DNA of 53,830 nucleotides from an uncultured Flavobacteriales bacterium (GTDB lineage: Bacteria > Bacteroidota > Bacteroidia > Flavobacteriales_D > CAJJDF01): assembly GCA_964021785.1 (NCBI GenBank), contig CAXIAX010000006.1:1-53830 (forward strand), written 5' to 3'. Made by a program: the position numbers and the translations under genes. Of this stretch, positions 1 through 53,830 are shown piece after piece. Positions within the stretch are counted from its first letter, which is position 1. Each line of letters begins with the position of its first letter. Under the pieces are notes generated by a model. That model did not search any database. It saw nothing but the letters and a program-made list of their open reading frames with translations, and was not told the DNA's origin.

Positions 1-48
1 TCTGAAAGAACCCTTTACCGTAAAATAAAGGAATACGGATTGAAATAA
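1..48 (+). CDS. 3' end of a Fis-type HTH protein, probably a sigma-54-dependent regulator (partial)
   Basis: Frame 1 reads SERTLYRKIKEYGLK-stop, the typical C-terminal Fis HTH ending of NtrC-family regulators. Confidence 0.75.
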   Translation, partial: SERTLYRKIKEYGLK

Positions 49-63
49 GACTTGAAACTTTAT

Positions 64-615
64 TTAAAGTAACTTAAATGAATTCATAAACTTATAGATA
101 GATTTGTTTGAGTAACTATCTGTTTTAGTAATCGTTTGCATTAAATACATTTTGTTCTCAACTAAGAACATTCTCATATTTATTACTGCCAATCCATCCC
201 TAAAATCTACTTCAACTTCTCTTCCTTGATACGCTCCTAAAACGACTACTTTTTCTGAAAGCAATTTTCCTTTAACATTAGATACTGCTCCATCAATTGA
301 ATTTCGATAGAATTCCGAAAGTATTTCTGTACTGTCAGAATTCACCAAAGAGGCTGGGTAAACAGTACAATTCACCATGTATATTAAATTCTCATCAATA
401 CTCGACTGGGACGCATCATAGGAGAATATATTCAAGGTAAGTTCTCCAATTTCAGAATCTATAACCTGATTATTTTTAGTCGGTTTTTCAGGGAATTTTA
501 TCTCATAACCAAATTGGTTCGACTTTAACAAAAACCAATCTTTACTCTGCGAAAAGCTCATTGCTACCATTAAAACAAAAGGCAAAATCATAATTTTCTT
601 ACTATTCTGTTTCAT
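64..615 (-). CDS. Hypothetical exported protein
   Basis: 183-aa ORF with an N-terminal signal-peptide-like segment; 27 bp downstream of gldB, same strand. Confidence 0.7.
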   Translation of the reverse strand: MKQNSKKIMILPFVLMVAMSFSQSKDWFLLKSNQFGYEIKFPEKPTKNNQVIDSEIGELTLNIFSYDASQSSIDENLIYMVNCTVYPASLVNSDSTEILSEFYRNSIDGAVSNVKGKLLSEKVVVLGAYQGREVEVDFRDGLAVINMRMFLVENKMYLMQTITKTDSYSNKSIYKFMNSFKLL

Positions 616-642
616 CTTTCAATACTTTTTAAATTGGTTTAA

Positions 643-1680
643 TTAAGGCTTATAAAAACTTAATATCTTCCTTTCATCTCCTTTTGTTGTGAGTAATTCC
701 TTAAGCGAAATATCGTTCTCATCATAAAACTGCTTCACCATTCGATAACCAATCCATTTACCTATTCCTCCTGGTGACTCTGGTGGTAATCCTGGCGTAA
801 AACTTCCCGGATTGATATAAGCAGCTATCTCTTTGTTGTTCTTCGAGTAGATGAGCTTATATTCAATTAAATTTTCATACAATTGCTTCTCACTTCGTTC
901 ACACCAATCTATTTCTTCTTGTGTGTACTCAAACTTAGTTGCAATAGATTTCTCTGGCATCATAGCATCTACAGCCACCATCATTTTTCCATGATAAATG
1001 ATAGAAGAAAGAAAATCTTGTCGTAAGCCGTAATTAGCATTATTAATGTATTCCATTCGGTCAGAAAAATTATAATAAACCCAACTTTTAACAGTTTCTG
1101 AAACTAAGTTTTCAGGATCCATGTCATCTTTTGCGTATTGAAAATAGATATCTGGAGGTAATAATTTTACTATTTCGCTATTTCTTCCTATAAACATATC
1201 AAGTCCTATTCCCAATGTATCTGCATATGGAAACGACTTTGCCCCGCTAAAATTAGAGTAAAATGTTACGATCTTTGGAATCTCTTTTTCTGGAAAATAA
1301 TAAGAGTAATGTTTAAATGCTTGTTTTAATTCTTGTTCGTAAGCTCCAAAATCCGAATAAGTTTGATTTAACTCATCCTTGATCAAATTTATAGTAGAGT
1401 CCGTCAAAAACTTCTCAATTCTATAGGTAATCATTGGGTCTTGTGGCAACCCCATGTTCAACATTTGAGAAATAAAAGACTCATACAACAATCCGTAATC
1501 TTTAGTCCATTTAGAGTTCAACTCTTTAAGATTGTATATGTCGGCTTCAAAAAGCTCTTGATCGAATCGAGAAACAGAGAGTTCTATTTGTTGGTCAGAA
1601 ACATCTACATCTAATTTATTCTTACTAGAACAAGAAATTAGGAATACAATTAACCCTGCAAAAATTAATTTATTTTTCAT
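643..1680 (-). CDS. gldB: Gliding motility lipoprotein GldB
   Basis: Lipobox FLISC; motifs RFDQELF, IGLDMFIG and C-terminal ESPGGIGKWIGYRMV typical of GldB. Confidence 0.88.
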   Translation of the reverse strand: MKNKLIFAGLIVFLISCSSKNKLDVDVSDQQIELSVSRFDQELFEADIYNLKELNSKWTKDYGLLYESFISQMLNMGLPQDPMITYRIEKFLTDSTINLIKDELNQTYSDFGAYEQELKQAFKHYSYYFPEKEIPKIVTFYSNFSGAKSFPYADTLGIGLDMFIGRNSEIVKLLPPDIYFQYAKDDMDPENLVSETVKSWVYYNFSDRMEYINNANYGLRQDFLSSIIYHGKMMVAVDAMMPEKSIATKFEYTQEEIDWCERSEKQLYENLIEYKLIYSKNNKEIAAYINPGSFTPGLPPESPGGIGKWIGYRMVKQFYDENDISLKELLTTKGDERKILSFYKP

Positions 1681-1682
1681 TT

Positions 1683-4376
1683 CTATAAATAATTAATGTT
1701 GTAGAATTCACGATATTTTTTCAAATCTTTCTTTTGAAAAAGAATAGAATAATTTTTAGGTGTAATCGTAAAATACTCAAACTTAGTGATAAATTCCTTC
1801 ATCTTTGGATTCACTTTAAATGCTACATAATAACTATGTGCCTCTTCTTTACTGTCCAACTGTTTTACCAATATGGTTTGATGCGTTCTATTAAGTCCAA
1901 CTGCAGAAACCTTAAGTCCTTTCTCATCAAAAGAGGTGCTATTAAAATTACTCAAAGCAATTTTTAACTTGTTCACATCCTCTGAAAGCGGCACTACTAT
2001 AGCAAAATAATGAACCGTTTTTTCTTCTAGAACAAACCCTACTTCTTGGCTATCTTCAATATTATTTAATTCATTTCTCAATTTCCCCAATGCTTTTTCT
2101 GCAATGGTTCCAATTTCAGTATTTGGACATGCTTCTACTACAGCAGCCAATGATTTTTCTAATTCTTCTTTATTCTCTGTATTGGAATAAACTCTTGCTT
2201 TCAAAAACATCAATTTACATTCAAATGGATTTGGATCTTCTTTCGCCAAAATTTCATCTATGTAAGTAATTGCTTCGTTATGCTTACCATCCATCACAAG
2301 ATTGTAGGCAATGTTATAAGAGTTTTCATATTTCTTTTCGCCTTTACTAAGTTTAGATGCGTAGTTTGGATCAAGAATAATTTTTGCCTCTTTAGACTCT
2401 GGATAGTTGGAAAGAATAAAGTTTTTCACAGCAATTACATCTTCTTTCTGATTTATATCCTGGTACAAAACATACAATTGATACAAAGAAGGTGCAATTC
2501 TTATATTGGGATGAAATCTACTTTTATTGTCCTTAAAAGACTTAATCGCTTCTTGATTATTATCCAAAACATTGGCATAAATAAGACCAGACAAGTAATT
2601 GGAATTAATTATAGATAATTCTGCTGTAGTAATTTGTTCTTTCGTTACAGGTACTTTGGATAAAAAATCATCAATTTCCTTATCACCAACAACAGGAGAA
2701 TCGTTTACATCTACAATTGTTCCTTCACTAAGTTGATTCTTATTAGATCTTCTCCAATTATCCTCTAGCTTTATGTTACCCCACACTGCTTTAAATGACT
2801 TAAAACCTTGCGCTTTAACTTTTTCATTATAAATCCAAAAACTTCCCTTTTCTCCAGTTGTGGTTCCCGGCAAACCTGTTTCTGCAGTAACAGGCGCATT
2901 ATTTTCAGCTTCCTTTAATCTTTGTTGCTCTATTGCTTCAGTTTTTTCTTTGTACAGAATTTCTTCTACTCTATCTCTCCTTTGTTTTTCTGGCAAAAGA
3001 CCAATTTGCAACAAACTATCTTTAAGGGCAATGTTATTAATATAACCTACCAACCTTGTCAAACTTTCATTTTTGTCTTTTATCTGAGCATATATTAAGC
3101 TTTCCTTATCTAATTCAATTAAGGTACTGTCGTAATATTTTTGAGCTGGAACATAATCTTTGTTTTCAAAATAAACATCTGCTAATCGCTTAAATGTTTT
3201 TCCTTTCTGGGTCGGGTTAGAAGGCGGATAACTTGCAGATTGCTCTAAGAAATCTATTCCAGCTACTTGATTAGCATCTTGTAGCTCTATATCTGCAAGA
3301 GCGTAATATATTTGGTCTCTAAACTCTATGTACTTCTCGTCTTTGGCCAGTTTCTCTAGCTCCTTTTTTAAAGCACCTCTATTAGAACTACTAGCCAACA
3401 AAGCTCGATTAATTCTTGAATAAAAATCCATCTGGTAATTGTTGTTCTTTTTTATTACATAAGAATATAATTCCGTAGCCTTCGCACTATTTCCCATTTC
3501 TTGGTTCAATTGCGCTTGAATAAAATTATACCTTACTTTTGTTTTTTTCGCTTTTACATAATTCAAAGCGCTATCCAAAAACTGTATAGATTCCTTGTAC
3601 TGTTCTTTTCTTAAGTAAAAGTCTGCAAGTGTAGCAAAATAATCTGTTGCCATTTTCTCAGGGAACTCAACAAGAAAAGAACGTTCTGCTTTTGTCTCTT
3701 CCCTCTTTTTTGTTACTCTTACTTTGGATCTTTTACTAACTCTTTTCTTCTGTTTTTTAGAGTATTTCTTCCCTTTACTTTTAGCCTCTGCTTTATCACT
3801 TAACTCTTTAGCCTCCTTTTCTACTTTTATTTCATTAAGATAACTAAGAGCTTTAGGATAATTCTCCATCTCTATGTAAGTTTTGGCTAACCAAAGTTTT
3901 GCATAATATTTTGTCTCATCTTTTTCATACATCTTAATGATGTATTCAAATTTTTCTATCGCAGCAGGATATTCTCTTTTATAAAAATAACTAACTCCCA
4001 TTGTTAGCCAATTTTCATCCATCCACTTTCCATATTCATCTTTAGCTCTTCTACCTTTTTTCTCATTAGGCATAGCATGCTTAGTTATCACAACAGAGGT
4101 TTTATCTATCGCCCTATTCATCTCTGGAAAATAGGCTTTAGATTGCTCTTCGTTTGGGTATCTATTTACCGGCACGAGTACAGAAAAGTCTTCCTCTACG
4201 TTTTTAGTAAAATCTTTATCTGTTAATTTTATTATTTCTCTTGCGTTAAAATAACCATTGTAATAAGCGGTGGTATTGTGATAAAATCTATTTAATCGCT
4301 TGTCTTTTTCAGTAGAGCAGCTAACCGCTAAAACTAAAATAACTATATATAATATGTGTGTAATGTGTTTTGACAT
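1683..4376 (-). CDS. sprE: T9SS periplasmic TPR lipoprotein SprE/PorW
   Basis: Lipobox VSC followed by NRFYHNTTAYYNGYFN; TPR repeats; WGNIKLEDNWRRS motif. Confidence 0.88.
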   Translation of the reverse strand: MSKHITHILYIVILVLAVSCSTEKDKRLNRFYHNTTAYYNGYFNAREIIKLTDKDFTKNVEEDFSVLVPVNRYPNEEQSKAYFPEMNRAIDKTSVVITKHAMPNEKKGRRAKDEYGKWMDENWLTMGVSYFYKREYPAAIEKFEYIIKMYEKDETKYYAKLWLAKTYIEMENYPKALSYLNEIKVEKEAKELSDKAEAKSKGKKYSKKQKKRVSKRSKVRVTKKREETKAERSFLVEFPEKMATDYFATLADFYLRKEQYKESIQFLDSALNYVKAKKTKVRYNFIQAQLNQEMGNSAKATELYSYVIKKNNNYQMDFYSRINRALLASSSNRGALKKELEKLAKDEKYIEFRDQIYYALADIELQDANQVAGIDFLEQSASYPPSNPTQKGKTFKRLADVYFENKDYVPAQKYYDSTLIELDKESLIYAQIKDKNESLTRLVGYINNIALKDSLLQIGLLPEKQRRDRVEEILYKEKTEAIEQQRLKEAENNAPVTAETGLPGTTTGEKGSFWIYNEKVKAQGFKSFKAVWGNIKLEDNWRRSNKNQLSEGTIVDVNDSPVVGDKEIDDFLSKVPVTKEQITTAELSIINSNYLSGLIYANVLDNNQEAIKSFKDNKSRFHPNIRIAPSLYQLYVLYQDINQKEDVIAVKNFILSNYPESKEAKIILDPNYASKLSKGEKKYENSYNIAYNLVMDGKHNEAITYIDEILAKEDPNPFECKLMFLKARVYSNTENKEELEKSLAAVVEACPNTEIGTIAEKALGKLRNELNNIEDSQEVGFVLEEKTVHYFAIVVPLSEDVNKLKIALSNFNSTSFDEKGLKVSAVGLNRTHQTILVKQLDSKEEAHSYYVAFKVNPKMKEFITKFEYFTITPKNYSILFQKKDLKKYREFYNINYL

Positions 4377-4516
4377 GAATTAAAATGGCTCTATTTAGCT
4401 TTTTCTCAATCAGTAAATGTAAAAATTAATCAATAAACTGCCACTATAACTGATAATAAATTAAAATATTTTATCTTTAATCAACTAAATGACTACAAAA
4501 GTCGACTTTCAATTTT

Positions 4517-5347
4517 ATGAAACAAAAGCTTAAACAATTAAAAGCCTATCTAAAAAAGAAAAATAAATTAATTCTTCAAGACCCAAAAACCTTCGAAGAA
4601 AAATTTGCTCTTTCCATAAACAACAGGAATTCCATTCTTGTTGGTTTAGCACTTATTTTACTTTTTGGTTTTTTAGTTTATTTAGTGATTTCGTATACTT
4701 CTTTAAAAAGATTTATCCCTGGGTTTCCAAAAAACGCTTCGGAGCTTTATGAAATAGACAGAAACAACCAAAACAAGCTAGTAAAGCTAGAGGCACAGAG
4801 TAAAAATCGTGATTTATGGATTAAAAATTTACAAGCAATCCTAAATGAAGAAGATTCTATTTTGCTTAAAGATATTGGTGACACATTACAAAAAGACTCT
4901 ACTTTTGATTACAAAAAAGTAGTGTTTGAAAAAGTAAAAGAAGACTCTGTCTTAAGATCGAAATTAGAAAACTTGAACAACTCCAATAAAAACTCTATCG
5001 TTAGAAGTATTTTGGTTAGTGTATTAAATTACGAAAAGCCACACTTAGGAGAAATAAAATCTCGTAAAGATGGCGATCTTAATCAACTTACTTTTGAAGC
5101 AAAGAAAAAATCTAAAGTGAGAAGTGCAATGGAAGGAACCGTGATTGCAAAATCAGAAAGTTCCATTGTATTGCAACATCAAAATAACATTGTAAGTGTG
5201 TATAATAACTTTACAGATATCTCCCCAAATATTGGTGACAGAATAGATAAAGGAAGTAAGATGGGTATTGTAAAAGACAGTATCTTTCAATTTCAAATAT
5301 GGTACAATGGTATTTCTGTACCTGTTGAAACTTATGAAGATTTGTAA
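4517..5347 (+). CDS. Membrane-anchored M23 peptidase-like protein, probably catalytically inactive
   Basis: N-terminal TM, coiled region, C-terminal LytM-like segment (VRSAMEGTV..IVLQHQNNIVSVY..FQIWYNG) lacking HxxxD and HxH. Confidence 0.7.
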   Translation: MKQKLKQLKAYLKKKNKLILQDPKTFEEKFALSINNRNSILVGLALILLFGFLVYLVISYTSLKRFIPGFPKNASELYEIDRNNQNKLVKLEAQSKNRDLWIKNLQAILNEEDSILLKDIGDTLQKDSTFDYKKVVFEKVKEDSVLRSKLENLNNSNKNSIVRSILVSVLNYEKPHLGEIKSRKDGDLNQLTFEAKKKSKVRSAMEGTVIAKSESSIVLQHQNNIVSVYNNFTDISPNIGDRIDKGSKMGIVKDSIFQFQIWYNGISVPVETYEDL

Positions 5348-5351
5348 CTAA

Positions 5352-6767
5352 TTACATTTCCATCAACTCCTTAGAAAAAGCAAATAATTCTTTTTCTGCA
5401 AAAGGTTTTGCCATTACCTGTATTCCAAATGGCATTCCATTAGAATGGTTTCCTAAGGGTAAAGAAATTGCTGGGTGCCCACTCAAATTGGCATGAACAG
5501 TAAATATATCTTGCAAGTACATTGTAATAGGATCCTTTACATTTTCTCCAATCTTAAAAGCAGTATCAGGAGTTGTAGGCCCTAGTATCATATCAAATTC
5601 AGATAAAACTTCGTTTGTCTTGTCTTGAATTAATCTTCTTACTTTCATTGCCTTAGTATAATAAGCATCATAATATCCTGAGCTCAATACAAATGTCCCT
5701 AACATTATTCTTCTTTTCACTTCTTCTCCAAACCCCTCTGTTCTAGACAGAACATAAGTAGACTCTATATCGTGTGCATTGGGACTTCTATATCCAAAGT
5801 GTACACCATCATAGCGAGAATAGTTAGATGAAGCTTCTGCGGTAGTTAATACATAATAAGTTGGAACCATATAATCCAAATAAGGAAAATCAAATTCTTC
5901 AACCGTATGTCCTTTCTCTTTTAGTTTAGCAACTAAAGTTAGAATAGAGTCTTTTATTTCAGGATTTAAACCTTCGCTTTCTATAACTTGTTTTGGGATT
6001 CCAATCTTTATTTTTCTATCAGACGAAAGTGATTCTACATAATTATCTACTTCTTTGGTAGAAACTGTGCTATCATATTCATCTTTACCTGCCATTACTT
6101 GAGTTAGTAATGCTGCATCTTCTATGTTAGTAGTAAACGGACCAATTTGATCAAACGAGGAAGCGTAAGCTAACAGTCCCCATCTTGAAATTCTACCGTA
6201 AGTTGGTTTAAATCCTACTACCCCACAAAATGAAGCCGGCTGACGGATAGAACCTCCCGTATCAGAACCAAGAGTTGCCATACACAATCCTGCTGCAACT
6301 GCTGCTGCAGAACCTCCAGATGAACCTCCAGGAACTTTATCTTCTTGTATTGGATTTAATACATTTCCGTGAGAAGAATTCTCATTAGAACTTCCCATGG
6401 CAAACTCATCACAATTAAGTCTTCCTATTATTATTGCGTCTTCCGCAAGTAATCTTTCAACCGCAGTGGCAGAATAAAGAGACTCAAATCCTTCAAGAAT
6501 TTTTGATGCCGAAGTAACCTTATGTCCTTCGTAACAGATGTTGTCTTTAATTCCAATGACAAAACCAGCTAATTTACCGGCAGTATTATTGGCTAACTTC
6601 TCATCTACCAATTTTGCTTGCGCAAGGGCAGATTCTTCAAAAACTTCAAGAAAAGCATTCAAATGCTTTTTCTCTTCAATTTTTGCAATATAACTATTGA
6701 CAACTTCAACACATGTTGTGCTGTTGTTGTTCAATTCTTTTTTTAATTCAGAATAACTTGAAAACAA
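5352..6767 (-). CDS. gatA: Asp/Glu-tRNA amidotransferase subunit A
   Basis: Amidase signature GGSSGGS, GSDTGGSIRQPA; GFGEEVKRRIMLGT; TTG start. Confidence 0.95.
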   Translation of the reverse strand: MFSSYSELKKELNNNSTTCVEVVNSYIAKIEEKKHLNAFLEVFEESALAQAKLVDEKLANNTAGKLAGFVIGIKDNICYEGHKVTSASKILEGFESLYSATAVERLLAEDAIIIGRLNCDEFAMGSSNENSSHGNVLNPIQEDKVPGGSSGGSAAAVAAGLCMATLGSDTGGSIRQPASFCGVVGFKPTYGRISRWGLLAYASSFDQIGPFTTNIEDAALLTQVMAGKDEYDSTVSTKEVDNYVESLSSDRKIKIGIPKQVIESEGLNPEIKDSILTLVAKLKEKGHTVEEFDFPYLDYMVPTYYVLTTAEASSNYSRYDGVHFGYRSPNAHDIESTYVLSRTEGFGEEVKRRIMLGTFVLSSGYYDAYYTKAMKVRRLIQDKTNEVLSEFDMILGPTTPDTAFKIGENVKDPITMYLQDIFTVHANLSGHPAISLPLGNHSNGMPFGIQVMAKPFAEKELFAFSKELMEM

Positions 6768-6777
6768 GACAGTAAAT

Positions 6778-6987
6778 TTATTTATCTTCTAAAACATTAT
6801 CAATAGAATCTTTAGACTTAGAAGCTTCTTCTTCTCCTCCTTTTGATGCGTCTTTAAATTCTTTGATTCCACTACCCAATCCTTTCATTAATTCTGGAAT
6901 TTTCTTTCCTCCAAATAATAAAAGTACTACCACCACGATTAATACAATTTGGTATCCTCCAATGGCTAAAAAAACGAATGAATTCAT
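6778..6987 (-). CDS. tatA: Twin-arginine translocase TatA/TatE
   Basis: TM helix then [21 protein letters not shown]. Confidence 0.95.
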
Positions 6988-7008
6988 AATATGATCTATT
7001 TATATTAA

Positions 7009-7016
7009 CAAATGTA
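7009..7016 (-). promoter_or_regulatory. Bacteroidota housekeeping -7 promoter element for tatA-gatA
   Basis: TACATTTG (TAnnTTTG) on minus strand about 21 bp upstream of the tatA ATG. Confidence 0.55.
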
Positions 7017-7032
7017 GTAATAAAGTAAACAC

Positions 7033-7067
7033 AAAAAAAAAGTGAAGTACTTTACTTCACTTTTTTT
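7033..7067. terminator. Intrinsic terminator downstream of the TlpA gene
   Basis: A-run, AGTGAAGTA/TACTTCACT stem, T-run. Confidence 0.8.
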
Positions 7068-7090
7068 ATTCAAAATATTTTTTGCTAACC

Positions 7091-7594
7091 TTATTTAGTT
7101 AGCATTTTTATTTTTTTATACAATTCATCTTCATCACCAGGAACATAATTATTGTGTTCGTATACAATTTTCCCATCTCCATCTATCAAAAAAGTATAAG
7201 GAACATTATTTACATTCATTGCTCTTTTAAGATCTGCATTTCCATCAATAAATACTTCATAATCCCATCCTTTAGAATCTACGTATGGCTTAACTTTATG
7301 TTGATTTCTAGCATCATCAATCGAGATTGCAATCAACTTCACTCCTGTTTCATCTTGCCAATCTTCATACACTTCGGCAATATTATTTAATTCTTTTTTA
7401 CACGGGCTACACCAAGTTGCCCAAAAACTAATTACCATAGGTTTTCCATCATTATTAAATGAAGAAGTGTTAATAGTTTTTCCTTGCAAAGTTTTAACAT
7501 TTACAGAAGGAATTGTTTTTTTATTTCCTCCAATAAAGGAAAAAGCAATTGCTGCAAAGGCTATTAGGATTGAAAATTTGATCGATTTGTTCAT
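7091..7594 (-). CDS. TlpA-family thiol-disulfide oxidoreductase
   Basis: SFWATWCSPCKKE thioredoxin motif; start moved to MNKSIKF (7594), which gives a signal peptide and removes the overlap with the divergent gene. Confidence 0.88.
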   Translation of the reverse strand: MNKSIKFSILIAFAAIAFSFIGGNKKTIPSVNVKTLQGKTINTSSFNNDGKPMVISFWATWCSPCKKELNNIAEVYEDWQDETGVKLIAISIDDARNQHKVKPYVDSKGWDYEVFIDGNADLKRAMNVNNVPYTFLIDGDGKIVYEHNNYVPGDEDELYKKIKMLTK

Positions 7595-7695
7595 TTGTCT
7601 ATTTATTTTTTGTAAGTTTACACTGTCTGAATATAGTAAAAACCATGCCATATTCTTTACAAATATTGAATTAACAATTTTATAACCCAAATAAA

Positions 7696-8448
7696 ATGAT
7701 AAAAAAATTACTTTCTTTAGCTGCAATTGCTTGTTTTTCTAGTTCTATGGCTCAGTCTATTGAATTGAGAGAACACAATGGTACAACATTAATTAATGGA
7801 ACAACTATTACAATTCTGGACACAGTAAAAAATGATTTTAACCAAGATGTTGCTGCAGAATTTGATGTAATAAGTAAATACACAACTTCTACGGATATAA
7901 AAGTTAAGAAATATGAAATTTCTACAACTACACCTTCTTCTGAAAATGCTTTTTGCTGGAGTGTCTGTACAATTAACCAATTATGGGGAGTTAAGAGACT
8001 AGATACTTCTAGCCACATTCCTATGAGTTTAAACCAACAAATTGTATTCTCTGGTCACGTATACCCAAAGATGCATGGAGGAACTTCTACATTTAAATAT
8101 GTATGGTATGATGTTGCAAACCCAAATGATAGTGCTTGGATAGATGTTGTTTTTGATGTAAGAAACCCAAGATCTGTAGGAGTAGAAGAAGTAAAAAAAG
8201 AGACTTCTTTAAAGATTTACCCAAATCCTGCTACTGATTTGGTTAATGTTTCTATCACTTCTAACGAAGTAAATAAAAAGATTCAAATTATTGACTTATT
8301 AGGAAAAGTTGTATTTTCAGATATAATTGCTGACGACAATACAAATTTGAAAATTAACACCTCAAATTTCATCCCTGGAGTTTATTTTGTTTCGGTAACA
8401 TCAAACAATAAATCTATTAGAACATCTAAAATAGTTATTACAAAATAA
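7696..8448 (+). CDS. Small T9SS type-A cargo protein
   Basis: Signal peptide; C-terminal sorting domain IYPNPA..GVYFV..TSKIVITK; beta-rich N-domain with FCWSVC. Confidence 0.85.
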   Translation: MIKKLLSLAAIACFSSSMAQSIELREHNGTTLINGTTITILDTVKNDFNQDVAAEFDVISKYTTSTDIKVKKYEISTTTPSSENAFCWSVCTINQLWGVKRLDTSSHIPMSLNQQIVFSGHVYPKMHGGTSTFKYVWYDVANPNDSAWIDVVFDVRNPRSVGVEEVKKETSLKIYPNPATDLVNVSITSNEVNKKIQIIDLLGKVVFSDIIADDNTNLKINTSNFIPGVYFVSVTSNNKSIRTSKIVITK

Positions 8449-8465
8449 CTAAAATAAATTGTGTG

Positions 8466-8504
8466 AAAAGGAGAGAGGTGAATAATTCATCCCTCTCCTT
8501 TTTT
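8466..8504 (+). terminator. Intrinsic terminator
   Basis: AAAAGGAGAG..CTCTCCTTTTTT hairpin with T-tail after the T9SS cargo gene. Confidence 0.75.
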
Positions 8505-8578
8505 GTGATTTATAATTGAAACACACTCTATTCTTGCTATAATTGTTATATTAGCTCGCTCAAAAAATTCATTGATTA

Positions 8579-9166
8579 ATGATAACACACCTAAATGGAA
8601 AACTAGTTGAAAAAAACCCTTCATACCTTATTATTGAAGCGGCTGGGGTTGGATATTTTGTAAATATCTCTCTTCAAACTTATTCCCAATTAGGAGATAA
8701 AGAAAACTGCAGAATTTTCACTTACTTATCAGTAAAGGAAGATTCACACACTTTATATGGATTTGCTGACAGCCAAGAAAGAGAACTATTTAAACAATTA
8801 ATCTCCGTTTCTGGCGTAGGAACTAACACTGCAAGGATGATGTTATCGTCAATGACCTCAAGTGAGCTAGTTTCTTCCATTGCCTCTAGCAACATTACTT
8901 CTATCACAAGTATTAAAGGAATTGGTGCTAAAACGGCACAAAGAATTGTTCTTGATTTGAAAGATAAAATCCTCAAAACAGGCAACAGCACTGACAACAA
9001 TTCTGCTTTGATGAACAATACTATTAAAAATGAAGCGTTATCTGCACTTATAGTGTTAGGGTTTGATAAAAAAATGGCCGAAAAAGTGATTAACAAAATT
9101 ACCCTAGACCAACCTAACATCTCTGATGTAGAGGAATTAATTAAAAAAAGTTTGAAATCATTTTAA
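8579..9166 (+). CDS. ruvA: Holliday junction branch migration protein RuvA
   Basis: GVGYFV, LYGF, LISVSGVG, IKGIGAKTAQRIVLDLKDK, EALSALIVLGF. Confidence 0.97.
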   Translation: MITHLNGKLVEKNPSYLIIEAAGVGYFVNISLQTYSQLGDKENCRIFTYLSVKEDSHTLYGFADSQERELFKQLISVSGVGTNTARMMLSSMTSSELVSSIASSNITSITSIKGIGAKTAQRIVLDLKDKILKTGNSTDNNSALMNNTIKNEALSALIVLGFDKKMAEKVINKITLDQPNISDVEELIKKSLKSF

Positions 9167-9172
9167 TACAAC

Positions 9173-12100
9173 TTGAAAAACAAATCAAAAATATCATCTC
9201 GTGCCTTTCTATTTATAGGATTTTCATGTATATTTTTCTTTGCATTCTCTAAGAGAAGAGACGAAGTTACGCAGCCCTTATTTTTTGAAAACGAAACTGA
9301 GCCTAAGGAAATAAATCAACCTATTGATAGTCCTGATGTTGATTTAAAATACCCATTTACCAGTTCTAACGATCCAAATAAACCTAAAAGCAGTATCGTA
9401 AATCTTGAAGAGCCTCTTAACATTAAGAGGAAAATAAGATACAATGCCACTACTGGGAAATACGAGTTTGTATCTACAATTGGAGATGACAACCAATACA
9501 AGGAACCTTTTTATATGACTCTTGAAGAATACAGAAAGTATGAACAAGAAAAAGCAAAAGAAGAATATTGGAAAACCAAAATAGCGGAAGACAACAGTAC
9601 AAATTCTGGAGATTTTGCTCCAAAATTAGCAGCAAAAAACAGAGAATTTGGAGATATTTGTGAAGGAAAACTAATTGATATTCAACCACAAGGGTCTGCT
9701 GAACTTAAATTTGGATTAAATACAACCAGAACAGACAATCCTGCTATCCCTGTAAAACAAAGACAACTAACTACTTTTGATTTTGACCAACAAATTCAAT
9801 TAAATGTACAAGGAAGTATTTGTGACAAGTTCAATTTGAACTTCAATTATAATACTGAAGCGACATTTGATTTTGAAAACCAAACCAAATTAGCTTACGA
9901 AGGGAGTGAAGATCAAATTTTACAAAAAATAGAAGCAGGTAATGTTACCTACCCAATTCAAAACTCTTTAATACAAGGAAGCCAGAGTTTATTTGGTATA
10001 CGTACCGATTTAAAATTTGGAAAACTAAATATCTCTACCGTAATATCTCAAAACAGAGGAGAGCGAAAAGAGATAAACATTAAAAACGGAGCACAACAAC
10101 AAGAGTACGAGCTACCTATTAATACCTACGAAGAGAATAAGCATTACTTTATTAACCATTACCATAGGGATAATTATGACAGAGCAATGTCCTCATTACC
10201 TAATGTTTCTTCGCAAGTAAGAATTACCAAAATGGAAGTTTGGGTAACCAACAGAGTTAATGATGTGGATGACACGAGAAACATTATCGCTTTTTCCGAT
10301 TTAGGTGAAGCAAGAGTATTGGAAGGAAGTCCTACTGTTAATGGACCTTCTAACAGTGTTCCTTATAATGATGTAAACGGACTATACAATTACTTAAATA
10401 CGACTCCAGGAACAAGAAACTTAACTACTTCATCTTCTATTCTTGCATCAAGAACGGCTTCTCCTGGTCCATTTGTACAAAGTAAACATTATGAAAAACT
10501 AGAAAATGCTAGACTACTTTCTACCTCTGAATATAACTACAATTCTATTTTAGGATATATTTCACTTAGTCAACCGCTAAATAATGATGAAATATTGGGA
10601 GTTTCTTACCAATATACATACCAAGGAAAAACTTACCAAGTTGGAGAGTTTTCTACGGATGGTATTCAAGGTAATGACGCATTATTTCTTAAATTACTAA
10701 AAGGAACTGTAAACTCCCCTACCAACAAAGTATGGGATTTGATGATGAAAAACATCTACTCTATTGGAGCATATCAAATCAATGCTGAGAATTTTAAATT
10801 AGATATTTGGTATAACAATCCTAAAACTGGAGTAGAAATTAATTACATTCCTCAAACAGGAGTTGATACTAAAACTGTATTACAACTTGTAGGTTCTGAT
10901 ATTATTAACCAGCAACAACAAGCTTTCCCGGATGGAGTTTTTGATTTTATTCCATTAATATATAACGGAAACAAGGTAGAAAACGGAGGAACAATTAATC
11001 CTCAAAATGGTAGAATTATATTTAGTAAAGTTGAGCCATTTGGTAGCTATTTGGAACAAGAACTATTAAATGCAGGAGTAAGTGCTACTATCGCTAATAC
11101 CATTGCTTACCCTCAATTATATGACAGTACCAAAACACTTGCTCTGCAATCTCCAGAGCTAAATAGATTTACAATAAAAGGTACTTATGAATCTGCCAAT
11201 AGTTCAGAAATTTCTCTAAATGCATTTAATATTCCTCAAGGATCGGTTACGGTTACTGCCGGAGGAGTAAAACTTATAGAAAATCAAGATTATACAGTTG
11301 ATTACAATATTGGAAGAGTAAAAATATTGAATGACGGAGTAATGAATTCTGGAACTCCAATCAAAATTTCTTTAGAGAGTAATTCATTATTTACTTCTAT
11401 CCAAAAAACAATGATGGGTGCACATTTTGATTATGAGTTTAATAAAAACTTTAATCTTGGTGCCACAATGCTGAGATTATCAGAAAAACCAATGACACAA
11501 AAAGTAAACATTGGAGATGAACCAGTAAAGAATACTATGCTAGGGATAAATGGTAATTTTCAAAATGAAGCTCCGTTCCTTACTAAGTTTGTTGATAATA
11601 TTCCGTTTATAAACACAAAGGAAAAATCAAGTATTTCGGCATCTGTTGAAGCTGCTTACCTTATTCCAGGGCATAATAATGCCATTAGTGAAGAAGGAGA
11701 ATCATTTATTGATGATTTTGAAGGAAGTCAATCTTCTATTGACATTAGATCCTTTAACACTTGGGTATTGGCAAGTACTCCACAAGGTCAACCTGATTTA
11801 TTTCCAGAAGCATCCTTAAACAACAGCTTAGACTACGGAAAAAACAGAGCTTTATTTAACTGGAATGTGTATGACCCTTCTGTCTTTTATGAAGAAAGAG
11901 GACTTGTACCATCTTATATTGATGCAGATGCAATTCAAAACAACAACTTAATGAGGTTGGTTCAGGAAACTGAATTATTTAACCGTTCTATTGATCCTAC
12001 TGCAGGACAAATTGATAGAATTGCAATGTTTAACTTGGCTTATTTCCCAGAAGAAAGAGGACCTTATAATTTTGATGACAATACATCTACAGTCTCTGCC

Positions 12101-15100
12101 GGATTGGATATAAACGGTAACTTGAACAATCCAGAAACAAGATGGGGAGGGATAATGAGACAATTGCAAACTAATGACTTTGAAAATGCAAATATTGAAT
12201 ACATTCAATTTTGGGTAATGGATCCATTTAGTGGTAGCATAGGTACTAATCCTGATGCACAAAATACTTCGGGAGGAGAGTTATATTTCAACTTAGGTAA
12301 CGTATCTGAAGACATATTGAAAGATGGAACAAAATCATTTGAAAATGGTTTAACTACTGACGGCCTTTATGATCCTGCAACTTTATCTGTTACCTCTTGG
12401 GGAAGAATCCCTACAACACAACAAATAATTACTGCATTCGATAACAATCCAGCTACAAGACAATTTCAAGATGTTGGTTTGGATGGTCTTTCCAATGCGG
12501 ATGAAGCTGCATTTTTCTCTTCTTGGGTTGCTTGGGTAAATGCATCTGGATTGACTCCTGCAGCAAAAGCAAATTTATTAAGAGATCCTTCTGCAGATGA
12601 TTATACTTTCTATAGAGATGATAATTACGATAATTCTACGGCAAACATTATAGAGAGATACAAACGTTATAATGGATTAGAAGGAAACTCTGCAACTGAC
12701 GAACAATCTCAAAACATTAATGCTGAAGGATACCCAACTTCTAAAACAACCAGCCCAGATGTAGAAGATATTAACAGAGACAATAACCTGAATGAAACGG
12801 AAAGTTACTTCCAGTATAAGATAAACATGAAGTCAGGTTCTGACATGGAAATTGGACAAAACTTTATAGTAGATAAAGTACAAAGAGTGAATGATGTTAC
12901 TGGACAACCAGTAACGTGGTACCAATACAGAATTCCTGTAAAACAACCTACTAAAGTTGTAAATGGAATTCAAGATTTTAGATCTATTCGTTTCATGAGA
13001 ATATTTATGAAAGGATTCTCTGAGCCTGTAGTTATGAGATTTGCTCGATTAGAACTATTGAGAGGAACTTGGAGAAGATATGATGAAGACATAGTAGACG
13101 AAGGAGAAATCATTCAGTCTGATCCTTCTGGAACAATTTTCAATATATCGGCTGTGAATATTGAAGAAAATGGAAGTAGAGTTCCGATACAATATGCAAT
13201 ACCTCCAGGAACAATAAGAGAGATTAATCCAAATTCGGCTACGCAAGCAAACCTAAATGAGCAATCTTTAGAAATGGAAGTTTGTGGATTAGAAGACGGA
13301 ATTGCAAAAGCTGCATTCAGAAGTATTGATTTTGATGTATTGAATTACAAAAAAATTAAAATGTATGTGCACGGAGAAGAACACACAAGTAGTACGAATA
13401 TTGTAGGAGATGAAGACGTTACAATCTTTATTAGATTAGGAACCGATTTCAAATACAATTATTACGAATATGAAATGCCAATCAAGATGACAGCATGGGG
13501 AGCATCTAATCCTGATGATATTTGGCCAGAAGAAAACAACATGGAAATTGTGTTGGAAGAACTTAAACAATTGAAAATTGCTAGAAACAATGCACTAGGA
13601 TCTACAGCTTCTTCTTTTTTAAGTCTATTCGAATCTGCTTCTCCAAGAAATGCAAAACACATTATTAAAGTTATTGGTAACCCTAACCTTAGTGATTTAA
13701 AAACGATCATGATTGGAATAAGAAATCCAAACAAGAAAAAAGACCATCCTTGGAAACCGGACATAGGTGATGAAAAATGTGTTAAAATATGGGTGAATGA
13801 ATTAAGGATGAGTGATTTTGAAAACGAAGGTGGTTGGGCTGCCCAATCTCGTGTTCAAGCAAACTTAGCTGATTTTGCTACAGTATCATTGGCCGGATCT
13901 ATTAGTACTCCTGGATTTGGAGGAATAGAAGACAGAGTTAGTGAAAGACAAAGAGAAACGATAAAACAAGTAGATGCAACAACTAGTGTGCAATTAGGTA
14001 AATTCTTTGGGAAAGATGCTGGGGTAAATCTACCTATGTATTTAGGATTTTCACAAGGTACAATTGATCCTATGTTTGACCCTTTGAATCCAGATATAGA
14101 ATTTGAACAATCTTTAGAAGATGTATCTATAGAAGAACAGCAAGAAAGAATAAAAGCTGCAAGAGAAATAACAGTAAGAAGAAGTGTGAACTTTACCAAT
14201 GTTAGAATAACTCCAAAAAAGAGATCAGAAAAAGCATTCCCTTGGGATATAAAAAACTTTGGATTTACTTATTCTTACAATGAATTATACCGAAGAGATA
14301 TTCAAACTCAGTACAACACCACTAGAGAATACAATGGAGGATTGACTTACACTTATCAAACAAAATTAAAACCCTACACTCCTTTTAGAAACAATAAATT
14401 CTTGAGGTCTTCGCAATGGTTTAGAATAATAAGAGATATAAACATAAAGCCACTTCCAGAGCAATTTGCATTCAATACGAACATTGATAGAACTTATTCT
14501 GAAACAAGTGCAAGAGACATTACAGGGAACGCCTTAATTATCCCTCAGTTTTCTAAGACATTTACATGGGACAGGGTGTATAACATGAACTGGAAAATAA
14601 TGCAAGGATTGCAACTAAATTACAATGCAAATAACCAAGCGTTTATTCGTGAACCAGGAAACTTAAAGGTAGACAAAACACTTTATCCTGATGAATTTGA
14701 AATGAATAGAGATAGTGTTCTTGAAAGTTTTAAAAACCTAGGAGAAAACAACCATTATTTACAAACTGCAGATTTAACTTATACATGGCCATTTAAGAAA
14801 ATACCAGTATTAAATTTCATAAATCTTACGACTAAATACCAAACAACTTACGATTGGCAAAGAGCACCACTTTCGCAAGATTCATTGGGAAATACTATAC
14901 AGAACTCTAGAAACATAAACTGGACAGGTAATTTTGATATGAAAAACCTGTATGACAGAGTTCCTTATTTGAAGAAAGTGAATCAAAAAAGTCGTAGAGC
15001 TAGCAATTCTAGGCCGTCATTTGAAGCCCCAAAACCTGCACCTAAAGGAGATAAAGGGACTGGAGATGAAGAAGTAAAAGAGAAGAAAAAAGAAAAAGAT

Positions 15101-16531
15101 CCTAATAAATTAACTCTTGTTGATGGATTTGCCAAAGTATTGATGTCCTTACAAACCGTATCGTTCAATTACTCTACTATCGATGGACAATTCTTACCTG
15201 GGTATTCTCCAACAACAGATGTATTTGGATTAGGAAATAATTTCTCTGCTCCAGGAGTAGGATTTGTATTTGGGGGTGAACAAGAAAGAGACTTTTTTGG
15301 TCGTGAAACATCTAATGATTTTGCAGCAAAGGCAGCATTAAACGATTGGCTTGTTGGAGAAAGCAGCACATATATTAATGCACAAAGAACAACTAGCCAC
15401 AGCAAAAACTTTTCTACGAGAGCTACGTTAGAACCATTTAAAGGAATTAGGTTAGAGCTATCTGCCAACTATATTTACTCCGAAAATATGAATGAAAATT
15501 TCATTTATGCTTTAGACTCAAGTGATATGATGATGAGATATCAGCATTTCAATAGTATGCGATCTGGAAATTATAGTTATTCTTTTAACTCGATAAGAAC
15601 AGCTTTTCAACAAACTGATAGTGCAGGAAATTCTAAACTTTTTGATGACTTATTAAGGTACAGAAAACAAGCTTCTGATTTATTACACAATGATAATCCT
15701 TACTCTACCTCTGCATTAGATTCTAATGGATTTTATGACGGATATGGTAACAACCAAGCTCAAGTTATTATGTCTTCCTTCATTGCAGCATACTCTGGTA
15801 AAGAATTAACAAAGAAAACTCTTAATCCATTAAGTGCATTGCCTGCTCTTAACTGGAGATTGACAATTGACGGGTTGACAAGAATTCCTGCGATAAAGAA
15901 AGTATTTAAAACTTTAGTTATATCTCACGCCTACAATTCGACATTTACAGTAGCTAATTTCAATACAGATTTAGAAGCTGTAACCGATATTGATGGGAAT
16001 GATTTTGGAAGAGATGCTTCTAACAATATCAGACCAGAAAATCAAGTAATGGCTGTTTCTATAACGGAACAATTTAATCCACTTATTAAGATTAACATGA
16101 CTTGGAATAACAGTCTTAAAACTAATTTTGAATACAGATCTAACAGAAACATAGGGCTGAGTCTTACGAATAATCAAATTACAGAACTGAAGGGAACGGA
16201 GATTACTGTGGGAGCCGGATACAGATTTCAGAACGTAAAATTCCCAATTAAAATTGGAAAAAAACAACCCATAAGTGATATTGATGCACAAATTGATTTC
16301 TCATTGAGAAACAACAAAACTATCATTAGAAAAATAGATCAAGAACAAAATCAAGTTACGGCAGGACAAAGATACATTGCTATTAAAGCATCTGCTAACT
16401 ATGTATTGACTAAGCAATTTACATTAAGATTCTACTACGATAGAGTAATGACAAATCCATTTATCTCCACTTCATTCCCTACAATGAATCAAAATGTAGG
16501 ATTTGCAGTTAGAGTGAATTTATTTCAGTAA
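9173..16531 (+). CDS. sprA: T9SS outer-membrane translocon SprA/Sov
   Basis: 2452 aa; motifs FDFDQQIQ, FNYNTEATFDFEN, RWGGIMR, WVNELR; conserved ruvA-sprA linkage; TTG start. Confidence 0.95.
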   Translation: MKNKSKISSRAFLFIGFSCIFFFAFSKRRDEVTQPLFFENETEPKEINQPIDSPDVDLKYPFTSSNDPNKPKSSIVNLEEPLNIKRKIRYNATTGKYEFVSTIGDDNQYKEPFYMTLEEYRKYEQEKAKEEYWKTKIAEDNSTNSGDFAPKLAAKNREFGDICEGKLIDIQPQGSAELKFGLNTTRTDNPAIPVKQRQLTTFDFDQQIQLNVQGSICDKFNLNFNYNTEATFDFENQTKLAYEGSEDQILQKIEAGNVTYPIQNSLIQGSQSLFGIRTDLKFGKLNISTVISQNRGERKEINIKNGAQQQEYELPINTYEENKHYFINHYHRDNYDRAMSSLPNVSSQVRITKMEVWVTNRVNDVDDTRNIIAFSDLGEARVLEGSPTVNGPSNSVPYNDVNGLYNYLNTTPGTRNLTTSSSILASRTASPGPFVQSKHYEKLENARLLSTSEYNYNSILGYISLSQPLNNDEILGVSYQYTYQGKTYQVGEFSTDGIQGNDALFLKLLKGTVNSPTNKVWDLMMKNIYSIGAYQINAENFKLDIWYNNPKTGVEINYIPQTGVDTKTVLQLVGSDIINQQQQAFPDGVFDFIPLIYNGNKVENGGTINPQNGRIIFSKVEPFGSYLEQELLNAGVSATIANTIAYPQLYDSTKTLALQSPELNRFTIKGTYESANSSEISLNAFNIPQGSVTVTAGGVKLIENQDYTVDYNIGRVKILNDGVMNSGTPIKISLESNSLFTSIQKTMMGAHFDYEFNKNFNLGATMLRLSEKPMTQKVNIGDEPVKNTMLGINGNFQNEAPFLTKFVDNIPFINTKEKSSISASVEAAYLIPGHNNAISEEGESFIDDFEGSQSSIDIRSFNTWVLASTPQGQPDLFPEASLNNSLDYGKNRALFNWNVYDPSVFYEERGLVPSYIDADAIQNNNLMRLVQETELFNRSIDPTAGQIDRIAMFNLAYFPEERGPYNFDDNTSTVSAGLDINGNLNNPETRWGGIMRQLQTNDFENANIEYIQFWVMDPFSGSIGTNPDAQNTSGGELYFNLGNVSEDILKDGTKSFENGLTTDGLYDPATLSVTSWGRIPTTQQIITAFDNNPATRQFQDVGLDGLSNADEAAFFSSWVAWVNASGLTPAAKANLLRDPSADDYTFYRDDNYDNSTANIIERYKRYNGLEGNSATDEQSQNINAEGYPTSKTTSPDVEDINRDNNLNETESYFQYKINMKSGSDMEIGQNFIVDKVQRVNDVTGQPVTWYQYRIPVKQPTKVVNGIQDFRSIRFMRIFMKGFSEPVVMRFARLELLRGTWRRYDEDIVDEGEIIQSDPSGTIFNISAVNIEENGSRVPIQYAIPPGTIREINPNSATQANLNEQSLEMEVCGLEDGIAKAAFRSIDFDVLNYKKIKMYVHGEEHTSSTNIVGDEDVTIFIRLGTDFKYNYYEYEMPIKMTAWGASNPDDIWPEENNMEIVLEELKQLKIARNNALGSTASSFLSLFESASPRNAKHIIKVIGNPNLSDLKTIMIGIRNPNKKKDHPWKPDIGDEKCVKIWVNELRMSDFENEGGWAAQSRVQANLADFATVSLAGSISTPGFGGIEDRVSERQRETIKQVDATTSVQLGKFFGKDAGVNLPMYLGFSQGTIDPMFDPLNPDIEFEQSLEDVSIEEQQERIKAAREITVRRSVNFTNVRITPKKRSEKAFPWDIKNFGFTYSYNELYRRDIQTQYNTTREYNGGLTYTYQTKLKPYTPFRNNKFLRSSQWFRIIRDINIKPLPEQFAFNTNIDRTYSETSARDITGNALIIPQFSKTFTWDRVYNMNWKIMQGLQLNYNANNQAFIREPGNLKVDKTLYPDEFEMNRDSVLESFKNLGENNHYLQTADLTYTWPFKKIPVLNFINLTTKYQTTYDWQRAPLSQDSLGNTIQNSRNINWTGNFDMKNLYDRVPYLKKVNQKSRRASNSRPSFEAPKPAPKGDKGTGDEEVKEKKKEKDPNKLTLVDGFAKVLMSLQTVSFNYSTIDGQFLPGYSPTTDVFGLGNNFSAPGVGFVFGGEQERDFFGRETSNDFAAKAALNDWLVGESSTYINAQRTTSHSKNFSTRATLEPFKGIRLELSANYIYSENMNENFIYALDSSDMMMRYQHFNSMRSGNYSYSFNSIRTAFQQTDSAGNSKLFDDLLRYRKQASDLLHNDNPYSTSALDSNGFYDGYGNNQAQVIMSSFIAAYSGKELTKKTLNPLSALPALNWRLTIDGLTRIPAIKKVFKTLVISHAYNSTFTVANFNTDLEAVTDIDGNDFGRDASNNIRPENQVMAVSITEQFNPLIKINMTWNNSLKTNFEYRSNRNIGLSLTNNQITELKGTEITVGAGYRFQNVKFPIKIGKKQPISDIDAQIDFSLRNNKTIIRKIDQEQNQVTAGQRYIAIKASANYVLTKQFTLRFYYDRVMTNPFISTSFPTMNQNVGFAVRVNLFQ

Positions 16532-16541
16532 TTGAAGGATT

Positions 16542-16832
16542 TTAATTTCTTACTTTTTTTATAAACTTAAATTGTTTCTCTTCCATTTTTGAAAGTTCAT
16601 TAACCAAAGGATTACTGTTATTTTTTAAAAACTCGGTTAAGACAAAGTTTTTAAACTCCTTTTTATTTCGCATAAATTCTATTAAATCGAATTCTTCGTC
16701 TTCTTGATTGGACACAATAAGGTTAGTTAAATCTTCGGATAAAGCAATGCGAATAGATTCTAATAAAATATCATTGTATTTTAGAATCAACTGCTTTATT
16801 TTTTCCTTTTCTTCCATTCTTTTTAGTATCAT
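16542..16832 (-). CDS. Hypothetical protein (96 aa)
   Basis: ATG directly abuts the stop of the upstream metallophosphoesterase; no family recognised. Confidence 0.55.
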   Translation of the reverse strand: MILKRMEEKEKIKQLILKYNDILLESIRIALSEDLTNLIVSNQEDEEFDLIEFMRNKKEFKNFVLTEFLKNNSNPLVNELSKMEEKQFKFIKKVRN

Positions 16833-17648
16833 TTAAAAATCTATTTCTTTTCCTTGGTTTTTTGTTTCCTCTTCAGGAAGAATATCACAATTATCCCAAA
16901 TCCCCGTTTTCAGTGTCAATGAATATTGTGAGGGTAACTGTGCTTTTTCCATAAGGCTTGCAGCCGTATTGAAATCATACGCTAAGCTATGGTGAGTCAT
17001 TTCTATCTCTCCATTCACAACTTCTAATGTGGCGTACCACACAGTAGTATTCCCATCATTTGCAGGCATTCCAATAACTCCAGGATTAAGCCAAGTCTTA
17101 TTTTCATTTCTATCTACAAATGGCAATCCACAATGTCCTGCAATTATTACATCTGCCTCTGTTTTGGCAAAGTTAGGATCTTTTGTTTCCCAAGGAGAAG
17201 ATTTGAACACAAACTCCGAAATATTAAAATAAGAACCGTGTACAACTACACATTTTTTGTTCCCAAAAGTAAAACTTATGTTTAATGGAATAGTATCCAA
17301 CCAAGATTTTGTTTCTTCCGAAATATGAATTTGCGCATACGGATACCAAGTTTTTGATAAAGAATCGCAAGTTGTTCCTTCTTCAAAATCACATCCACAA
17401 TCTTCCTCCTCTTCTCGTAATTGCTGCTCTACATTTCCTGCAATAGATCTAATATTGTGTTTTCTCATTAACTGAGACACCTCTTCTGGCTGAGCACAAT
17501 ATCCAATAATATCTCCTGTACAAATTAGGTTAGAATAGGGAACTCCCAATTTATCGGCTTCTTTTAGCAAAGCTTCTAGTGCTTGTAAATTGGAATATAC
17601 TCCTCCAAACAAAATTACTTTTCCTTCTATATTTCCTAATTCTTGCAT
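16833..17648 (-). CDS. Divergent Cys-rich calcineurin-like metallophosphoesterase
   Basis: Motif order FGGVYSN / TGDIIGY / AGNVE / VHGS / AGHCG / NPGVIG; insert DCGCDF..TCD. Confidence 0.85.
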   Translation of the reverse strand: MQELGNIEGKVILFGGVYSNLQALEALLKEADKLGVPYSNLICTGDIIGYCAQPEEVSQLMRKHNIRSIAGNVEQQLREEEEDCGCDFEEGTTCDSLSKTWYPYAQIHISEETKSWLDTIPLNISFTFGNKKCVVVHGSYFNISEFVFKSSPWETKDPNFAKTEADVIIAGHCGLPFVDRNENKTWLNPGVIGMPANDGNTTVWYATLEVVNGEIEMTHHSLAYDFNTAASLMEKAQLPSQYSLTLKTGIWDNCDILPEEETKNQGKEIDF

Positions 17649-19009
17649 TACGATTTTTGAGGTTTTGTTGATACTAATTTAGGGATAAAAAATAAAATTA
17701 CTGCTCCTACAAGTCCAATCAAATTGGCAGATAATAAATCGGCATATTTCCCTGTAGAAAAATGAAGACTGGTTGGGTAATTACCTGTGGCCAAAACTAA
17801 GCCCAAAATAATTCCGAAAATTACGGGTAAATAGAAGGATAAAGGATTGGCTTTTATTTTCCAAAAAATAAAAACTGGAGCTAATCCCACTACCATTGTT
17901 CCACTTATTGTGGTAGCAGAAAGAATGGTTGGATTCATAAAAATAGGCAAGGTTCCTGCCACGGCAATTAAAATCATCATCCACCTACCCGACTGTACCG
18001 GTTTTTTAGTTTTTAAATTCATGTCCTCTACCACCAATTTAGAAAAAGAAGAAAAAGCTGAATCTAAAGTAGAACTTGCTGAAGTAATCATGATAAAATT
18101 CATGGCCAACATAATAAGTACTCCTCCTGATTTTGCTACCTCAACAGCAGCCTGACCTGCCACTCCGTTAAACTGACCATATACTCCAATTAAACTAAAC
18201 AAAACGATTGCAACAAATCCAATTATTGCGGCTGCAATAAAACTTTTTAGAGTTGTTTTGGGATCACTAATAAAAGCTCTATCCGTCATTACGGAATCAT
18301 GAAAAGGGTAACTAAATACTTGTAAAAAGGCAACTAAAATAAAGTTTACTCCTTGGTCCATTTGCCAACTTCCTGAGTTTAGGTAGTCGGAAACTCCTTC
18401 GTTTCCTGTAGGTAGAATTACTCCTAGAATTAGAATGAGTAAAAAACCAAAGAATAATATTTGAATTAAATCGGTAAGTAAAGAACTTCTTAGTCCTCCT
18501 TTCAATACGTAAGCCAAAGTGATTACTGTGAACACTGAGATAGATAAATAATAAGAGTTAGAACCTACTTCGCCAAAATAACTCCCGATAACCATACTGT
18601 TGGACCAAACTTCGTTAAACAGCCTTATTCCTATTAAAAATGAAAAAATAAGAACGGCATATTTTCCGTACTTGGTAGTTAAAAAATGGTGAATGCTTTT
18701 AAACTTTCCGTTCACACGCATTTTATACAAAACAATTCCAGCCACTAGAAACGAAAAATAATAAACTCCGTATCCTATACCTCCCACAATACCAAATTCT
18801 AACCCTAAGTTTGCTGCATTGGTAATTGATTTAGCAAAAATCCAAGAGATTACTAAACTACTGGTAAGGAGAATAAAATTGGGCTGTTTCCCTTTGAGAG
18901 AAACTGCAGAAAAAAATTGGTTTCTAGTTTTAGAAAAAGGTGCTATAAGAAAAAACAACACCCCAAAACTCACCAAAATTATCCATTGCCAAGAAAGTGA
19001 ATCAATCAT
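17648..19009 (-). CDS. Sodium:solute symporter (SSS)-like transporter
   Basis: About 13 hydrophobic segments; SLVISWIFAKS, KGGLRSSLLTDLIQ, ASSTLDSAF motifs; TAATG overlap with the next gene. Confidence 0.85.
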   Translation of the reverse strand: MIDSLSWQWIILVSFGVLFFLIAPFSKTRNQFFSAVSLKGKQPNFILLTSSLVISWIFAKSITNAANLGLEFGIVGGIGYGVYYFSFLVAGIVLYKMRVNGKFKSIHHFLTTKYGKYAVLIFSFLIGIRLFNEVWSNSMVIGSYFGEVGSNSYYLSISVFTVITLAYVLKGGLRSSLLTDLIQILFFGFLLILILGVILPTGNEGVSDYLNSGSWQMDQGVNFILVAFLQVFSYPFHDSVMTDRAFISDPKTTLKSFIAAAIIGFVAIVLFSLIGVYGQFNGVAGQAAVEVAKSGGVLIMLAMNFIMITSASSTLDSAFSSFSKLVVEDMNLKTKKPVQSGRWMMILIAVAGTLPIFMNPTILSATTISGTMVVGLAPVFIFWKIKANPLSFYLPVIFGIILGLVLATGNYPTSLHFSTGKYADLLSANLIGLVGAVILFFIPKLVSTKPQKS

Positions 19010-19088
19010 TTATTATTGCTTTTTTCTAGTTCTTAAAGGTATTACTATATTTTATATTCATCTATTTGTATTGAGAAGTGCTTATTAT

Positions 19089-20531
19089 TTAAAATACATC
19101 CCACCATACTTTTTTGTTTACGCTATTATCACCTCCAGTAGCGGCATTAAAATTGGCACTATTTAGTGTTGCTTCATCTGTTGGGTAAGGCATTTTTACG
19201 GGAAATAAATTACTGTTCAAACTAGCCGAAAGTTGTTTCAATTGAGGAAATCCTGTTCTGCGGTATTCAATCCAACTCTCATATCCATTGATGGAGTTTG
19301 CAATCCATTTTTGGGTAATTATTTGTTCTAGCGTATTGGCTCCAAAGTTTCCAAATGCAGAAGAATCTGTAGTTAAATAAGTAGAAGGTAAAGTTGCTCC
19401 CCAATATTCGAAAGCCAAGGTTACTCCATTGTCGTAATGCATTTGAGGAGAAGAGGCAATTAATCCTTTTTGAGCTGCTTCTGCCAACAACAATTCGGTT
19501 TCCCAAGCTGTCATGAAATTTGCATCTAATCTAGCCGTATTTTCTCTAAAAATCGTTCCTCCCAATGAATAATCCGATACTGTAACGGATGTTGCTGAGG
19601 CATCTTGCCCGTTCAATAATCCTTCATACCTCATTCCCGTAGAATCACTACTTATTGGTTTGTAAAGTACCGCTCTTCTTGGGTCGTTATATTTATTAAG
19701 AATTTCTTCGGCCGTAAGGCTCATCACAAATAAATTGAAATCCCCATCTCTTAGTTTTGCCATTCTAAAATTATTAGGCTGTCCGTCAGTAAAGTCAAAA
19801 GTGGCATTTTCTATGTTGGATTTTAAATACAACCCAGAGTTCAATACACTTTGTAGTCTTCCCGAAACGGTATCCACATCCGACATTCTAATTAAATATT
19901 TAATCTTAAGAGAATTGGCAAACTTTATCCAGTTGTTTAAATCTCCATTACACAATATATCTCCGTTCAAGGATTGAGCCCCTGCATATCCGTTTATCGA
20001 AGCAATTCCTTTGTTTAAGTTGTCAATTATTCCTCCTGCACTTTTATAAATATCTTCTTGTTTGTCGTATTTAGGAGCAATATTCCCTTGGCTTCCTTTC
20101 AATGCATCCGAATAAGGAATATCTCCGTAAATATCGGTTAGCATTCCTGCCAAATATGCTTTTAAGATTAATGCTGGTCCTTCATAAACTTTATACACTT
20201 CATTGTTTTGTGCTTGTTCTAGCACCACATTATTATCTCTCATGTTTTTGTACAGAGTTGGCCAAGGGTTTCCTCCGTATTGAGTTTCTAGCAAACTATG
20301 GCGATCAAATAAATTGAAATCTACCATGGTGTAATATTGCCCCAACACATTTCCTGCAACAAAACCTTCGTATGCCATTTCATCACCTACATTATAAATC
20401 ACTTGCCTTAGCACCAAACTAGGTTCTACTGTAGTTGGTGAATTTGGATTTGTATTTATATCCTCAAAATCTTTTTTACAACTACTTAATAGTACCAAAA
20501 GTATTACTGCAATCTTTCCTATATTTTTCAT
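19089..20531 (-). CDS. SusD/RagB-like nutrient-binding lipoprotein
   Basis: Lipobox LSSCKKDFEDINTNPN; TDIYGDIPYSDA; EQIITQKWIA..WIEYRRTGFP; start set at MKNIGK. Confidence 0.92.
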   Translation of the reverse strand: MKNIGKIAVILLVLLSSCKKDFEDINTNPNSPTTVEPSLVLRQVIYNVGDEMAYEGFVAGNVLGQYYTMVDFNLFDRHSLLETQYGGNPWPTLYKNMRDNNVVLEQAQNNEVYKVYEGPALILKAYLAGMLTDIYGDIPYSDALKGSQGNIAPKYDKQEDIYKSAGGIIDNLNKGIASINGYAGAQSLNGDILCNGDLNNWIKFANSLKIKYLIRMSDVDTVSGRLQSVLNSGLYLKSNIENATFDFTDGQPNNFRMAKLRDGDFNLFVMSLTAEEILNKYNDPRRAVLYKPISSDSTGMRYEGLLNGQDASATSVTVSDYSLGGTIFRENTARLDANFMTAWETELLLAEAAQKGLIASSPQMHYDNGVTLAFEYWGATLPSTYLTTDSSAFGNFGANTLEQIITQKWIANSINGYESWIEYRRTGFPQLKQLSASLNSNLFPVKMPYPTDEATLNSANFNAATGGDNSVNKKVWWDVF

Positions 20532-20550
20532 AACTCTTTTGTCTATTCTA

Positions 20551-23500
20551 TTAAAAATCAAACCCTACTTTAAACCCAATACTTCTTGCCGTAGGGTAAG
20601 ACATATCTTCCACCCCACTCACAAAGTTTTGACCTTGTACCGCAACTTGCTCCGGATCAAAGTGTGGTGTATTGCTAATTGCAAATAAATTTCTTCCTAT
20701 TACTGCAACCCTCAATGTTCTTCCATCTCTAAAGAAATTTGTTTTTTCATTTCCTCTAAAAGTATAACCAATAGAAAACTGCCTTAACTTAAGGTAAGAA
20801 GCATCCAATGTGTTATTTTCTTCGTGGTTTCTGTCGTAATATTGTCTGTAATAAGTTTCTGCAGATACTGCTGTCGTATTTTTTTCCCAAACTGGGCTTC
20901 CTTCTGTTCCCACATTCACTACTCCTTCCGCTACTATTCCTTCATCTGGCCTATATTCAGTTTCTTCTAACTGACCAGCAACACCTGCAAGAGCAAGTGT
21001 TCTCGATACCAAAACACCTCCTTGTCTCCAATCAAATAAGAAACCTAAATCCCAATTTTTGTAAGTAAAACTATTGTTGAAACCAATGATAAAATCTGGG
21101 TTGTAATTCCCTAACTTCTTTAGCGTATTATCCACCACATACTTTCCGTCTCCATCAATTACAAAATCACCATTTTCATTTTTCAAATATCCCGTACCAT
21201 ACATATCTCCCACTCTACCTCCTTGCTCTACCTGAAACCAAACTCTTTGATTCACATTATCATAAACTCCAGAATATGCCAAGGTCAATTTATCTACTCC
21301 TTCTGGCAATTCCTTAATCTCAGAAACATTTCTACTGAAATTTGTCCCTATATTCCATGTAAAATTCTTTCTTTTCATTACTTGAGCATCCAATAGAATT
21401 TCTAATCCTCTTGTATTTACTTTTCCTCCATTCACAACTTTTTCTGTTGCCCCAGATGAAATTGCTACGGGTAATGAAATAATTTGATTGCTTGTAGTGG
21501 CATTGTAATAAGTTACATCCAATCTTATTCTATTTTTAAAAAACCTTATATCTGTTCCTATTTCATAAGAAGTTGTTCTCTCTGGTAATAGATTATTATT
21601 CGCCAATAAATCTTGCGAAGCAAAAGTAGGTTGCGAGTTATAGGCAGTTTGTGCCACAAAAGCTGTAGAGGTTTGATATGGATCGGTATCATTTCCAACT
21701 GCAGCCCAATTGGCTCTTATTTTTGCAAAAGAAATGTATTTGGGCAGCTTAATTGTATTAGACAAAATATAACTAAGCGAAACTGAAGGGTAGAAAAAAG
21801 AAACATTTTCTGTAGAAATTGGAGTTGCCAATGCACTAGACCAATCGTTTCTTCCGGTAACATCTAAGTATAAAAAATCTTTGTATCCTACTCTTGCAAT
21901 TCCATACATGCTGTTTATTCTTTTTCTAAAAGTATATTGGTTGGCTTCTATTGGTGAAGCTGCATTGGATAAATTGAAAATACCTGGTTGAGCCAAAGAA
22001 AGAGTTTGTAATTGAGTATTACTTCCTTGTTGGTCCATTCGGTTTCCTCCGGCCGAAATATCAAATGTAAAATCATTAGCAATCTTAGTATAGTTAAGTA
22101 ATACATCTGTATTGTTTTCTCTAAAAAACACAGAGTGCTCTGCATAGGCTCCACTTCTAAATCTATTACTGCTGTAATTTCTTTTGAACTCTCGCAACTC
22201 GTTAGAATAATCCATTCCCGACCTCAACATAAGTTTCAAATTATCTGTAAAATTGTAGGTAGCCGCTATATTTCCATAAACTCTATCTCTGTTGAATGAG
22301 TTTGTATTCTCGTAAAGAATAAAATAAGGATTATCAAAATAAGTGTAATTAAAAGAATACTGTTCTATCCCTTCTAAACCGGGTTGCCAATAATCTTTCA
22401 TGTTTTCTATATTCAATGATCTTGGTCCCCAAGCTACCAAGGAATAATTAATATTTTCTGACCCATAACCGTTAGATGGCCTATTGTCACTCCTAGAGTT
22501 TACATAATTAATAGAGGTGGTAACTTTTAACTTATTGGTAGGATTAAAATTAAGTTTAGCTGCAAAATTATTTCTATCCAGATTCACTCCTGGAATAAAA
22601 GAAGTGCTTCTTAAATCTGTGAAGGAAAAACGATAATTTCCTTTATCAAAACTATTTTCTAAGGCAATATTATTCATTAACGTAACTCCAAATCCATAGA
22701 AATTTTTTAAATTATCGGGATTAGAATTAAAGTCTGTAGGAGTAATTGGCAAACCTCCATGCACTGCAATATCTCCTCCTCTTACTTGCGTTCCATCTGC
22801 CAAATACACAGGACTATCATATTGTGCTATTTTCAAGCCTGCATCTAATCTTGGGCCCCAACTGTAAGATATATTATCATTTACTCCTCCTCCAAGTCCA
22901 TCTACATAAGTAAACTGACCCGAATTTCCTTGACCATAAGTGTTTTGAAATTTTGGTAAACGAAATGGTGTTTCTATAAACGTAGAAGAATTTATTGAAA
23001 CGCCCAATCCTTTGCTGCTTTTACCGTTCTTAGTGGTAATTAATATCACACCATTAGATGCTCTTGTACCATACAAAGCAGCAGCACTTGGCCCTTTCAA
23101 TACCGATACCGATTCTATATCATCTGAATTAATAGACATAGCTCCATTTCCAAAATCTACCTCTTGAAAACCTGCCGCAGCATCTGTCGTAAAATTATTG
23201 ACTGAATTGTTGTTGATTGGGATTCCATCCACAACAAAAAGTGGATTATTATTGGTGAAAGAAGATTCTCCTCTTAGTGTGATTTTTGAAGTAGAACCAA
23301 CTCCTGTAGGACCTTGGCTAATTGTTAAACCGGCTACCTTACCGGCTAAATTATCTACAAAATTTACCGATTTTACATCCGAAATTTCTTTAGACTCAAC
23401 AATCTCTATAGCGTATCCCAATTTTTCTTCTTGGCTCTCTTGACCCAATGCCGTAATCACAGTTTCTCTTAATAGTACACCATTTTCTTTAAGCGATACA

Positions 23501-23766
23501 TTAAGTATTGTGTTTCCGTTTACTGCAATGGTATCAGAAAAGAAACCTAGACTTCTAAACACCAAAATTGCATCTGTAGCCACTGTAATTTGATACTCTC
23601 CATTCTCATTGGCTATTGTACTTGTTTTGGTTGTTTTCTCATACACCAAAGCTGCAGGAATAGGCTCAGAGGTTTCTGCATCTATCACTGTACCTGTTAC
23701 GGTAACTTGTGCACTTAGTAGTTGAGTAAAGAAAAGTAAACATATCCAGTAATATTTTTTCATCAA
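20551..23766 (-). CDS. SusC/RagA TonB-dependent transporter
   Basis: PLFVVDGIP, SVLKGPSAAALYGTRASNGVILITTK signature; C-terminal Phe; followed by susD. Confidence 0.95.
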   Translation of the reverse strand: MMKKYYWICLLFFTQLLSAQVTVTGTVIDAETSEPIPAALVYEKTTKTSTIANENGEYQITVATDAILVFRSLGFFSDTIAVNGNTILNVSLKENGVLLRETVITALGQESQEEKLGYAIEIVESKEISDVKSVNFVDNLAGKVAGLTISQGPTGVGSTSKITLRGESSFTNNNPLFVVDGIPINNNSVNNFTTDAAAGFQEVDFGNGAMSINSDDIESVSVLKGPSAAALYGTRASNGVILITTKNGKSSKGLGVSINSSTFIETPFRLPKFQNTYGQGNSGQFTYVDGLGGGVNDNISYSWGPRLDAGLKIAQYDSPVYLADGTQVRGGDIAVHGGLPITPTDFNSNPDNLKNFYGFGVTLMNNIALENSFDKGNYRFSFTDLRSTSFIPGVNLDRNNFAAKLNFNPTNKLKVTTSINYVNSRSDNRPSNGYGSENINYSLVAWGPRSLNIENMKDYWQPGLEGIEQYSFNYTYFDNPYFILYENTNSFNRDRVYGNIAATYNFTDNLKLMLRSGMDYSNELREFKRNYSSNRFRSGAYAEHSVFFRENNTDVLLNYTKIANDFTFDISAGGNRMDQQGSNTQLQTLSLAQPGIFNLSNAASPIEANQYTFRKRINSMYGIARVGYKDFLYLDVTGRNDWSSALATPISTENVSFFYPSVSLSYILSNTIKLPKYISFAKIRANWAAVGNDTDPYQTSTAFVAQTAYNSQPTFASQDLLANNNLLPERTTSYEIGTDIRFFKNRIRLDVTYYNATTSNQIISLPVAISSGATEKVVNGGKVNTRGLEILLDAQVMKRKNFTWNIGTNFSRNVSEIKELPEGVDKLTLAYSGVYDNVNQRVWFQVEQGGRVGDMYGTGYLKNENGDFVIDGDGKYVVDNTLKKLGNYNPDFIIGFNNSFTYKNWDLGFLFDWRQGGVLVSRTLALAGVAGQLEETEYRPDEGIVAEGVVNVGTEGSPVWEKNTTAVSAETYYRQYYDRNHEENNTLDASYLKLRQFSIGYTFRGNEKTNFFRDGRTLRVAVIGRNLFAISNTPHFDPEQVAVQGQNFVSGVEDMSYPTARSIGFKVGFDF

Positions 23767-23827
23767 AAATTAATTAGGGGCGGCAGTTAGTATGATTGGT
23801 AAAGGGAAATAGTCGCACAACCTTATT

Positions 23828-23835
23828 CAAACTTA
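23828..23835 (-). promoter_or_regulatory. -7 promoter element for the susC operon
   Basis: TAAGTTTG on minus strand about 60 bp upstream of the susC start. Confidence 0.55.
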
Positions 23836-23914
23836 CGAAAACGAATAGATATTGGATTGAAATGAAAAGAATAAACAAATCTAGATTATCACTTAGTTTT
23901 CATTCGTTAGAGAA

Positions 23915-24628
23915 TTAAAAAGTAGTATTATCTATTTTAATTTTGTAAATACTTGATTCATTAAATTTTAAATATGAATCTTTATTAAATTTATCGTACA
24001 CGGCTTTTGGTATTCCAAGATCTGCGACATACAAATGTGTCCTTTTTAATTGAGGCAAAAAGAAAATCTCTTTTGGTGCCGCAAGAGATAATACTGCAGT
24101 AGGTTCAAAATACTGTGTGCTATTTTCATCAAACAGGCCTGTGGGTAAATCAAGGCTTATTTTTACACAAGGAATCTTATTGCTATACTCTATAAATTCA
24201 ACTATGTTATTCCTTAGTGGCGGCTTTTGAGAAAACCCTAACATTGCATCCACTATTAGTTGTGGACTCCCTTCTGGTAATTCATTGATGACTCCAAACT
24301 TTATAGCTCTTTCAAATTGCTTTGCAGGCAGTCCCTTCAGATTATTGCTTATCAATTTTATATGCACTTTGTATCCCCAAGCAGCTAAACGTCTTGCGGC
24401 TACACTTCCCCCTCCTCCATTATTTCCCGAACCTACCAATATAACTACTGGAAGACTTTTATCTATCGTGTATTTAGATACTAATTTTGCAAGATGAAGC
24501 CCTGCGTTTTCCATCATTAACTCTATAGGCAAATCGTAATTTTCTACTGCATAATAATCCATTTCTCTAAATTTATCAAGACTTAGAGATTGATCTCTTC
24601 TTATACTTATTTCAGGATATAAAAACAT
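23915..24628 (-). CDS. nnrE: Stand-alone NAD(P)H-hydrate epimerase (YjeF N-terminal domain)
   Basis: MMENAG, GSGNNGGGG, IVDAMLG, SLDLPTG, ADLGIP; no dehydratase domain; start set at ATG 24628. Confidence 0.85.
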   Translation of the reverse strand: MFLYPEISIRRDQSLSLDKFREMDYYAVENYDLPIELMMENAGLHLAKLVSKYTIDKSLPVVILVGSGNNGGGGSVAARRLAAWGYKVHIKLISNNLKGLPAKQFERAIKFGVINELPEGSPQLIVDAMLGFSQKPPLRNNIVEFIEYSNKIPCVKISLDLPTGLFDENSTQYFEPTAVLSLAAPKEIFFLPQLKRTHLYVADLGIPKAVYDKFNKDSYLKFNESSIYKIKIDNTTF

Positions 24629-24658
24629 TTTGTTGTTGTTTAGATTCAAGGAAAGGGC

Positions 24659-25144
24659 CTATTCTGTGAATTTGAAATTATATATCACACCAAGAGAAAA
24701 AGTGCTTTGACTTAATTCTCCCGTGATATATTTATACTCAATAAAGGGCATGAAATTTTTAACCTCCAAATGCATTCCGGCTCCAATTGCTGCTCCCATA
24801 GCTTTGTTGGTATGTGTATATCCTAAATATTCACTTTCTTCTACACTATAATTAATTCCAAGTAATGGATACAAGCCTACTTCTTCTTTTATTTCGAAAA
24901 TGTAATGAACCACAAAACCATATTCATTAAGCTGAATTGATTCACTACCGTGAGTTACCTTAGGGAAGTAAGAAAATTCTGGACCAAAGCATATTTGTTC
25001 GTTTAATCCGTAATAAACTCTAGCATTCACTCCTACTTGCTCTATATCCGTTCCGTAAATTCCTCCTGCACCTACCATTATAGATTGAGAACTAGAAACA
25101 TAAGACTGAACTAAAAACAGTAAAAGTGTTGCATATTTTATCAT
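24659..25144 (-). CDS. Small outer-membrane beta-barrel protein
   Basis: Signal peptide, alternating amphipathic beta strands, ends GVIYNFKF; ATGA overlap with upstream gene. Confidence 0.75.
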   Translation of the reverse strand: MIKYATLLLFLVQSYVSSSQSIMVGAGGIYGTDIEQVGVNARVYYGLNEQICFGPEFSYFPKVTHGSESIQLNEYGFVVHYIFEIKEEVGLYPLLGINYSVEESEYLGYTHTNKAMGAAIGAGMHLEVKNFMPFIEYKYITGELSQSTFSLGVIYNFKFTE

Positions 25145-25893
25145 GAGTTAAATTTGCTTTTAGCTTCATTTAAAAACACGAGTGCATTTTCTACTTCAAT
25201 GTTTGTTGAAGCCAAAGTAGCTCCATTCCAATCGGATCTCCATTCACCCACTTTCATTTCTCCGAAGTTTTTGGTTACTATTCCGTTTCCATTTTTATAC
25301 CCAGAGGCATAAAAATAAAAATCATCTACCAGTGAATCTGGTATTGCCAAACCAGCTCCCATAAATGTATTCTCGGATTCTAATTCGGCATAGATTCCTA
25401 AATCAAAATGATGTGGCCATACTCTTATTGGTGATTCTAACTTCTGTTTTGCCAAAAACTGTTCGAATGTATTTTGAGCTTTAGTTAATTCATTAGAAAT
25501 TTTCAATAAATCTTTAGAATCTAAGGAATAAGTGTAATCCTTAGTCACTTCATCATACGGTAATTCATAATGAAAACTATATGAATAAGCCTGTGAGATA
25601 TTGTTTTGTTTGGCTTGATCAGAAATCCAAAGAACAATTTCGTTATGGTTTTTTGAGTTTAGCTCAATATCACTTGTAACACTTCCATTGTTTAACCACT
25701 CAATTTTGGCTGTATTTAAGTTTACTCCCAATTGATTTTTATCTCCAAAAACATGAGTTTCCATTCTATTCTCAGCTTTATTCCAACCTACATTGGTATG
25801 GCTATCGTCCGATTTTTTTTCAAGAAAGCTAATCCCTGCGGCAGCTAAATATTGTGCTGCTTGGTGTAAATTTTGTATTGTTTGTTTCATCAT
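25141..25893 (-). CDS. Conserved hypothetical protein (DUF5996-like)
   Basis: DDSHTN, VWPHHFDLG and PD..YFYASGY motifs; TAATG coupling to upstream gene. Confidence 0.6.
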   Translation of the reverse strand: MMKQTIQNLHQAAQYLAAAGISFLEKKSDDSHTNVGWNKAENRMETHVFGDKNQLGVNLNTAKIEWLNNGSVTSDIELNSKNHNEIVLWISDQAKQNNISQAYSYSFHYELPYDEVTKDYTYSLDSKDLLKISNELTKAQNTFEQFLAKQKLESPIRVWPHHFDLGIYAELESENTFMGAGLAIPDSLVDDFYFYASGYKNGNGIVTKNFGEMKVGEWRSDWNGATLASTNIEVENALVFLNEAKSKFNS

Positions 25894-27509
25894 TATTTTA
25901 TAAATCCTGCGTAATTAATTCCTGTTAAATAATACATCTCTCTACTAAGCGTAGACAAATCATCTTTATTAAATTGACTAATATCACTATAGCCACATGC
26001 ACGAGCAATGATTTTAATAAGGTCATTAGACGAATTAAAAAATCGTTCTAATCTTTTTGCCGCTAGGTTTATTTCTATTCTTTGCCTCAGATTTTCTTTT
26101 TGAGTAGCTATTCCAACTGGGCAATTATTGGTACTACAAGCTCTCATTCCTAAACAACCTATTGCTTGCAATGCAGAATTAGAGACGGCTATAGCATCCG
26201 CTCCTAACATAAGTGCCTTAGCAAAATCATCTGCAATTCTTAATCCTCCAGTAATAACTAACGAAACGTCTTTAACTCCTTGATCATCCATAAACTTTCT
26301 AGCCCTTGCTAATGCTGGAATGGTAGGGACATTAATGTTGTTTTTCAAAATATCTGGAGCTGCTCCTGTTCCTCCACCTCTTCCATCAAGAATAATATAA
26401 TCTGCCCCTGCCTCTAGAGCAAAAGCTAAATCTTTTTCTAAATGACTAGCCGCCAGTTTAAATCCAATTGGGACTCCTCCAGAAATCTCTCTTACTTTAT
26501 CACCAAATCTTCTGAAATCTGCAGCTGTTTTTAAATCGGGATCCGTAAAAGTAGCTGGAGATATAGCCGAAACTCCTTCTTTCAACCCTCTCACTTTTGC
26601 AATTTCGCCTTGTACTTTATTTCCTGGCAAATGACCGCCTGTTCCTGTTTTTGCTCCTTGTCCTCCTTTAAAATGAAATGCTTGAATATTCTCTAATTTA
26701 TCCCAAGAAAAGCCAAATTTGGCTGAAGCTAATTCGTATAGGTATTTAGAATTTTCCGCTTTTTCATCCGGTAACATACCTCCTTCACCAGAACATATTC
26801 CTGTTCCAGCCAATTCAGCTCCTTTTGATAAGGCTATTTTTGCTTCTCTTGATAAAGCCCCAAAACTCATATCTGATACAAACATTGGAATATCAAGTAT
26901 TAATGGTTTTTTGGCCCTTGGTCCAATTACTACTTTTGTAGATACTGAATCTTCATCCAACAAGGGCTTATTTGCCATTTGAGCAGGTAAAAACTGAATG
27001 TCTTCCCATTTTGGAAGGGTATTTCTATCTACTCCCATAGAAGAAGTAAATCCATGTTTCCCTACATTTTTCAATCCATTAGCTGCCAATTCTTTTATAT
27101 AACCTGTATAAGGTTCTGTGTCTTCGGGATGGGTATCTGCATAAGCTCCTTGGTAATCATCTCTATTAAATGCAGGTGGATTTTTAACTTTAAAAGCATC
27201 AATTTCTTCCAAGTCAACACATAAGTCATCTCCTACCACATGGGCAGTAAATTTATTAAGTACTTCCTTATTGTTATACTCACTAACCCCAGTATCGTAT
27301 CTATAATCCCATCCGTGCAAACCACAAATTAAATTCTCACCATCAAGATGGCCATCTGCCATTAATGCTCCCCTGTGAAGGCATCTTCCATACAGAATAG
27401 AATAATCATTTTCATATTTCACAACTACAAGATCTATCTCATTAACTAATGCATGAGTTGGTGTTTTTTCTTCAATTTCACTAAGTTTTAGTATAGGTTT
27501 TATGTTCAT
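25893..27509 (-). CDS. Rieske [2Fe-2S] domain fused to FMN-binding glutamate synthase-like domain
   Basis: Rieske CLH..CGLH; MSFGALS, SGEGG, GQGAKTG, DGRGGGTGA; CLGMRACSTNNC cluster motif; no amidotransferase domain; start set at MNIKP. Confidence 0.88.
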   Translation of the reverse strand: MNIKPILKLSEIEEKTPTHALVNEIDLVVVKYENDYSILYGRCLHRGALMADGHLDGENLICGLHGWDYRYDTGVSEYNNKEVLNKFTAHVVGDDLCVDLEEIDAFKVKNPPAFNRDDYQGAYADTHPEDTEPYTGYIKELAANGLKNVGKHGFTSSMGVDRNTLPKWEDIQFLPAQMANKPLLDEDSVSTKVVIGPRAKKPLILDIPMFVSDMSFGALSREAKIALSKGAELAGTGICSGEGGMLPDEKAENSKYLYELASAKFGFSWDKLENIQAFHFKGGQGAKTGTGGHLPGNKVQGEIAKVRGLKEGVSAISPATFTDPDLKTAADFRRFGDKVREISGGVPIGFKLAASHLEKDLAFALEAGADYIILDGRGGGTGAAPDILKNNINVPTIPALARARKFMDDQGVKDVSLVITGGLRIADDFAKALMLGADAIAVSNSALQAIGCLGMRACSTNNCPVGIATQKENLRQRIEINLAAKRLERFFNSSNDLIKIIARACGYSDISQFNKDDLSTLSREMYYLTGINYAGFIK

Positions 27510-27646
27510 ATAACTGGTTTTTGAACTAGTAAGATAGAGGAGAATAATTTTAATCCTTTTAAAAAACTCATTTATTTTTACCAAACATACTCTAGCCGAC
27601 ATATCCACAATGTATACTTCTTATATATTTTCATTAGATTAGTGAC

Positions 27647-28321
27647 ATGAACAAAAACGCTAAATATTGGTTTCTTGAAAACTTTGATTTCATGAAGAAG
27701 CTAGGAAAAAATGATTTAATGAAATTATCTGATTCATTAGAAATGGTTTATTTAAAGAAGGGAGATTTAATTCAGTATTCACAAAAACCTGATCAATTAG
27801 TCATATTTCTAAAAAAAGGATCTGTTAAAATAGTAAATCGCTCAACAGAGGCTGTCAAATATATAATTGGAGAAGGAAATGTTTTTGGCGTATTGAATTT
27901 GAATGAAAACAATATCGACCCCGTATCCGAAGAAGTAGCAATTTGTCTTGAAGAGACTATGATTTGTTACATCCCCAAAGAAGAAATGAGAAGTATTTTA
28001 AAGGAATATCCATCTTTAAAAAACTCAATCATAAAAATTCAATCTTTAAGAATTAATAGACTAGAAAGAAGACTGTCGGACTTATTATACAAATCTAGCA
28101 ACTTACGAATAAAAGAGTTCATTTATTCATTCGCTAAAAACTATGGCCAGAAAAATGGAAAAATCATCCATGTAAAAAACACTCTTACCCATAAGGATAT
28201 AGCTCACCTTACCAACACATCTAGACAAACAGTAAACAATGTAATCTCTAAAATGAGAAAGCAAGGAGAGATTGAATACTCCAGAAAAGAAATAACAATA
28301 CTAATTGACTTTGGTGCATAA
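27647..28321 (+). CDS. Crp/Fnr-family transcriptional regulator
   Basis: cNMP-like domain (LKKGSVKI..GNVFG) and HTH LTHKDIAHLTNTSRQTVN. Confidence 0.92.
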   Translation: MNKNAKYWFLENFDFMKKLGKNDLMKLSDSLEMVYLKKGDLIQYSQKPDQLVIFLKKGSVKIVNRSTEAVKYIIGEGNVFGVLNLNENNIDPVSEEVAICLEETMICYIPKEEMRSILKEYPSLKNSIIKIQSLRINRLERRLSDLLYKSSNLRIKEFIYSFAKNYGQKNGKIIHVKNTLTHKDIAHLTNTSRQTVNNVISKMRKQGEIEYSRKEITILIDFGA

Positions 28322-28414
28322 ACAGATTAAAAAATAATCTGTAATCAACTAACATAAATCTTGTTACAACTAAAAAAAAGAAAAAATCGTCTTCATTTAA
28401 TTTCTTATTAAAAC

Positions 28415-28453
28415 AAAAAAAATCCCTTCACACTTTCGTGGAAGGGATTTTTT
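28415..28453. terminator. Bidirectional intrinsic terminator between crp and tRNA-Phe
   Basis: AAAAAATCCCTTC..GAAGGGATTTTTT inverted repeat. Confidence 0.8.
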
Positions 28454-28457
28454 ATAC

Positions 28458-28533
28458 TGGTGGTGCCTCCAGGAATCGAACCAGGGACACATGGATTTTC
28501 AGTCCATTGCTCTACCAACTGAGCTAAGGCACC
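28458..28533 (-). tRNA. tRNA-Phe (GAA)
   Basis: Minus strand GGTGCCTTAGCTCAGTTGGTAGAGCAATGGACTGAAAATCCATGTGTCCCTGGTTCGATTCCTGGAGGCACCACCA; 76 nt, GAA anticodon, encoded CCA. Confidence 0.98.
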
Positions 28534-28548
28534 AGCCTTAATCGGATG

Positions 28549-28579
28549 CAAATATATACTTTTTTTTATTTAACACAAA
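28549..28579 (-). promoter_or_regulatory. Consensus Bacteroidota promoter for tRNA-Phe
   Basis: TTTG-N19-TATATTTG on minus strand, 15 bp upstream of the tRNA. Confidence 0.8.
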
Positions 28580-28704
28580 GAATTCTAGATTAGTTTTGAA
28601 AAAAAAGTGATTTTAAAGAAAAAACTAAGAAAAATAGGCCTTACCGAAGGATATATAATATTATTTAGTCTAAGAGTTATAAAACAACTTTAAAACTAAA
28701 CAAA

Positions 28705-29538
28705 ATGAATTTATTTAAGACTTTAATATTTTCGTCTTTAGCTCTTTCACTAGCTACTATTTCTTGTAAAAAAGAGGATGAAACAGAAGACTGTTCGACA
28801 ACTTCATCTACGGCATCTTGCTCAACACTGCACAGTGCTTTTGCAGAATTTGATGACACAAACTTTACCATATATATGGATGGAAATGAAGTTGTAATTG
28901 AAACTAACGGATTACCAAATCACACATCTCCTTATTGGTCTAATACAACTTCTAGATCTACAACAGACCCAATGGGGAATACACTAACTACTGTTTCTTC
29001 ATCCAACCATCCTCTATGGGTTGCCGCTACAGTAACTACTAATGCAGATATGGCCCCAGGAAACATTGATGATTTTTCGGGATCTTACACCTTAAGAGTT
29101 CCTTGTTCACCAGAAAAAGCTACAACTTCTAGCACAACCGGATTAGGGCCTATAGGATTAGCCATAAGTGGATCTACTATATATAATGATGAAGAAGGTG
29201 CTGGTATTGCACTAAGTGCTGCTGCAGGATCTTTAGATTATTCTGGTGCACACACAGGACCGCAAAGTTACCACTATCACCTAGAGCCACATGCTTGGTC
29301 TAATGATGACGAAAATTTAATTGGAATTATATCTGATGGATTCTTTTTATACGGAAGGAAATGCAACTCAACAGGAACTTACCCAACAGATTTGGATGTT
29401 TCTGGAGGACATACAAGTACAACACAGCATACAACCAGTTCTGAATATCATTATCATATTCAAAACACATTGTACATAAACCAATACTATATTTTATTCC
29501 CAGGTGATTATCAAGGAACTCCTAATGCGATTAACTAA
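28705..29538 (+). CDS. YHYH-domain lipoprotein
   Basis: Lipobox TISC; TNGLPNH, GPIGLAISG, two YHYH motifs, DGFFLYG, LDVSGGH. Confidence 0.88.
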   Translation: MNLFKTLIFSSLALSLATISCKKEDETEDCSTTSSTASCSTLHSAFAEFDDTNFTIYMDGNEVVIETNGLPNHTSPYWSNTTSRSTTDPMGNTLTTVSSSNHPLWVAATVTTNADMAPGNIDDFSGSYTLRVPCSPEKATTSSTTGLGPIGLAISGSTIYNDEEGAGIALSAAAGSLDYSGAHTGPQSYHYHLEPHAWSNDDENLIGIISDGFFLYGRKCNSTGTYPTDLDVSGGHTSTTQHTTSSEYHYHIQNTLYINQYYILFPGDYQGTPNAIN

Positions 29539-30124
29539 TATAACTTTACTCTTTTTATTGCTATTTTCTTCCTGTATGGAAGGAAGTAGTAATGAAAAAA
29601 GTGACCTAAAAACTTCTATTCTTTCTAATAAAGTTTCTAAAAAAGAACTTTACTTAGACAAAGACAAAGGAATTGTATACCATAATAAAATTCCTTTTTC
29701 CGGAATATCTGTATTGAAATATGGAAACGGAATTTTGGCCGAAACCATAATGTATATTGATGGCCGTAAACAATATGAAACTAAAAAATGGTTTTATAAT
29801 GGCCGTATGAGTTACATTACCCACTATTTGGATGGCAAGCAGAATGGTGTTTCTAAAACTTGGTGGAAAAACGGAATTCTAAGAACAGAGGCGACTTATA
29901 AAAATGGAAAAGTTCACGGAGTACAAAAACAATGGTACAAAAGCGGTAAGATTTTCAAAGAAATGAATATTGAAAACGGAAAAGAAGTTGGGCTACAAAG
30001 AGCTTGGCGAGAAAACGGTAAAATTTACAATAATTACGAAGCTAAAAACGGACGTATTTTTGGATTAAAAAGATCCAAACTATGTTTTAAATTACAAGAA
30101 GAAGATGTTAAAAACGATAATTAA
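29525..30124 (+). CDS. MORN-variant repeat (YwqK-like) lipoprotein
   Basis: Repeats such as GKQNGVSKTWWKNG and GKVHGVQKQWYKSG; lipobox FSSC; start set at MRLTN. Confidence 0.82.
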   Translation: MRLTNITLLFLLLFSSCMEGSSNEKSDLKTSILSNKVSKKELYLDKDKGIVYHNKIPFSGISVLKYGNGILAETIMYIDGRKQYETKKWFYNGRMSYITHYLDGKQNGVSKTWWKNGILRTEATYKNGKVHGVQKQWYKSGKIFKEMNIENGKEVGLQRAWRENGKIYNNYEAKNGRIFGLKRSKLCFKLQEEDVKNDN

Positions 30125-30764
30125 AATAACTCTAATCTCAATTGGAATCAGTTTGTTTTCCTCTTGTGCAACTGAGAACAAAAGTCGAGTAGATTCTCTT
30201 CCTTTCTACCAAGAAGCTAGTTTCACTCCTATTTGGAAAAGTACCAGTGAACTTTCTAGTAATTTTCATTCAATTCCAGATTTTAGTTTAACAAATCAAA
30301 ACGGAAAAAAAATTACAAACCATAGTTTTGACAATAAAATATATGTAGCAGATTTCTTCTTTACAGAATGTTCTGGGATTTGCCCAAAGATGACAACAAA
30401 TATGAGTTTGATTCAAAAAGCTTTTGAAAAAGATGAGGAAATTCTATTGATTTCTCACTCTGTTACTCCTCATAAAGACTCTGTGCCTGTGCTAAAAAAC
30501 TATGCCGATTTGTACAGTGTAGACTCGAATAAATGGCACTTGGTTACAGGAGAAAGAAAAGAAATTTATGACTTAGGTAGAAATAGTTATTTTGTAGAAG
30601 AAGATATGGGAGTTGGATTAAATGTAGATGACTTTCTTCATACAGAAAACTTTGTTCTAATAGACAAGAACAAACACATAAGAGGAATATATAACGGATT
30701 AAACCTATCTTCTGTGAATCAATTAATAGAAGATATTAAAACCCTAAAAAAAGAAATTAATTAG
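30105..30764 (+). CDS. SCO1/SenC-family copper chaperone lipoprotein
   Basis: DFFFTECSGICP (CxxxC) and conserved His in FLHTENFVLID; lipobox FSSC. Confidence 0.93.
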   Translation: MLKTIIKITLISIGISLFSSCATENKSRVDSLPFYQEASFTPIWKSTSELSSNFHSIPDFSLTNQNGKKITNHSFDNKIYVADFFFTECSGICPKMTTNMSLIQKAFEKDEEILLISHSVTPHKDSVPVLKNYADLYSVDSNKWHLVTGERKEIYDLGRNSYFVEEDMGVGLNVDDFLHTENFVLIDKNKHIRGIYNGLNLSSVNQLIEDIKTLKKEIN

Positions 30765-32346
30765 TTTTCTTTTTAAATTTTCTAACACCTGTCAACAACA
30801 ACAAAAAAGTAGCAATAAAAAAGCTTATCCTACTTATAAAGTCTCCGTATTGAGCATAAAAAGTTACTCCATCAATAATTGGGACATCCATAGAAATAGA
30901 AGTTGCTTCTTCCCAATTTGTCTTTTTTACAACATCTCCAGCAGGATTAATAAAACAAGAAATTCCTGTATTGGCAGATCTTGCAATCCACTTTCTATTT
31001 TCTATTGCTCTTAGCTTACCGTAAGCCAACAGCTGCTTATAACCTGGCGTATCATACCACCAAGCGTCATTGGTAATAATGGCAATTACATTGGCACCAT
31101 TTCTACAAAACTCACTTGTATATTCTCCATATATTGATTCGTAACAGATGGTTGGGGCAATGTTTGCTTTCCCAACTTTAAAGCTCTTAGGCTCACTTGA
31201 AACTCCTAATGAACCACTTGTTCCTCCTAGGTCAAATAATGACTCTAGTGGTTTCGTGATAAACTTGAAAGGTAACGTCTCTACCCCTAAAACTAATTTA
31301 TTTTTATGGTAGATATCAATCTTATCAGAAGAGTCGATTAATAAAGCAGAATTGTAGGCTTCCCAAAATCCACTTCCATTTTTCATCTCTCTAGATGCTT
31401 CCGAATTCTTCTCATCAAAAAAAGCATGAGTAGAAGAACCTGATAAGATTTTTGTATGCGGAAACTTGCTTAAGAATTTTTTAGTAATTCTAATTTCATC
31501 AGAATACTGTATCATACTTTCTTCTAACGAAAAAGGAATAGCAGTTTCGGGTGTAATCACCAATTCTGTTTGTTGCGAAATGGAGTTTTTCGTCACATTA
31601 AGCATATTTCTAACTTGATCCAATCCAGTCTGGCCTCCATTAAACTTTTTGTAAGGATCTATATTAGGTTGAGATAAAACTATAGATACGGTAGGGTTAC
31701 CTTCTCCAAGATTTACTCTTGATTTTATTATAAAAGAAAAAGTTAGCGGAACAATAATCAATAAAACTACACCTATTAAATAAGATTTTAATTGGGTTAT
31801 CTTAAGTCCACTTTTCCATTGTTTGTAACCAAAAAACAGTACCAAATTTACCAATAACACCCATAATGTCCCTCCTTCTATCCCGGTATATTCATACCAT
31901 TGAACTACATCTGTATTACTTGCAAATACATTCCCAAAAGGAAGCCAAGGGTGTGAAAGTGGCCATCTGTAATCTATCCATTCAAAAGCCAATATATTGA
32001 TTACAAAAGCAATATAACCTTCTTTGTTTCCTACAAATCTTCTTGTGAGATGAAAAAACCAAAACGGAAAAGCAACCAACATTGAACCAAAGATTACCGC
32101 CATTACTAATCCTTCTGGTGAGGCATGATAAATCCACCATGAGGTTACCAAATTGAATATTGCAAATATGACAAAGGAATGGACATATACTTTAGAACTA
32201 TTTAATTTCTTTGTAAAAACCTCATCTTCCAAAATAAGAAAGGGAATTAGGGCTATAAAAATAAGTGGGAAAAATCCAGAAATTTCTACCCAACTTAATC
32301 CTAAAATTAAGCCACTTGATACGGATAGAGCAAATCTTTTTATCAT
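30757..32346 (-). CDS. lnt: Apolipoprotein N-acyltransferase
   Basis: N-terminal TMs; nitrilase triad PETA / YHKNKLV / ICYE; RAIENRKWIARSANTGIS. Confidence 0.93.
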   Translation of the reverse strand: MIKRFALSVSSGLILGLSWVEISGFFPLIFIALIPFLILEDEVFTKKLNSSKVYVHSFVIFAIFNLVTSWWIYHASPEGLVMAVIFGSMLVAFPFWFFHLTRRFVGNKEGYIAFVINILAFEWIDYRWPLSHPWLPFGNVFASNTDVVQWYEYTGIEGGTLWVLLVNLVLFFGYKQWKSGLKITQLKSYLIGVVLLIIVPLTFSFIIKSRVNLGEGNPTVSIVLSQPNIDPYKKFNGGQTGLDQVRNMLNVTKNSISQQTELVITPETAIPFSLEESMIQYSDEIRITKKFLSKFPHTKILSGSSTHAFFDEKNSEASREMKNGSGFWEAYNSALLIDSSDKIDIYHKNKLVLGVETLPFKFITKPLESLFDLGGTSGSLGVSSEPKSFKVGKANIAPTICYESIYGEYTSEFCRNGANVIAIITNDAWWYDTPGYKQLLAYGKLRAIENRKWIARSANTGISCFINPAGDVVKKTNWEEATSISMDVPIIDGVTFYAQYGDFISRISFFIATFLLLLTGVRKFKKKTN

Positions 32347-32347
32347 C

Positions 32348-34888
32348 TTATCTTTCTATAAGTTTCTTAAATCTTAAAAGTAATGAAGGCAATAAAACAA
32401 GGTTACAAAGCATTGCTACTAATAACGTAATGGAAACCAAAATACCCAATGCTTGAGTTCCTCCATAACTAGATGCCATGAATATCGAGAAACCAAAGAA
32501 TAAGATGATTGAAGTATAGAACATACTTACTCCTGTTTCTCTTAAGGCTGCATAAACTGACCTACTTATGTCATTGTTATTCAGTTTTAATTCTTGTTTG
32601 AACTTTGCCAAAAAGTGTATTGCATCATCTACTGATATCCCCAATGAGATACTAAAGACTAATATAGTAGATGGTTTTAAATCTACACCAAAATATCCCA
32701 TTAATCCTGCAGTAAACAGCAATGGAATAATGTTAGTAATAACAGATATTAGTACAATCCAGAATGACTTAAATAAAAATGCCATTAAAATAGAAATACC
32801 AATAATTGCCAGCAACAAACTTATTAAAAGATTGATTATTAAATACTTTGTACCTTTAGCAAAAGGTACAATAAATCCTGTAACTCTATTTCCTACAAAA
32901 GTATTATCTGCCGCTTTCTCTAAGTTTTCAAAATCAGACGATACAATGGCACCAAAGTCTAACCCATTAGCGTCATATTTCTCGTAAACTTCAGGATTTT
33001 CATCTTTCAATAAAGCCAAATATGAATATTCTATATAAGGAAATTGATAAATTAACGAATCCATAAAAGCTATTTTAGCTTCGCTATCTCCCTCTTTTAT
33101 TTTATTCAAGTAAGATGTAATAGCAATTTTATCTGGGTTAAGAATTTCGTCTATTTTAGGTATCACTGTATTTATTATACTATCCAACCTATCAATACCT
33201 ACATCTTCTATTTGAGAAGTAATACGAGTACGAGTTCCACTAGAATCCATAAACATATTGATAGAAATCCCTACAGTTTTAATTGTATCCTTATCTATTC
33301 TTTTTCCAATTTGCCTTAGGTATTTGGTTTCTGGAATTTGATAATCGCTAGGTGCGCCATTAAAAATTACTGATTGATTTACAAATTTCAAAGCATCTAC
33401 CAATGAGGTAGTTCTAGATATTTCATCAAAAGACTCAAGGTATTTCTGAACACTGTCTATTTTAACAAGTACACTTTTCCTTAGTCTATTTTTTTTGTCC
33501 TTTACGTCTAGTACAACTTCAAAAGGCATTGTTCCAGCAAGGTTTTCCTGAAACACGATTAAGTCGGTTTTCACTTTATCTCCATTTGGTAAATCATCTA
33601 CCATTTTTCCCGAAGGTTTAAGGAAAGTAATTCCGTATAAACAAATAAGAATTAAAGAAATAGCTAAACCAAAAACAAGTTTTTTCTTGTGACGAACCGT
33701 GTGTCTAAGTATTGTAAGCAATCTTCCTATCCAGTTTTTCTCCAAATGCTTCATATGCCTTTCTTTTGGCGGATTGAAGAAACTGAACATGATTGGAATT
33801 AATAAGGTAGTTAGTAAAAACAGCAGAATGATACTAAAAAATGCTACAGAACCAAACTCATACAATAATTGGCTATTTGTAAAGATGAATGTACCAAATC
33901 CAAATGCTGTTGTTACATTGGTAAGAAAAGTAATGTGACCAATTTTAGTAATTACATTCCTCAAGGCGTATTGCTTGTCGTTAGACTCTAAATATAATTG
34001 CTGATATTTATTTACTAAATAGACACAGTTTGGTATTCCGATAACAATAATAAGTGGCGGCAATAATCCCATTATGATAGTTAACTTATATTCAAATATC
34101 CCCACTATACCCATTGTCCACACTACACCAATTAATACTATGAGTATAGAAATTCCTACTACTCTCACAGATCGGAAAAAGAAAAACAAAACCAAAATAG
34201 TTGTAAGAAGAGACAAAGTCATAAACTTAGTAAGCTCTGAGCTTATCTTAAGCATATTATTTGCCCTAATAAACGGCAGCCCCGTAAAGTACAGCTCTCC
34301 TTCAAAGTACTGTTCATACTTTTCGCCTATCTCCGTAATTTCTGTTACAAATTTCCCTCTTTCTTTAGAGTTAAAAAACTTAGGATTTACCATCAAAAGC
34401 ATGGCATGAAAATCCTTACTGTCATTATAAACGGTTCCTTTATAAAAAGGAAGACTTCTTATTTTATTCTTTATGGAATCTAGTTCAGAAACTCTAGAAA
34501 CATAATTAGGAGATATAGCTACTATTGAAAAAGGCTTTGTGCTATCTGGTTTTTCTATAGTATAAAAATTAGCTTCAGAAAAAGAAGAATCAATTCCTTG
34601 AATTTTAGAAAACTCATTTCCTAATTCTTTCCATTTGTTAAATTTATCGACCGAGTAGAAATCTTTATCCTTTACTCCTATCAGAATATTGAATCCGTCA
34701 TTACCAAACATTTCCTTAAACTCTCTGTAGGCGATATTGTCTTCGTGATCTTGAGGCAACAATTGTGGCATCTCATAATCAAGCTCTACTGTGGTAGCGT
34801 AATACCCAAAAAATGATGTTATAACTGCCAATACAATCAGTATTGGTATTCTGAAACTTAAAATGAATTTTGCTGCTTTCTCTCCCAA
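32348..34888 (-). CDS. MMPL/RND-family transporter
   Basis: Two TM repeats with large loops; TNVTTAFGF, GISVDDAIHF, NLVLLPSLL; TTG start. Confidence 0.88.
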   Translation of the reverse strand: MGEKAAKFILSFRIPILIVLAVITSFFGYYATTVELDYEMPQLLPQDHEDNIAYREFKEMFGNDGFNILIGVKDKDFYSVDKFNKWKELGNEFSKIQGIDSSFSEANFYTIEKPDSTKPFSIVAISPNYVSRVSELDSIKNKIRSLPFYKGTVYNDSKDFHAMLLMVNPKFFNSKERGKFVTEITEIGEKYEQYFEGELYFTGLPFIRANNMLKISSELTKFMTLSLLTTILVLFFFFRSVRVVGISILIVLIGVVWTMGIVGIFEYKLTIIMGLLPPLIIVIGIPNCVYLVNKYQQLYLESNDKQYALRNVITKIGHITFLTNVTTAFGFGTFIFTNSQLLYEFGSVAFFSIILLFLLTTLLIPIMFSFFNPPKERHMKHLEKNWIGRLLTILRHTVRHKKKLVFGLAISLILICLYGITFLKPSGKMVDDLPNGDKVKTDLIVFQENLAGTMPFEVVLDVKDKKNRLRKSVLVKIDSVQKYLESFDEISRTTSLVDALKFVNQSVIFNGAPSDYQIPETKYLRQIGKRIDKDTIKTVGISINMFMDSSGTRTRITSQIEDVGIDRLDSIINTVIPKIDEILNPDKIAITSYLNKIKEGDSEAKIAFMDSLIYQFPYIEYSYLALLKDENPEVYEKYDANGLDFGAIVSSDFENLEKAADNTFVGNRVTGFIVPFAKGTKYLIINLLISLLLAIIGISILMAFLFKSFWIVLISVITNIIPLLFTAGLMGYFGVDLKPSTILVFSISLGISVDDAIHFLAKFKQELKLNNNDISRSVYAALRETGVSMFYTSIILFFGFSIFMASSYGGTQALGILVSITLLVAMLCNLVLLPSLLLRFKKLIER

Positions 34889-34912
34889 ACTATTTTTTTT
34901 TATAAAATTACT

Positions 34913-34945
34913 AAAAAAGGCTAACCTTAATGAAAAAGTTAGCCT
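34913..34945 (-). terminator. Probable intrinsic terminator after the zinc-ribbon gene
   Basis: AGGCTAAC..GTTAGCCT stem followed by T-run on minus strand. Confidence 0.55.
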
Positions 34946-34974
34946 AATACTTATTAAAAAAAATTAAGGTTAAA

Positions 34975-35760
34975 TTATTTCTTCAATAATTTAGTTACCA
35001 TTTTTTCAACATCTTGGTTTAATTCTTCAGCCAATTCAGAATCAATTAAGATTCTTCCACTGTGCTCATCATAAATGATTTTCTTACGAGCAGCAATTTC
35101 TATTTGCCTTTGTGGTGGTATACTAATGAATGATCCTCCAGACGCACCTCTTTCTACTGGCACAACTGCAAGTCCATTTTTAGCTCCTCCTCTAATTCTT
35201 CTGTAAGCTCTTAAAAGTCTTTCATCTACTTTTTTTGCTTCTTTCTCAGATTTTTCTGCCAAAATAGCTTCTTCACTTTCAGTTTCAGAAACAATTTCAT
35301 CCAACTCCTTTTTCTTTTGATCCAAAGAATCTTGTTTTTCTTGCAACTTTTCAGCAGCAACAACCAACACTTCTTTTTTACTTTCAATCTTAAATTTAAA
35401 TTCTTTTATCTTTTTTTCTGATAATTGAATTTCCAATTCTTGAAATTCAATTTCTTTAGATAAAGAATCAAATTCTCTGTTGTTTTTAACATTTCCCTGC
35501 TGCTCTTTATACTTTAAAATAGTATTCTTAGCTTCAGCCATCATATTCTTTCTATCAGAAATACTAGTTTCAAGTCCTTCTAATTCAGTATCAATTTTCT
35601 CTTTACGAGCAGTTAAGCCTTCAATTTCTGCTTCCAAATCTTCAACTTCTAACGGCAATTCACCTCTTAAGGTTCTTATTTTGTCTATGTTAGAGTCTAT
35701 TAATTGTAGCGTGTAAATTGATCTTAATTTGTCTTCTACTGTTTGATTTTTTTTTGCCAT
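34975..35760 (-). CDS. CT398/DUF164-like coiled-coil protein with Cys-less zinc-ribbon domain
   Basis: LRGELPLEVEDLE, VKNNREFDSL, GLAVVPVERGASGGSF..DEHSGRIL. Confidence 0.85.
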   Translation of the reverse strand: MAKKNQTVEDKLRSIYTLQLIDSNIDKIRTLRGELPLEVEDLEAEIEGLTARKEKIDTELEGLETSISDRKNMMAEAKNTILKYKEQQGNVKNNREFDSLSKEIEFQELEIQLSEKKIKEFKFKIESKKEVLVVAAEKLQEKQDSLDQKKKELDEIVSETESEEAILAEKSEKEAKKVDERLLRAYRRIRGGAKNGLAVVPVERGASGGSFISIPPQRQIEIAARKKIIYDEHSGRILIDSELAEELNQDVEKMVTKLLKK

Positions 35761-35968
35761 AACTTATTTCGTAATGTTTTTCGAACTGCAAATGTACATA
35801 TTTATTGACAAAGTGTCCTTTATTTTTTTATTTGATTTTTAATATCATTAAAAAAAAGTTTAGAATTGTATATTATATACAAAATATTTGAGTGGCTCTT
35901 TTGTAATTATTTACTTACATTTACGTTCTTAACACGGGGCATTTACTATCATGCCTCACAATACTATT

Positions 35969-38032
35969 ATGAAAATAAACAAGTTAACAATCAAAACAAT
36001 CTTAGTTTTATTGGCATCTTCTACGTCATTTTTTGCACAAGTAAGCAGAAATAACTTTTGTTCACACAATGAAGAGGTTTTTAGCCGAGTAAAAACAGAT
36101 GTAGCATTCAAGAATCTAGTAGACTCTATAGATGCAGTTCAAGATCAACATTTAGAAAACTACAAGAACTCTGCAACAAGCAGAGCTGGAACTATCTATT
36201 ATATTCCTGTTGTTTATCACGTAATTCACGAAGGTGGAGTAGAAAACATATCAGACGAGCAAATTAAAAGCGACTTGCAAGACTTGAATGATATATACAG
36301 AAAGCTTAATACGAATGTAAGTTCAGTTAACCCTGCATTTTCAGGAATTTCTGCCGACATTGAAATTGAGTTTAGATTAGCTCAAAAGAAAGAAGATGGA
36401 ACGTGTTTTAGTGGAATCACAAGAACTTTTTCATCTACCACAAATACAGGAGGAAACAGTGCTGCAGATGCTGTAAAAGCTGAGCACGGAGATTTTCCTG
36501 GAAATAAATACATGAATATATTTATATCTAAAGATATTGGTGGAGCTGCTGGTTATACTTACAGGCCTGGTGCTCCTTACTATGCCGATATGAGAAATGG
36601 AATACATGTACTACATGATTATGTGGGTACAATTGGTACTTCTTCTCAAACTGGATTTAATACAACTATTGCACACGAAGCAGGCCACTGGCTTAATCTT
36701 CCTCACTTGTGGGGTAATTCTAACTCTCCAGGGTTAGCGTCAAACTGTTCTGATGATGATGGTGTAGCTGATACTCCTAACACAATTGGATGGCAATCTT
36801 GTAACACTGCAGGTGTAACTTGTGGTAATTTAGATAACGTAGAAAACATAATGGAATATTCTTATTGTTCTAAAATGTTTACTGAAGGTCAAAAAACTAG
36901 AATGAGAGCTGCAATCACTTCTTCTATTGGAGGAAGAAGCAACCTAATTACTGCTACTAACCAAACTGCAACAGGTATCTTTACTGATATCATTTGCGAA
37001 GCAGATTTCAAAGCAGAAAACAGCACAGTATGTCAAGATGTACCTGTTCAGTTTTATGATAATTCTTTTCACAACCCTACAAGTTGGAGTTGGACTTTTG
37101 ATTCTGGTAACCCATCTACCTCTACAGACCAAAACCCTGTAGTAACATATTCTTATCCAGGAAGGCATAATGTTACACTTACTGTTTCTAATGCAAACGG
37201 ATCTCAAACTGTAACAAAGAATTTATATATGAATGTACTTCCTTCATGGGGAGCTCCACTTCCTATTTCTGAAGGTTTCGAAACTTCTGAATCTGCATTT
37301 AAATTAGAATGGGAAACTGTAGCAGATGATGATGCTAACATTTCTTTGAGTAGCGCAAGTTATAGCGGTAGTAATAGTGCTTTAATCAGAAACTTTGTAA
37401 TGAGTGAAGGACAAAATGCAGAAATCATTAGTAACTCACTTAACTTAACTGCCAACAGCTCAGTAAATATTTCTTTTAGATATGCATACGCGAGAAAGCC
37501 TGCTTCATCTGGAGAATCTGTTCAATTTTTAATCTCAAACGACTGTGGTGAAAACTGGGTCATATCTAGAGGTCTAAATACTACTGCAGCAGCAACCAAC
37601 TCAGAATTTGTACCTTCAAGCTCTGACTGGGGATCACAAACGATTACAATTAGTAATGCATTTTTCGCATCTAACTTTAGATTTAAAATTAGAGTAAACA
37701 ATGGAAATGGTAACAACTTCTATATTGATGATATTAATATTAATAATGTAGTTGGTGTGGAGGAATTAAATACCTTAAATTCTGTTAACATTTTTCCAAA
37801 TCCTATGACAGATAAAGCTACTGTAGAATTGGACGTAACAAAAGATTCGGAGGTTTCTATCTATGTAATGAACGCAATTGGTGAGATAGTACAACAAGTA
37901 GTGTCTAATCAATCTGTATCGCAAGGAAACACAAACTTTACAATTAACAAGAATAACCTAAGCAAAGGAATTTATTTTGTAAACATTGACGTGAACGGAA
38001 CAAGAAAAATGAGCAAACTAATTGTGAATTAA
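35969..38032 (+). CDS. M43-family zinc metalloprotease with PKD domain and T9SS CTD
   Basis: IPVVYHVIH, HEAGHWLNLPH, ENIMEYS Met-turn, PKD WSWTF..PVVTY, CTD IFPNP..GIYFV; start set at MKINK. Confidence 0.92.
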   Translation: MKINKLTIKTILVLLASSTSFFAQVSRNNFCSHNEEVFSRVKTDVAFKNLVDSIDAVQDQHLENYKNSATSRAGTIYYIPVVYHVIHEGGVENISDEQIKSDLQDLNDIYRKLNTNVSSVNPAFSGISADIEIEFRLAQKKEDGTCFSGITRTFSSTTNTGGNSAADAVKAEHGDFPGNKYMNIFISKDIGGAAGYTYRPGAPYYADMRNGIHVLHDYVGTIGTSSQTGFNTTIAHEAGHWLNLPHLWGNSNSPGLASNCSDDDGVADTPNTIGWQSCNTAGVTCGNLDNVENIMEYSYCSKMFTEGQKTRMRAAITSSIGGRSNLITATNQTATGIFTDIICEADFKAENSTVCQDVPVQFYDNSFHNPTSWSWTFDSGNPSTSTDQNPVVTYSYPGRHNVTLTVSNANGSQTVTKNLYMNVLPSWGAPLPISEGFETSESAFKLEWETVADDDANISLSSASYSGSNSALIRNFVMSEGQNAEIISNSLNLTANSSVNISFRYAYARKPASSGESVQFLISNDCGENWVISRGLNTTAAATNSEFVPSSSDWGSQTITISNAFFASNFRFKIRVNNGNGNNFYIDDININNVVGVEELNTLNSVNIFPNPMTDKATVELDVTKDSEVSIYVMNAIGEIVQQVVSNQSVSQGNTNFTINKNNLSKGIYFVNIDVNGTRKMSKLIVN

Positions 38033-38053
38033 ATTCACAAAAATACAAGACAT

Positions 38054-38089
38054 AAAAAAACCGATAAGTTTAGCTTATCGGTTTTTTTT
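38054..38089. terminator. Bidirectional intrinsic terminator
   Basis: A7-CCGATAAG-loop-CTTATCGG-T8 between convergent genes. Confidence 0.9.
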
Positions 38090-38095
38090 ATGGAT

Positions 38096-38281
38096 TTAAC
38101 TTGCGTCAAATACTTCTAAAATTACATCTTTATAAAGGTGACCAAACTGTGCAAGGCACCATACTTTTAATACCAAAGCCTCCTTAGGCTTCACCCACTT
38201 TCTAGCTTTTTTCAGTTCCTTTTTAAATAGATACTTGTCGAAACTTATTTTACTGAGAATAGTCTTACTTAATTCTAACAT
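38096..38281 (-). CDS. Small conserved hypothetical protein (61 aa)
   Basis: MLELSKTILSKISFDKYLFKKELKKA resembles a small protein family of Bacteroidota; fills the gap before a terminator. Confidence 0.7.
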   Translation of the reverse strand: MLELSKTILSKISFDKYLFKKELKKARKWVKPKEALVLKVWCLAQFGHLYKDVILEVFDAS

Positions 38282-38387
38282 ACTCTTTTTCTTTTATTAG
38301 TTTACATACTAATTTACGTCAAAAAAGTGAATATGTTGTTACTGTTAATTAAAAGTTATCAAATTTTAACACTTGACAAAGTTCCTA

Positions 38388-39899
38388 CTAGCTAAACTTC
38401 AAAAGCCCTGCTTTCAAACGAGATAGAGTCTCTTCTTTCCCAAGTATAGCTGAGATTTGGAACATAGATGGCCCCATTCCTTTACCAGTCACCAACACCC
38501 TAAAATTAGGCAGTACAGCTCCCATTCCAATTTCATTATCGGATAAGTAGCTCTTAAATGCTATCTCTACATTCTCAGCAGAAAAGTCTTCAATCTCTTC
38601 AAATTTCGTAATCATTGCCTCTATAATAGAAGGAGTATTCTCTTTCCATTTTTTCTTGATTGTCTTTTCATCAAATTCTGTGGGTGCTACAAAATAGAAA
38701 TCATCTTCTGTCATATCTTTTACAAATACAGCTCTTTCTTTAAGCAACTCAGATACTTTTGCTAAATAGTCATCAGATACTTCAAAAGAAATCAAAGGTT
38801 TTAGCAAAGAGGCTAATTCTTCGTTTGATTTCTTTTTTAAATATTGCTCGTTAAACCATTTCGTTTTTACTGGATCAAACTTTGCTCCAGATTTACCCAC
38901 TCTCTCCAATGAAAATGCTTCTGCCAATTCATCTAAATTGAAAATCTCTTGCTCTGTTCCTGGGTTCCATCCCAAAAACGCCAACATATTTACAAATGCA
39001 TCTTTAAAGTATCCATCTTCTCTATATCCTGCAGAAATTTCTCCACTTGCAGGGTCTTTCCACTCTAATGGGAATACAGGAAATCCTCCTTTTACTCCAT
39101 CTCTTTTACTTAATTTCCCTTTTCCATCTGGTTTCAAAATCAATGGTAAATGAGCAAATTTTGGCATAGAATCTTCCCATCCTAAGTATTTGTATAATAA
39201 TACGTGTAAAGGTGCAGACGGCAACCACTCTTCCCCTCTAATTACGTGAGTAATTTTCATCAAGTGATCATCTACAATATTTGCTAAATGGTAAGTTGGT
39301 AGTCCATCAGATTTATACAAAACCTTGTCGTCCATATTAGCAGTATTTACTACTACCCACCCTCTAATCTCATCATGAAATCTCACCTCTTCATTTCTAG
39401 GCAATTTCATTCTAATCACGTAAGGCTCTCCACTTTCTATTCTTTGCGTTACTTCATCTGCCGAAAGGCTAGTTGAGTTTTTTAAATACTGACGAGTAAT
39501 TGCGTCATACGCAAAAGTTTTACCTTCTTTTTGGCTTCTCTCTCTTGCTTCTGTCAATTCTTCAGAAGAATCAAAAGCGTAATAAGCCTTGTCGTTATCC
39601 AACAAGAAATCTGCATATTCTTTGTACAAATGCATTCTTTCACTTTGCTTATAAGGCCCGTATTCTCCTCCTACTCCTTGTCCTTCGTTTTGGGGGATAC
39701 CTGCCCATTTCAATGCGTTTATCACATATTCTTCTGCTCCTTCTACAAATCTTTTTTGATCCGTATCCTCTATTCTTAGGATAAAATCACCTCCGTGTTT
39801 TTTTGCAAATAAATAATTGAACAATGCTGTTCTCACTCCTCCAATATGTAATGGTCCTGTTGGACTTGGTGCAAATCTTACTCTTACTTTTTCTGACAT
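38388..39899 (-). CDS. gltX: Glutamate--tRNA ligase
   Basis: RFAPSPTGPLHIGG, LRIEDTD, THVIRGEEW, KLSKR. Confidence 0.97.
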   Translation of the reverse strand: MSEKVRVRFAPSPTGPLHIGGVRTALFNYLFAKKHGGDFILRIEDTDQKRFVEGAEEYVINALKWAGIPQNEGQGVGGEYGPYKQSERMHLYKEYADFLLDNDKAYYAFDSSEELTEARERSQKEGKTFAYDAITRQYLKNSTSLSADEVTQRIESGEPYVIRMKLPRNEEVRFHDEIRGWVVVNTANMDDKVLYKSDGLPTYHLANIVDDHLMKITHVIRGEEWLPSAPLHVLLYKYLGWEDSMPKFAHLPLILKPDGKGKLSKRDGVKGGFPVFPLEWKDPASGEISAGYREDGYFKDAFVNMLAFLGWNPGTEQEIFNLDELAEAFSLERVGKSGAKFDPVKTKWFNEQYLKKKSNEELASLLKPLISFEVSDDYLAKVSELLKERAVFVKDMTEDDFYFVAPTEFDEKTIKKKWKENTPSIIEAMITKFEEIEDFSAENVEIAFKSYLSDNEIGMGAVLPNFRVLVTGKGMGPSMFQISAILGKEETLSRLKAGLLKFS

Positions 39900-39952
39900 T
39901 TTTGTCTTTTTAATATTTAAAAAATCACTCTGAGATTATACCTCCCGAGGTT

Positions 39953-41014
39953 TTATTTTACTCTACTCATTCTCATTGCCTTCAACATCCATGTTGGCAA
40001 ATTTTTCTCTGGGTTTCTCTTTTTAAGATTGATGTACCACCCAATTTTTTTCATCAAAGGAACCTTGTGTGTTTCTACAAACTCAATTAATGCTCCATCT
40101 GGATCTTCAATGTATGAAAATCTTCCTGCTGCCTCACCCATATCAAATGAATTGGCACTATCTACAGTAAATGGAAAACCAGCTGCTTCACAGTCCTTTT
40201 TCAATAAATCCATTCTTTGTACATCAAAACAAAGATGAATGAACCCCCAATCTCCCCAAAATCTGTTTTCAAATATTTTTCTAGGGTTTCCTCCAATTTC
40301 TTGTACCAACTCTATAGTAGTTGGTCCCAATAATTTTGCGAAAGCTCCCACTTTTTCTTTTTTATGAGATAACTGTACTCTTCTAAAAGATTTATCTCCA
40401 GAAGGTAATCCTTTAAAACAGCTAAACTCTCCTGTAACATCAAAATCTACTGTATCATAACCCAATACATCTTTGTATAATTTTATAGAAGCTTCCATAT
40501 CAGAAACTCCCAAAATTGCTCCTGCTACACCTCCAGTTTTTGCTGGATGCTTAGTATCTACAAAAAATCCTTTTCCTTCTACAATATTGAAAATATTTCC
40601 GTTAGGATCTTTTACAAAAAAGTTATCTTCCCCTGCAGGGTTCTTAGTAATATCTCCTAAGATATCAACTCCTTTTTTCGTCAAAAAATTGAAAGTTGCT
40701 TTCACATCTCTCGATTTAATTTTACAACTATAAATCCCCAAATCACCCAATTGAATATCAAATGCAGCCTTTTCAGTATTTCTACTTGTGTATTGCCATA
40801 TCTCAAATCCACCACCACTTTCTAAGCTCAAGGCCAAGGTAGCAGTTCTGCTTTGTACTTTGTTTCCCGTATAGTCAATCATCAAAGGAGCTTCTGCAGC
40901 TTCTTCAAAAACTTTAATGTCCATCCCGAACATTTCTCTATACCATTTGAATATTTTTTCAACATTAGGAACTCCTATTCCCATCTGTTGTATTCCCGAA
41001 ATTATTTTTTCCAC
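39953..41014 (-). CDS. VOC (glyoxalase-like) family protein, two domains
   Basis: IQQMGIGV, FVKDPNGN, IHLCFDV, YIEDPDGALIEFVE; GTG start at 41014 supported by the TATCTTTG promoter at 41039-41046. Confidence 0.8.
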   Translation of the reverse strand: MEKIISGIQQMGIGVPNVEKIFKWYREMFGMDIKVFEEAAEAPLMIDYTGNKVQSRTATLALSLESGGGFEIWQYTSRNTEKAAFDIQLGDLGIYSCKIKSRDVKATFNFLTKKGVDILGDITKNPAGEDNFFVKDPNGNIFNIVEGKGFFVDTKHPAKTGGVAGAILGVSDMEASIKLYKDVLGYDTVDFDVTGEFSCFKGLPSGDKSFRRVQLSHKKEKVGAFAKLLGPTTIELVQEIGGNPRKIFENRFWGDWGFIHLCFDVQRMDLLKKDCEAAGFPFTVDSANSFDMGEAAGRFSYIEDPDGALIEFVETHKVPLMKKIGWYINLKKRNPEKNLPTWMLKAMRMSRVK

Positions 41015-41038
41015 TTTATTTAGAATTTCATTTGGTTG

Positions 41039-41046
41039 CAAAGATA
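41039..41046 (-). promoter_or_regulatory. -7 promoter element for the VOC gene
   Basis: TATCTTTG on minus strand 24 bp upstream of the GTG start. Confidence 0.55.
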
Positions 41047-41093
41047 CAGTTTTGTTCATAATAATTAAATAACCACACCAAAAGATAAGGCAC

Positions 41094-41130
41094 AAAAAAA
41101 ACCTTGCAAAATTAAAATCTTGCAAGGTTT
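41094..41130 (-). terminator. Intrinsic terminator after the DUF3127 gene
   Basis: AAACCTTGCAA..TTGCAAGGTTT inverted repeat with T-run on minus strand. Confidence 0.75.
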
Positions 41131-41154
41131 CTTTTTAGTAATTTATTTCCTCAA

Positions 41155-41526
41155 TTAAAAAGGTAAATCATCATCTTCTGAGCTTCCTGAATCAAATGGA
41201 GATTCTGAAGTTGGTAATGGTGCTGCATTATTTGGCACTACATTTTCTCCTGCTGGAGCTCCTCCCGCTTGTCCTTTGTCAATTTTCCATGCATTAAGGT
41301 TTACGAAATACTTTCCGTTATATTCGTTTCCTCTTAAGTTAAAATGTACTGTTACATCTTCGTTCACTGAGAAATTACTCAACATATCACATTTCTCTTT
41401 ATACACTTCAAATTTAATATCCTGAGGATATTGCTCTGCAGTTGTAACAACTATTTCTCTCTTTTCAAATCCACTTCCAAACGTTTGTTTGTCAAATATC
41501 ACTTTTACTTTTCCTGCTAATTCCAT
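41155..41526 (-). CDS. DUF3127 family protein (SSB-like acidic tail)
   Basis: GFEKREIVVTT.EQYPQ, FNLRGNE, LNAWKI, C-terminal DDDLPF. Confidence 0.88.
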   Translation of the reverse strand: MELAGKVKVIFDKQTFGSGFEKREIVVTTAEQYPQDIKFEVYKEKCDMLSNFSVNEDVTVHFNLRGNEYNGKYFVNLNAWKIDKGQAGGAPAGENVVPNNAAPLPTSESPFDSGSSEDDDLPF

Positions 41527-41662
41527 TCTTATTTTTTATATTATTTAAGTTTACAAAGGTATCTATTTTCATTTGGTTATCGCTATGGATTTTTGAATAG
41601 TTTATTAACTTCTTTTCAATTTTTTATTCAAAACCCTTTCAAGCTCCCCATTTTTTTTAGCT

Positions 41663-42556
41663 CTATTCATTAAAAGCCAACAAAGTCATCCAAGCATCTT
41701 TTAATTTATCTTCTTTCAGTTCTTGTTTAGCTCTTTTGTGAAGTTCTTGCTCCAACTTCTCTTGCTCGTCTTCCAAGTCTACAAACAACTCGCTAAGCTC
41801 AATCAATTTATGGTCGTTTACATCTGTTTCATTTGGCAATTCCTCTATTCCTCCTAATTTCCCTAAATCATTTCCTGATAAAATTTTACTGTTACGAATA
41901 TCTTCTGGAATTGCATCAAAACCTATTCCTACCGTCATTATTGGTTTTTTAATCTCAAACATGGATTCACTGTTTGCTCTGCAATACCAATTTCCTCCCA
42001 TACGAGAAACTAAATCTATTTTGTGTTGATCTATTGCTCCATTTTCATCTAGTACTTCTTCGTTTATATGAATTTTTGTCACTTCACAAATCACCAAATT
42101 CCCTGCTCCACCTTCGTGCCCTAGCTCTACCACTTCATTTACTTTACACTCAAACTGAACGGGTGATTCTTTTACTCTAAATGGCTTTATCGTGTCAGAT
42201 GCGATTGGAGTTAATCCGGATTTTACAAATTCATCTACTCCTGCTTCAAAAGGTGAGCTAGCCAAAGACATTTGCTCCACAATACTATAATTTACAATGT
42301 TGATTACCACTTCTGGCACTTCTTTTACATTATCAAAGGTGTTTTTTGTTGTGTTTGTTCTTCCACTTCTTGCTGGCGAAAACACCATGATTGGAGGATT
42401 TGCACTAAACACATTAAAAAAACTAAAAGGTGCTAAATTTCTATTCCCATCTTTGTCTATTGTACTGGCAAATGCAATGGGTCTTGGACCAACCGCTCCC
42501 AATAAATAGTGATGCAATTTTGGTACAGGAATTTCTTTTGGATCTATTGTTAACAT
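41663..42556 (-). CDS. Flavin reductase (DIM6/NTAB) family protein
   Basis: GPRPIAFAST, NLAPFSFFN, RVKESPVQFEC, RMGGNWY. Confidence 0.9.
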   Translation of the reverse strand: MLTIDPKEIPVPKLHHYLLGAVGPRPIAFASTIDKDGNRNLAPFSFFNVFSANPPIMVFSPARSGRTNTTKNTFDNVKEVPEVVINIVNYSIVEQMSLASSPFEAGVDEFVKSGLTPIASDTIKPFRVKESPVQFECKVNEVVELGHEGGAGNLVICEVTKIHINEEVLDENGAIDQHKIDLVSRMGGNWYCRANSESMFEIKKPIMTVGIGFDAIPEDIRNSKILSGNDLGKLGGIEELPNETDVNDHKLIELSELFVDLEDEQEKLEQELHKRAKQELKEDKLKDAWMTLLAFNE

Positions 42557-42643
42557 AGTTTTTGTTTTGAATAGTCAAATATAAGAATGATATCTCACGA
42601 AAAGAATAAAAACCAACTCGCTTTTTGTATTTTTATATCGCAA

Positions 42644-44563
42644 ATGAAAACAAAGCAAGAAATATTAAAAAAATACTGGGGTTACGACTCTTTTCGCGAT
42701 TCGCAAGAAGCGATAATAGACTCCGTATTGGCAAAAAATAATACCTTGGCTCTGCTCCCAACAGGAGGAGGAAAATCCATTTGTTACCAAGTCCCCGGAA
42801 TGGTAAACGAAGGAATTTGCATAGTTGTTTCTCCGCTTATTGCTCTTATGAAAGATCAAGTAGAGAATTTGAAATCGAGAGGAATAAAAGCAATTGCAAT
42901 ATTCTCGGGAATGAACAAGAGAGAAATTGACATTGCCTTAGACAATTGTGTTTACGGAGACATTAAATTTTTATATGTTTCGCCAGAAAGAATGCAAACC
43001 GAGATTTTTAGAGCTCGATTGCAAAAGATGAAGGTAAACTTGATTGCGGTAGATGAAGCGCATTGTATTTCGCAATGGGGTCATGATTTTAGACCTGCAT
43101 TTAAGAAAATAAATGAAATAATGGAGTTACTGCCAAAAGAGACTCCACTACTTGCGGTTACCGCTACGGCCAATAACCGAGTAATAAAGGATGTGTGCGA
43201 AACTGTGCATATTGAACCTGAGTTTGTCTTCAAAAAAAGTTTTGAAAGAGATAATTTGGGTTACTTAATACTTGAAGAAGAAAACAAAGAAGAACGCTTA
43301 CTTAAGATTTTGCGTAAAGCAAATAGCTGTGGAATTGTGTATGTAAATACCCGTAAAAAAACCAAAATGGTTTCGGATTTGCTAAACAGAAATGGAATAA
43401 AAGCAGATTTTTATCACGGAGGATTGGCTCAACAATTGAGAGATCAAAAACAAAAAAACTGGATAGAAAATAAGACACAAGTCATTGTTTCTACCAATGC
43501 ATTTGGGATGGGAATAGACAAACCTGACGTGAGAGTTGTTGTCCATTTTGAATTACCTGCATCTCCAGAAGCTTATTTTCAAGAAGCAGGAAGAGCAGGA
43601 CGTGATGGCAAAAAATCATTTGCCGTTTTGCTTTACAAAGCTAGTGACAAGTTAATGCTCGAGAAATTTCACGAACTTGAATTTCCAGAAAAATCTGAAA
43701 TAAAAAAAGTGTATAATTGCCTAGGAAACTATTACCAACTAGCAATTGGCGGTGGTGAGTTTAATAACTATGAATTTGACTTAGCCGATTTTTGCAACCG
43801 ATTCAACTTACAACCAATTGTTGCCCATCATTGTATTTCTATATTAATTTTGGCAGGTTACGTTACACTTTCCGAAGCAATATATCGTCCTCCAAGAGTG
43901 AAAGTTGTTGTATCCAACAGTAACTTATACACGTTTCAGGTTCAGAACAGAAAATACGACCCAATAATCGCTTTATTACTGAGGAGTAACGAAGGTATTT
44001 TTGATAATTATGTAAAGATTTCGCCTTATACTCTTTCCAATGCTCTTAAAATTAGCGAAACAGAAATGGTAAAAGCTCTGGTATACTTAACTGAAATTTC
44101 TATTCTTGATTATCAACCTGCATCTGATGTACCTCTTCTTAGTTATTCGCAAGATAGAGTGCATGAAGACAGAATTTCATTGCCAAGAGAAATTTACCTT
44201 GACAGAAAAAAAATAAAGAAAGAGCAATTGGATTTTATGATAAAGCTATGCGAATCCAAACACATTTGCAGAAGTAAATTATTGCTTAGTTATTTTGATG
44301 AAACAGAATTTAAGAATTGTGGTATTTGTGATGTGTGTATAAAAAACAACCAAAAACAATTAACTGTTTCTATTTTTGATAAAATCAATAGTTTGATTGA
44401 ATCCATTGTTAATGAAAACGAGTTTGATTTAAAACAACTGGCAAATAAGATTACTGGTTTTGACGAAAAAGAAATTCTTGAAGTAATTCAATGGAAACTA
44501 GACAACAATGAATTAAACTATACTGATTCTCACAAACTAATACTCACAAAAAAAGAGCAGTAA
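42644..44563 (+). CDS. recQ: RecQ-family ATP-dependent DNA helicase
   Basis: LPTGGGKS, VDEAHCISQWGHDFRP, AFGMGIDK, QEAGRAGRDG, Zn-binding CR..CGICDVC; start set at MKTKQ. Confidence 0.92.
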   Translation: MKTKQEILKKYWGYDSFRDSQEAIIDSVLAKNNTLALLPTGGGKSICYQVPGMVNEGICIVVSPLIALMKDQVENLKSRGIKAIAIFSGMNKREIDIALDNCVYGDIKFLYVSPERMQTEIFRARLQKMKVNLIAVDEAHCISQWGHDFRPAFKKINEIMELLPKETPLLAVTATANNRVIKDVCETVHIEPEFVFKKSFERDNLGYLILEEENKEERLLKILRKANSCGIVYVNTRKKTKMVSDLLNRNGIKADFYHGGLAQQLRDQKQKNWIENKTQVIVSTNAFGMGIDKPDVRVVVHFELPASPEAYFQEAGRAGRDGKKSFAVLLYKASDKLMLEKFHELEFPEKSEIKKVYNCLGNYYQLAIGGGEFNNYEFDLADFCNRFNLQPIVAHHCISILILAGYVTLSEAIYRPPRVKVVVSNSNLYTFQVQNRKYDPIIALLLRSNEGIFDNYVKISPYTLSNALKISETEMVKALVYLTEISILDYQPASDVPLLSYSQDRVHEDRISLPREIYLDRKKIKKEQLDFMIKLCESKHICRSKLLLSYFDETEFKNCGICDVCIKNNQKQLTVSIFDKINSLIESIVNENEFDLKQLANKITGFDEKEILEVIQWKLDNNELNYTDSHKLILTKKEQ

Positions 44564-44580
44564 ATTTACTGCTCTTTTTT
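44549..44580. terminator. Bidirectional terminator (perfect 32-bp palindrome overlapping the recQ stop)
   Basis: AAAAAAGAGCAGTAAATTTACTGCTCTTTTTT. Confidence 0.88.
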
Positions 44581-44602
44581 ATCCCCTTAAAATATTAATA
44601 AA

Positions 44603-45091
44603 TTATACCGTCAAGAAATTGGTGTGGCAATAACCTTCCACCTCATTATTTCTTACTAAGTACCAGTCTTCTTGAATTTTCTTAACTAAACTTACCTGAG
44701 ATCCATTTGCAAACTTCCCTACAATCTCATTGTCGGTTCCTGCTCCTGCTCTCACATTCAAATTACTTCCTCTTGTTTTTACTGTCATCAAAATGTTCTT
44801 TGGTGTAAAATCTTCTAACTCTACATTATTTACAATAGCACTAGATGAACCAGAGTTTGTAACCACACTATGAAGCAACTCCATATCTTTACCAGACTCT
44901 ACTGTTCCTGACAATTGAAATGTATTGTTCTCGAAGTTTATATTAATTGAATCTGTATCCACTCCTCCTTCTTTTAAAAAACCATAAGCTTCATTTACTT
45001 GAGCATCTACGTCAGATTTTGCATTGGCCAATTCTGCTTTTGCATTTCTTGCGACTTCTTCTGCTTTCCTTTTAATATCCTCTAAACTCAT
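44603..45091 (-). CDS. BON-like plus SH3b domain protein
   Basis: FQLSGTV..IVNNVE (BON-like) and NLNVRAGAG..WYLV..EGYC (SH3b); no signal peptide. Confidence 0.72.
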   Translation of the reverse strand: MSLEDIKRKAEEVARNAKAELANAKSDVDAQVNEAYGFLKEGGVDTDSININFENNTFQLSGTVESGKDMELLHSVVTNSGSSSAIVNNVELEDFTPKNILMTVKTRGSNLNVRAGAGTDNEIVGKFANGSQVSLVKKIQEDWYLVRNNEVEGYCHTNFLTV

Positions 45092-45173
45092 AATTCTTTT
45101 TATTTAAAATTTTACCTCTAAATATAAGTAAAAAAGCCAACTATGCCTTTCTGTTAAATAAAAAATAACATTT

Positions 45174-45908
45174 CTAATTAATTTCCTTCATAAATCCAGA
45201 CAGTCTTCTACGAGCTATTGGAATATTATCTCCATTACTCATTACTGCAAAATTTCCCATTTGACGAGACAATTCTGATAAGTGATTGTGCTTATTTATA
45301 ATATATGACTTATGTATTCTTGAAAAAATATGTGGATTCACTTTTTCTTCATAGCGCTTTATCGTCTTACTACTAATTATTTTCTTCCCATTGTCTAGGT
45401 AAATTTCTGTATAGTTTTCGCTCGCTTTAAAATAGATAATATTTTTGTTTTCAATAAAAATAAATCCACTCCTTGTTGGGATAGAGATTTTTTCTATTTC
45501 ATCTTCTGTTGTCACTTGGTTATCCTCATCCTCACTAAGTGAATAACTAGAATATTTCATTGCTTTGTTAGATGCTTTTTGCAAATCACAAATATCAATT
45601 GGTTTCTGAATATAATCTATCGCATCTGCTTTGTAAGCTTTAAGTGCATGCTCCGAATGAGCAGTAGTAAACACCACAGAAAAATCTCTGTCTTCATAAC
45701 TGTTCAAAAGAGAAAAACCATCTCCTCCTGGCATGGCGATATCTAAAAAAACCAAGTCTGGACTAAATTGCTTTATTAGCACTTTCGCCTGACTAACACT
45801 ACTTGCTAATCCTATTACATTAAGATTGGGACAGTACTCTTTTATTAAAATCTGTAAATTCTCCCTAGCATTTGGCTCGTCATCTATAATCAGTGTATTG
45901 AGTTTCAT
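45174..45908 (-). CDS. LytTR-family response regulator
   Basis: IIDDE, FLDIAMP, FTTAH, DYIQKP receiver; FSRIHKSYIIN LytTR domain. Confidence 0.93.
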   Translation of the reverse strand: MKLNTLIIDDEPNARENLQILIKEYCPNLNVIGLASSVSQAKVLIKQFSPDLVFLDIAMPGGDGFSLLNSYEDRDFSVVFTTAHSEHALKAYKADAIDYIQKPIDICDLQKASNKAMKYSSYSLSEDEDNQVTTEDEIEKISIPTRSGFIFIENKNIIYFKASENYTEIYLDNGKKIISSKTIKRYEEKVNPHIFSRIHKSYIINKHNHLSELSRQMGNFAVMSNGDNIPIARRRLSGFMKEIN

Positions 45909-46089
45909 AGCAAGTTGTTTTTTAGTGATTTATTCTAAAATAATATACGGAATTGTTAATAAAACGTTATCTAATTTTTGTAAAAAGACAAAACTATTGA
46001 GTCAGAAGGCTATTTGATTGAGTTATCCGTTTTAACATTTCTTATGATTTGATAAAATTTTAGTTTCTTTACAAAAAGAAATTTATCCT

Positions 46090-46551
46090 ATGTATTCAAA
46101 AGAAGAATCAAAATCATTGAGAAAAGAGTTTTGGACAACCTTTGGTGTGTATATGAAAAAGTACAACAAAGTATACCACAACAAAATAAGATGGGTAAAT
46201 TATAACACAAAATGCAAGGACATTTACCTAAGATTAGATGTAGATAAAAAGAAGGCTTTTTTCTCTTTTGACATTCAGCACAAGGATGAAGGAATGCGTG
46301 CAATATTTTATGAGCAGTTTTTAGAGCTAAAAGCTGTAATAACGGATAGTTTTGAGCATGAGTTAACCTGGGAGCCTCTTTACGCCAATCAATTTGGAGA
46401 ATTATCTAGAATATACGTAGAGCTACCAAACGTCTCTGTATTCAACAAAAACAATTGGCAAGAAATCTTTCAATTTATGGAAAAAAACATTGTATCAGCC
46501 CATGATTTCTGGGAAGATTTTGGAGAAATCTTCTTGAATTTGGCAGATTAA
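46090..46551 (+). CDS. DUF4268 domain protein
   Basis: MYSKEE..RKEFWTTFG..WVNYNT..SRIY pattern. Confidence 0.78.
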   Translation: MYSKEESKSLRKEFWTTFGVYMKKYNKVYHNKIRWVNYNTKCKDIYLRLDVDKKKAFFSFDIQHKDEGMRAIFYEQFLELKAVITDSFEHELTWEPLYANQFGELSRIYVELPNVSVFNKNNWQEIFQFMEKNIVSAHDFWEDFGEIFLNLAD

Positions 46552-46589
46552 CTCAGGCTAAAAATAATCGTTTTCTAATTCCTTTTTTT

Positions 46590-48905
46590 TTAAAAAGCAA
46601 ATGCCATTCCAAAACTTGGTAGTATTGGCAACTGGTATACTTTTTCAGCAGAAATTCTATCTACATAGAAAATGTTTTCTCTGTTATACACATTTGTAAT
46701 TCCAAAGTTAAGTTCCATTGTAGCTTTCTTGAATTCAATGATTTTTTTCAGGTTTACATCAAATCTGTGGTAAGTTGGTAACCTTCCTTCATTAAGTCCT
46801 GCATATACAGCCGTAAGTTCATCTGCATTAGCCTGAGTAATGTCTGTTCCAGATCCATCTTCAAATGTAATATTTTGGTAGTATCCTTGAGTTTGAGTAA
46901 ATGGTAATCCAGACCCAAAGTTCCATCTTGCATTCAACTGCCAATCTAGGTCTTTACCAAACTTGTATGTTCCTATTAAGTTAACAGAATGTCTTCTGTC
47001 AAAAACGGGAGCATAAGTTCTTACACCATCCCATCTCGTTACTTTACCCAATGAATATACAGCATACAAATACACTTTCTTACCCGAGTATTTTGCAACA
47101 AAGTCTACACCAAATGCATCTCCTGTTTCAACTATGTAATCTTTTTTAAGAATTTCAGGTGCATCAATTTCACTGTCTTCGTTAAAAATTTTGTTTCTAT
47201 TGATATTAGTAAGCTGAGTAAATCTCTTGTAATATCCTTCTACATTTACATTAATTGTTTTGCTTACATCATATTCAAATCCTGCAATCAAGTGATTTGC
47301 TTTCTGTAATGAATGAGTTACATCTCTCACGTTCCCTTCTTCGTCCGTAAATTCCGTTTGTAAGTTATCCGGCCCTGAAAGGAAACCATAAAATAAGTTT
47401 ACAACATCTCTATCAGAACTTGCACTGATCAAGTTTTGAGAGTAGATACCTGCAGCAAATTTCACTCTAAAATTTTCGTCTATGTTATATTTCAATCCCA
47501 ATCTTGGTTCAGGAGAAAGTGTTTTAAGTGTTGCATAATACTGCATTCTTAAACTTGGTTCAATTACCAACCTTGGTTTTACAATTCTATAAGAAAAATA
47601 CGTTCCTAATTCTGTTGTGTTCTCTTCTTGATCTATGGTAGCGTTTGTAGAATTTACATAACTAAAATCTGTACTAAATCCTGAAACTTCAATTCCGTAC
47701 TTTAACTCGTTCTCTTTGATGAAATATTTGAAATCAAATCCAAAATTAAAACTATTAATTCCACTTCTTCTTTCTTGTCCGTTTTCCTCTATTAATTGTA
47801 GCTTATAATCTGACAAGGACAATTTCCCTTCTATCAAAACCTTTGAAGTTCCTGGAACTAATAAAAAATTAGACCCTACTCCGTAAGAATTCCAACTCAA
47901 ATCCGAAACTGCTTGATAATTTACATGATCTTTAAAATTAAATCCAAACAAGTTGAATTTACTACCGTTCTCTCCTTTAAAAGATATTTTACCATATAAA
48001 TCCGTAAATCCAAATGGTAATCCTTCTCCTGTAGTATCAATATAAGGATACAGTATTTTAGAACTTTCATCCAAGTAAGAATGTTTTCCTGTTAAGATAT
48101 ATGAAATACTTCCTCCATTATCTTCTGTTCTTTTTTTAAGTGGCCCTTCTAGTAATAATTTTGCCATAAAAGGCGAAACAGATGCTCTTCCTTTTATGCC
48201 TCCTTGGTTACCATCTCTTGTTGTGATATCCATAATTGAAGAAATTCTACCTCCGTATTCCGCATTAAAACCTCCAGTATAAATATCTGCGTTTCTAATA
48301 ATTTCTGTTTCAAATACAGAGAAAAATCCAATAGAGTGAAATGGGTTATAAATTGTCATTCCATCCAATAATACTTTATTCTGAATTGGAGAACCTCCAC
48401 GCACATACATTTGCCCACCTTGATCTCCCGTGGTTACAACTCCTGGTACAGTTTGAAAATAAGTCGCAATATCTGCATCTCCTCCAATAGATGGAATAGA
48501 TTTAATATCTTCTCCAGTTGCTTTAGTTACCGACATTTTTATTGTCGTTTTAGATTCTTCTGCTTCTGCACTTACCTCGAATTCTGCTAATTTTTTAATG
48601 TCTTCGCTCAAATAAATATTTCTAGTAATTACTCTATTTGCTTTAATTTCAATCTCTTTCTCATACTTTTCGTAAGTCAAATTAGAAACTGACAACACAT
48701 AATTCCCTGGAGTGATTTGGGTTATACTGTAATAACCATTCACATCTGTTTGTATCCCAATGGAAGTTCCTTTAAGTATTACATTGGTGAAAATAATAGG
48801 TTCTCCAGACTCTTTATCGTATACAAACCCCTTAACTGTACCTGTTTGTGCGTAACTTGATAAAGCGAACAAAAACACAATGGATAACGAAAATAAATGT
48901 TTCAT
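46590..48905 (-). CDS. TonB-dependent receptor with N-terminal carboxypeptidase-regulatory-like domain
   Basis: YVRGGSPIQN, GGFNAEYGGRISS plug motifs; RLPTYHRFD, NVYNREN; terminal Phe; start set at MKHLF. Confidence 0.88.
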   Translation of the reverse strand: MKHLFSLSIVFLFALSSYAQTGTVKGFVYDKESGEPIIFTNVILKGTSIGIQTDVNGYYSITQITPGNYVLSVSNLTYEKYEKEIEIKANRVITRNIYLSEDIKKLAEFEVSAEAEESKTTIKMSVTKATGEDIKSIPSIGGDADIATYFQTVPGVVTTGDQGGQMYVRGGSPIQNKVLLDGMTIYNPFHSIGFFSVFETEIIRNADIYTGGFNAEYGGRISSIMDITTRDGNQGGIKGRASVSPFMAKLLLEGPLKKRTEDNGGSISYILTGKHSYLDESSKILYPYIDTTGEGLPFGFTDLYGKISFKGENGSKFNLFGFNFKDHVNYQAVSDLSWNSYGVGSNFLLVPGTSKVLIEGKLSLSDYKLQLIEENGQERRSGINSFNFGFDFKYFIKENELKYGIEVSGFSTDFSYVNSTNATIDQEENTTELGTYFSYRIVKPRLVIEPSLRMQYYATLKTLSPEPRLGLKYNIDENFRVKFAAGIYSQNLISASSDRDVVNLFYGFLSGPDNLQTEFTDEEGNVRDVTHSLQKANHLIAGFEYDVSKTINVNVEGYYKRFTQLTNINRNKIFNEDSEIDAPEILKKDYIVETGDAFGVDFVAKYSGKKVYLYAVYSLGKVTRWDGVRTYAPVFDRRHSVNLIGTYKFGKDLDWQLNARWNFGSGLPFTQTQGYYQNITFEDGSGTDITQANADELTAVYAGLNEGRLPTYHRFDVNLKKIIEFKKATMELNFGITNVYNRENIFYVDRISAEKVYQLPILPSFGMAFAF

Positions 48906-49016
48906 GAATAGATTTTTCTGCATAATAAGACGTGAAAGTAGCAAAGTTTACTTGATTTATAAAGGGAATAATTTTAATTTTTATACAACTAAACCACTAA
49001 ATTAATACATCTAACT

Positions 49017-50261
49017 TTAGCAAGTCTGATGGAATATCAATTCTGTTGCTCCAATTCTCTCTTCTACAAATGATTTATTCAATTTTGATTTCATCTCTAA
49101 AACCTTTTTATCTGCAATTAATTGAGCTAATTGTAGGTTGAAATCCATTTGATTTTCAACTTCTATTCCTCCACCAAATTTCACCATTTCTTTGGCTTCA
49201 GGGAATTTTAAATTATTGTTTCCGTACAATACTGGAATTCCAAATGTGGCTGGCTCTAGTATATTATGAAGAGCATTGGTGAATCCTCCTCCCACAAAAG
49301 CTACCGAAGCATATTGATATAAATTAGACAACATTCCTATGTTATCAATCACCAAAACATCCCAATTTTCTAAGTCCTTATCTTTCGTTATTTCTGAGAA
49401 TTTTATGGCTTTTATTTCTTCACCTAATTCTGTGAAAATTCCTTTCACATGAGAAGGTGAAATGTCGTGTGGAGCAAAAATTACTTTTATCTTCTCCCGA
49501 TAGCTATCGGGATTACTTTTCAAAAACTCAGAAATAAACTTCTCTTCTTTCTCCCAAGAACTACCTGCTAAAAGCGTAAATTTACTACTTGTAAATTTCT
49601 CTACTAAAGGAATTGACTTAGCCTTCTTTGCATTTTCCAGCACTTTATCATATCGAGTATCTCCAGCCACCACAGATTCTATTTTGTGTTGTTTCAACAA
49701 TTCAAAAGAAGCTTCATCTTGCACAAAAATTTGGGTAGGTAATTTTAATAAATTAAGAAACCAATTTCCTGTTTTCTTAAAATAGATTTGACTAGGACGG
49801 AAGGTTGCAGAAATTAAATAAAAAGGAATTTGACTCTTTTTTATTTCATTAAAAAAATTGGGCCACACTTCGTATTTAACAAAAAATGCCTTTTCTATTT
49901 TTACAGAAGAAAGAAATTTTTTGGCATTTTTTTGTGTATCTATTGGTAAATAACAAACGTAATCTGCAAATGGATATTTTTTTCTTATTTCATATCCCGA
50001 AGGCGAAAAAAAAGTGAGTAATATTGAAACTTCAGGCGAATTACTTTTAATTTTCTCTATCAATGGTCTTGCTTGTTCAAACTCTCCCAAAGAAGCACAA
50101 TGAAACCAATGTACTTTTTCCATAGATTTTGTTCCATTTTCTAATCTAGTAAGCCAGTTTTCACGACCAACTTTCCATTGTTTAGCTTTTGGATTCCAGA
50201 GAGAGAAAACTCTCACTAAAAAACTATAAAACCTGATTGATATGGTGTACAATAATTTCAT
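49017..50261 (-). CDS. waaA: Kdo transferase
   Basis: WFHCASLGEFEQ, LTFFSPSGYE, GDTRYD, HNILEPATFG. Confidence 0.93.
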   Translation of the reverse strand: MKLLYTISIRFYSFLVRVFSLWNPKAKQWKVGRENWLTRLENGTKSMEKVHWFHCASLGEFEQARPLIEKIKSNSPEVSILLTFFSPSGYEIRKKYPFADYVCYLPIDTQKNAKKFLSSVKIEKAFFVKYEVWPNFFNEIKKSQIPFYLISATFRPSQIYFKKTGNWFLNLLKLPTQIFVQDEASFELLKQHKIESVVAGDTRYDKVLENAKKAKSIPLVEKFTSSKFTLLAGSSWEKEEKFISEFLKSNPDSYREKIKVIFAPHDISPSHVKGIFTELGEEIKAIKFSEITKDKDLENWDVLVIDNIGMLSNLYQYASVAFVGGGFTNALHNILEPATFGIPVLYGNNNLKFPEAKEMVKFGGGIEVENQMDFNLQLAQLIADKKVLEMKSKLNKSFVEERIGATELIFHQTC

Positions 50262-50277
50262 CTTCTACAAGATTAAC

Positions 50278-50316
50278 AAAAAAAAGAGTGTATCGGAAAT
50301 ATCGATACACTCTTTT
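50278..50316 (-). terminator. Intrinsic terminator after the 68-aa gene
   Basis: AAAAGAGTGTATCG..CGATACACTCTTTT inverted repeat. Confidence 0.85.
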
Positions 50317-50334
50317 GATTAGGGCGGGAAAGAT

Positions 50335-50541
50335 TTAATTCAAAATGAAATCAATTTTTCCAATCATTTTAGTATTTCTAACACTCAACACTTTGGAAAA
50401 AGCCAAGATATTAGAAATAGTGGAGTCACTTACCTTGTCGAAAAAAGAATTAGAATCTTGCATATCTACTAAGAATTGTGAAAGCTCTTTTTCATTTTTA
50501 TAAAATTGTGATAAGTCGTTTAGAGTAATTTTTTTATTCAT
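50335..50541 (-). CDS. Small conserved hypothetical protein (68 aa)
   Basis: C-terminus STISNILAFSKVLSV..ILN resembles a small Bacteroidota family; followed by a terminator. Confidence 0.68.
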   Translation of the reverse strand: MNKKITLNDLSQFYKNEKELSQFLVDMQDSNSFFDKVSDSTISNILAFSKVLSVRNTKMIGKIDFILN

Positions 50542-50611
50542 ATAATATATTTGGTTATACCTCTATAACGAGGGTGTTTTTGGTTTATTATGTAATATTG
50601 TTTTTTTATTG

Positions 50612-50644
50612 ATTAAACCTTTTGCAATTACAATGGTCTAAGAA
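50612..50644 (+). promoter_or_regulatory. ECF-type promoter upstream of the sigma gene
   Basis: TAAACC-N16-GTCTA; near-identical copy at 51226. Confidence 0.72.
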
Positions 50645-50677
50645 TTGTAATACCGTAAAAAAAAGAAAACCAAATTC

Positions 50678-51211
50678 ATGCAGATCGAAGATGCACACAT
50701 ACTAAAACTGTTTCAAACGGACGAACAAAAAGCATTTAGCAGCTTGGTAATGAAATACCAAGAGCGTGTATACTGGCATGTAAGAAAAATGGTAGTGAAC
50801 CACGAAGATGCCAATGACATTACACAAAACATCTTTATAAAAGTATGGAAAGCTCTTTCTAAATTTAAAAAAGAATCGAACTTATATACCTGGATATATA
50901 GAATTGCGACCAATGAAACTTTAAACTTTATAAAAGCCAATAAAAATAAGATTGCTCAATCACTTGAAAACATACAAATAGAAAACAAAAAGGATGATTC
51001 TTATTTCTCTGGAGATGAAATTGAAGCAAAACTTCATCAAGCATTGGCTACACTACCAGAAAAACAAAAATTGGTATTTAACATGAAGTATTTTGATGAT
51101 TTGAAATATACAGAGATTGCCGAAATATTAGGAGGTTCTGTTGGTTCATTAAAAGCTTCATACCATCACGCTCAGAAAAAAATTGAGATGTTTTTATCTA
51201 AAAATGATTAA
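50678..51211 (+). CDS. ECF RNA polymerase sigma factor
   Basis: DANDITQNIF, TWIYRIATNE (region 2); LPEKQKLVF..EIAEILG.SVGSLKASYH (region 4). Confidence 0.93.
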   Translation: MQIEDAHILKLFQTDEQKAFSSLVMKYQERVYWHVRKMVVNHEDANDITQNIFIKVWKALSKFKKESNLYTWIYRIATNETLNFIKANKNKIAQSLENIQIENKKDDSYFSGDEIEAKLHQALATLPEKQKLVFNMKYFDDLKYTEIAEILGGSVGSLKASYHHAQKKIEMFLSKND

Positions 51212-51225
51212 AAAAATAAATCTCA

Positions 51226-51258
51226 ATTAAACCTTTTGCAAAATTACTTGTCAAAGAA
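51226..51258 (+). promoter_or_regulatory. Second ECF-type promoter, upstream of the anti-sigma-like gene
   Basis: TAAACC-N16-GTCAA. Confidence 0.72.
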
Positions 51259-51347
51259 GCAAACAAACCCAAATTGCGGAAACAAAAATGGAACAAGTAA
51301 CCTTATAAAACAAAAACAGTGACAAACCACTAACTCATTACTTACAA

Positions 51348-51755
51348 ATGGACAACAAGACAACACATAACAACAATGAATCTCCAAGCTTGGAAAAATT
51401 AAAATCGCAAAATGGTTTTGAAACTCCAACAGGTTATTTCGAATCACTTCATGACTCTATACTGAGTGAAGTGAGTAACGACAACAACCAAAAAGAGACC
51501 AAAGTAAGAAAGCTTTCATTTTACAAAACATTTGGCTATGCTGCTTCTATCATAGTTCTTGTGAGTGTTTCCTCTTTGCTTTTCTTCGGTAGCGCAGAAC
51601 CAACAATTGAAGATTATGAATACGAAAGCATTGTCCTTAACTATGAAGAAATCTCTGTAGACGACTACATGGATGAATTCTCAGAAGTAGACTTAGAATT
51701 GGATGATAATTTACTATTTGACGAAATAGCAATGAACACCAGTTTTGAAGAATAA
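51348..51755 (+). CDS. Putative anti-sigma factor (single TM)
   Basis: GFETPTGYFE motif, YAASII TM segment, acidic C-terminus; directly after the ECF sigma. Confidence 0.72.
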   Translation: MDNKTTHNNNESPSLEKLKSQNGFETPTGYFESLHDSILSEVSNDNNQKETKVRKLSFYKTFGYAASIIVLVSVSSLLFFGSAEPTIEDYEYESIVLNYEEISVDDYMDEFSEVDLELDDNLLFDEIAMNTSFEE

Positions 51756-51789
51756 AAAAGAAAAATTAATTATTAAAAACAACATTATT

Positions 51790-52275
51790 ATGAAAACGAT
51801 TAAAATCACATTACTAGCGATCTTCACTCTTGTAGGAGTAAGCGCAATGGCACAAAAAGAAACAAAACCAGCAGACAGACAAGCAAGAATTGATGCTTAC
51901 TTAACGGAACAATTGGCTCTTACAGAAACTGAACAAAAAGCTTTTTTACCTGTTTACAAACAATACAAAGCTGAATTATCAGCTTTAAGAAAGGCTTCTA
52001 AGGCAAGTAAGAAAAAAGGAAAGATAATGAGTGAATTAAGCGACCAAGAACTGGAAGAAGTAATTCAAGCCTCATTTGATGACAAACAAAAAATGCTTGA
52101 TACGAAGAAAAAGTACCACGAAAAATTCAAGAAAGTAATTTCTATAAAAAAAGTGGCTAAGCTTTACCATGTTGAAAAAAGAATGGGTAAACACACAAAA
52201 GGAAATAAAAAAGGAAAAGGTAACAAGGAGAAAAAATCTGGAGAAAGACCTGCAAAACCAACTTTGCAAAACTAA
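51790..52275 (+). CDS. Spy/CpxP-like periplasmic protein
   Basis: Signal peptide; LALTETEQKAF (LTxxQ-like), helical and basic; start set at MKTIK. Confidence 0.7.
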   Translation: MKTIKITLLAIFTLVGVSAMAQKETKPADRQARIDAYLTEQLALTETEQKAFLPVYKQYKAELSALRKASKASKKKGKIMSELSDQELEEVIQASFDDKQKMLDTKKKYHEKFKKVISIKKVAKLYHVEKRMGKHTKGNKKGKGNKEKKSGERPAKPTLQN

Positions 52276-52324
52276 AATAACCCCTACCGATTTCTCGGAA
52301 ATAAGATAAAATATAGGTTTATAT

Positions 52325-52369
52325 TAAAAATCCCGGCAGATAGATTAATTCTATCTGCTGGGATTTTTA
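52325..52369 (+). terminator. Intrinsic terminator of the ECF operon
   Basis: TAAAAATCCCGGCAGATAGA..TCTATCTGCTGGGATTTTTA hairpin. Confidence 0.85.
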
Positions 52370-52399
52370 CATTACAGAAAATTTAACTTAATTTTGATC

Positions 52400-53584
52400 A
52401 TGAAAAACAAAGAGATTTTTTTTAAGAATGTTGCCCAAACTTCTCCATTCCCTATTGGATTAGAAATTGAAAAAGCCGAAGGACTTTTTATCACAGATAC
52501 AAATGGAAAATCGTATTACGATATGGTGTCGGGATTGGCTGTAACTAATATTGGCCACAGACACCCAAAAGTGGTAGAGGCAATAAAAAATCAAGTAGAT
52601 TCGTATTTACACATCATACCTTATGGAGAATTTGTGCAAGCTCCGCAGACTGAGCTAGCCAAAAAACTAGATGCAATTTTACCCAAAAATTTAACCACAA
52701 GTTACTTTGTTAACTCGGGTGCCGAATCGGTAGAAGGAGCCTTAAAATTAGCTAAACGATATACTGGAAGACAAGAAATTATTGCTTGTCACAAATCCTA
52801 TCATGGAAGTACACATGGTGCGCTAAGCGTATCTGGTAATCCAATAAAACAAGATGCTTTTAAACCTTTATTGCCCAATGTGAATTTTATTCATTTTAAT
52901 AAAATGGAGGATTTATCATTGATAACGAATAAAACAGCCTGCGTAATTATTGAAACTGTGCAAGGTGATGCAGGTGTGAGAATTGCGTCTCAAGAGTATA
53001 TGACTGCATTAAGAAATAAATGCACAGAAACTGGAACGCTATTAATCTTAGATGAAATTCAGACAGGATTTGGAAGAACAGGAACTTTTTTCGCTTTTGA
53101 ACAATACAATATCTCTCCCGATATTTTGTGCATTGCCAAAGCTCTTGGAGGGGGAATGCCTATAGGTGCTTTTGTTTCTAGTAATGAAATAATGAGTGTT
53201 TTATCTCACGACCCAATACTAGGCCACATTACTACTTTTGGAGGACATCCTGTAAATTGTGCAGCAGCAGTTGCCAATATTCAAGTGATTGAAGAAGAAA
53301 ACCTGATTGAAGGAGTAAAAGAAAAAGGAGAATTGATGAATAAATTACTTTCTCATAAGATTGTGAAAGAGATTCGCCAAGCTGGATTAATGCTTGCCAT
53401 TGATCTAGAAAGTGATAAAATAACACAAAAAGTTGTGGAAGGATGCATGGAAAAAGGAGTAATTACTTTTTGGTTTTTGTCTTGTCCTGCTAGTTTTAGA
53501 TTGGCACCTCCTCTTACTATTACCAAAGAAGAAATAGAATTGGTTTGTGGAATTATTTTGGAGGTTTTTGATACAATTAAATAA
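52400..53584 (+). CDS. Class-III PLP aminotransferase (acetylornithine aminotransferase-like)
   Basis: NSGAESVEGALK, SYHGST, LILDEIQTGFGRTG, AKALGGG, TTFGGHP. Confidence 0.9.
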   Translation: MKNKEIFFKNVAQTSPFPIGLEIEKAEGLFITDTNGKSYYDMVSGLAVTNIGHRHPKVVEAIKNQVDSYLHIIPYGEFVQAPQTELAKKLDAILPKNLTTSYFVNSGAESVEGALKLAKRYTGRQEIIACHKSYHGSTHGALSVSGNPIKQDAFKPLLPNVNFIHFNKMEDLSLITNKTACVIIETVQGDAGVRIASQEYMTALRNKCTETGTLLILDEIQTGFGRTGTFFAFEQYNISPDILCIAKALGGGMPIGAFVSSNEIMSVLSHDPILGHITTFGGHPVNCAAAVANIQVIEEENLIEGVKEKGELMNKLLSHKIVKEIRQAGLMLAIDLESDKITQKVVEGCMEKGVITFWFLSCPASFRLAPPLTITKEEIELVCGIILEVFDTIK

Positions 53585-53585
53585 A

Positions 53586-53694
53586 TGTCATTCCAAACTT
53601 GATTTGGAATCTAGCATTTTACATAAAAACAATCTTTATCAATTTGCAATAATAACGTAGAACTTTAGATTCGAGCTCGGGGGCTGGAATGACA
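53586..53694. repeat. REP/MITE-like element with imperfect ~28-bp terminal inverted repeats
   Basis: TGTCATTCCAAACTTGATTTGGAATCTA ... TAGATTCGAGCTCGGGGGCTGGAATGACA; each arm is itself a hairpin. Confidence 0.72.
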
Positions 53695-53708
53695 GATGAA
53701 TATAAAAA

Positions 53709-53830
53709 CTACTTCCTTTTCAACAACTGAATAAACACCCTATTTTGTTCAAATTCTTGAATCAATTCCCAATCGGTATGCAATGCATCAACAATAGAAT
53801 CTGAGACATTGAAAGTATTGGAATATAAAA
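53709..53830 (-). CDS. 3' end of an unidentified gene (partial)
   Basis: Open frame LYSNTFNVSDSIVDALHTDWELIQEFEQNRVFIQLLKRK-stop running off the window edge. Confidence 0.55.
   Translation of the reverse strand, partial: LYSNTFNVSDSIVDALHTDWELIQEFEQNRVFIQLLKRK

Follow-up and report, generated by a model that had tools for sequence, protein, structure and literature searches.

The 53,830 nt stretch analysed here (the window), from an uncultured Flavobacteriales bacterium, carries five co-oriented ORFs between positions 16542 and 23835. Their position and common orientation agree with the initial annotation; all are on the minus strand. The gene susC (20551..23766, minus strand, 1071 aa) codes for a SusC/RagA-type TonB-dependent outer-membrane transporter. 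It matches TIGR04056 with 587.3 bits (cut-off 368.25), also carries the TIGR04057 signature, and has Plug (59.7 bits), barrel (65.2 bits), and CarboxypepD_reg domains; family scans detected no N-terminal signalling (STN) domain. The adjacent susD (19089..20561, minus strand, 490 aa as listed) codes for a SusD-like surface lipoprotein matching PF12771 (SusD-like_2, 287.6 bits) and PF12741 (194.2 bits), with a lipobox (LLSSC) that can be read from the translation. Its true start is probably Met11 at 20531, where the lipoprotein signal (MKNIGKIAVILLVLLSSC) begins, leaving a gap of 19 nt to susC; an overlap of the two genes requires the upstream TTG as the susD start. Next lies the gene for a divergent sodium:solute-symporter (SSS)-like inner-membrane permease (17648..19009, minus strand, 453 aa). 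Its matches to PF00474 (16 bits, cut-off 22.8) and TIGR00813 (31.5 bits, cut-off 184) are weak and below threshold; its neighbour clusters in the Atlas bear the name sodium:solute symporter, and 42-53% of their members carry SSF.

The fourth gene (16833..17648, minus strand, 271 aa) codes for a Cys-rich protein with a degenerate metallophosphoesterase fold (Metallophos_2), referred to as MPE-like. The TAATG stop/start overlap claimed between the permease and MPE-like genes is visible in the sequence. The fifth ORF, orf96 (16542..16832, minus strand), codes for a small conserved protein with 14 homologues of 59-135 aa, and family scans assigned it to no known family. Its first ATG does touch the MPE-like stop codon, as claimed, but the conserved start is Met6 (ATG at 16817-16815), 15 nt further on, with lengths of 84-91 aa among homologues. 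The inclusion of orf96 in the locus did not hold up: a homologue is beside the MPE-like gene in none of 80 related loci, and a congener devoid of the other four genes (G003) has an 80%-identical homologue adjoining sprA.

The permease and MPE-like genes are adjacent in 80/80 related loci. Among these best-scoring loci, 58 have flanks of 8 kb or more on either side (the long-flank loci); all 58 contain the permease gene, 54 contain susC, and 54 contain susD. Such an arrangement is not a matter of chance. The conserved unit consists of four genes: susC, susD, the divergent SSS-type permease gene, and the MPE-like gene (hereafter the module). A DUF2064 paralogue usually heads the module; it is missing in this genome, where a YjeF_N gene takes its position.

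The SusC/RagA barrel and the SusD-like lipoprotein are encoded next to each other in the order usual for polysaccharide utilisation loci. Unlike such loci, this one has no glycoside hydrolase, lyase, esterase, or dedicated regulator, and the remaining genes code for a permease and a Cys-rich protein of the cytoplasm. The absence of CAZymes and regulators noted earlier was borne out for the five locus proteins by family scans, which also found no CAZyme domain in six neighbouring proteins and no dedicated sensor-regulator (HTCS, SusR, ECF/anti-sigma) in 16542-23835. A Crp/Fnr-family gene lies about 4 kb upstream but is beside the module in 0/80 related loci. SusC is 62-65% identical to its counterparts in most related loci and 73-75% to those of two family mates; SusD groups with family mates (G013/G014) in the tree with a support of 1.0. 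Paralogous SusC proteins from polysaccharide utilisation loci share far lower identity than the 62-75% seen here across families. The nearest relatives of the MPE-like gene differ from those of the susC, susD, and permease genes.

The module resides in an insertion of about 11.6 kb (16833..28400) which is absent from close relatives. The left backbone flank is sprA (9173..16531, plus strand; PF14349 SprA_N, 581.8 bits), which codes for the type IX secretion translocon and shows 71-81% nucleotide identity to five congeners (BLASTn). The right border is a tRNA-Phe(GAA) gene (28458..28533, minus strand) detected by ARAGORN (Rfam tRNA, 71.3 bits). Besides the module, the region carries five genes, coding for a YjeF_N protein (23915-24649), an OMP beta-barrel (24659-25144), orf250 (25141-25893), a Rieske/FMN protein (25893-27608), and the Crp/Fnr-family protein (27647-28321, plus strand). 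According to BLASTn against five congeners and to tBLASTn, the region is missing in four of them. In these four, BLASTn shows a conserved segment of 90-180 nt that begins about 100-150 nt or less after the 3' end of sprA; in the two analysed with ARAGORN (G005, G006), this segment contains the tRNA-Phe gene directly after sprA. The MPE-like gene was found in none of 12 congeners searched. Contigs from three other, independently assembled runs (X2, X3, X5) bridge the left junction (sprA-orf96-MPE-permease), contigs from these three runs also reach the tRNA gene on the right, and depth is even across the region. We thus conclude that the insertion is not an assembly artefact. In its absence from relatives at a conserved site beside a tRNA gene, the region resembles a tRNA-associated genomic island, but family scans detected no integrase domain among its proteins, and none of the 20 largest direct-repeat families (of 27 listed) flanks its borders. 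The locus was found in none of the RNA runs.

The MPE-like protein matches Metallophos_2 (44 bits, cut-off 27) and Metallophos (26 bits, cut-off 21.5) and aligns with PDB entry 3rqz (E = 2.5e-14). This likeness to calcineurin-like metallophosphoesterases (3rqz, YfcE, PrpE-ApaH) is at the level of the fold profile. Unlike those enzymes, the protein does not have the full set of D-x-H, GD, GNH[DE], H, GH, and GHxH motifs. The alignment to 3rqz shows that D-x-H of motif I is replaced by G-x-Y, GNH by GNV, and GHTH (GHxH) by GHCG. Among 103 family members, G16 and V73 are fixed and Y18 occurs in 102. GD of motif II, GN of motif III, His of motif IV, and the first His of GH are retained. Of the metal site of a phosphoesterase, one half (D46, N72, H137, H172) is kept; the other half and the catalytic His are lost. 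On sequence grounds, we regard the protein as a catalytically degenerate metallophosphoesterase fold.

The Cys-richness claimed for this protein was borne out by the alignment of its relatives. C51, C84, C86, and C94 occur in 103/103 members and C173 in 90/103; the invariant Cys residues include one after motif II. An insert not found in 3rqz (DCGCDF...C; invariant in the form DCGCxF...C across the family) contributes a thiol triad with acidic flanks, which consists of C-x-C and, eight positions later, a third Cys (C84, C86, C94). Judged from motif positions only, the Cys residues would cluster at the former metal site, and a thiol-based role of the protein appears plausible. A C-x-C motif plus a further Cys is a classic As(III) ligand set, and ArsR and ArsD are As(III)-thiolate binding proteins with vicinal Cys triads. 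The MPE-like protein resembles these in its invariant triad, at the motif level and with putative binding, but its fold is unrelated. No signal peptide is visible in its translation, and it matches neither a curated NCBIfam equivalog nor TIGR04168, for which none of 41 relatives exceeded the cut-off.

The initial annotation had pointed to a link between SusCD/SSS/phosphoesterase genes and arsenosugar genes, and the neighbourhoods of related loci support this. In 52 of the 58 long-flank loci, the gene for the radical SAM enzyme ArsS is no more than 10 kb away from the module. These same loci carry TIGR04169 (52), TIGR04282 (53), TIGR04283 (28), and the arsenosugar-type methyltransferase ArsM (AsSugarArsM; 20); the SusCD-permease-MPE-like block is at the centre of the cluster. 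Other members are purine nucleoside phosphorylase (46), the rhodanese NF045521 (42), DUF547 (40), and fatty-acid hydroxylase (29).

In the genome analysed here, the pathway genes are found apart from the module. ArsS (TIGR04167; 451.5 bits, cut-off 300) and TIGR04169 (190.2 bits) are encoded together outside the window on contig C46, TIGR04282 (183.4-183.7 bits) with a rhodanese on contig C60, and TIGR04283 (194.8-195.2 bits) with DUF547 on contig C3, all of them above cut-off. The best match to arsenosugar-type ArsM (NF038099) has only 98 bits (cut-off 400). The ArsM-like methyltransferase of this genome reaches 180 bits with NF008823, the generic arsenite methyltransferase model (cut-off 263); such a gene is also present in all 12 congeners, with about 100 bits to NF038099 and below the cut-off of NF008823. 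TIGR04168 has no match in this genome, while a Synechococcus elongatus control genome gives one.

These genes bear directly on the claim that the locus belongs to a scavenger and not to a producer, for which a full arsS/arsM set elsewhere in the genome had been named as the refuting finding. By this test the claim fails: ArsS and its partners are encoded elsewhere, with the ArsM-like gene below the cut-offs. That proposal would have a non-producer take up arsenosugars from algae, or a related phospho-metabolite, and cleave the phosphodiester head group with the phosphoesterase to gain a nutrient. The separation of the locus from any biosynthetic gene in this genome and the phosphoesterase fold of the MPE-like protein fit this idea, and arsenosugar-phosphate is indeed a phosphodiester. 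It is contradicted by the presence of ArsS, TIGR04169, TIGR04282, and TIGR04283, by the replacement of the D-x-H motif and the GNH His in 103/103 MPE-like members, by the lack of any module genome without ArsS (0/23, see below), and by fusions of the MPE-like domain to biosynthetic enzymes. We therefore consider such a catabolic scavenger very unlikely.

Co-occurrence was analysed in a sample of 401 genomes from the same order, with the MPE-like protein called at E below 1e-90. It is encoded in 23 genomes and ArsS in 144, and all 23 genomes with the MPE-like gene are ArsS-positive (hypergeometric 1.8e-11, uncorrected for kinship). In all 22 module genomes other than that of the window, the module is apart from ArsS (clustered in 0/22). 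Fusions were sought in the 150 best representatives of 50% clusters of the MPE-like protein. Fusion partners of the MPE-like domain are AsSugarArsM in P0275 (465 bits, cut-off 400), TIGR04169 in P0256 (145 bits, cut-off 120), a TIGR04282-like domain in P0290 (117 bits, below the cut-off of 134), and radical SAM domains in P0278, P0312, P0311, and P0373. These fused forms are predicted proteins, some of which may be gene-calling artefacts.

Alternatively, this might be a common SusCD locus for scavenging nutrients or phosphate (for example nucleotides or phosphoesters), which is close to ArsS through shared islands rather than shared function. The variable region adjoining a tRNA gene and the different nearest relatives of the MPE-like gene and its three partners are consistent with this, and CAZyme-free SusCD pairs with non-glycan cargo exist. 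However, the association with ArsS persists where the genes are unlinked (23/23), pathway enzymes occur as fusions with the MPE-like domain, and the MPE-like protein has neither a signal peptide nor catalytic residues, which makes this explanation improbable. The locus is neither a glycan-utilisation locus nor a stand-alone scavenger, and the module very probably belongs to the ArsS pathway. The Cys-rich MPE-like proteins form an uncurated protein family which is likely a component of that pathway.

We favour, with a probability of roughly 60%, the view that the module is an accessory branch for uptake and handover, which supplies the ArsS-type pathway of the same cell. The SusD lipoprotein and the TonB-dependent SusC barrel would catch, at the cell surface, a small compound that is scarce and chemically invariant, the SSS-like permease would move it across the inner membrane, and the cytoplasmic MPE-like protein would bind or convert it. 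The product would then pass to ArsS, TIGR04169, TIGR04282, and TIGR04283, whose genes are on contigs other than that of the module here. Several observations count against this explanation: most ArsS-positive genomes do without the module (see below), the DUF2064 paralogue is missing in this genome, an ArsM-like gene is present in it and its 12 congeners, and it would be unusual for SusCD to serve a molecule of the small size of dimethylarsinate.

A cyanobacterial arsenosugar pathway was reportedly described in Cheng et al. 2021 (cited in PMC12159101). According to the available text of PMC13598754, this pathway consists of ArsM and ArsS, with ArsS adenosylating DMAs(III) to 5'-deoxy-5'-dimethylarsinoyl-adenosine (DDMAA). 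As in that pathway, ArsS and its TIGR04169, TIGR04282, and TIGR04283 partners are encoded in the genome analysed here. TIGR04168, which has a match in S. elongatus, and arsenosugar-type ArsM were not found here, and the available description of the cyanobacterial pathway includes neither an uptake system nor an MPE-like protein. We found no published description of this uptake module in the literature.

That text also has ArsS function tested only for the cyanobacterial enzyme (PMC13598754), so that arsenic names in Bacteroidota could be a carry-over. The Bacteroidota ArsS-family cluster might then make a sulfur-, selenium-, or otherwise modified 5'-deoxyadenosyl/ribosyl product, or the cargo might be a nucleoside or some other precursor or acceptor. 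The rhodanese (42/58) and the purine nucleoside phosphorylase (46/58) as regular cluster members, the lack of AsSugarArsM from 38/58 clusters, and the absence of an arsenic resistance gene from the annotated clusters point in this direction. Set against these are the 451 bits of this genome's ArsS on an equivalog model with a cut-off of 300, the fusion in P0275 to a methyltransferase above the cut-off of the arsenosugar-ArsM model, and the As(III)-type thiol triad. We consider a cargo devoid of arsenic rather unlikely.

For the uptake-and-handover branch, we infer an inward flow and an arsenic-containing cargo, although we put the import of an arsenic compound at even odds. The likeliest cargo would be either a pre-methylated arsenical, for instance dimethylarsinate, or a compound derived from an arsenosugar. 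In the order sample, AsSugarArsM is found in only one of 23 module genomes, compared to 48 of the 121 ArsS-positive genomes that have no module (Fisher p = 0.0006, with kin not independent). This gives a hint of a pre-methylated arsenical. ArsM and module coexist in 20/58 Flavobacteriaceae-type loci, which makes it less likely that the module stands in for methylation, and we regard a methylated arsenical as a possible but doubtful cargo. It is tempting to speculate that marine Bacteroidota have a dedicated high-affinity organoarsenical uptake via SusCD and an SSS-type permease, in which the Cys-rich family hands a trivalent arsenical to ArsS. The cargo would then most likely be dimethylarsinate or another methylated arsenical from phytoplankton, which the half-dismantled phosphoesterase fold might bind or reduce ahead of ArsS.

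Bacterial arsenic uptake is normally seen as an accident of phosphate or glycerol transport that is followed by detoxification. If the speculation were true, this would be the first arsenic importer which serves biosynthesis and is not such an accident, and cells without arsenosugar-type ArsM could make arsenosugars or arsenosugar lipids from borrowed methylarsenic. A conserved, energised uptake module connected with the ArsS pathway through linkage, co-occurrence, and gene fusion would imply that the acquisition of an arsenic-related compound by heterotrophic marine bacteria is deliberate, and it would offer a genetic handle on makers and recyclers of marine arsenosugars and arsenolipids. The module is dispensable for the pathway, since most ArsS-positive genomes do not carry it (121/144 in the order sample and 12/12 congeners). 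With 12 congeners that have ArsS genes but no module, the organism of the window is a natural comparison.

The locus consists of five co-oriented ORFs on the minus strand (16542-23766). It starts with genes coding for a SusC/RagA transporter with plug and CarboxypepD_reg domains (TIGR04056, 587 bits, cut-off 368) and for a SusD-like lipoprotein (PF12771, 287.6 bits). The third gene codes for a 453-aa membrane protein, termed permease here, which matches sodium:solute symporter models below their cut-offs (16 vs. 22.8 bits and 31.5 vs. 184 bits); its neighbors in the Atlas are clusters that bear the name sodium:solute symporter and in which 42-53% of the members carry SSF. The fourth gene codes for a Cys-rich protein of 271 aa with a calcineurin-like phosphoesterase fold (Metallophos_2, 44 bits, cut-off 27), referred to as MPE-like. 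These four genes (16833-23766) constitute the module. The fifth ORF, orf96 (16542-16832), has no match in the family scans. No CAZyme or regulator domain was detected among the five proteins by these scans, and the description as a co-oriented, CAZyme-free and regulator-free five-gene locus given in the initial annotation thus stands. In function, the locus resembles a nutrient importer of the SusCD type, but it fails the definition of a polysaccharide utilization locus (PUL) because it has neither a CAZyme nor a regulator. According to a tblastn search of the genome, none of the five proteins has a second copy. By the same method, the SusC is the single full-length one in this 2.88-Mb genome, the other matches, with 25-27% identity, being restricted to 230-318 N-terminal residues; a TonB-dependent receptor of 784 aa is encoded at 46590-48944. 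Scans for sigma-70 sites (42 vs. 49 expected from shuffles, with a consensus unsuited to Bacteroidota) and for terminators (7 vs. 6.7 expected) were uninformative. No riboswitch or leader that would name the cargo was found at E<=1 in the region 16000-29000 (only a tRNA and three sub-threshold chance matches), nor a relevant one in seven related loci at the gathering score.

Species genomes were searched with a profile of 18 MPE-like proteins (A1), which yielded 581 confirmed relatives. Of their loci, the 80 top scorers were kept; these are not a random sample, and they originate mostly from named genera of the Flavobacteriaceae, with some from Saprospiraceae, Chitinophagales, and Cytophagales. 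Strains of Polaribacter, Winogradskyella, Dokdonia, and Christiangramia are among the organisms with the full cluster. Their ORFs were clustered and the cluster representatives were scanned against families. A recurrent gene order emerged: a TIGR04169 peroxidase-like gene, the radical SAM enzyme ArsS (TIGR04167), a DUF2064/TIGR04282-like paralogue, susC, susD, permease, and MPE-like, followed by a rhodanese (NF045521), TIGR04282, purine nucleoside phosphorylase, sometimes ArsM, fatty-acid hydroxylase, DUF547, and TIGR04283. The ArsM of these clusters is of the arsenosugar type (NF038099, 576 bits). Among the 58 loci flanked by 8 kb or more on each side, tblastn found the permease in all 58, the DUF2064-type gene in 57, susC and susD in 54 each, TIGR04282 in 53, ArsS and TIGR04169 in 52 each, purine nucleoside phosphorylase in 46, the rhodanese in 42, DUF547 in 40, fatty-acid hydroxylase in 29, TIGR04283 in 28, and ArsM in 20. 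The six long-flank loci devoid of ArsS are L019, L042, L063, L072, L087, and L093. With ArsS in 52/58 loci, the tie of SusCD, SSS transporter and phosphoesterase to arsenosugar genes, which had been put forward in the initial annotation, proved to be real. Some genomes (L034, L044, L048, L055, L059; L168, L171) jointly lack susC, susD and the DUF2064 paralogue, and their permease-MPE-like pair either directly follows ArsS or stands alone. Because of this joint absence, the pair is considered the core and SusCD an add-on. Relatives on metagenome contigs (16 loci) are all at most 62% identical; closer relatives with 77-79% identity (P0002, P0003) and one with 69% identity (P0004) also exist.

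The fifth ORF does not belong to this unit. A homologue adjoins the MPE-like gene in none of the 80 related loci, yet one with 80% identity occurs at the same place, convergent with sprA, in congener G003, which lacks the module. We thus reject orf96 as a module member and do not retain it as part of the locus, where the initial annotation had placed it. That annotation had also reported translational coupling of the last three genes. The TAATG overlap between the permease stop and the MPE-like start was confirmed, and the first ATG of orf96 is indeed located directly 3' of the MPE-like stop codon. However, similarity to the homologous region of G003 starts at Met6, 15 nt past that stop codon, so that the directly adjoining start results from the choice of the first in-frame ATG. 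The 14 homologues of orf96 have mostly 84-91 aa.

The distribution of the module was analyzed among 40 relatives and in an even sample of 401 genomes from the order. At the level taken for orthologues (E below 1e-90), the carriers of the MPE-like gene among the 40 relatives are the two species of the sister genus and a single genome from another family, while none of the 12 congeners has it; two further genomes carry a paralogue with 29-31% identity. ArsS is encoded in 12/12 and TIGR04282 in 10/12 congeners. In the order sample, 23/401 genomes carry the MPE-like gene at the same threshold and 144/401 carry ArsS. All 23 carriers, from 14 genera, also have ArsS (hypergeometric 1.8e-11, which is overstated since kin are not independent). 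The module flanks were fetched for all 22 carrier genomes besides our own; susC and susD were present in 20/22 and the DUF2064 paralogue in 17/22, and ArsS was found within none of these flanks. It is on a separate contig in 19/22 carriers and on the same contig in three, at distances of 22 kb, 0.79 Mb, and 3.0 Mb. Linkage to ArsS is thus the rule in the 80 named loci and absent in the 22 sampled genomes. The two sets do not overlap, and the sampled module proteins are at most 68% identical to those of any named locus. The module is nested within ArsS-bearing genomes, whether linked or unlinked. This nesting, together with the absence of the module from 121 of the 144 ArsS genomes, is characteristic of an optional addition to the ArsS pathway.

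In the genome under study (203 contigs, 98% complete), ArsS (451.5 bits, cut-off 300) adjoins TIGR04169 on contig C46, TIGR04282 (183 bits, cut-off 134) and the rhodanese NF045521 are neighbors at the end of contig C60, and DUF547 adjoins TIGR04283 (195 bits, cut-off 182) on contig C3; there are two purine nucleoside phosphorylase genes. The locus belongs to the ArsS gene set by association, yet is not clustered with it in its own genome. The organism had initially been read as a scavenger rather than a producer, and a complete arsS set at another place of the genome had been named beforehand as the result that would refute this. With that set found outside the window, the scavenger-only reading is abandoned. 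An arsenosugar-type ArsM was not found in this genome, the best match being 98 bits against a cut-off of 400. This match is a 350-aa methyltransferase which reaches 180 bits with the generic arsenite methyltransferase model, below its cut-off of 263. A similar match to the ArsM model (about 92-106 bits) occurs in all 12 congeners.

Domain fusions provide additional evidence. Among 1.84 billion 50%-cluster representatives, 184 relatives of the MPE-like protein were found at E<=1e-30. From the 150 best representatives, 15 of the longer ones (358-673 aa) were scanned with Pfam, and 12 of these 15 with NCBIfam. The MPE-like domain is joined to an arsenosugar-type ArsM in P0275 (465 bits, above the cut-off of 400), to TIGR04169 in P0256 (145 bits, above 120), to a TIGR04282-like domain in P0290 (117 bits, below 134), and to a glycosyltransferase-2 (GT2) fragment that exceeds no cut-off in P0365. 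Four further proteins (P0278, P0312, P0311, P0373) carry radical SAM domains with the Rv1681 family as best model (82-267 bits, below 380); the ArsS model ranks behind it with 47-60 bits (second in three of these proteins), and by score these partners are not ArsS. The fusions are predicted proteins from other organisms, some of which may be miscalled. Taken together, they tie the MPE-like protein to the pathway enzymes, beyond transport alone.

The MPE-like protein departs from canonical phosphoesterases. In a profile alignment to PDB 3rqz, motif I (D-x-H) is replaced by G-x-Y, GNH by GNV, and GHTH by GHCG, and a DCGCDF...C stretch has no counterpart in 3rqz. Under the standard ligand assignment of phosphoesterases, the protein retains the M2 half-site but has lost the catalytic His and three of the four M1 ligands. 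Residues G15, G16, S19, N20, D46, N72, V73, E74, H137, and H172 are invariant in 103/103 members from Bacteroidota, as are C51, C84, C86, and C94; Y18 is conserved in 102/103 and C173 in 90/103. In an alignment of the protein with 16 of the 150 best representatives, most sequences retain the GG-x-YSN and DCGCG motifs. The Cys residues come directly after motifs II, III, and V and therefore probably form the lining of the former active site. In ArsR and ArsD, As(III) is bound by sites of this kind, composed of a C-x-C and a third Cys. In view of this resemblance, we favor a role of the MPE-like protein that would consist in thiol-based binding, reduction, or hand-over of a trivalent arsenical. 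ArsS is reported to use DMAs(III) (PMC13598754). An assignment of the MPE-like protein to TIGR04168 was rejected, the model being below cut-off or without match in the protein, the genome, and the relatives. No curated model matched the family in the NCBIfam scan, and full-text literature searches, with subscription journals outside their scope, returned no paper which ties SusC/SusD, the SSS permease, or the metallophosphoesterase to ArsS or arsenosugars.

With respect to the cargo, SusC is 62-75% identical across families, and SusD 54-71% in most loci and lower in some. This high conservation points to one invariant small ligand rather than a variable glycan as the putative cargo. Arsenosugar-type ArsM is encoded in 50/401 genomes of the order sample; it occurs in 1/23 genomes with the module but in 48/121 ArsS-positive genomes without it (Fisher p = 0.0006, uncorrected for kinship). 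Such a depletion hints at the import of an already methylated arsenical. Against this, ArsM and the module coexist in 20/58 clusters of the Flavobacteriaceae type, and the genus has an ArsM-like gene anyway; moreover, SusCD would be unusual for so small a molecule.

In congeners G005, G006, G001, and G012, blastn places a conserved segment of 90-180 nt no more than about 100-150 nt past the 3' end of sprA; this segment corresponds to 28404-28587 in the window. It includes tRNA-Phe(GAA) (28458-28533), also in G005 and G006. In the window, sprA and the tRNA are 11.6 kb apart. The insertion consists of the module and genes for a stand-alone YjeF_N protein (NAD(P)H-hydrate epimerase-like; 23915-24649, minus strand), an OMP beta-barrel, orf250, a Rieske/FMN protein, and a Crp/Fnr regulator. 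The YjeF_N, OMP, orf250, and Crp genes, each in 0/80 related loci, and the Rieske/FMN gene, in 1/80, were rejected as module members. Contigs from three other runs of different studies span sprA-orf96-MPE-permease, contigs of these three runs reach the tRNA from inside the insertion, and depth is even over insertion and flanks; the junctions are real. None of the runs listed for the locus is an RNA run. Family scans revealed no integrase among the insertion proteins, and no border direct repeats were convincing among the 20 largest of 27 direct-repeat families.

Two origins of the insertion are possible: it may have been retained since the family ancestor, with losses in the genus, or acquired again from a relative, at the same tRNA. 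In FastTree phylogenies with midpoint root, susC, susD, and permease branch with the two family mates (support 1.0, 1.0, and 0.99), and the MPE-like gene is placed with a Cryomorphaceae MAG, within the Flavobacteriaceae-type clade (0.88 and 0.95). With gene trees that disagree, the module (16833-23766, compared with L155, L156, and L015) may be a mosaic. In family mate G014 (L156), the module (DUF2064 paralogue, susC, susD, permease, MPE-like) starts at 3929, 0.6 kb after tRNA-Phe(GAA) (3220-3295), which represents either the same target site or the ancestral position.

Within 16532-30764, the gap between sprA and tRNA-Phe (L152, L153, and L154 for G003, G005, and G006) is a variable hotspot of the genus. 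In G005 and G006 the gap is empty, and G003 has a different cargo of PAS histidine kinases and a response regulator, together with its orf96 homologue. The window has three extra genes between tRNA-Phe and lnt, coding for a YHYH protein (28705-29538) and for proteins of 206 and 219 aa. The Rieske/FMN gene (25893-27608, minus strand), coding for 571 aa with a Rieske [2Fe-2S] and a glutamate-synthase-type FMN domain (PF00355 and PF01645), has a DNA match of 71% identity elsewhere in G012. YjeF_N, directly upstream of susC, occupies the position held by the DUF2064/TIGR04282-like paralogue in most other genomes; in the spacer between YjeF_N and susC, contigs from three other runs have one extra T after position 23896. 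The left flank (643-16531) carries gliding and type IX secretion genes (gldB, porW/sprE, sprA).
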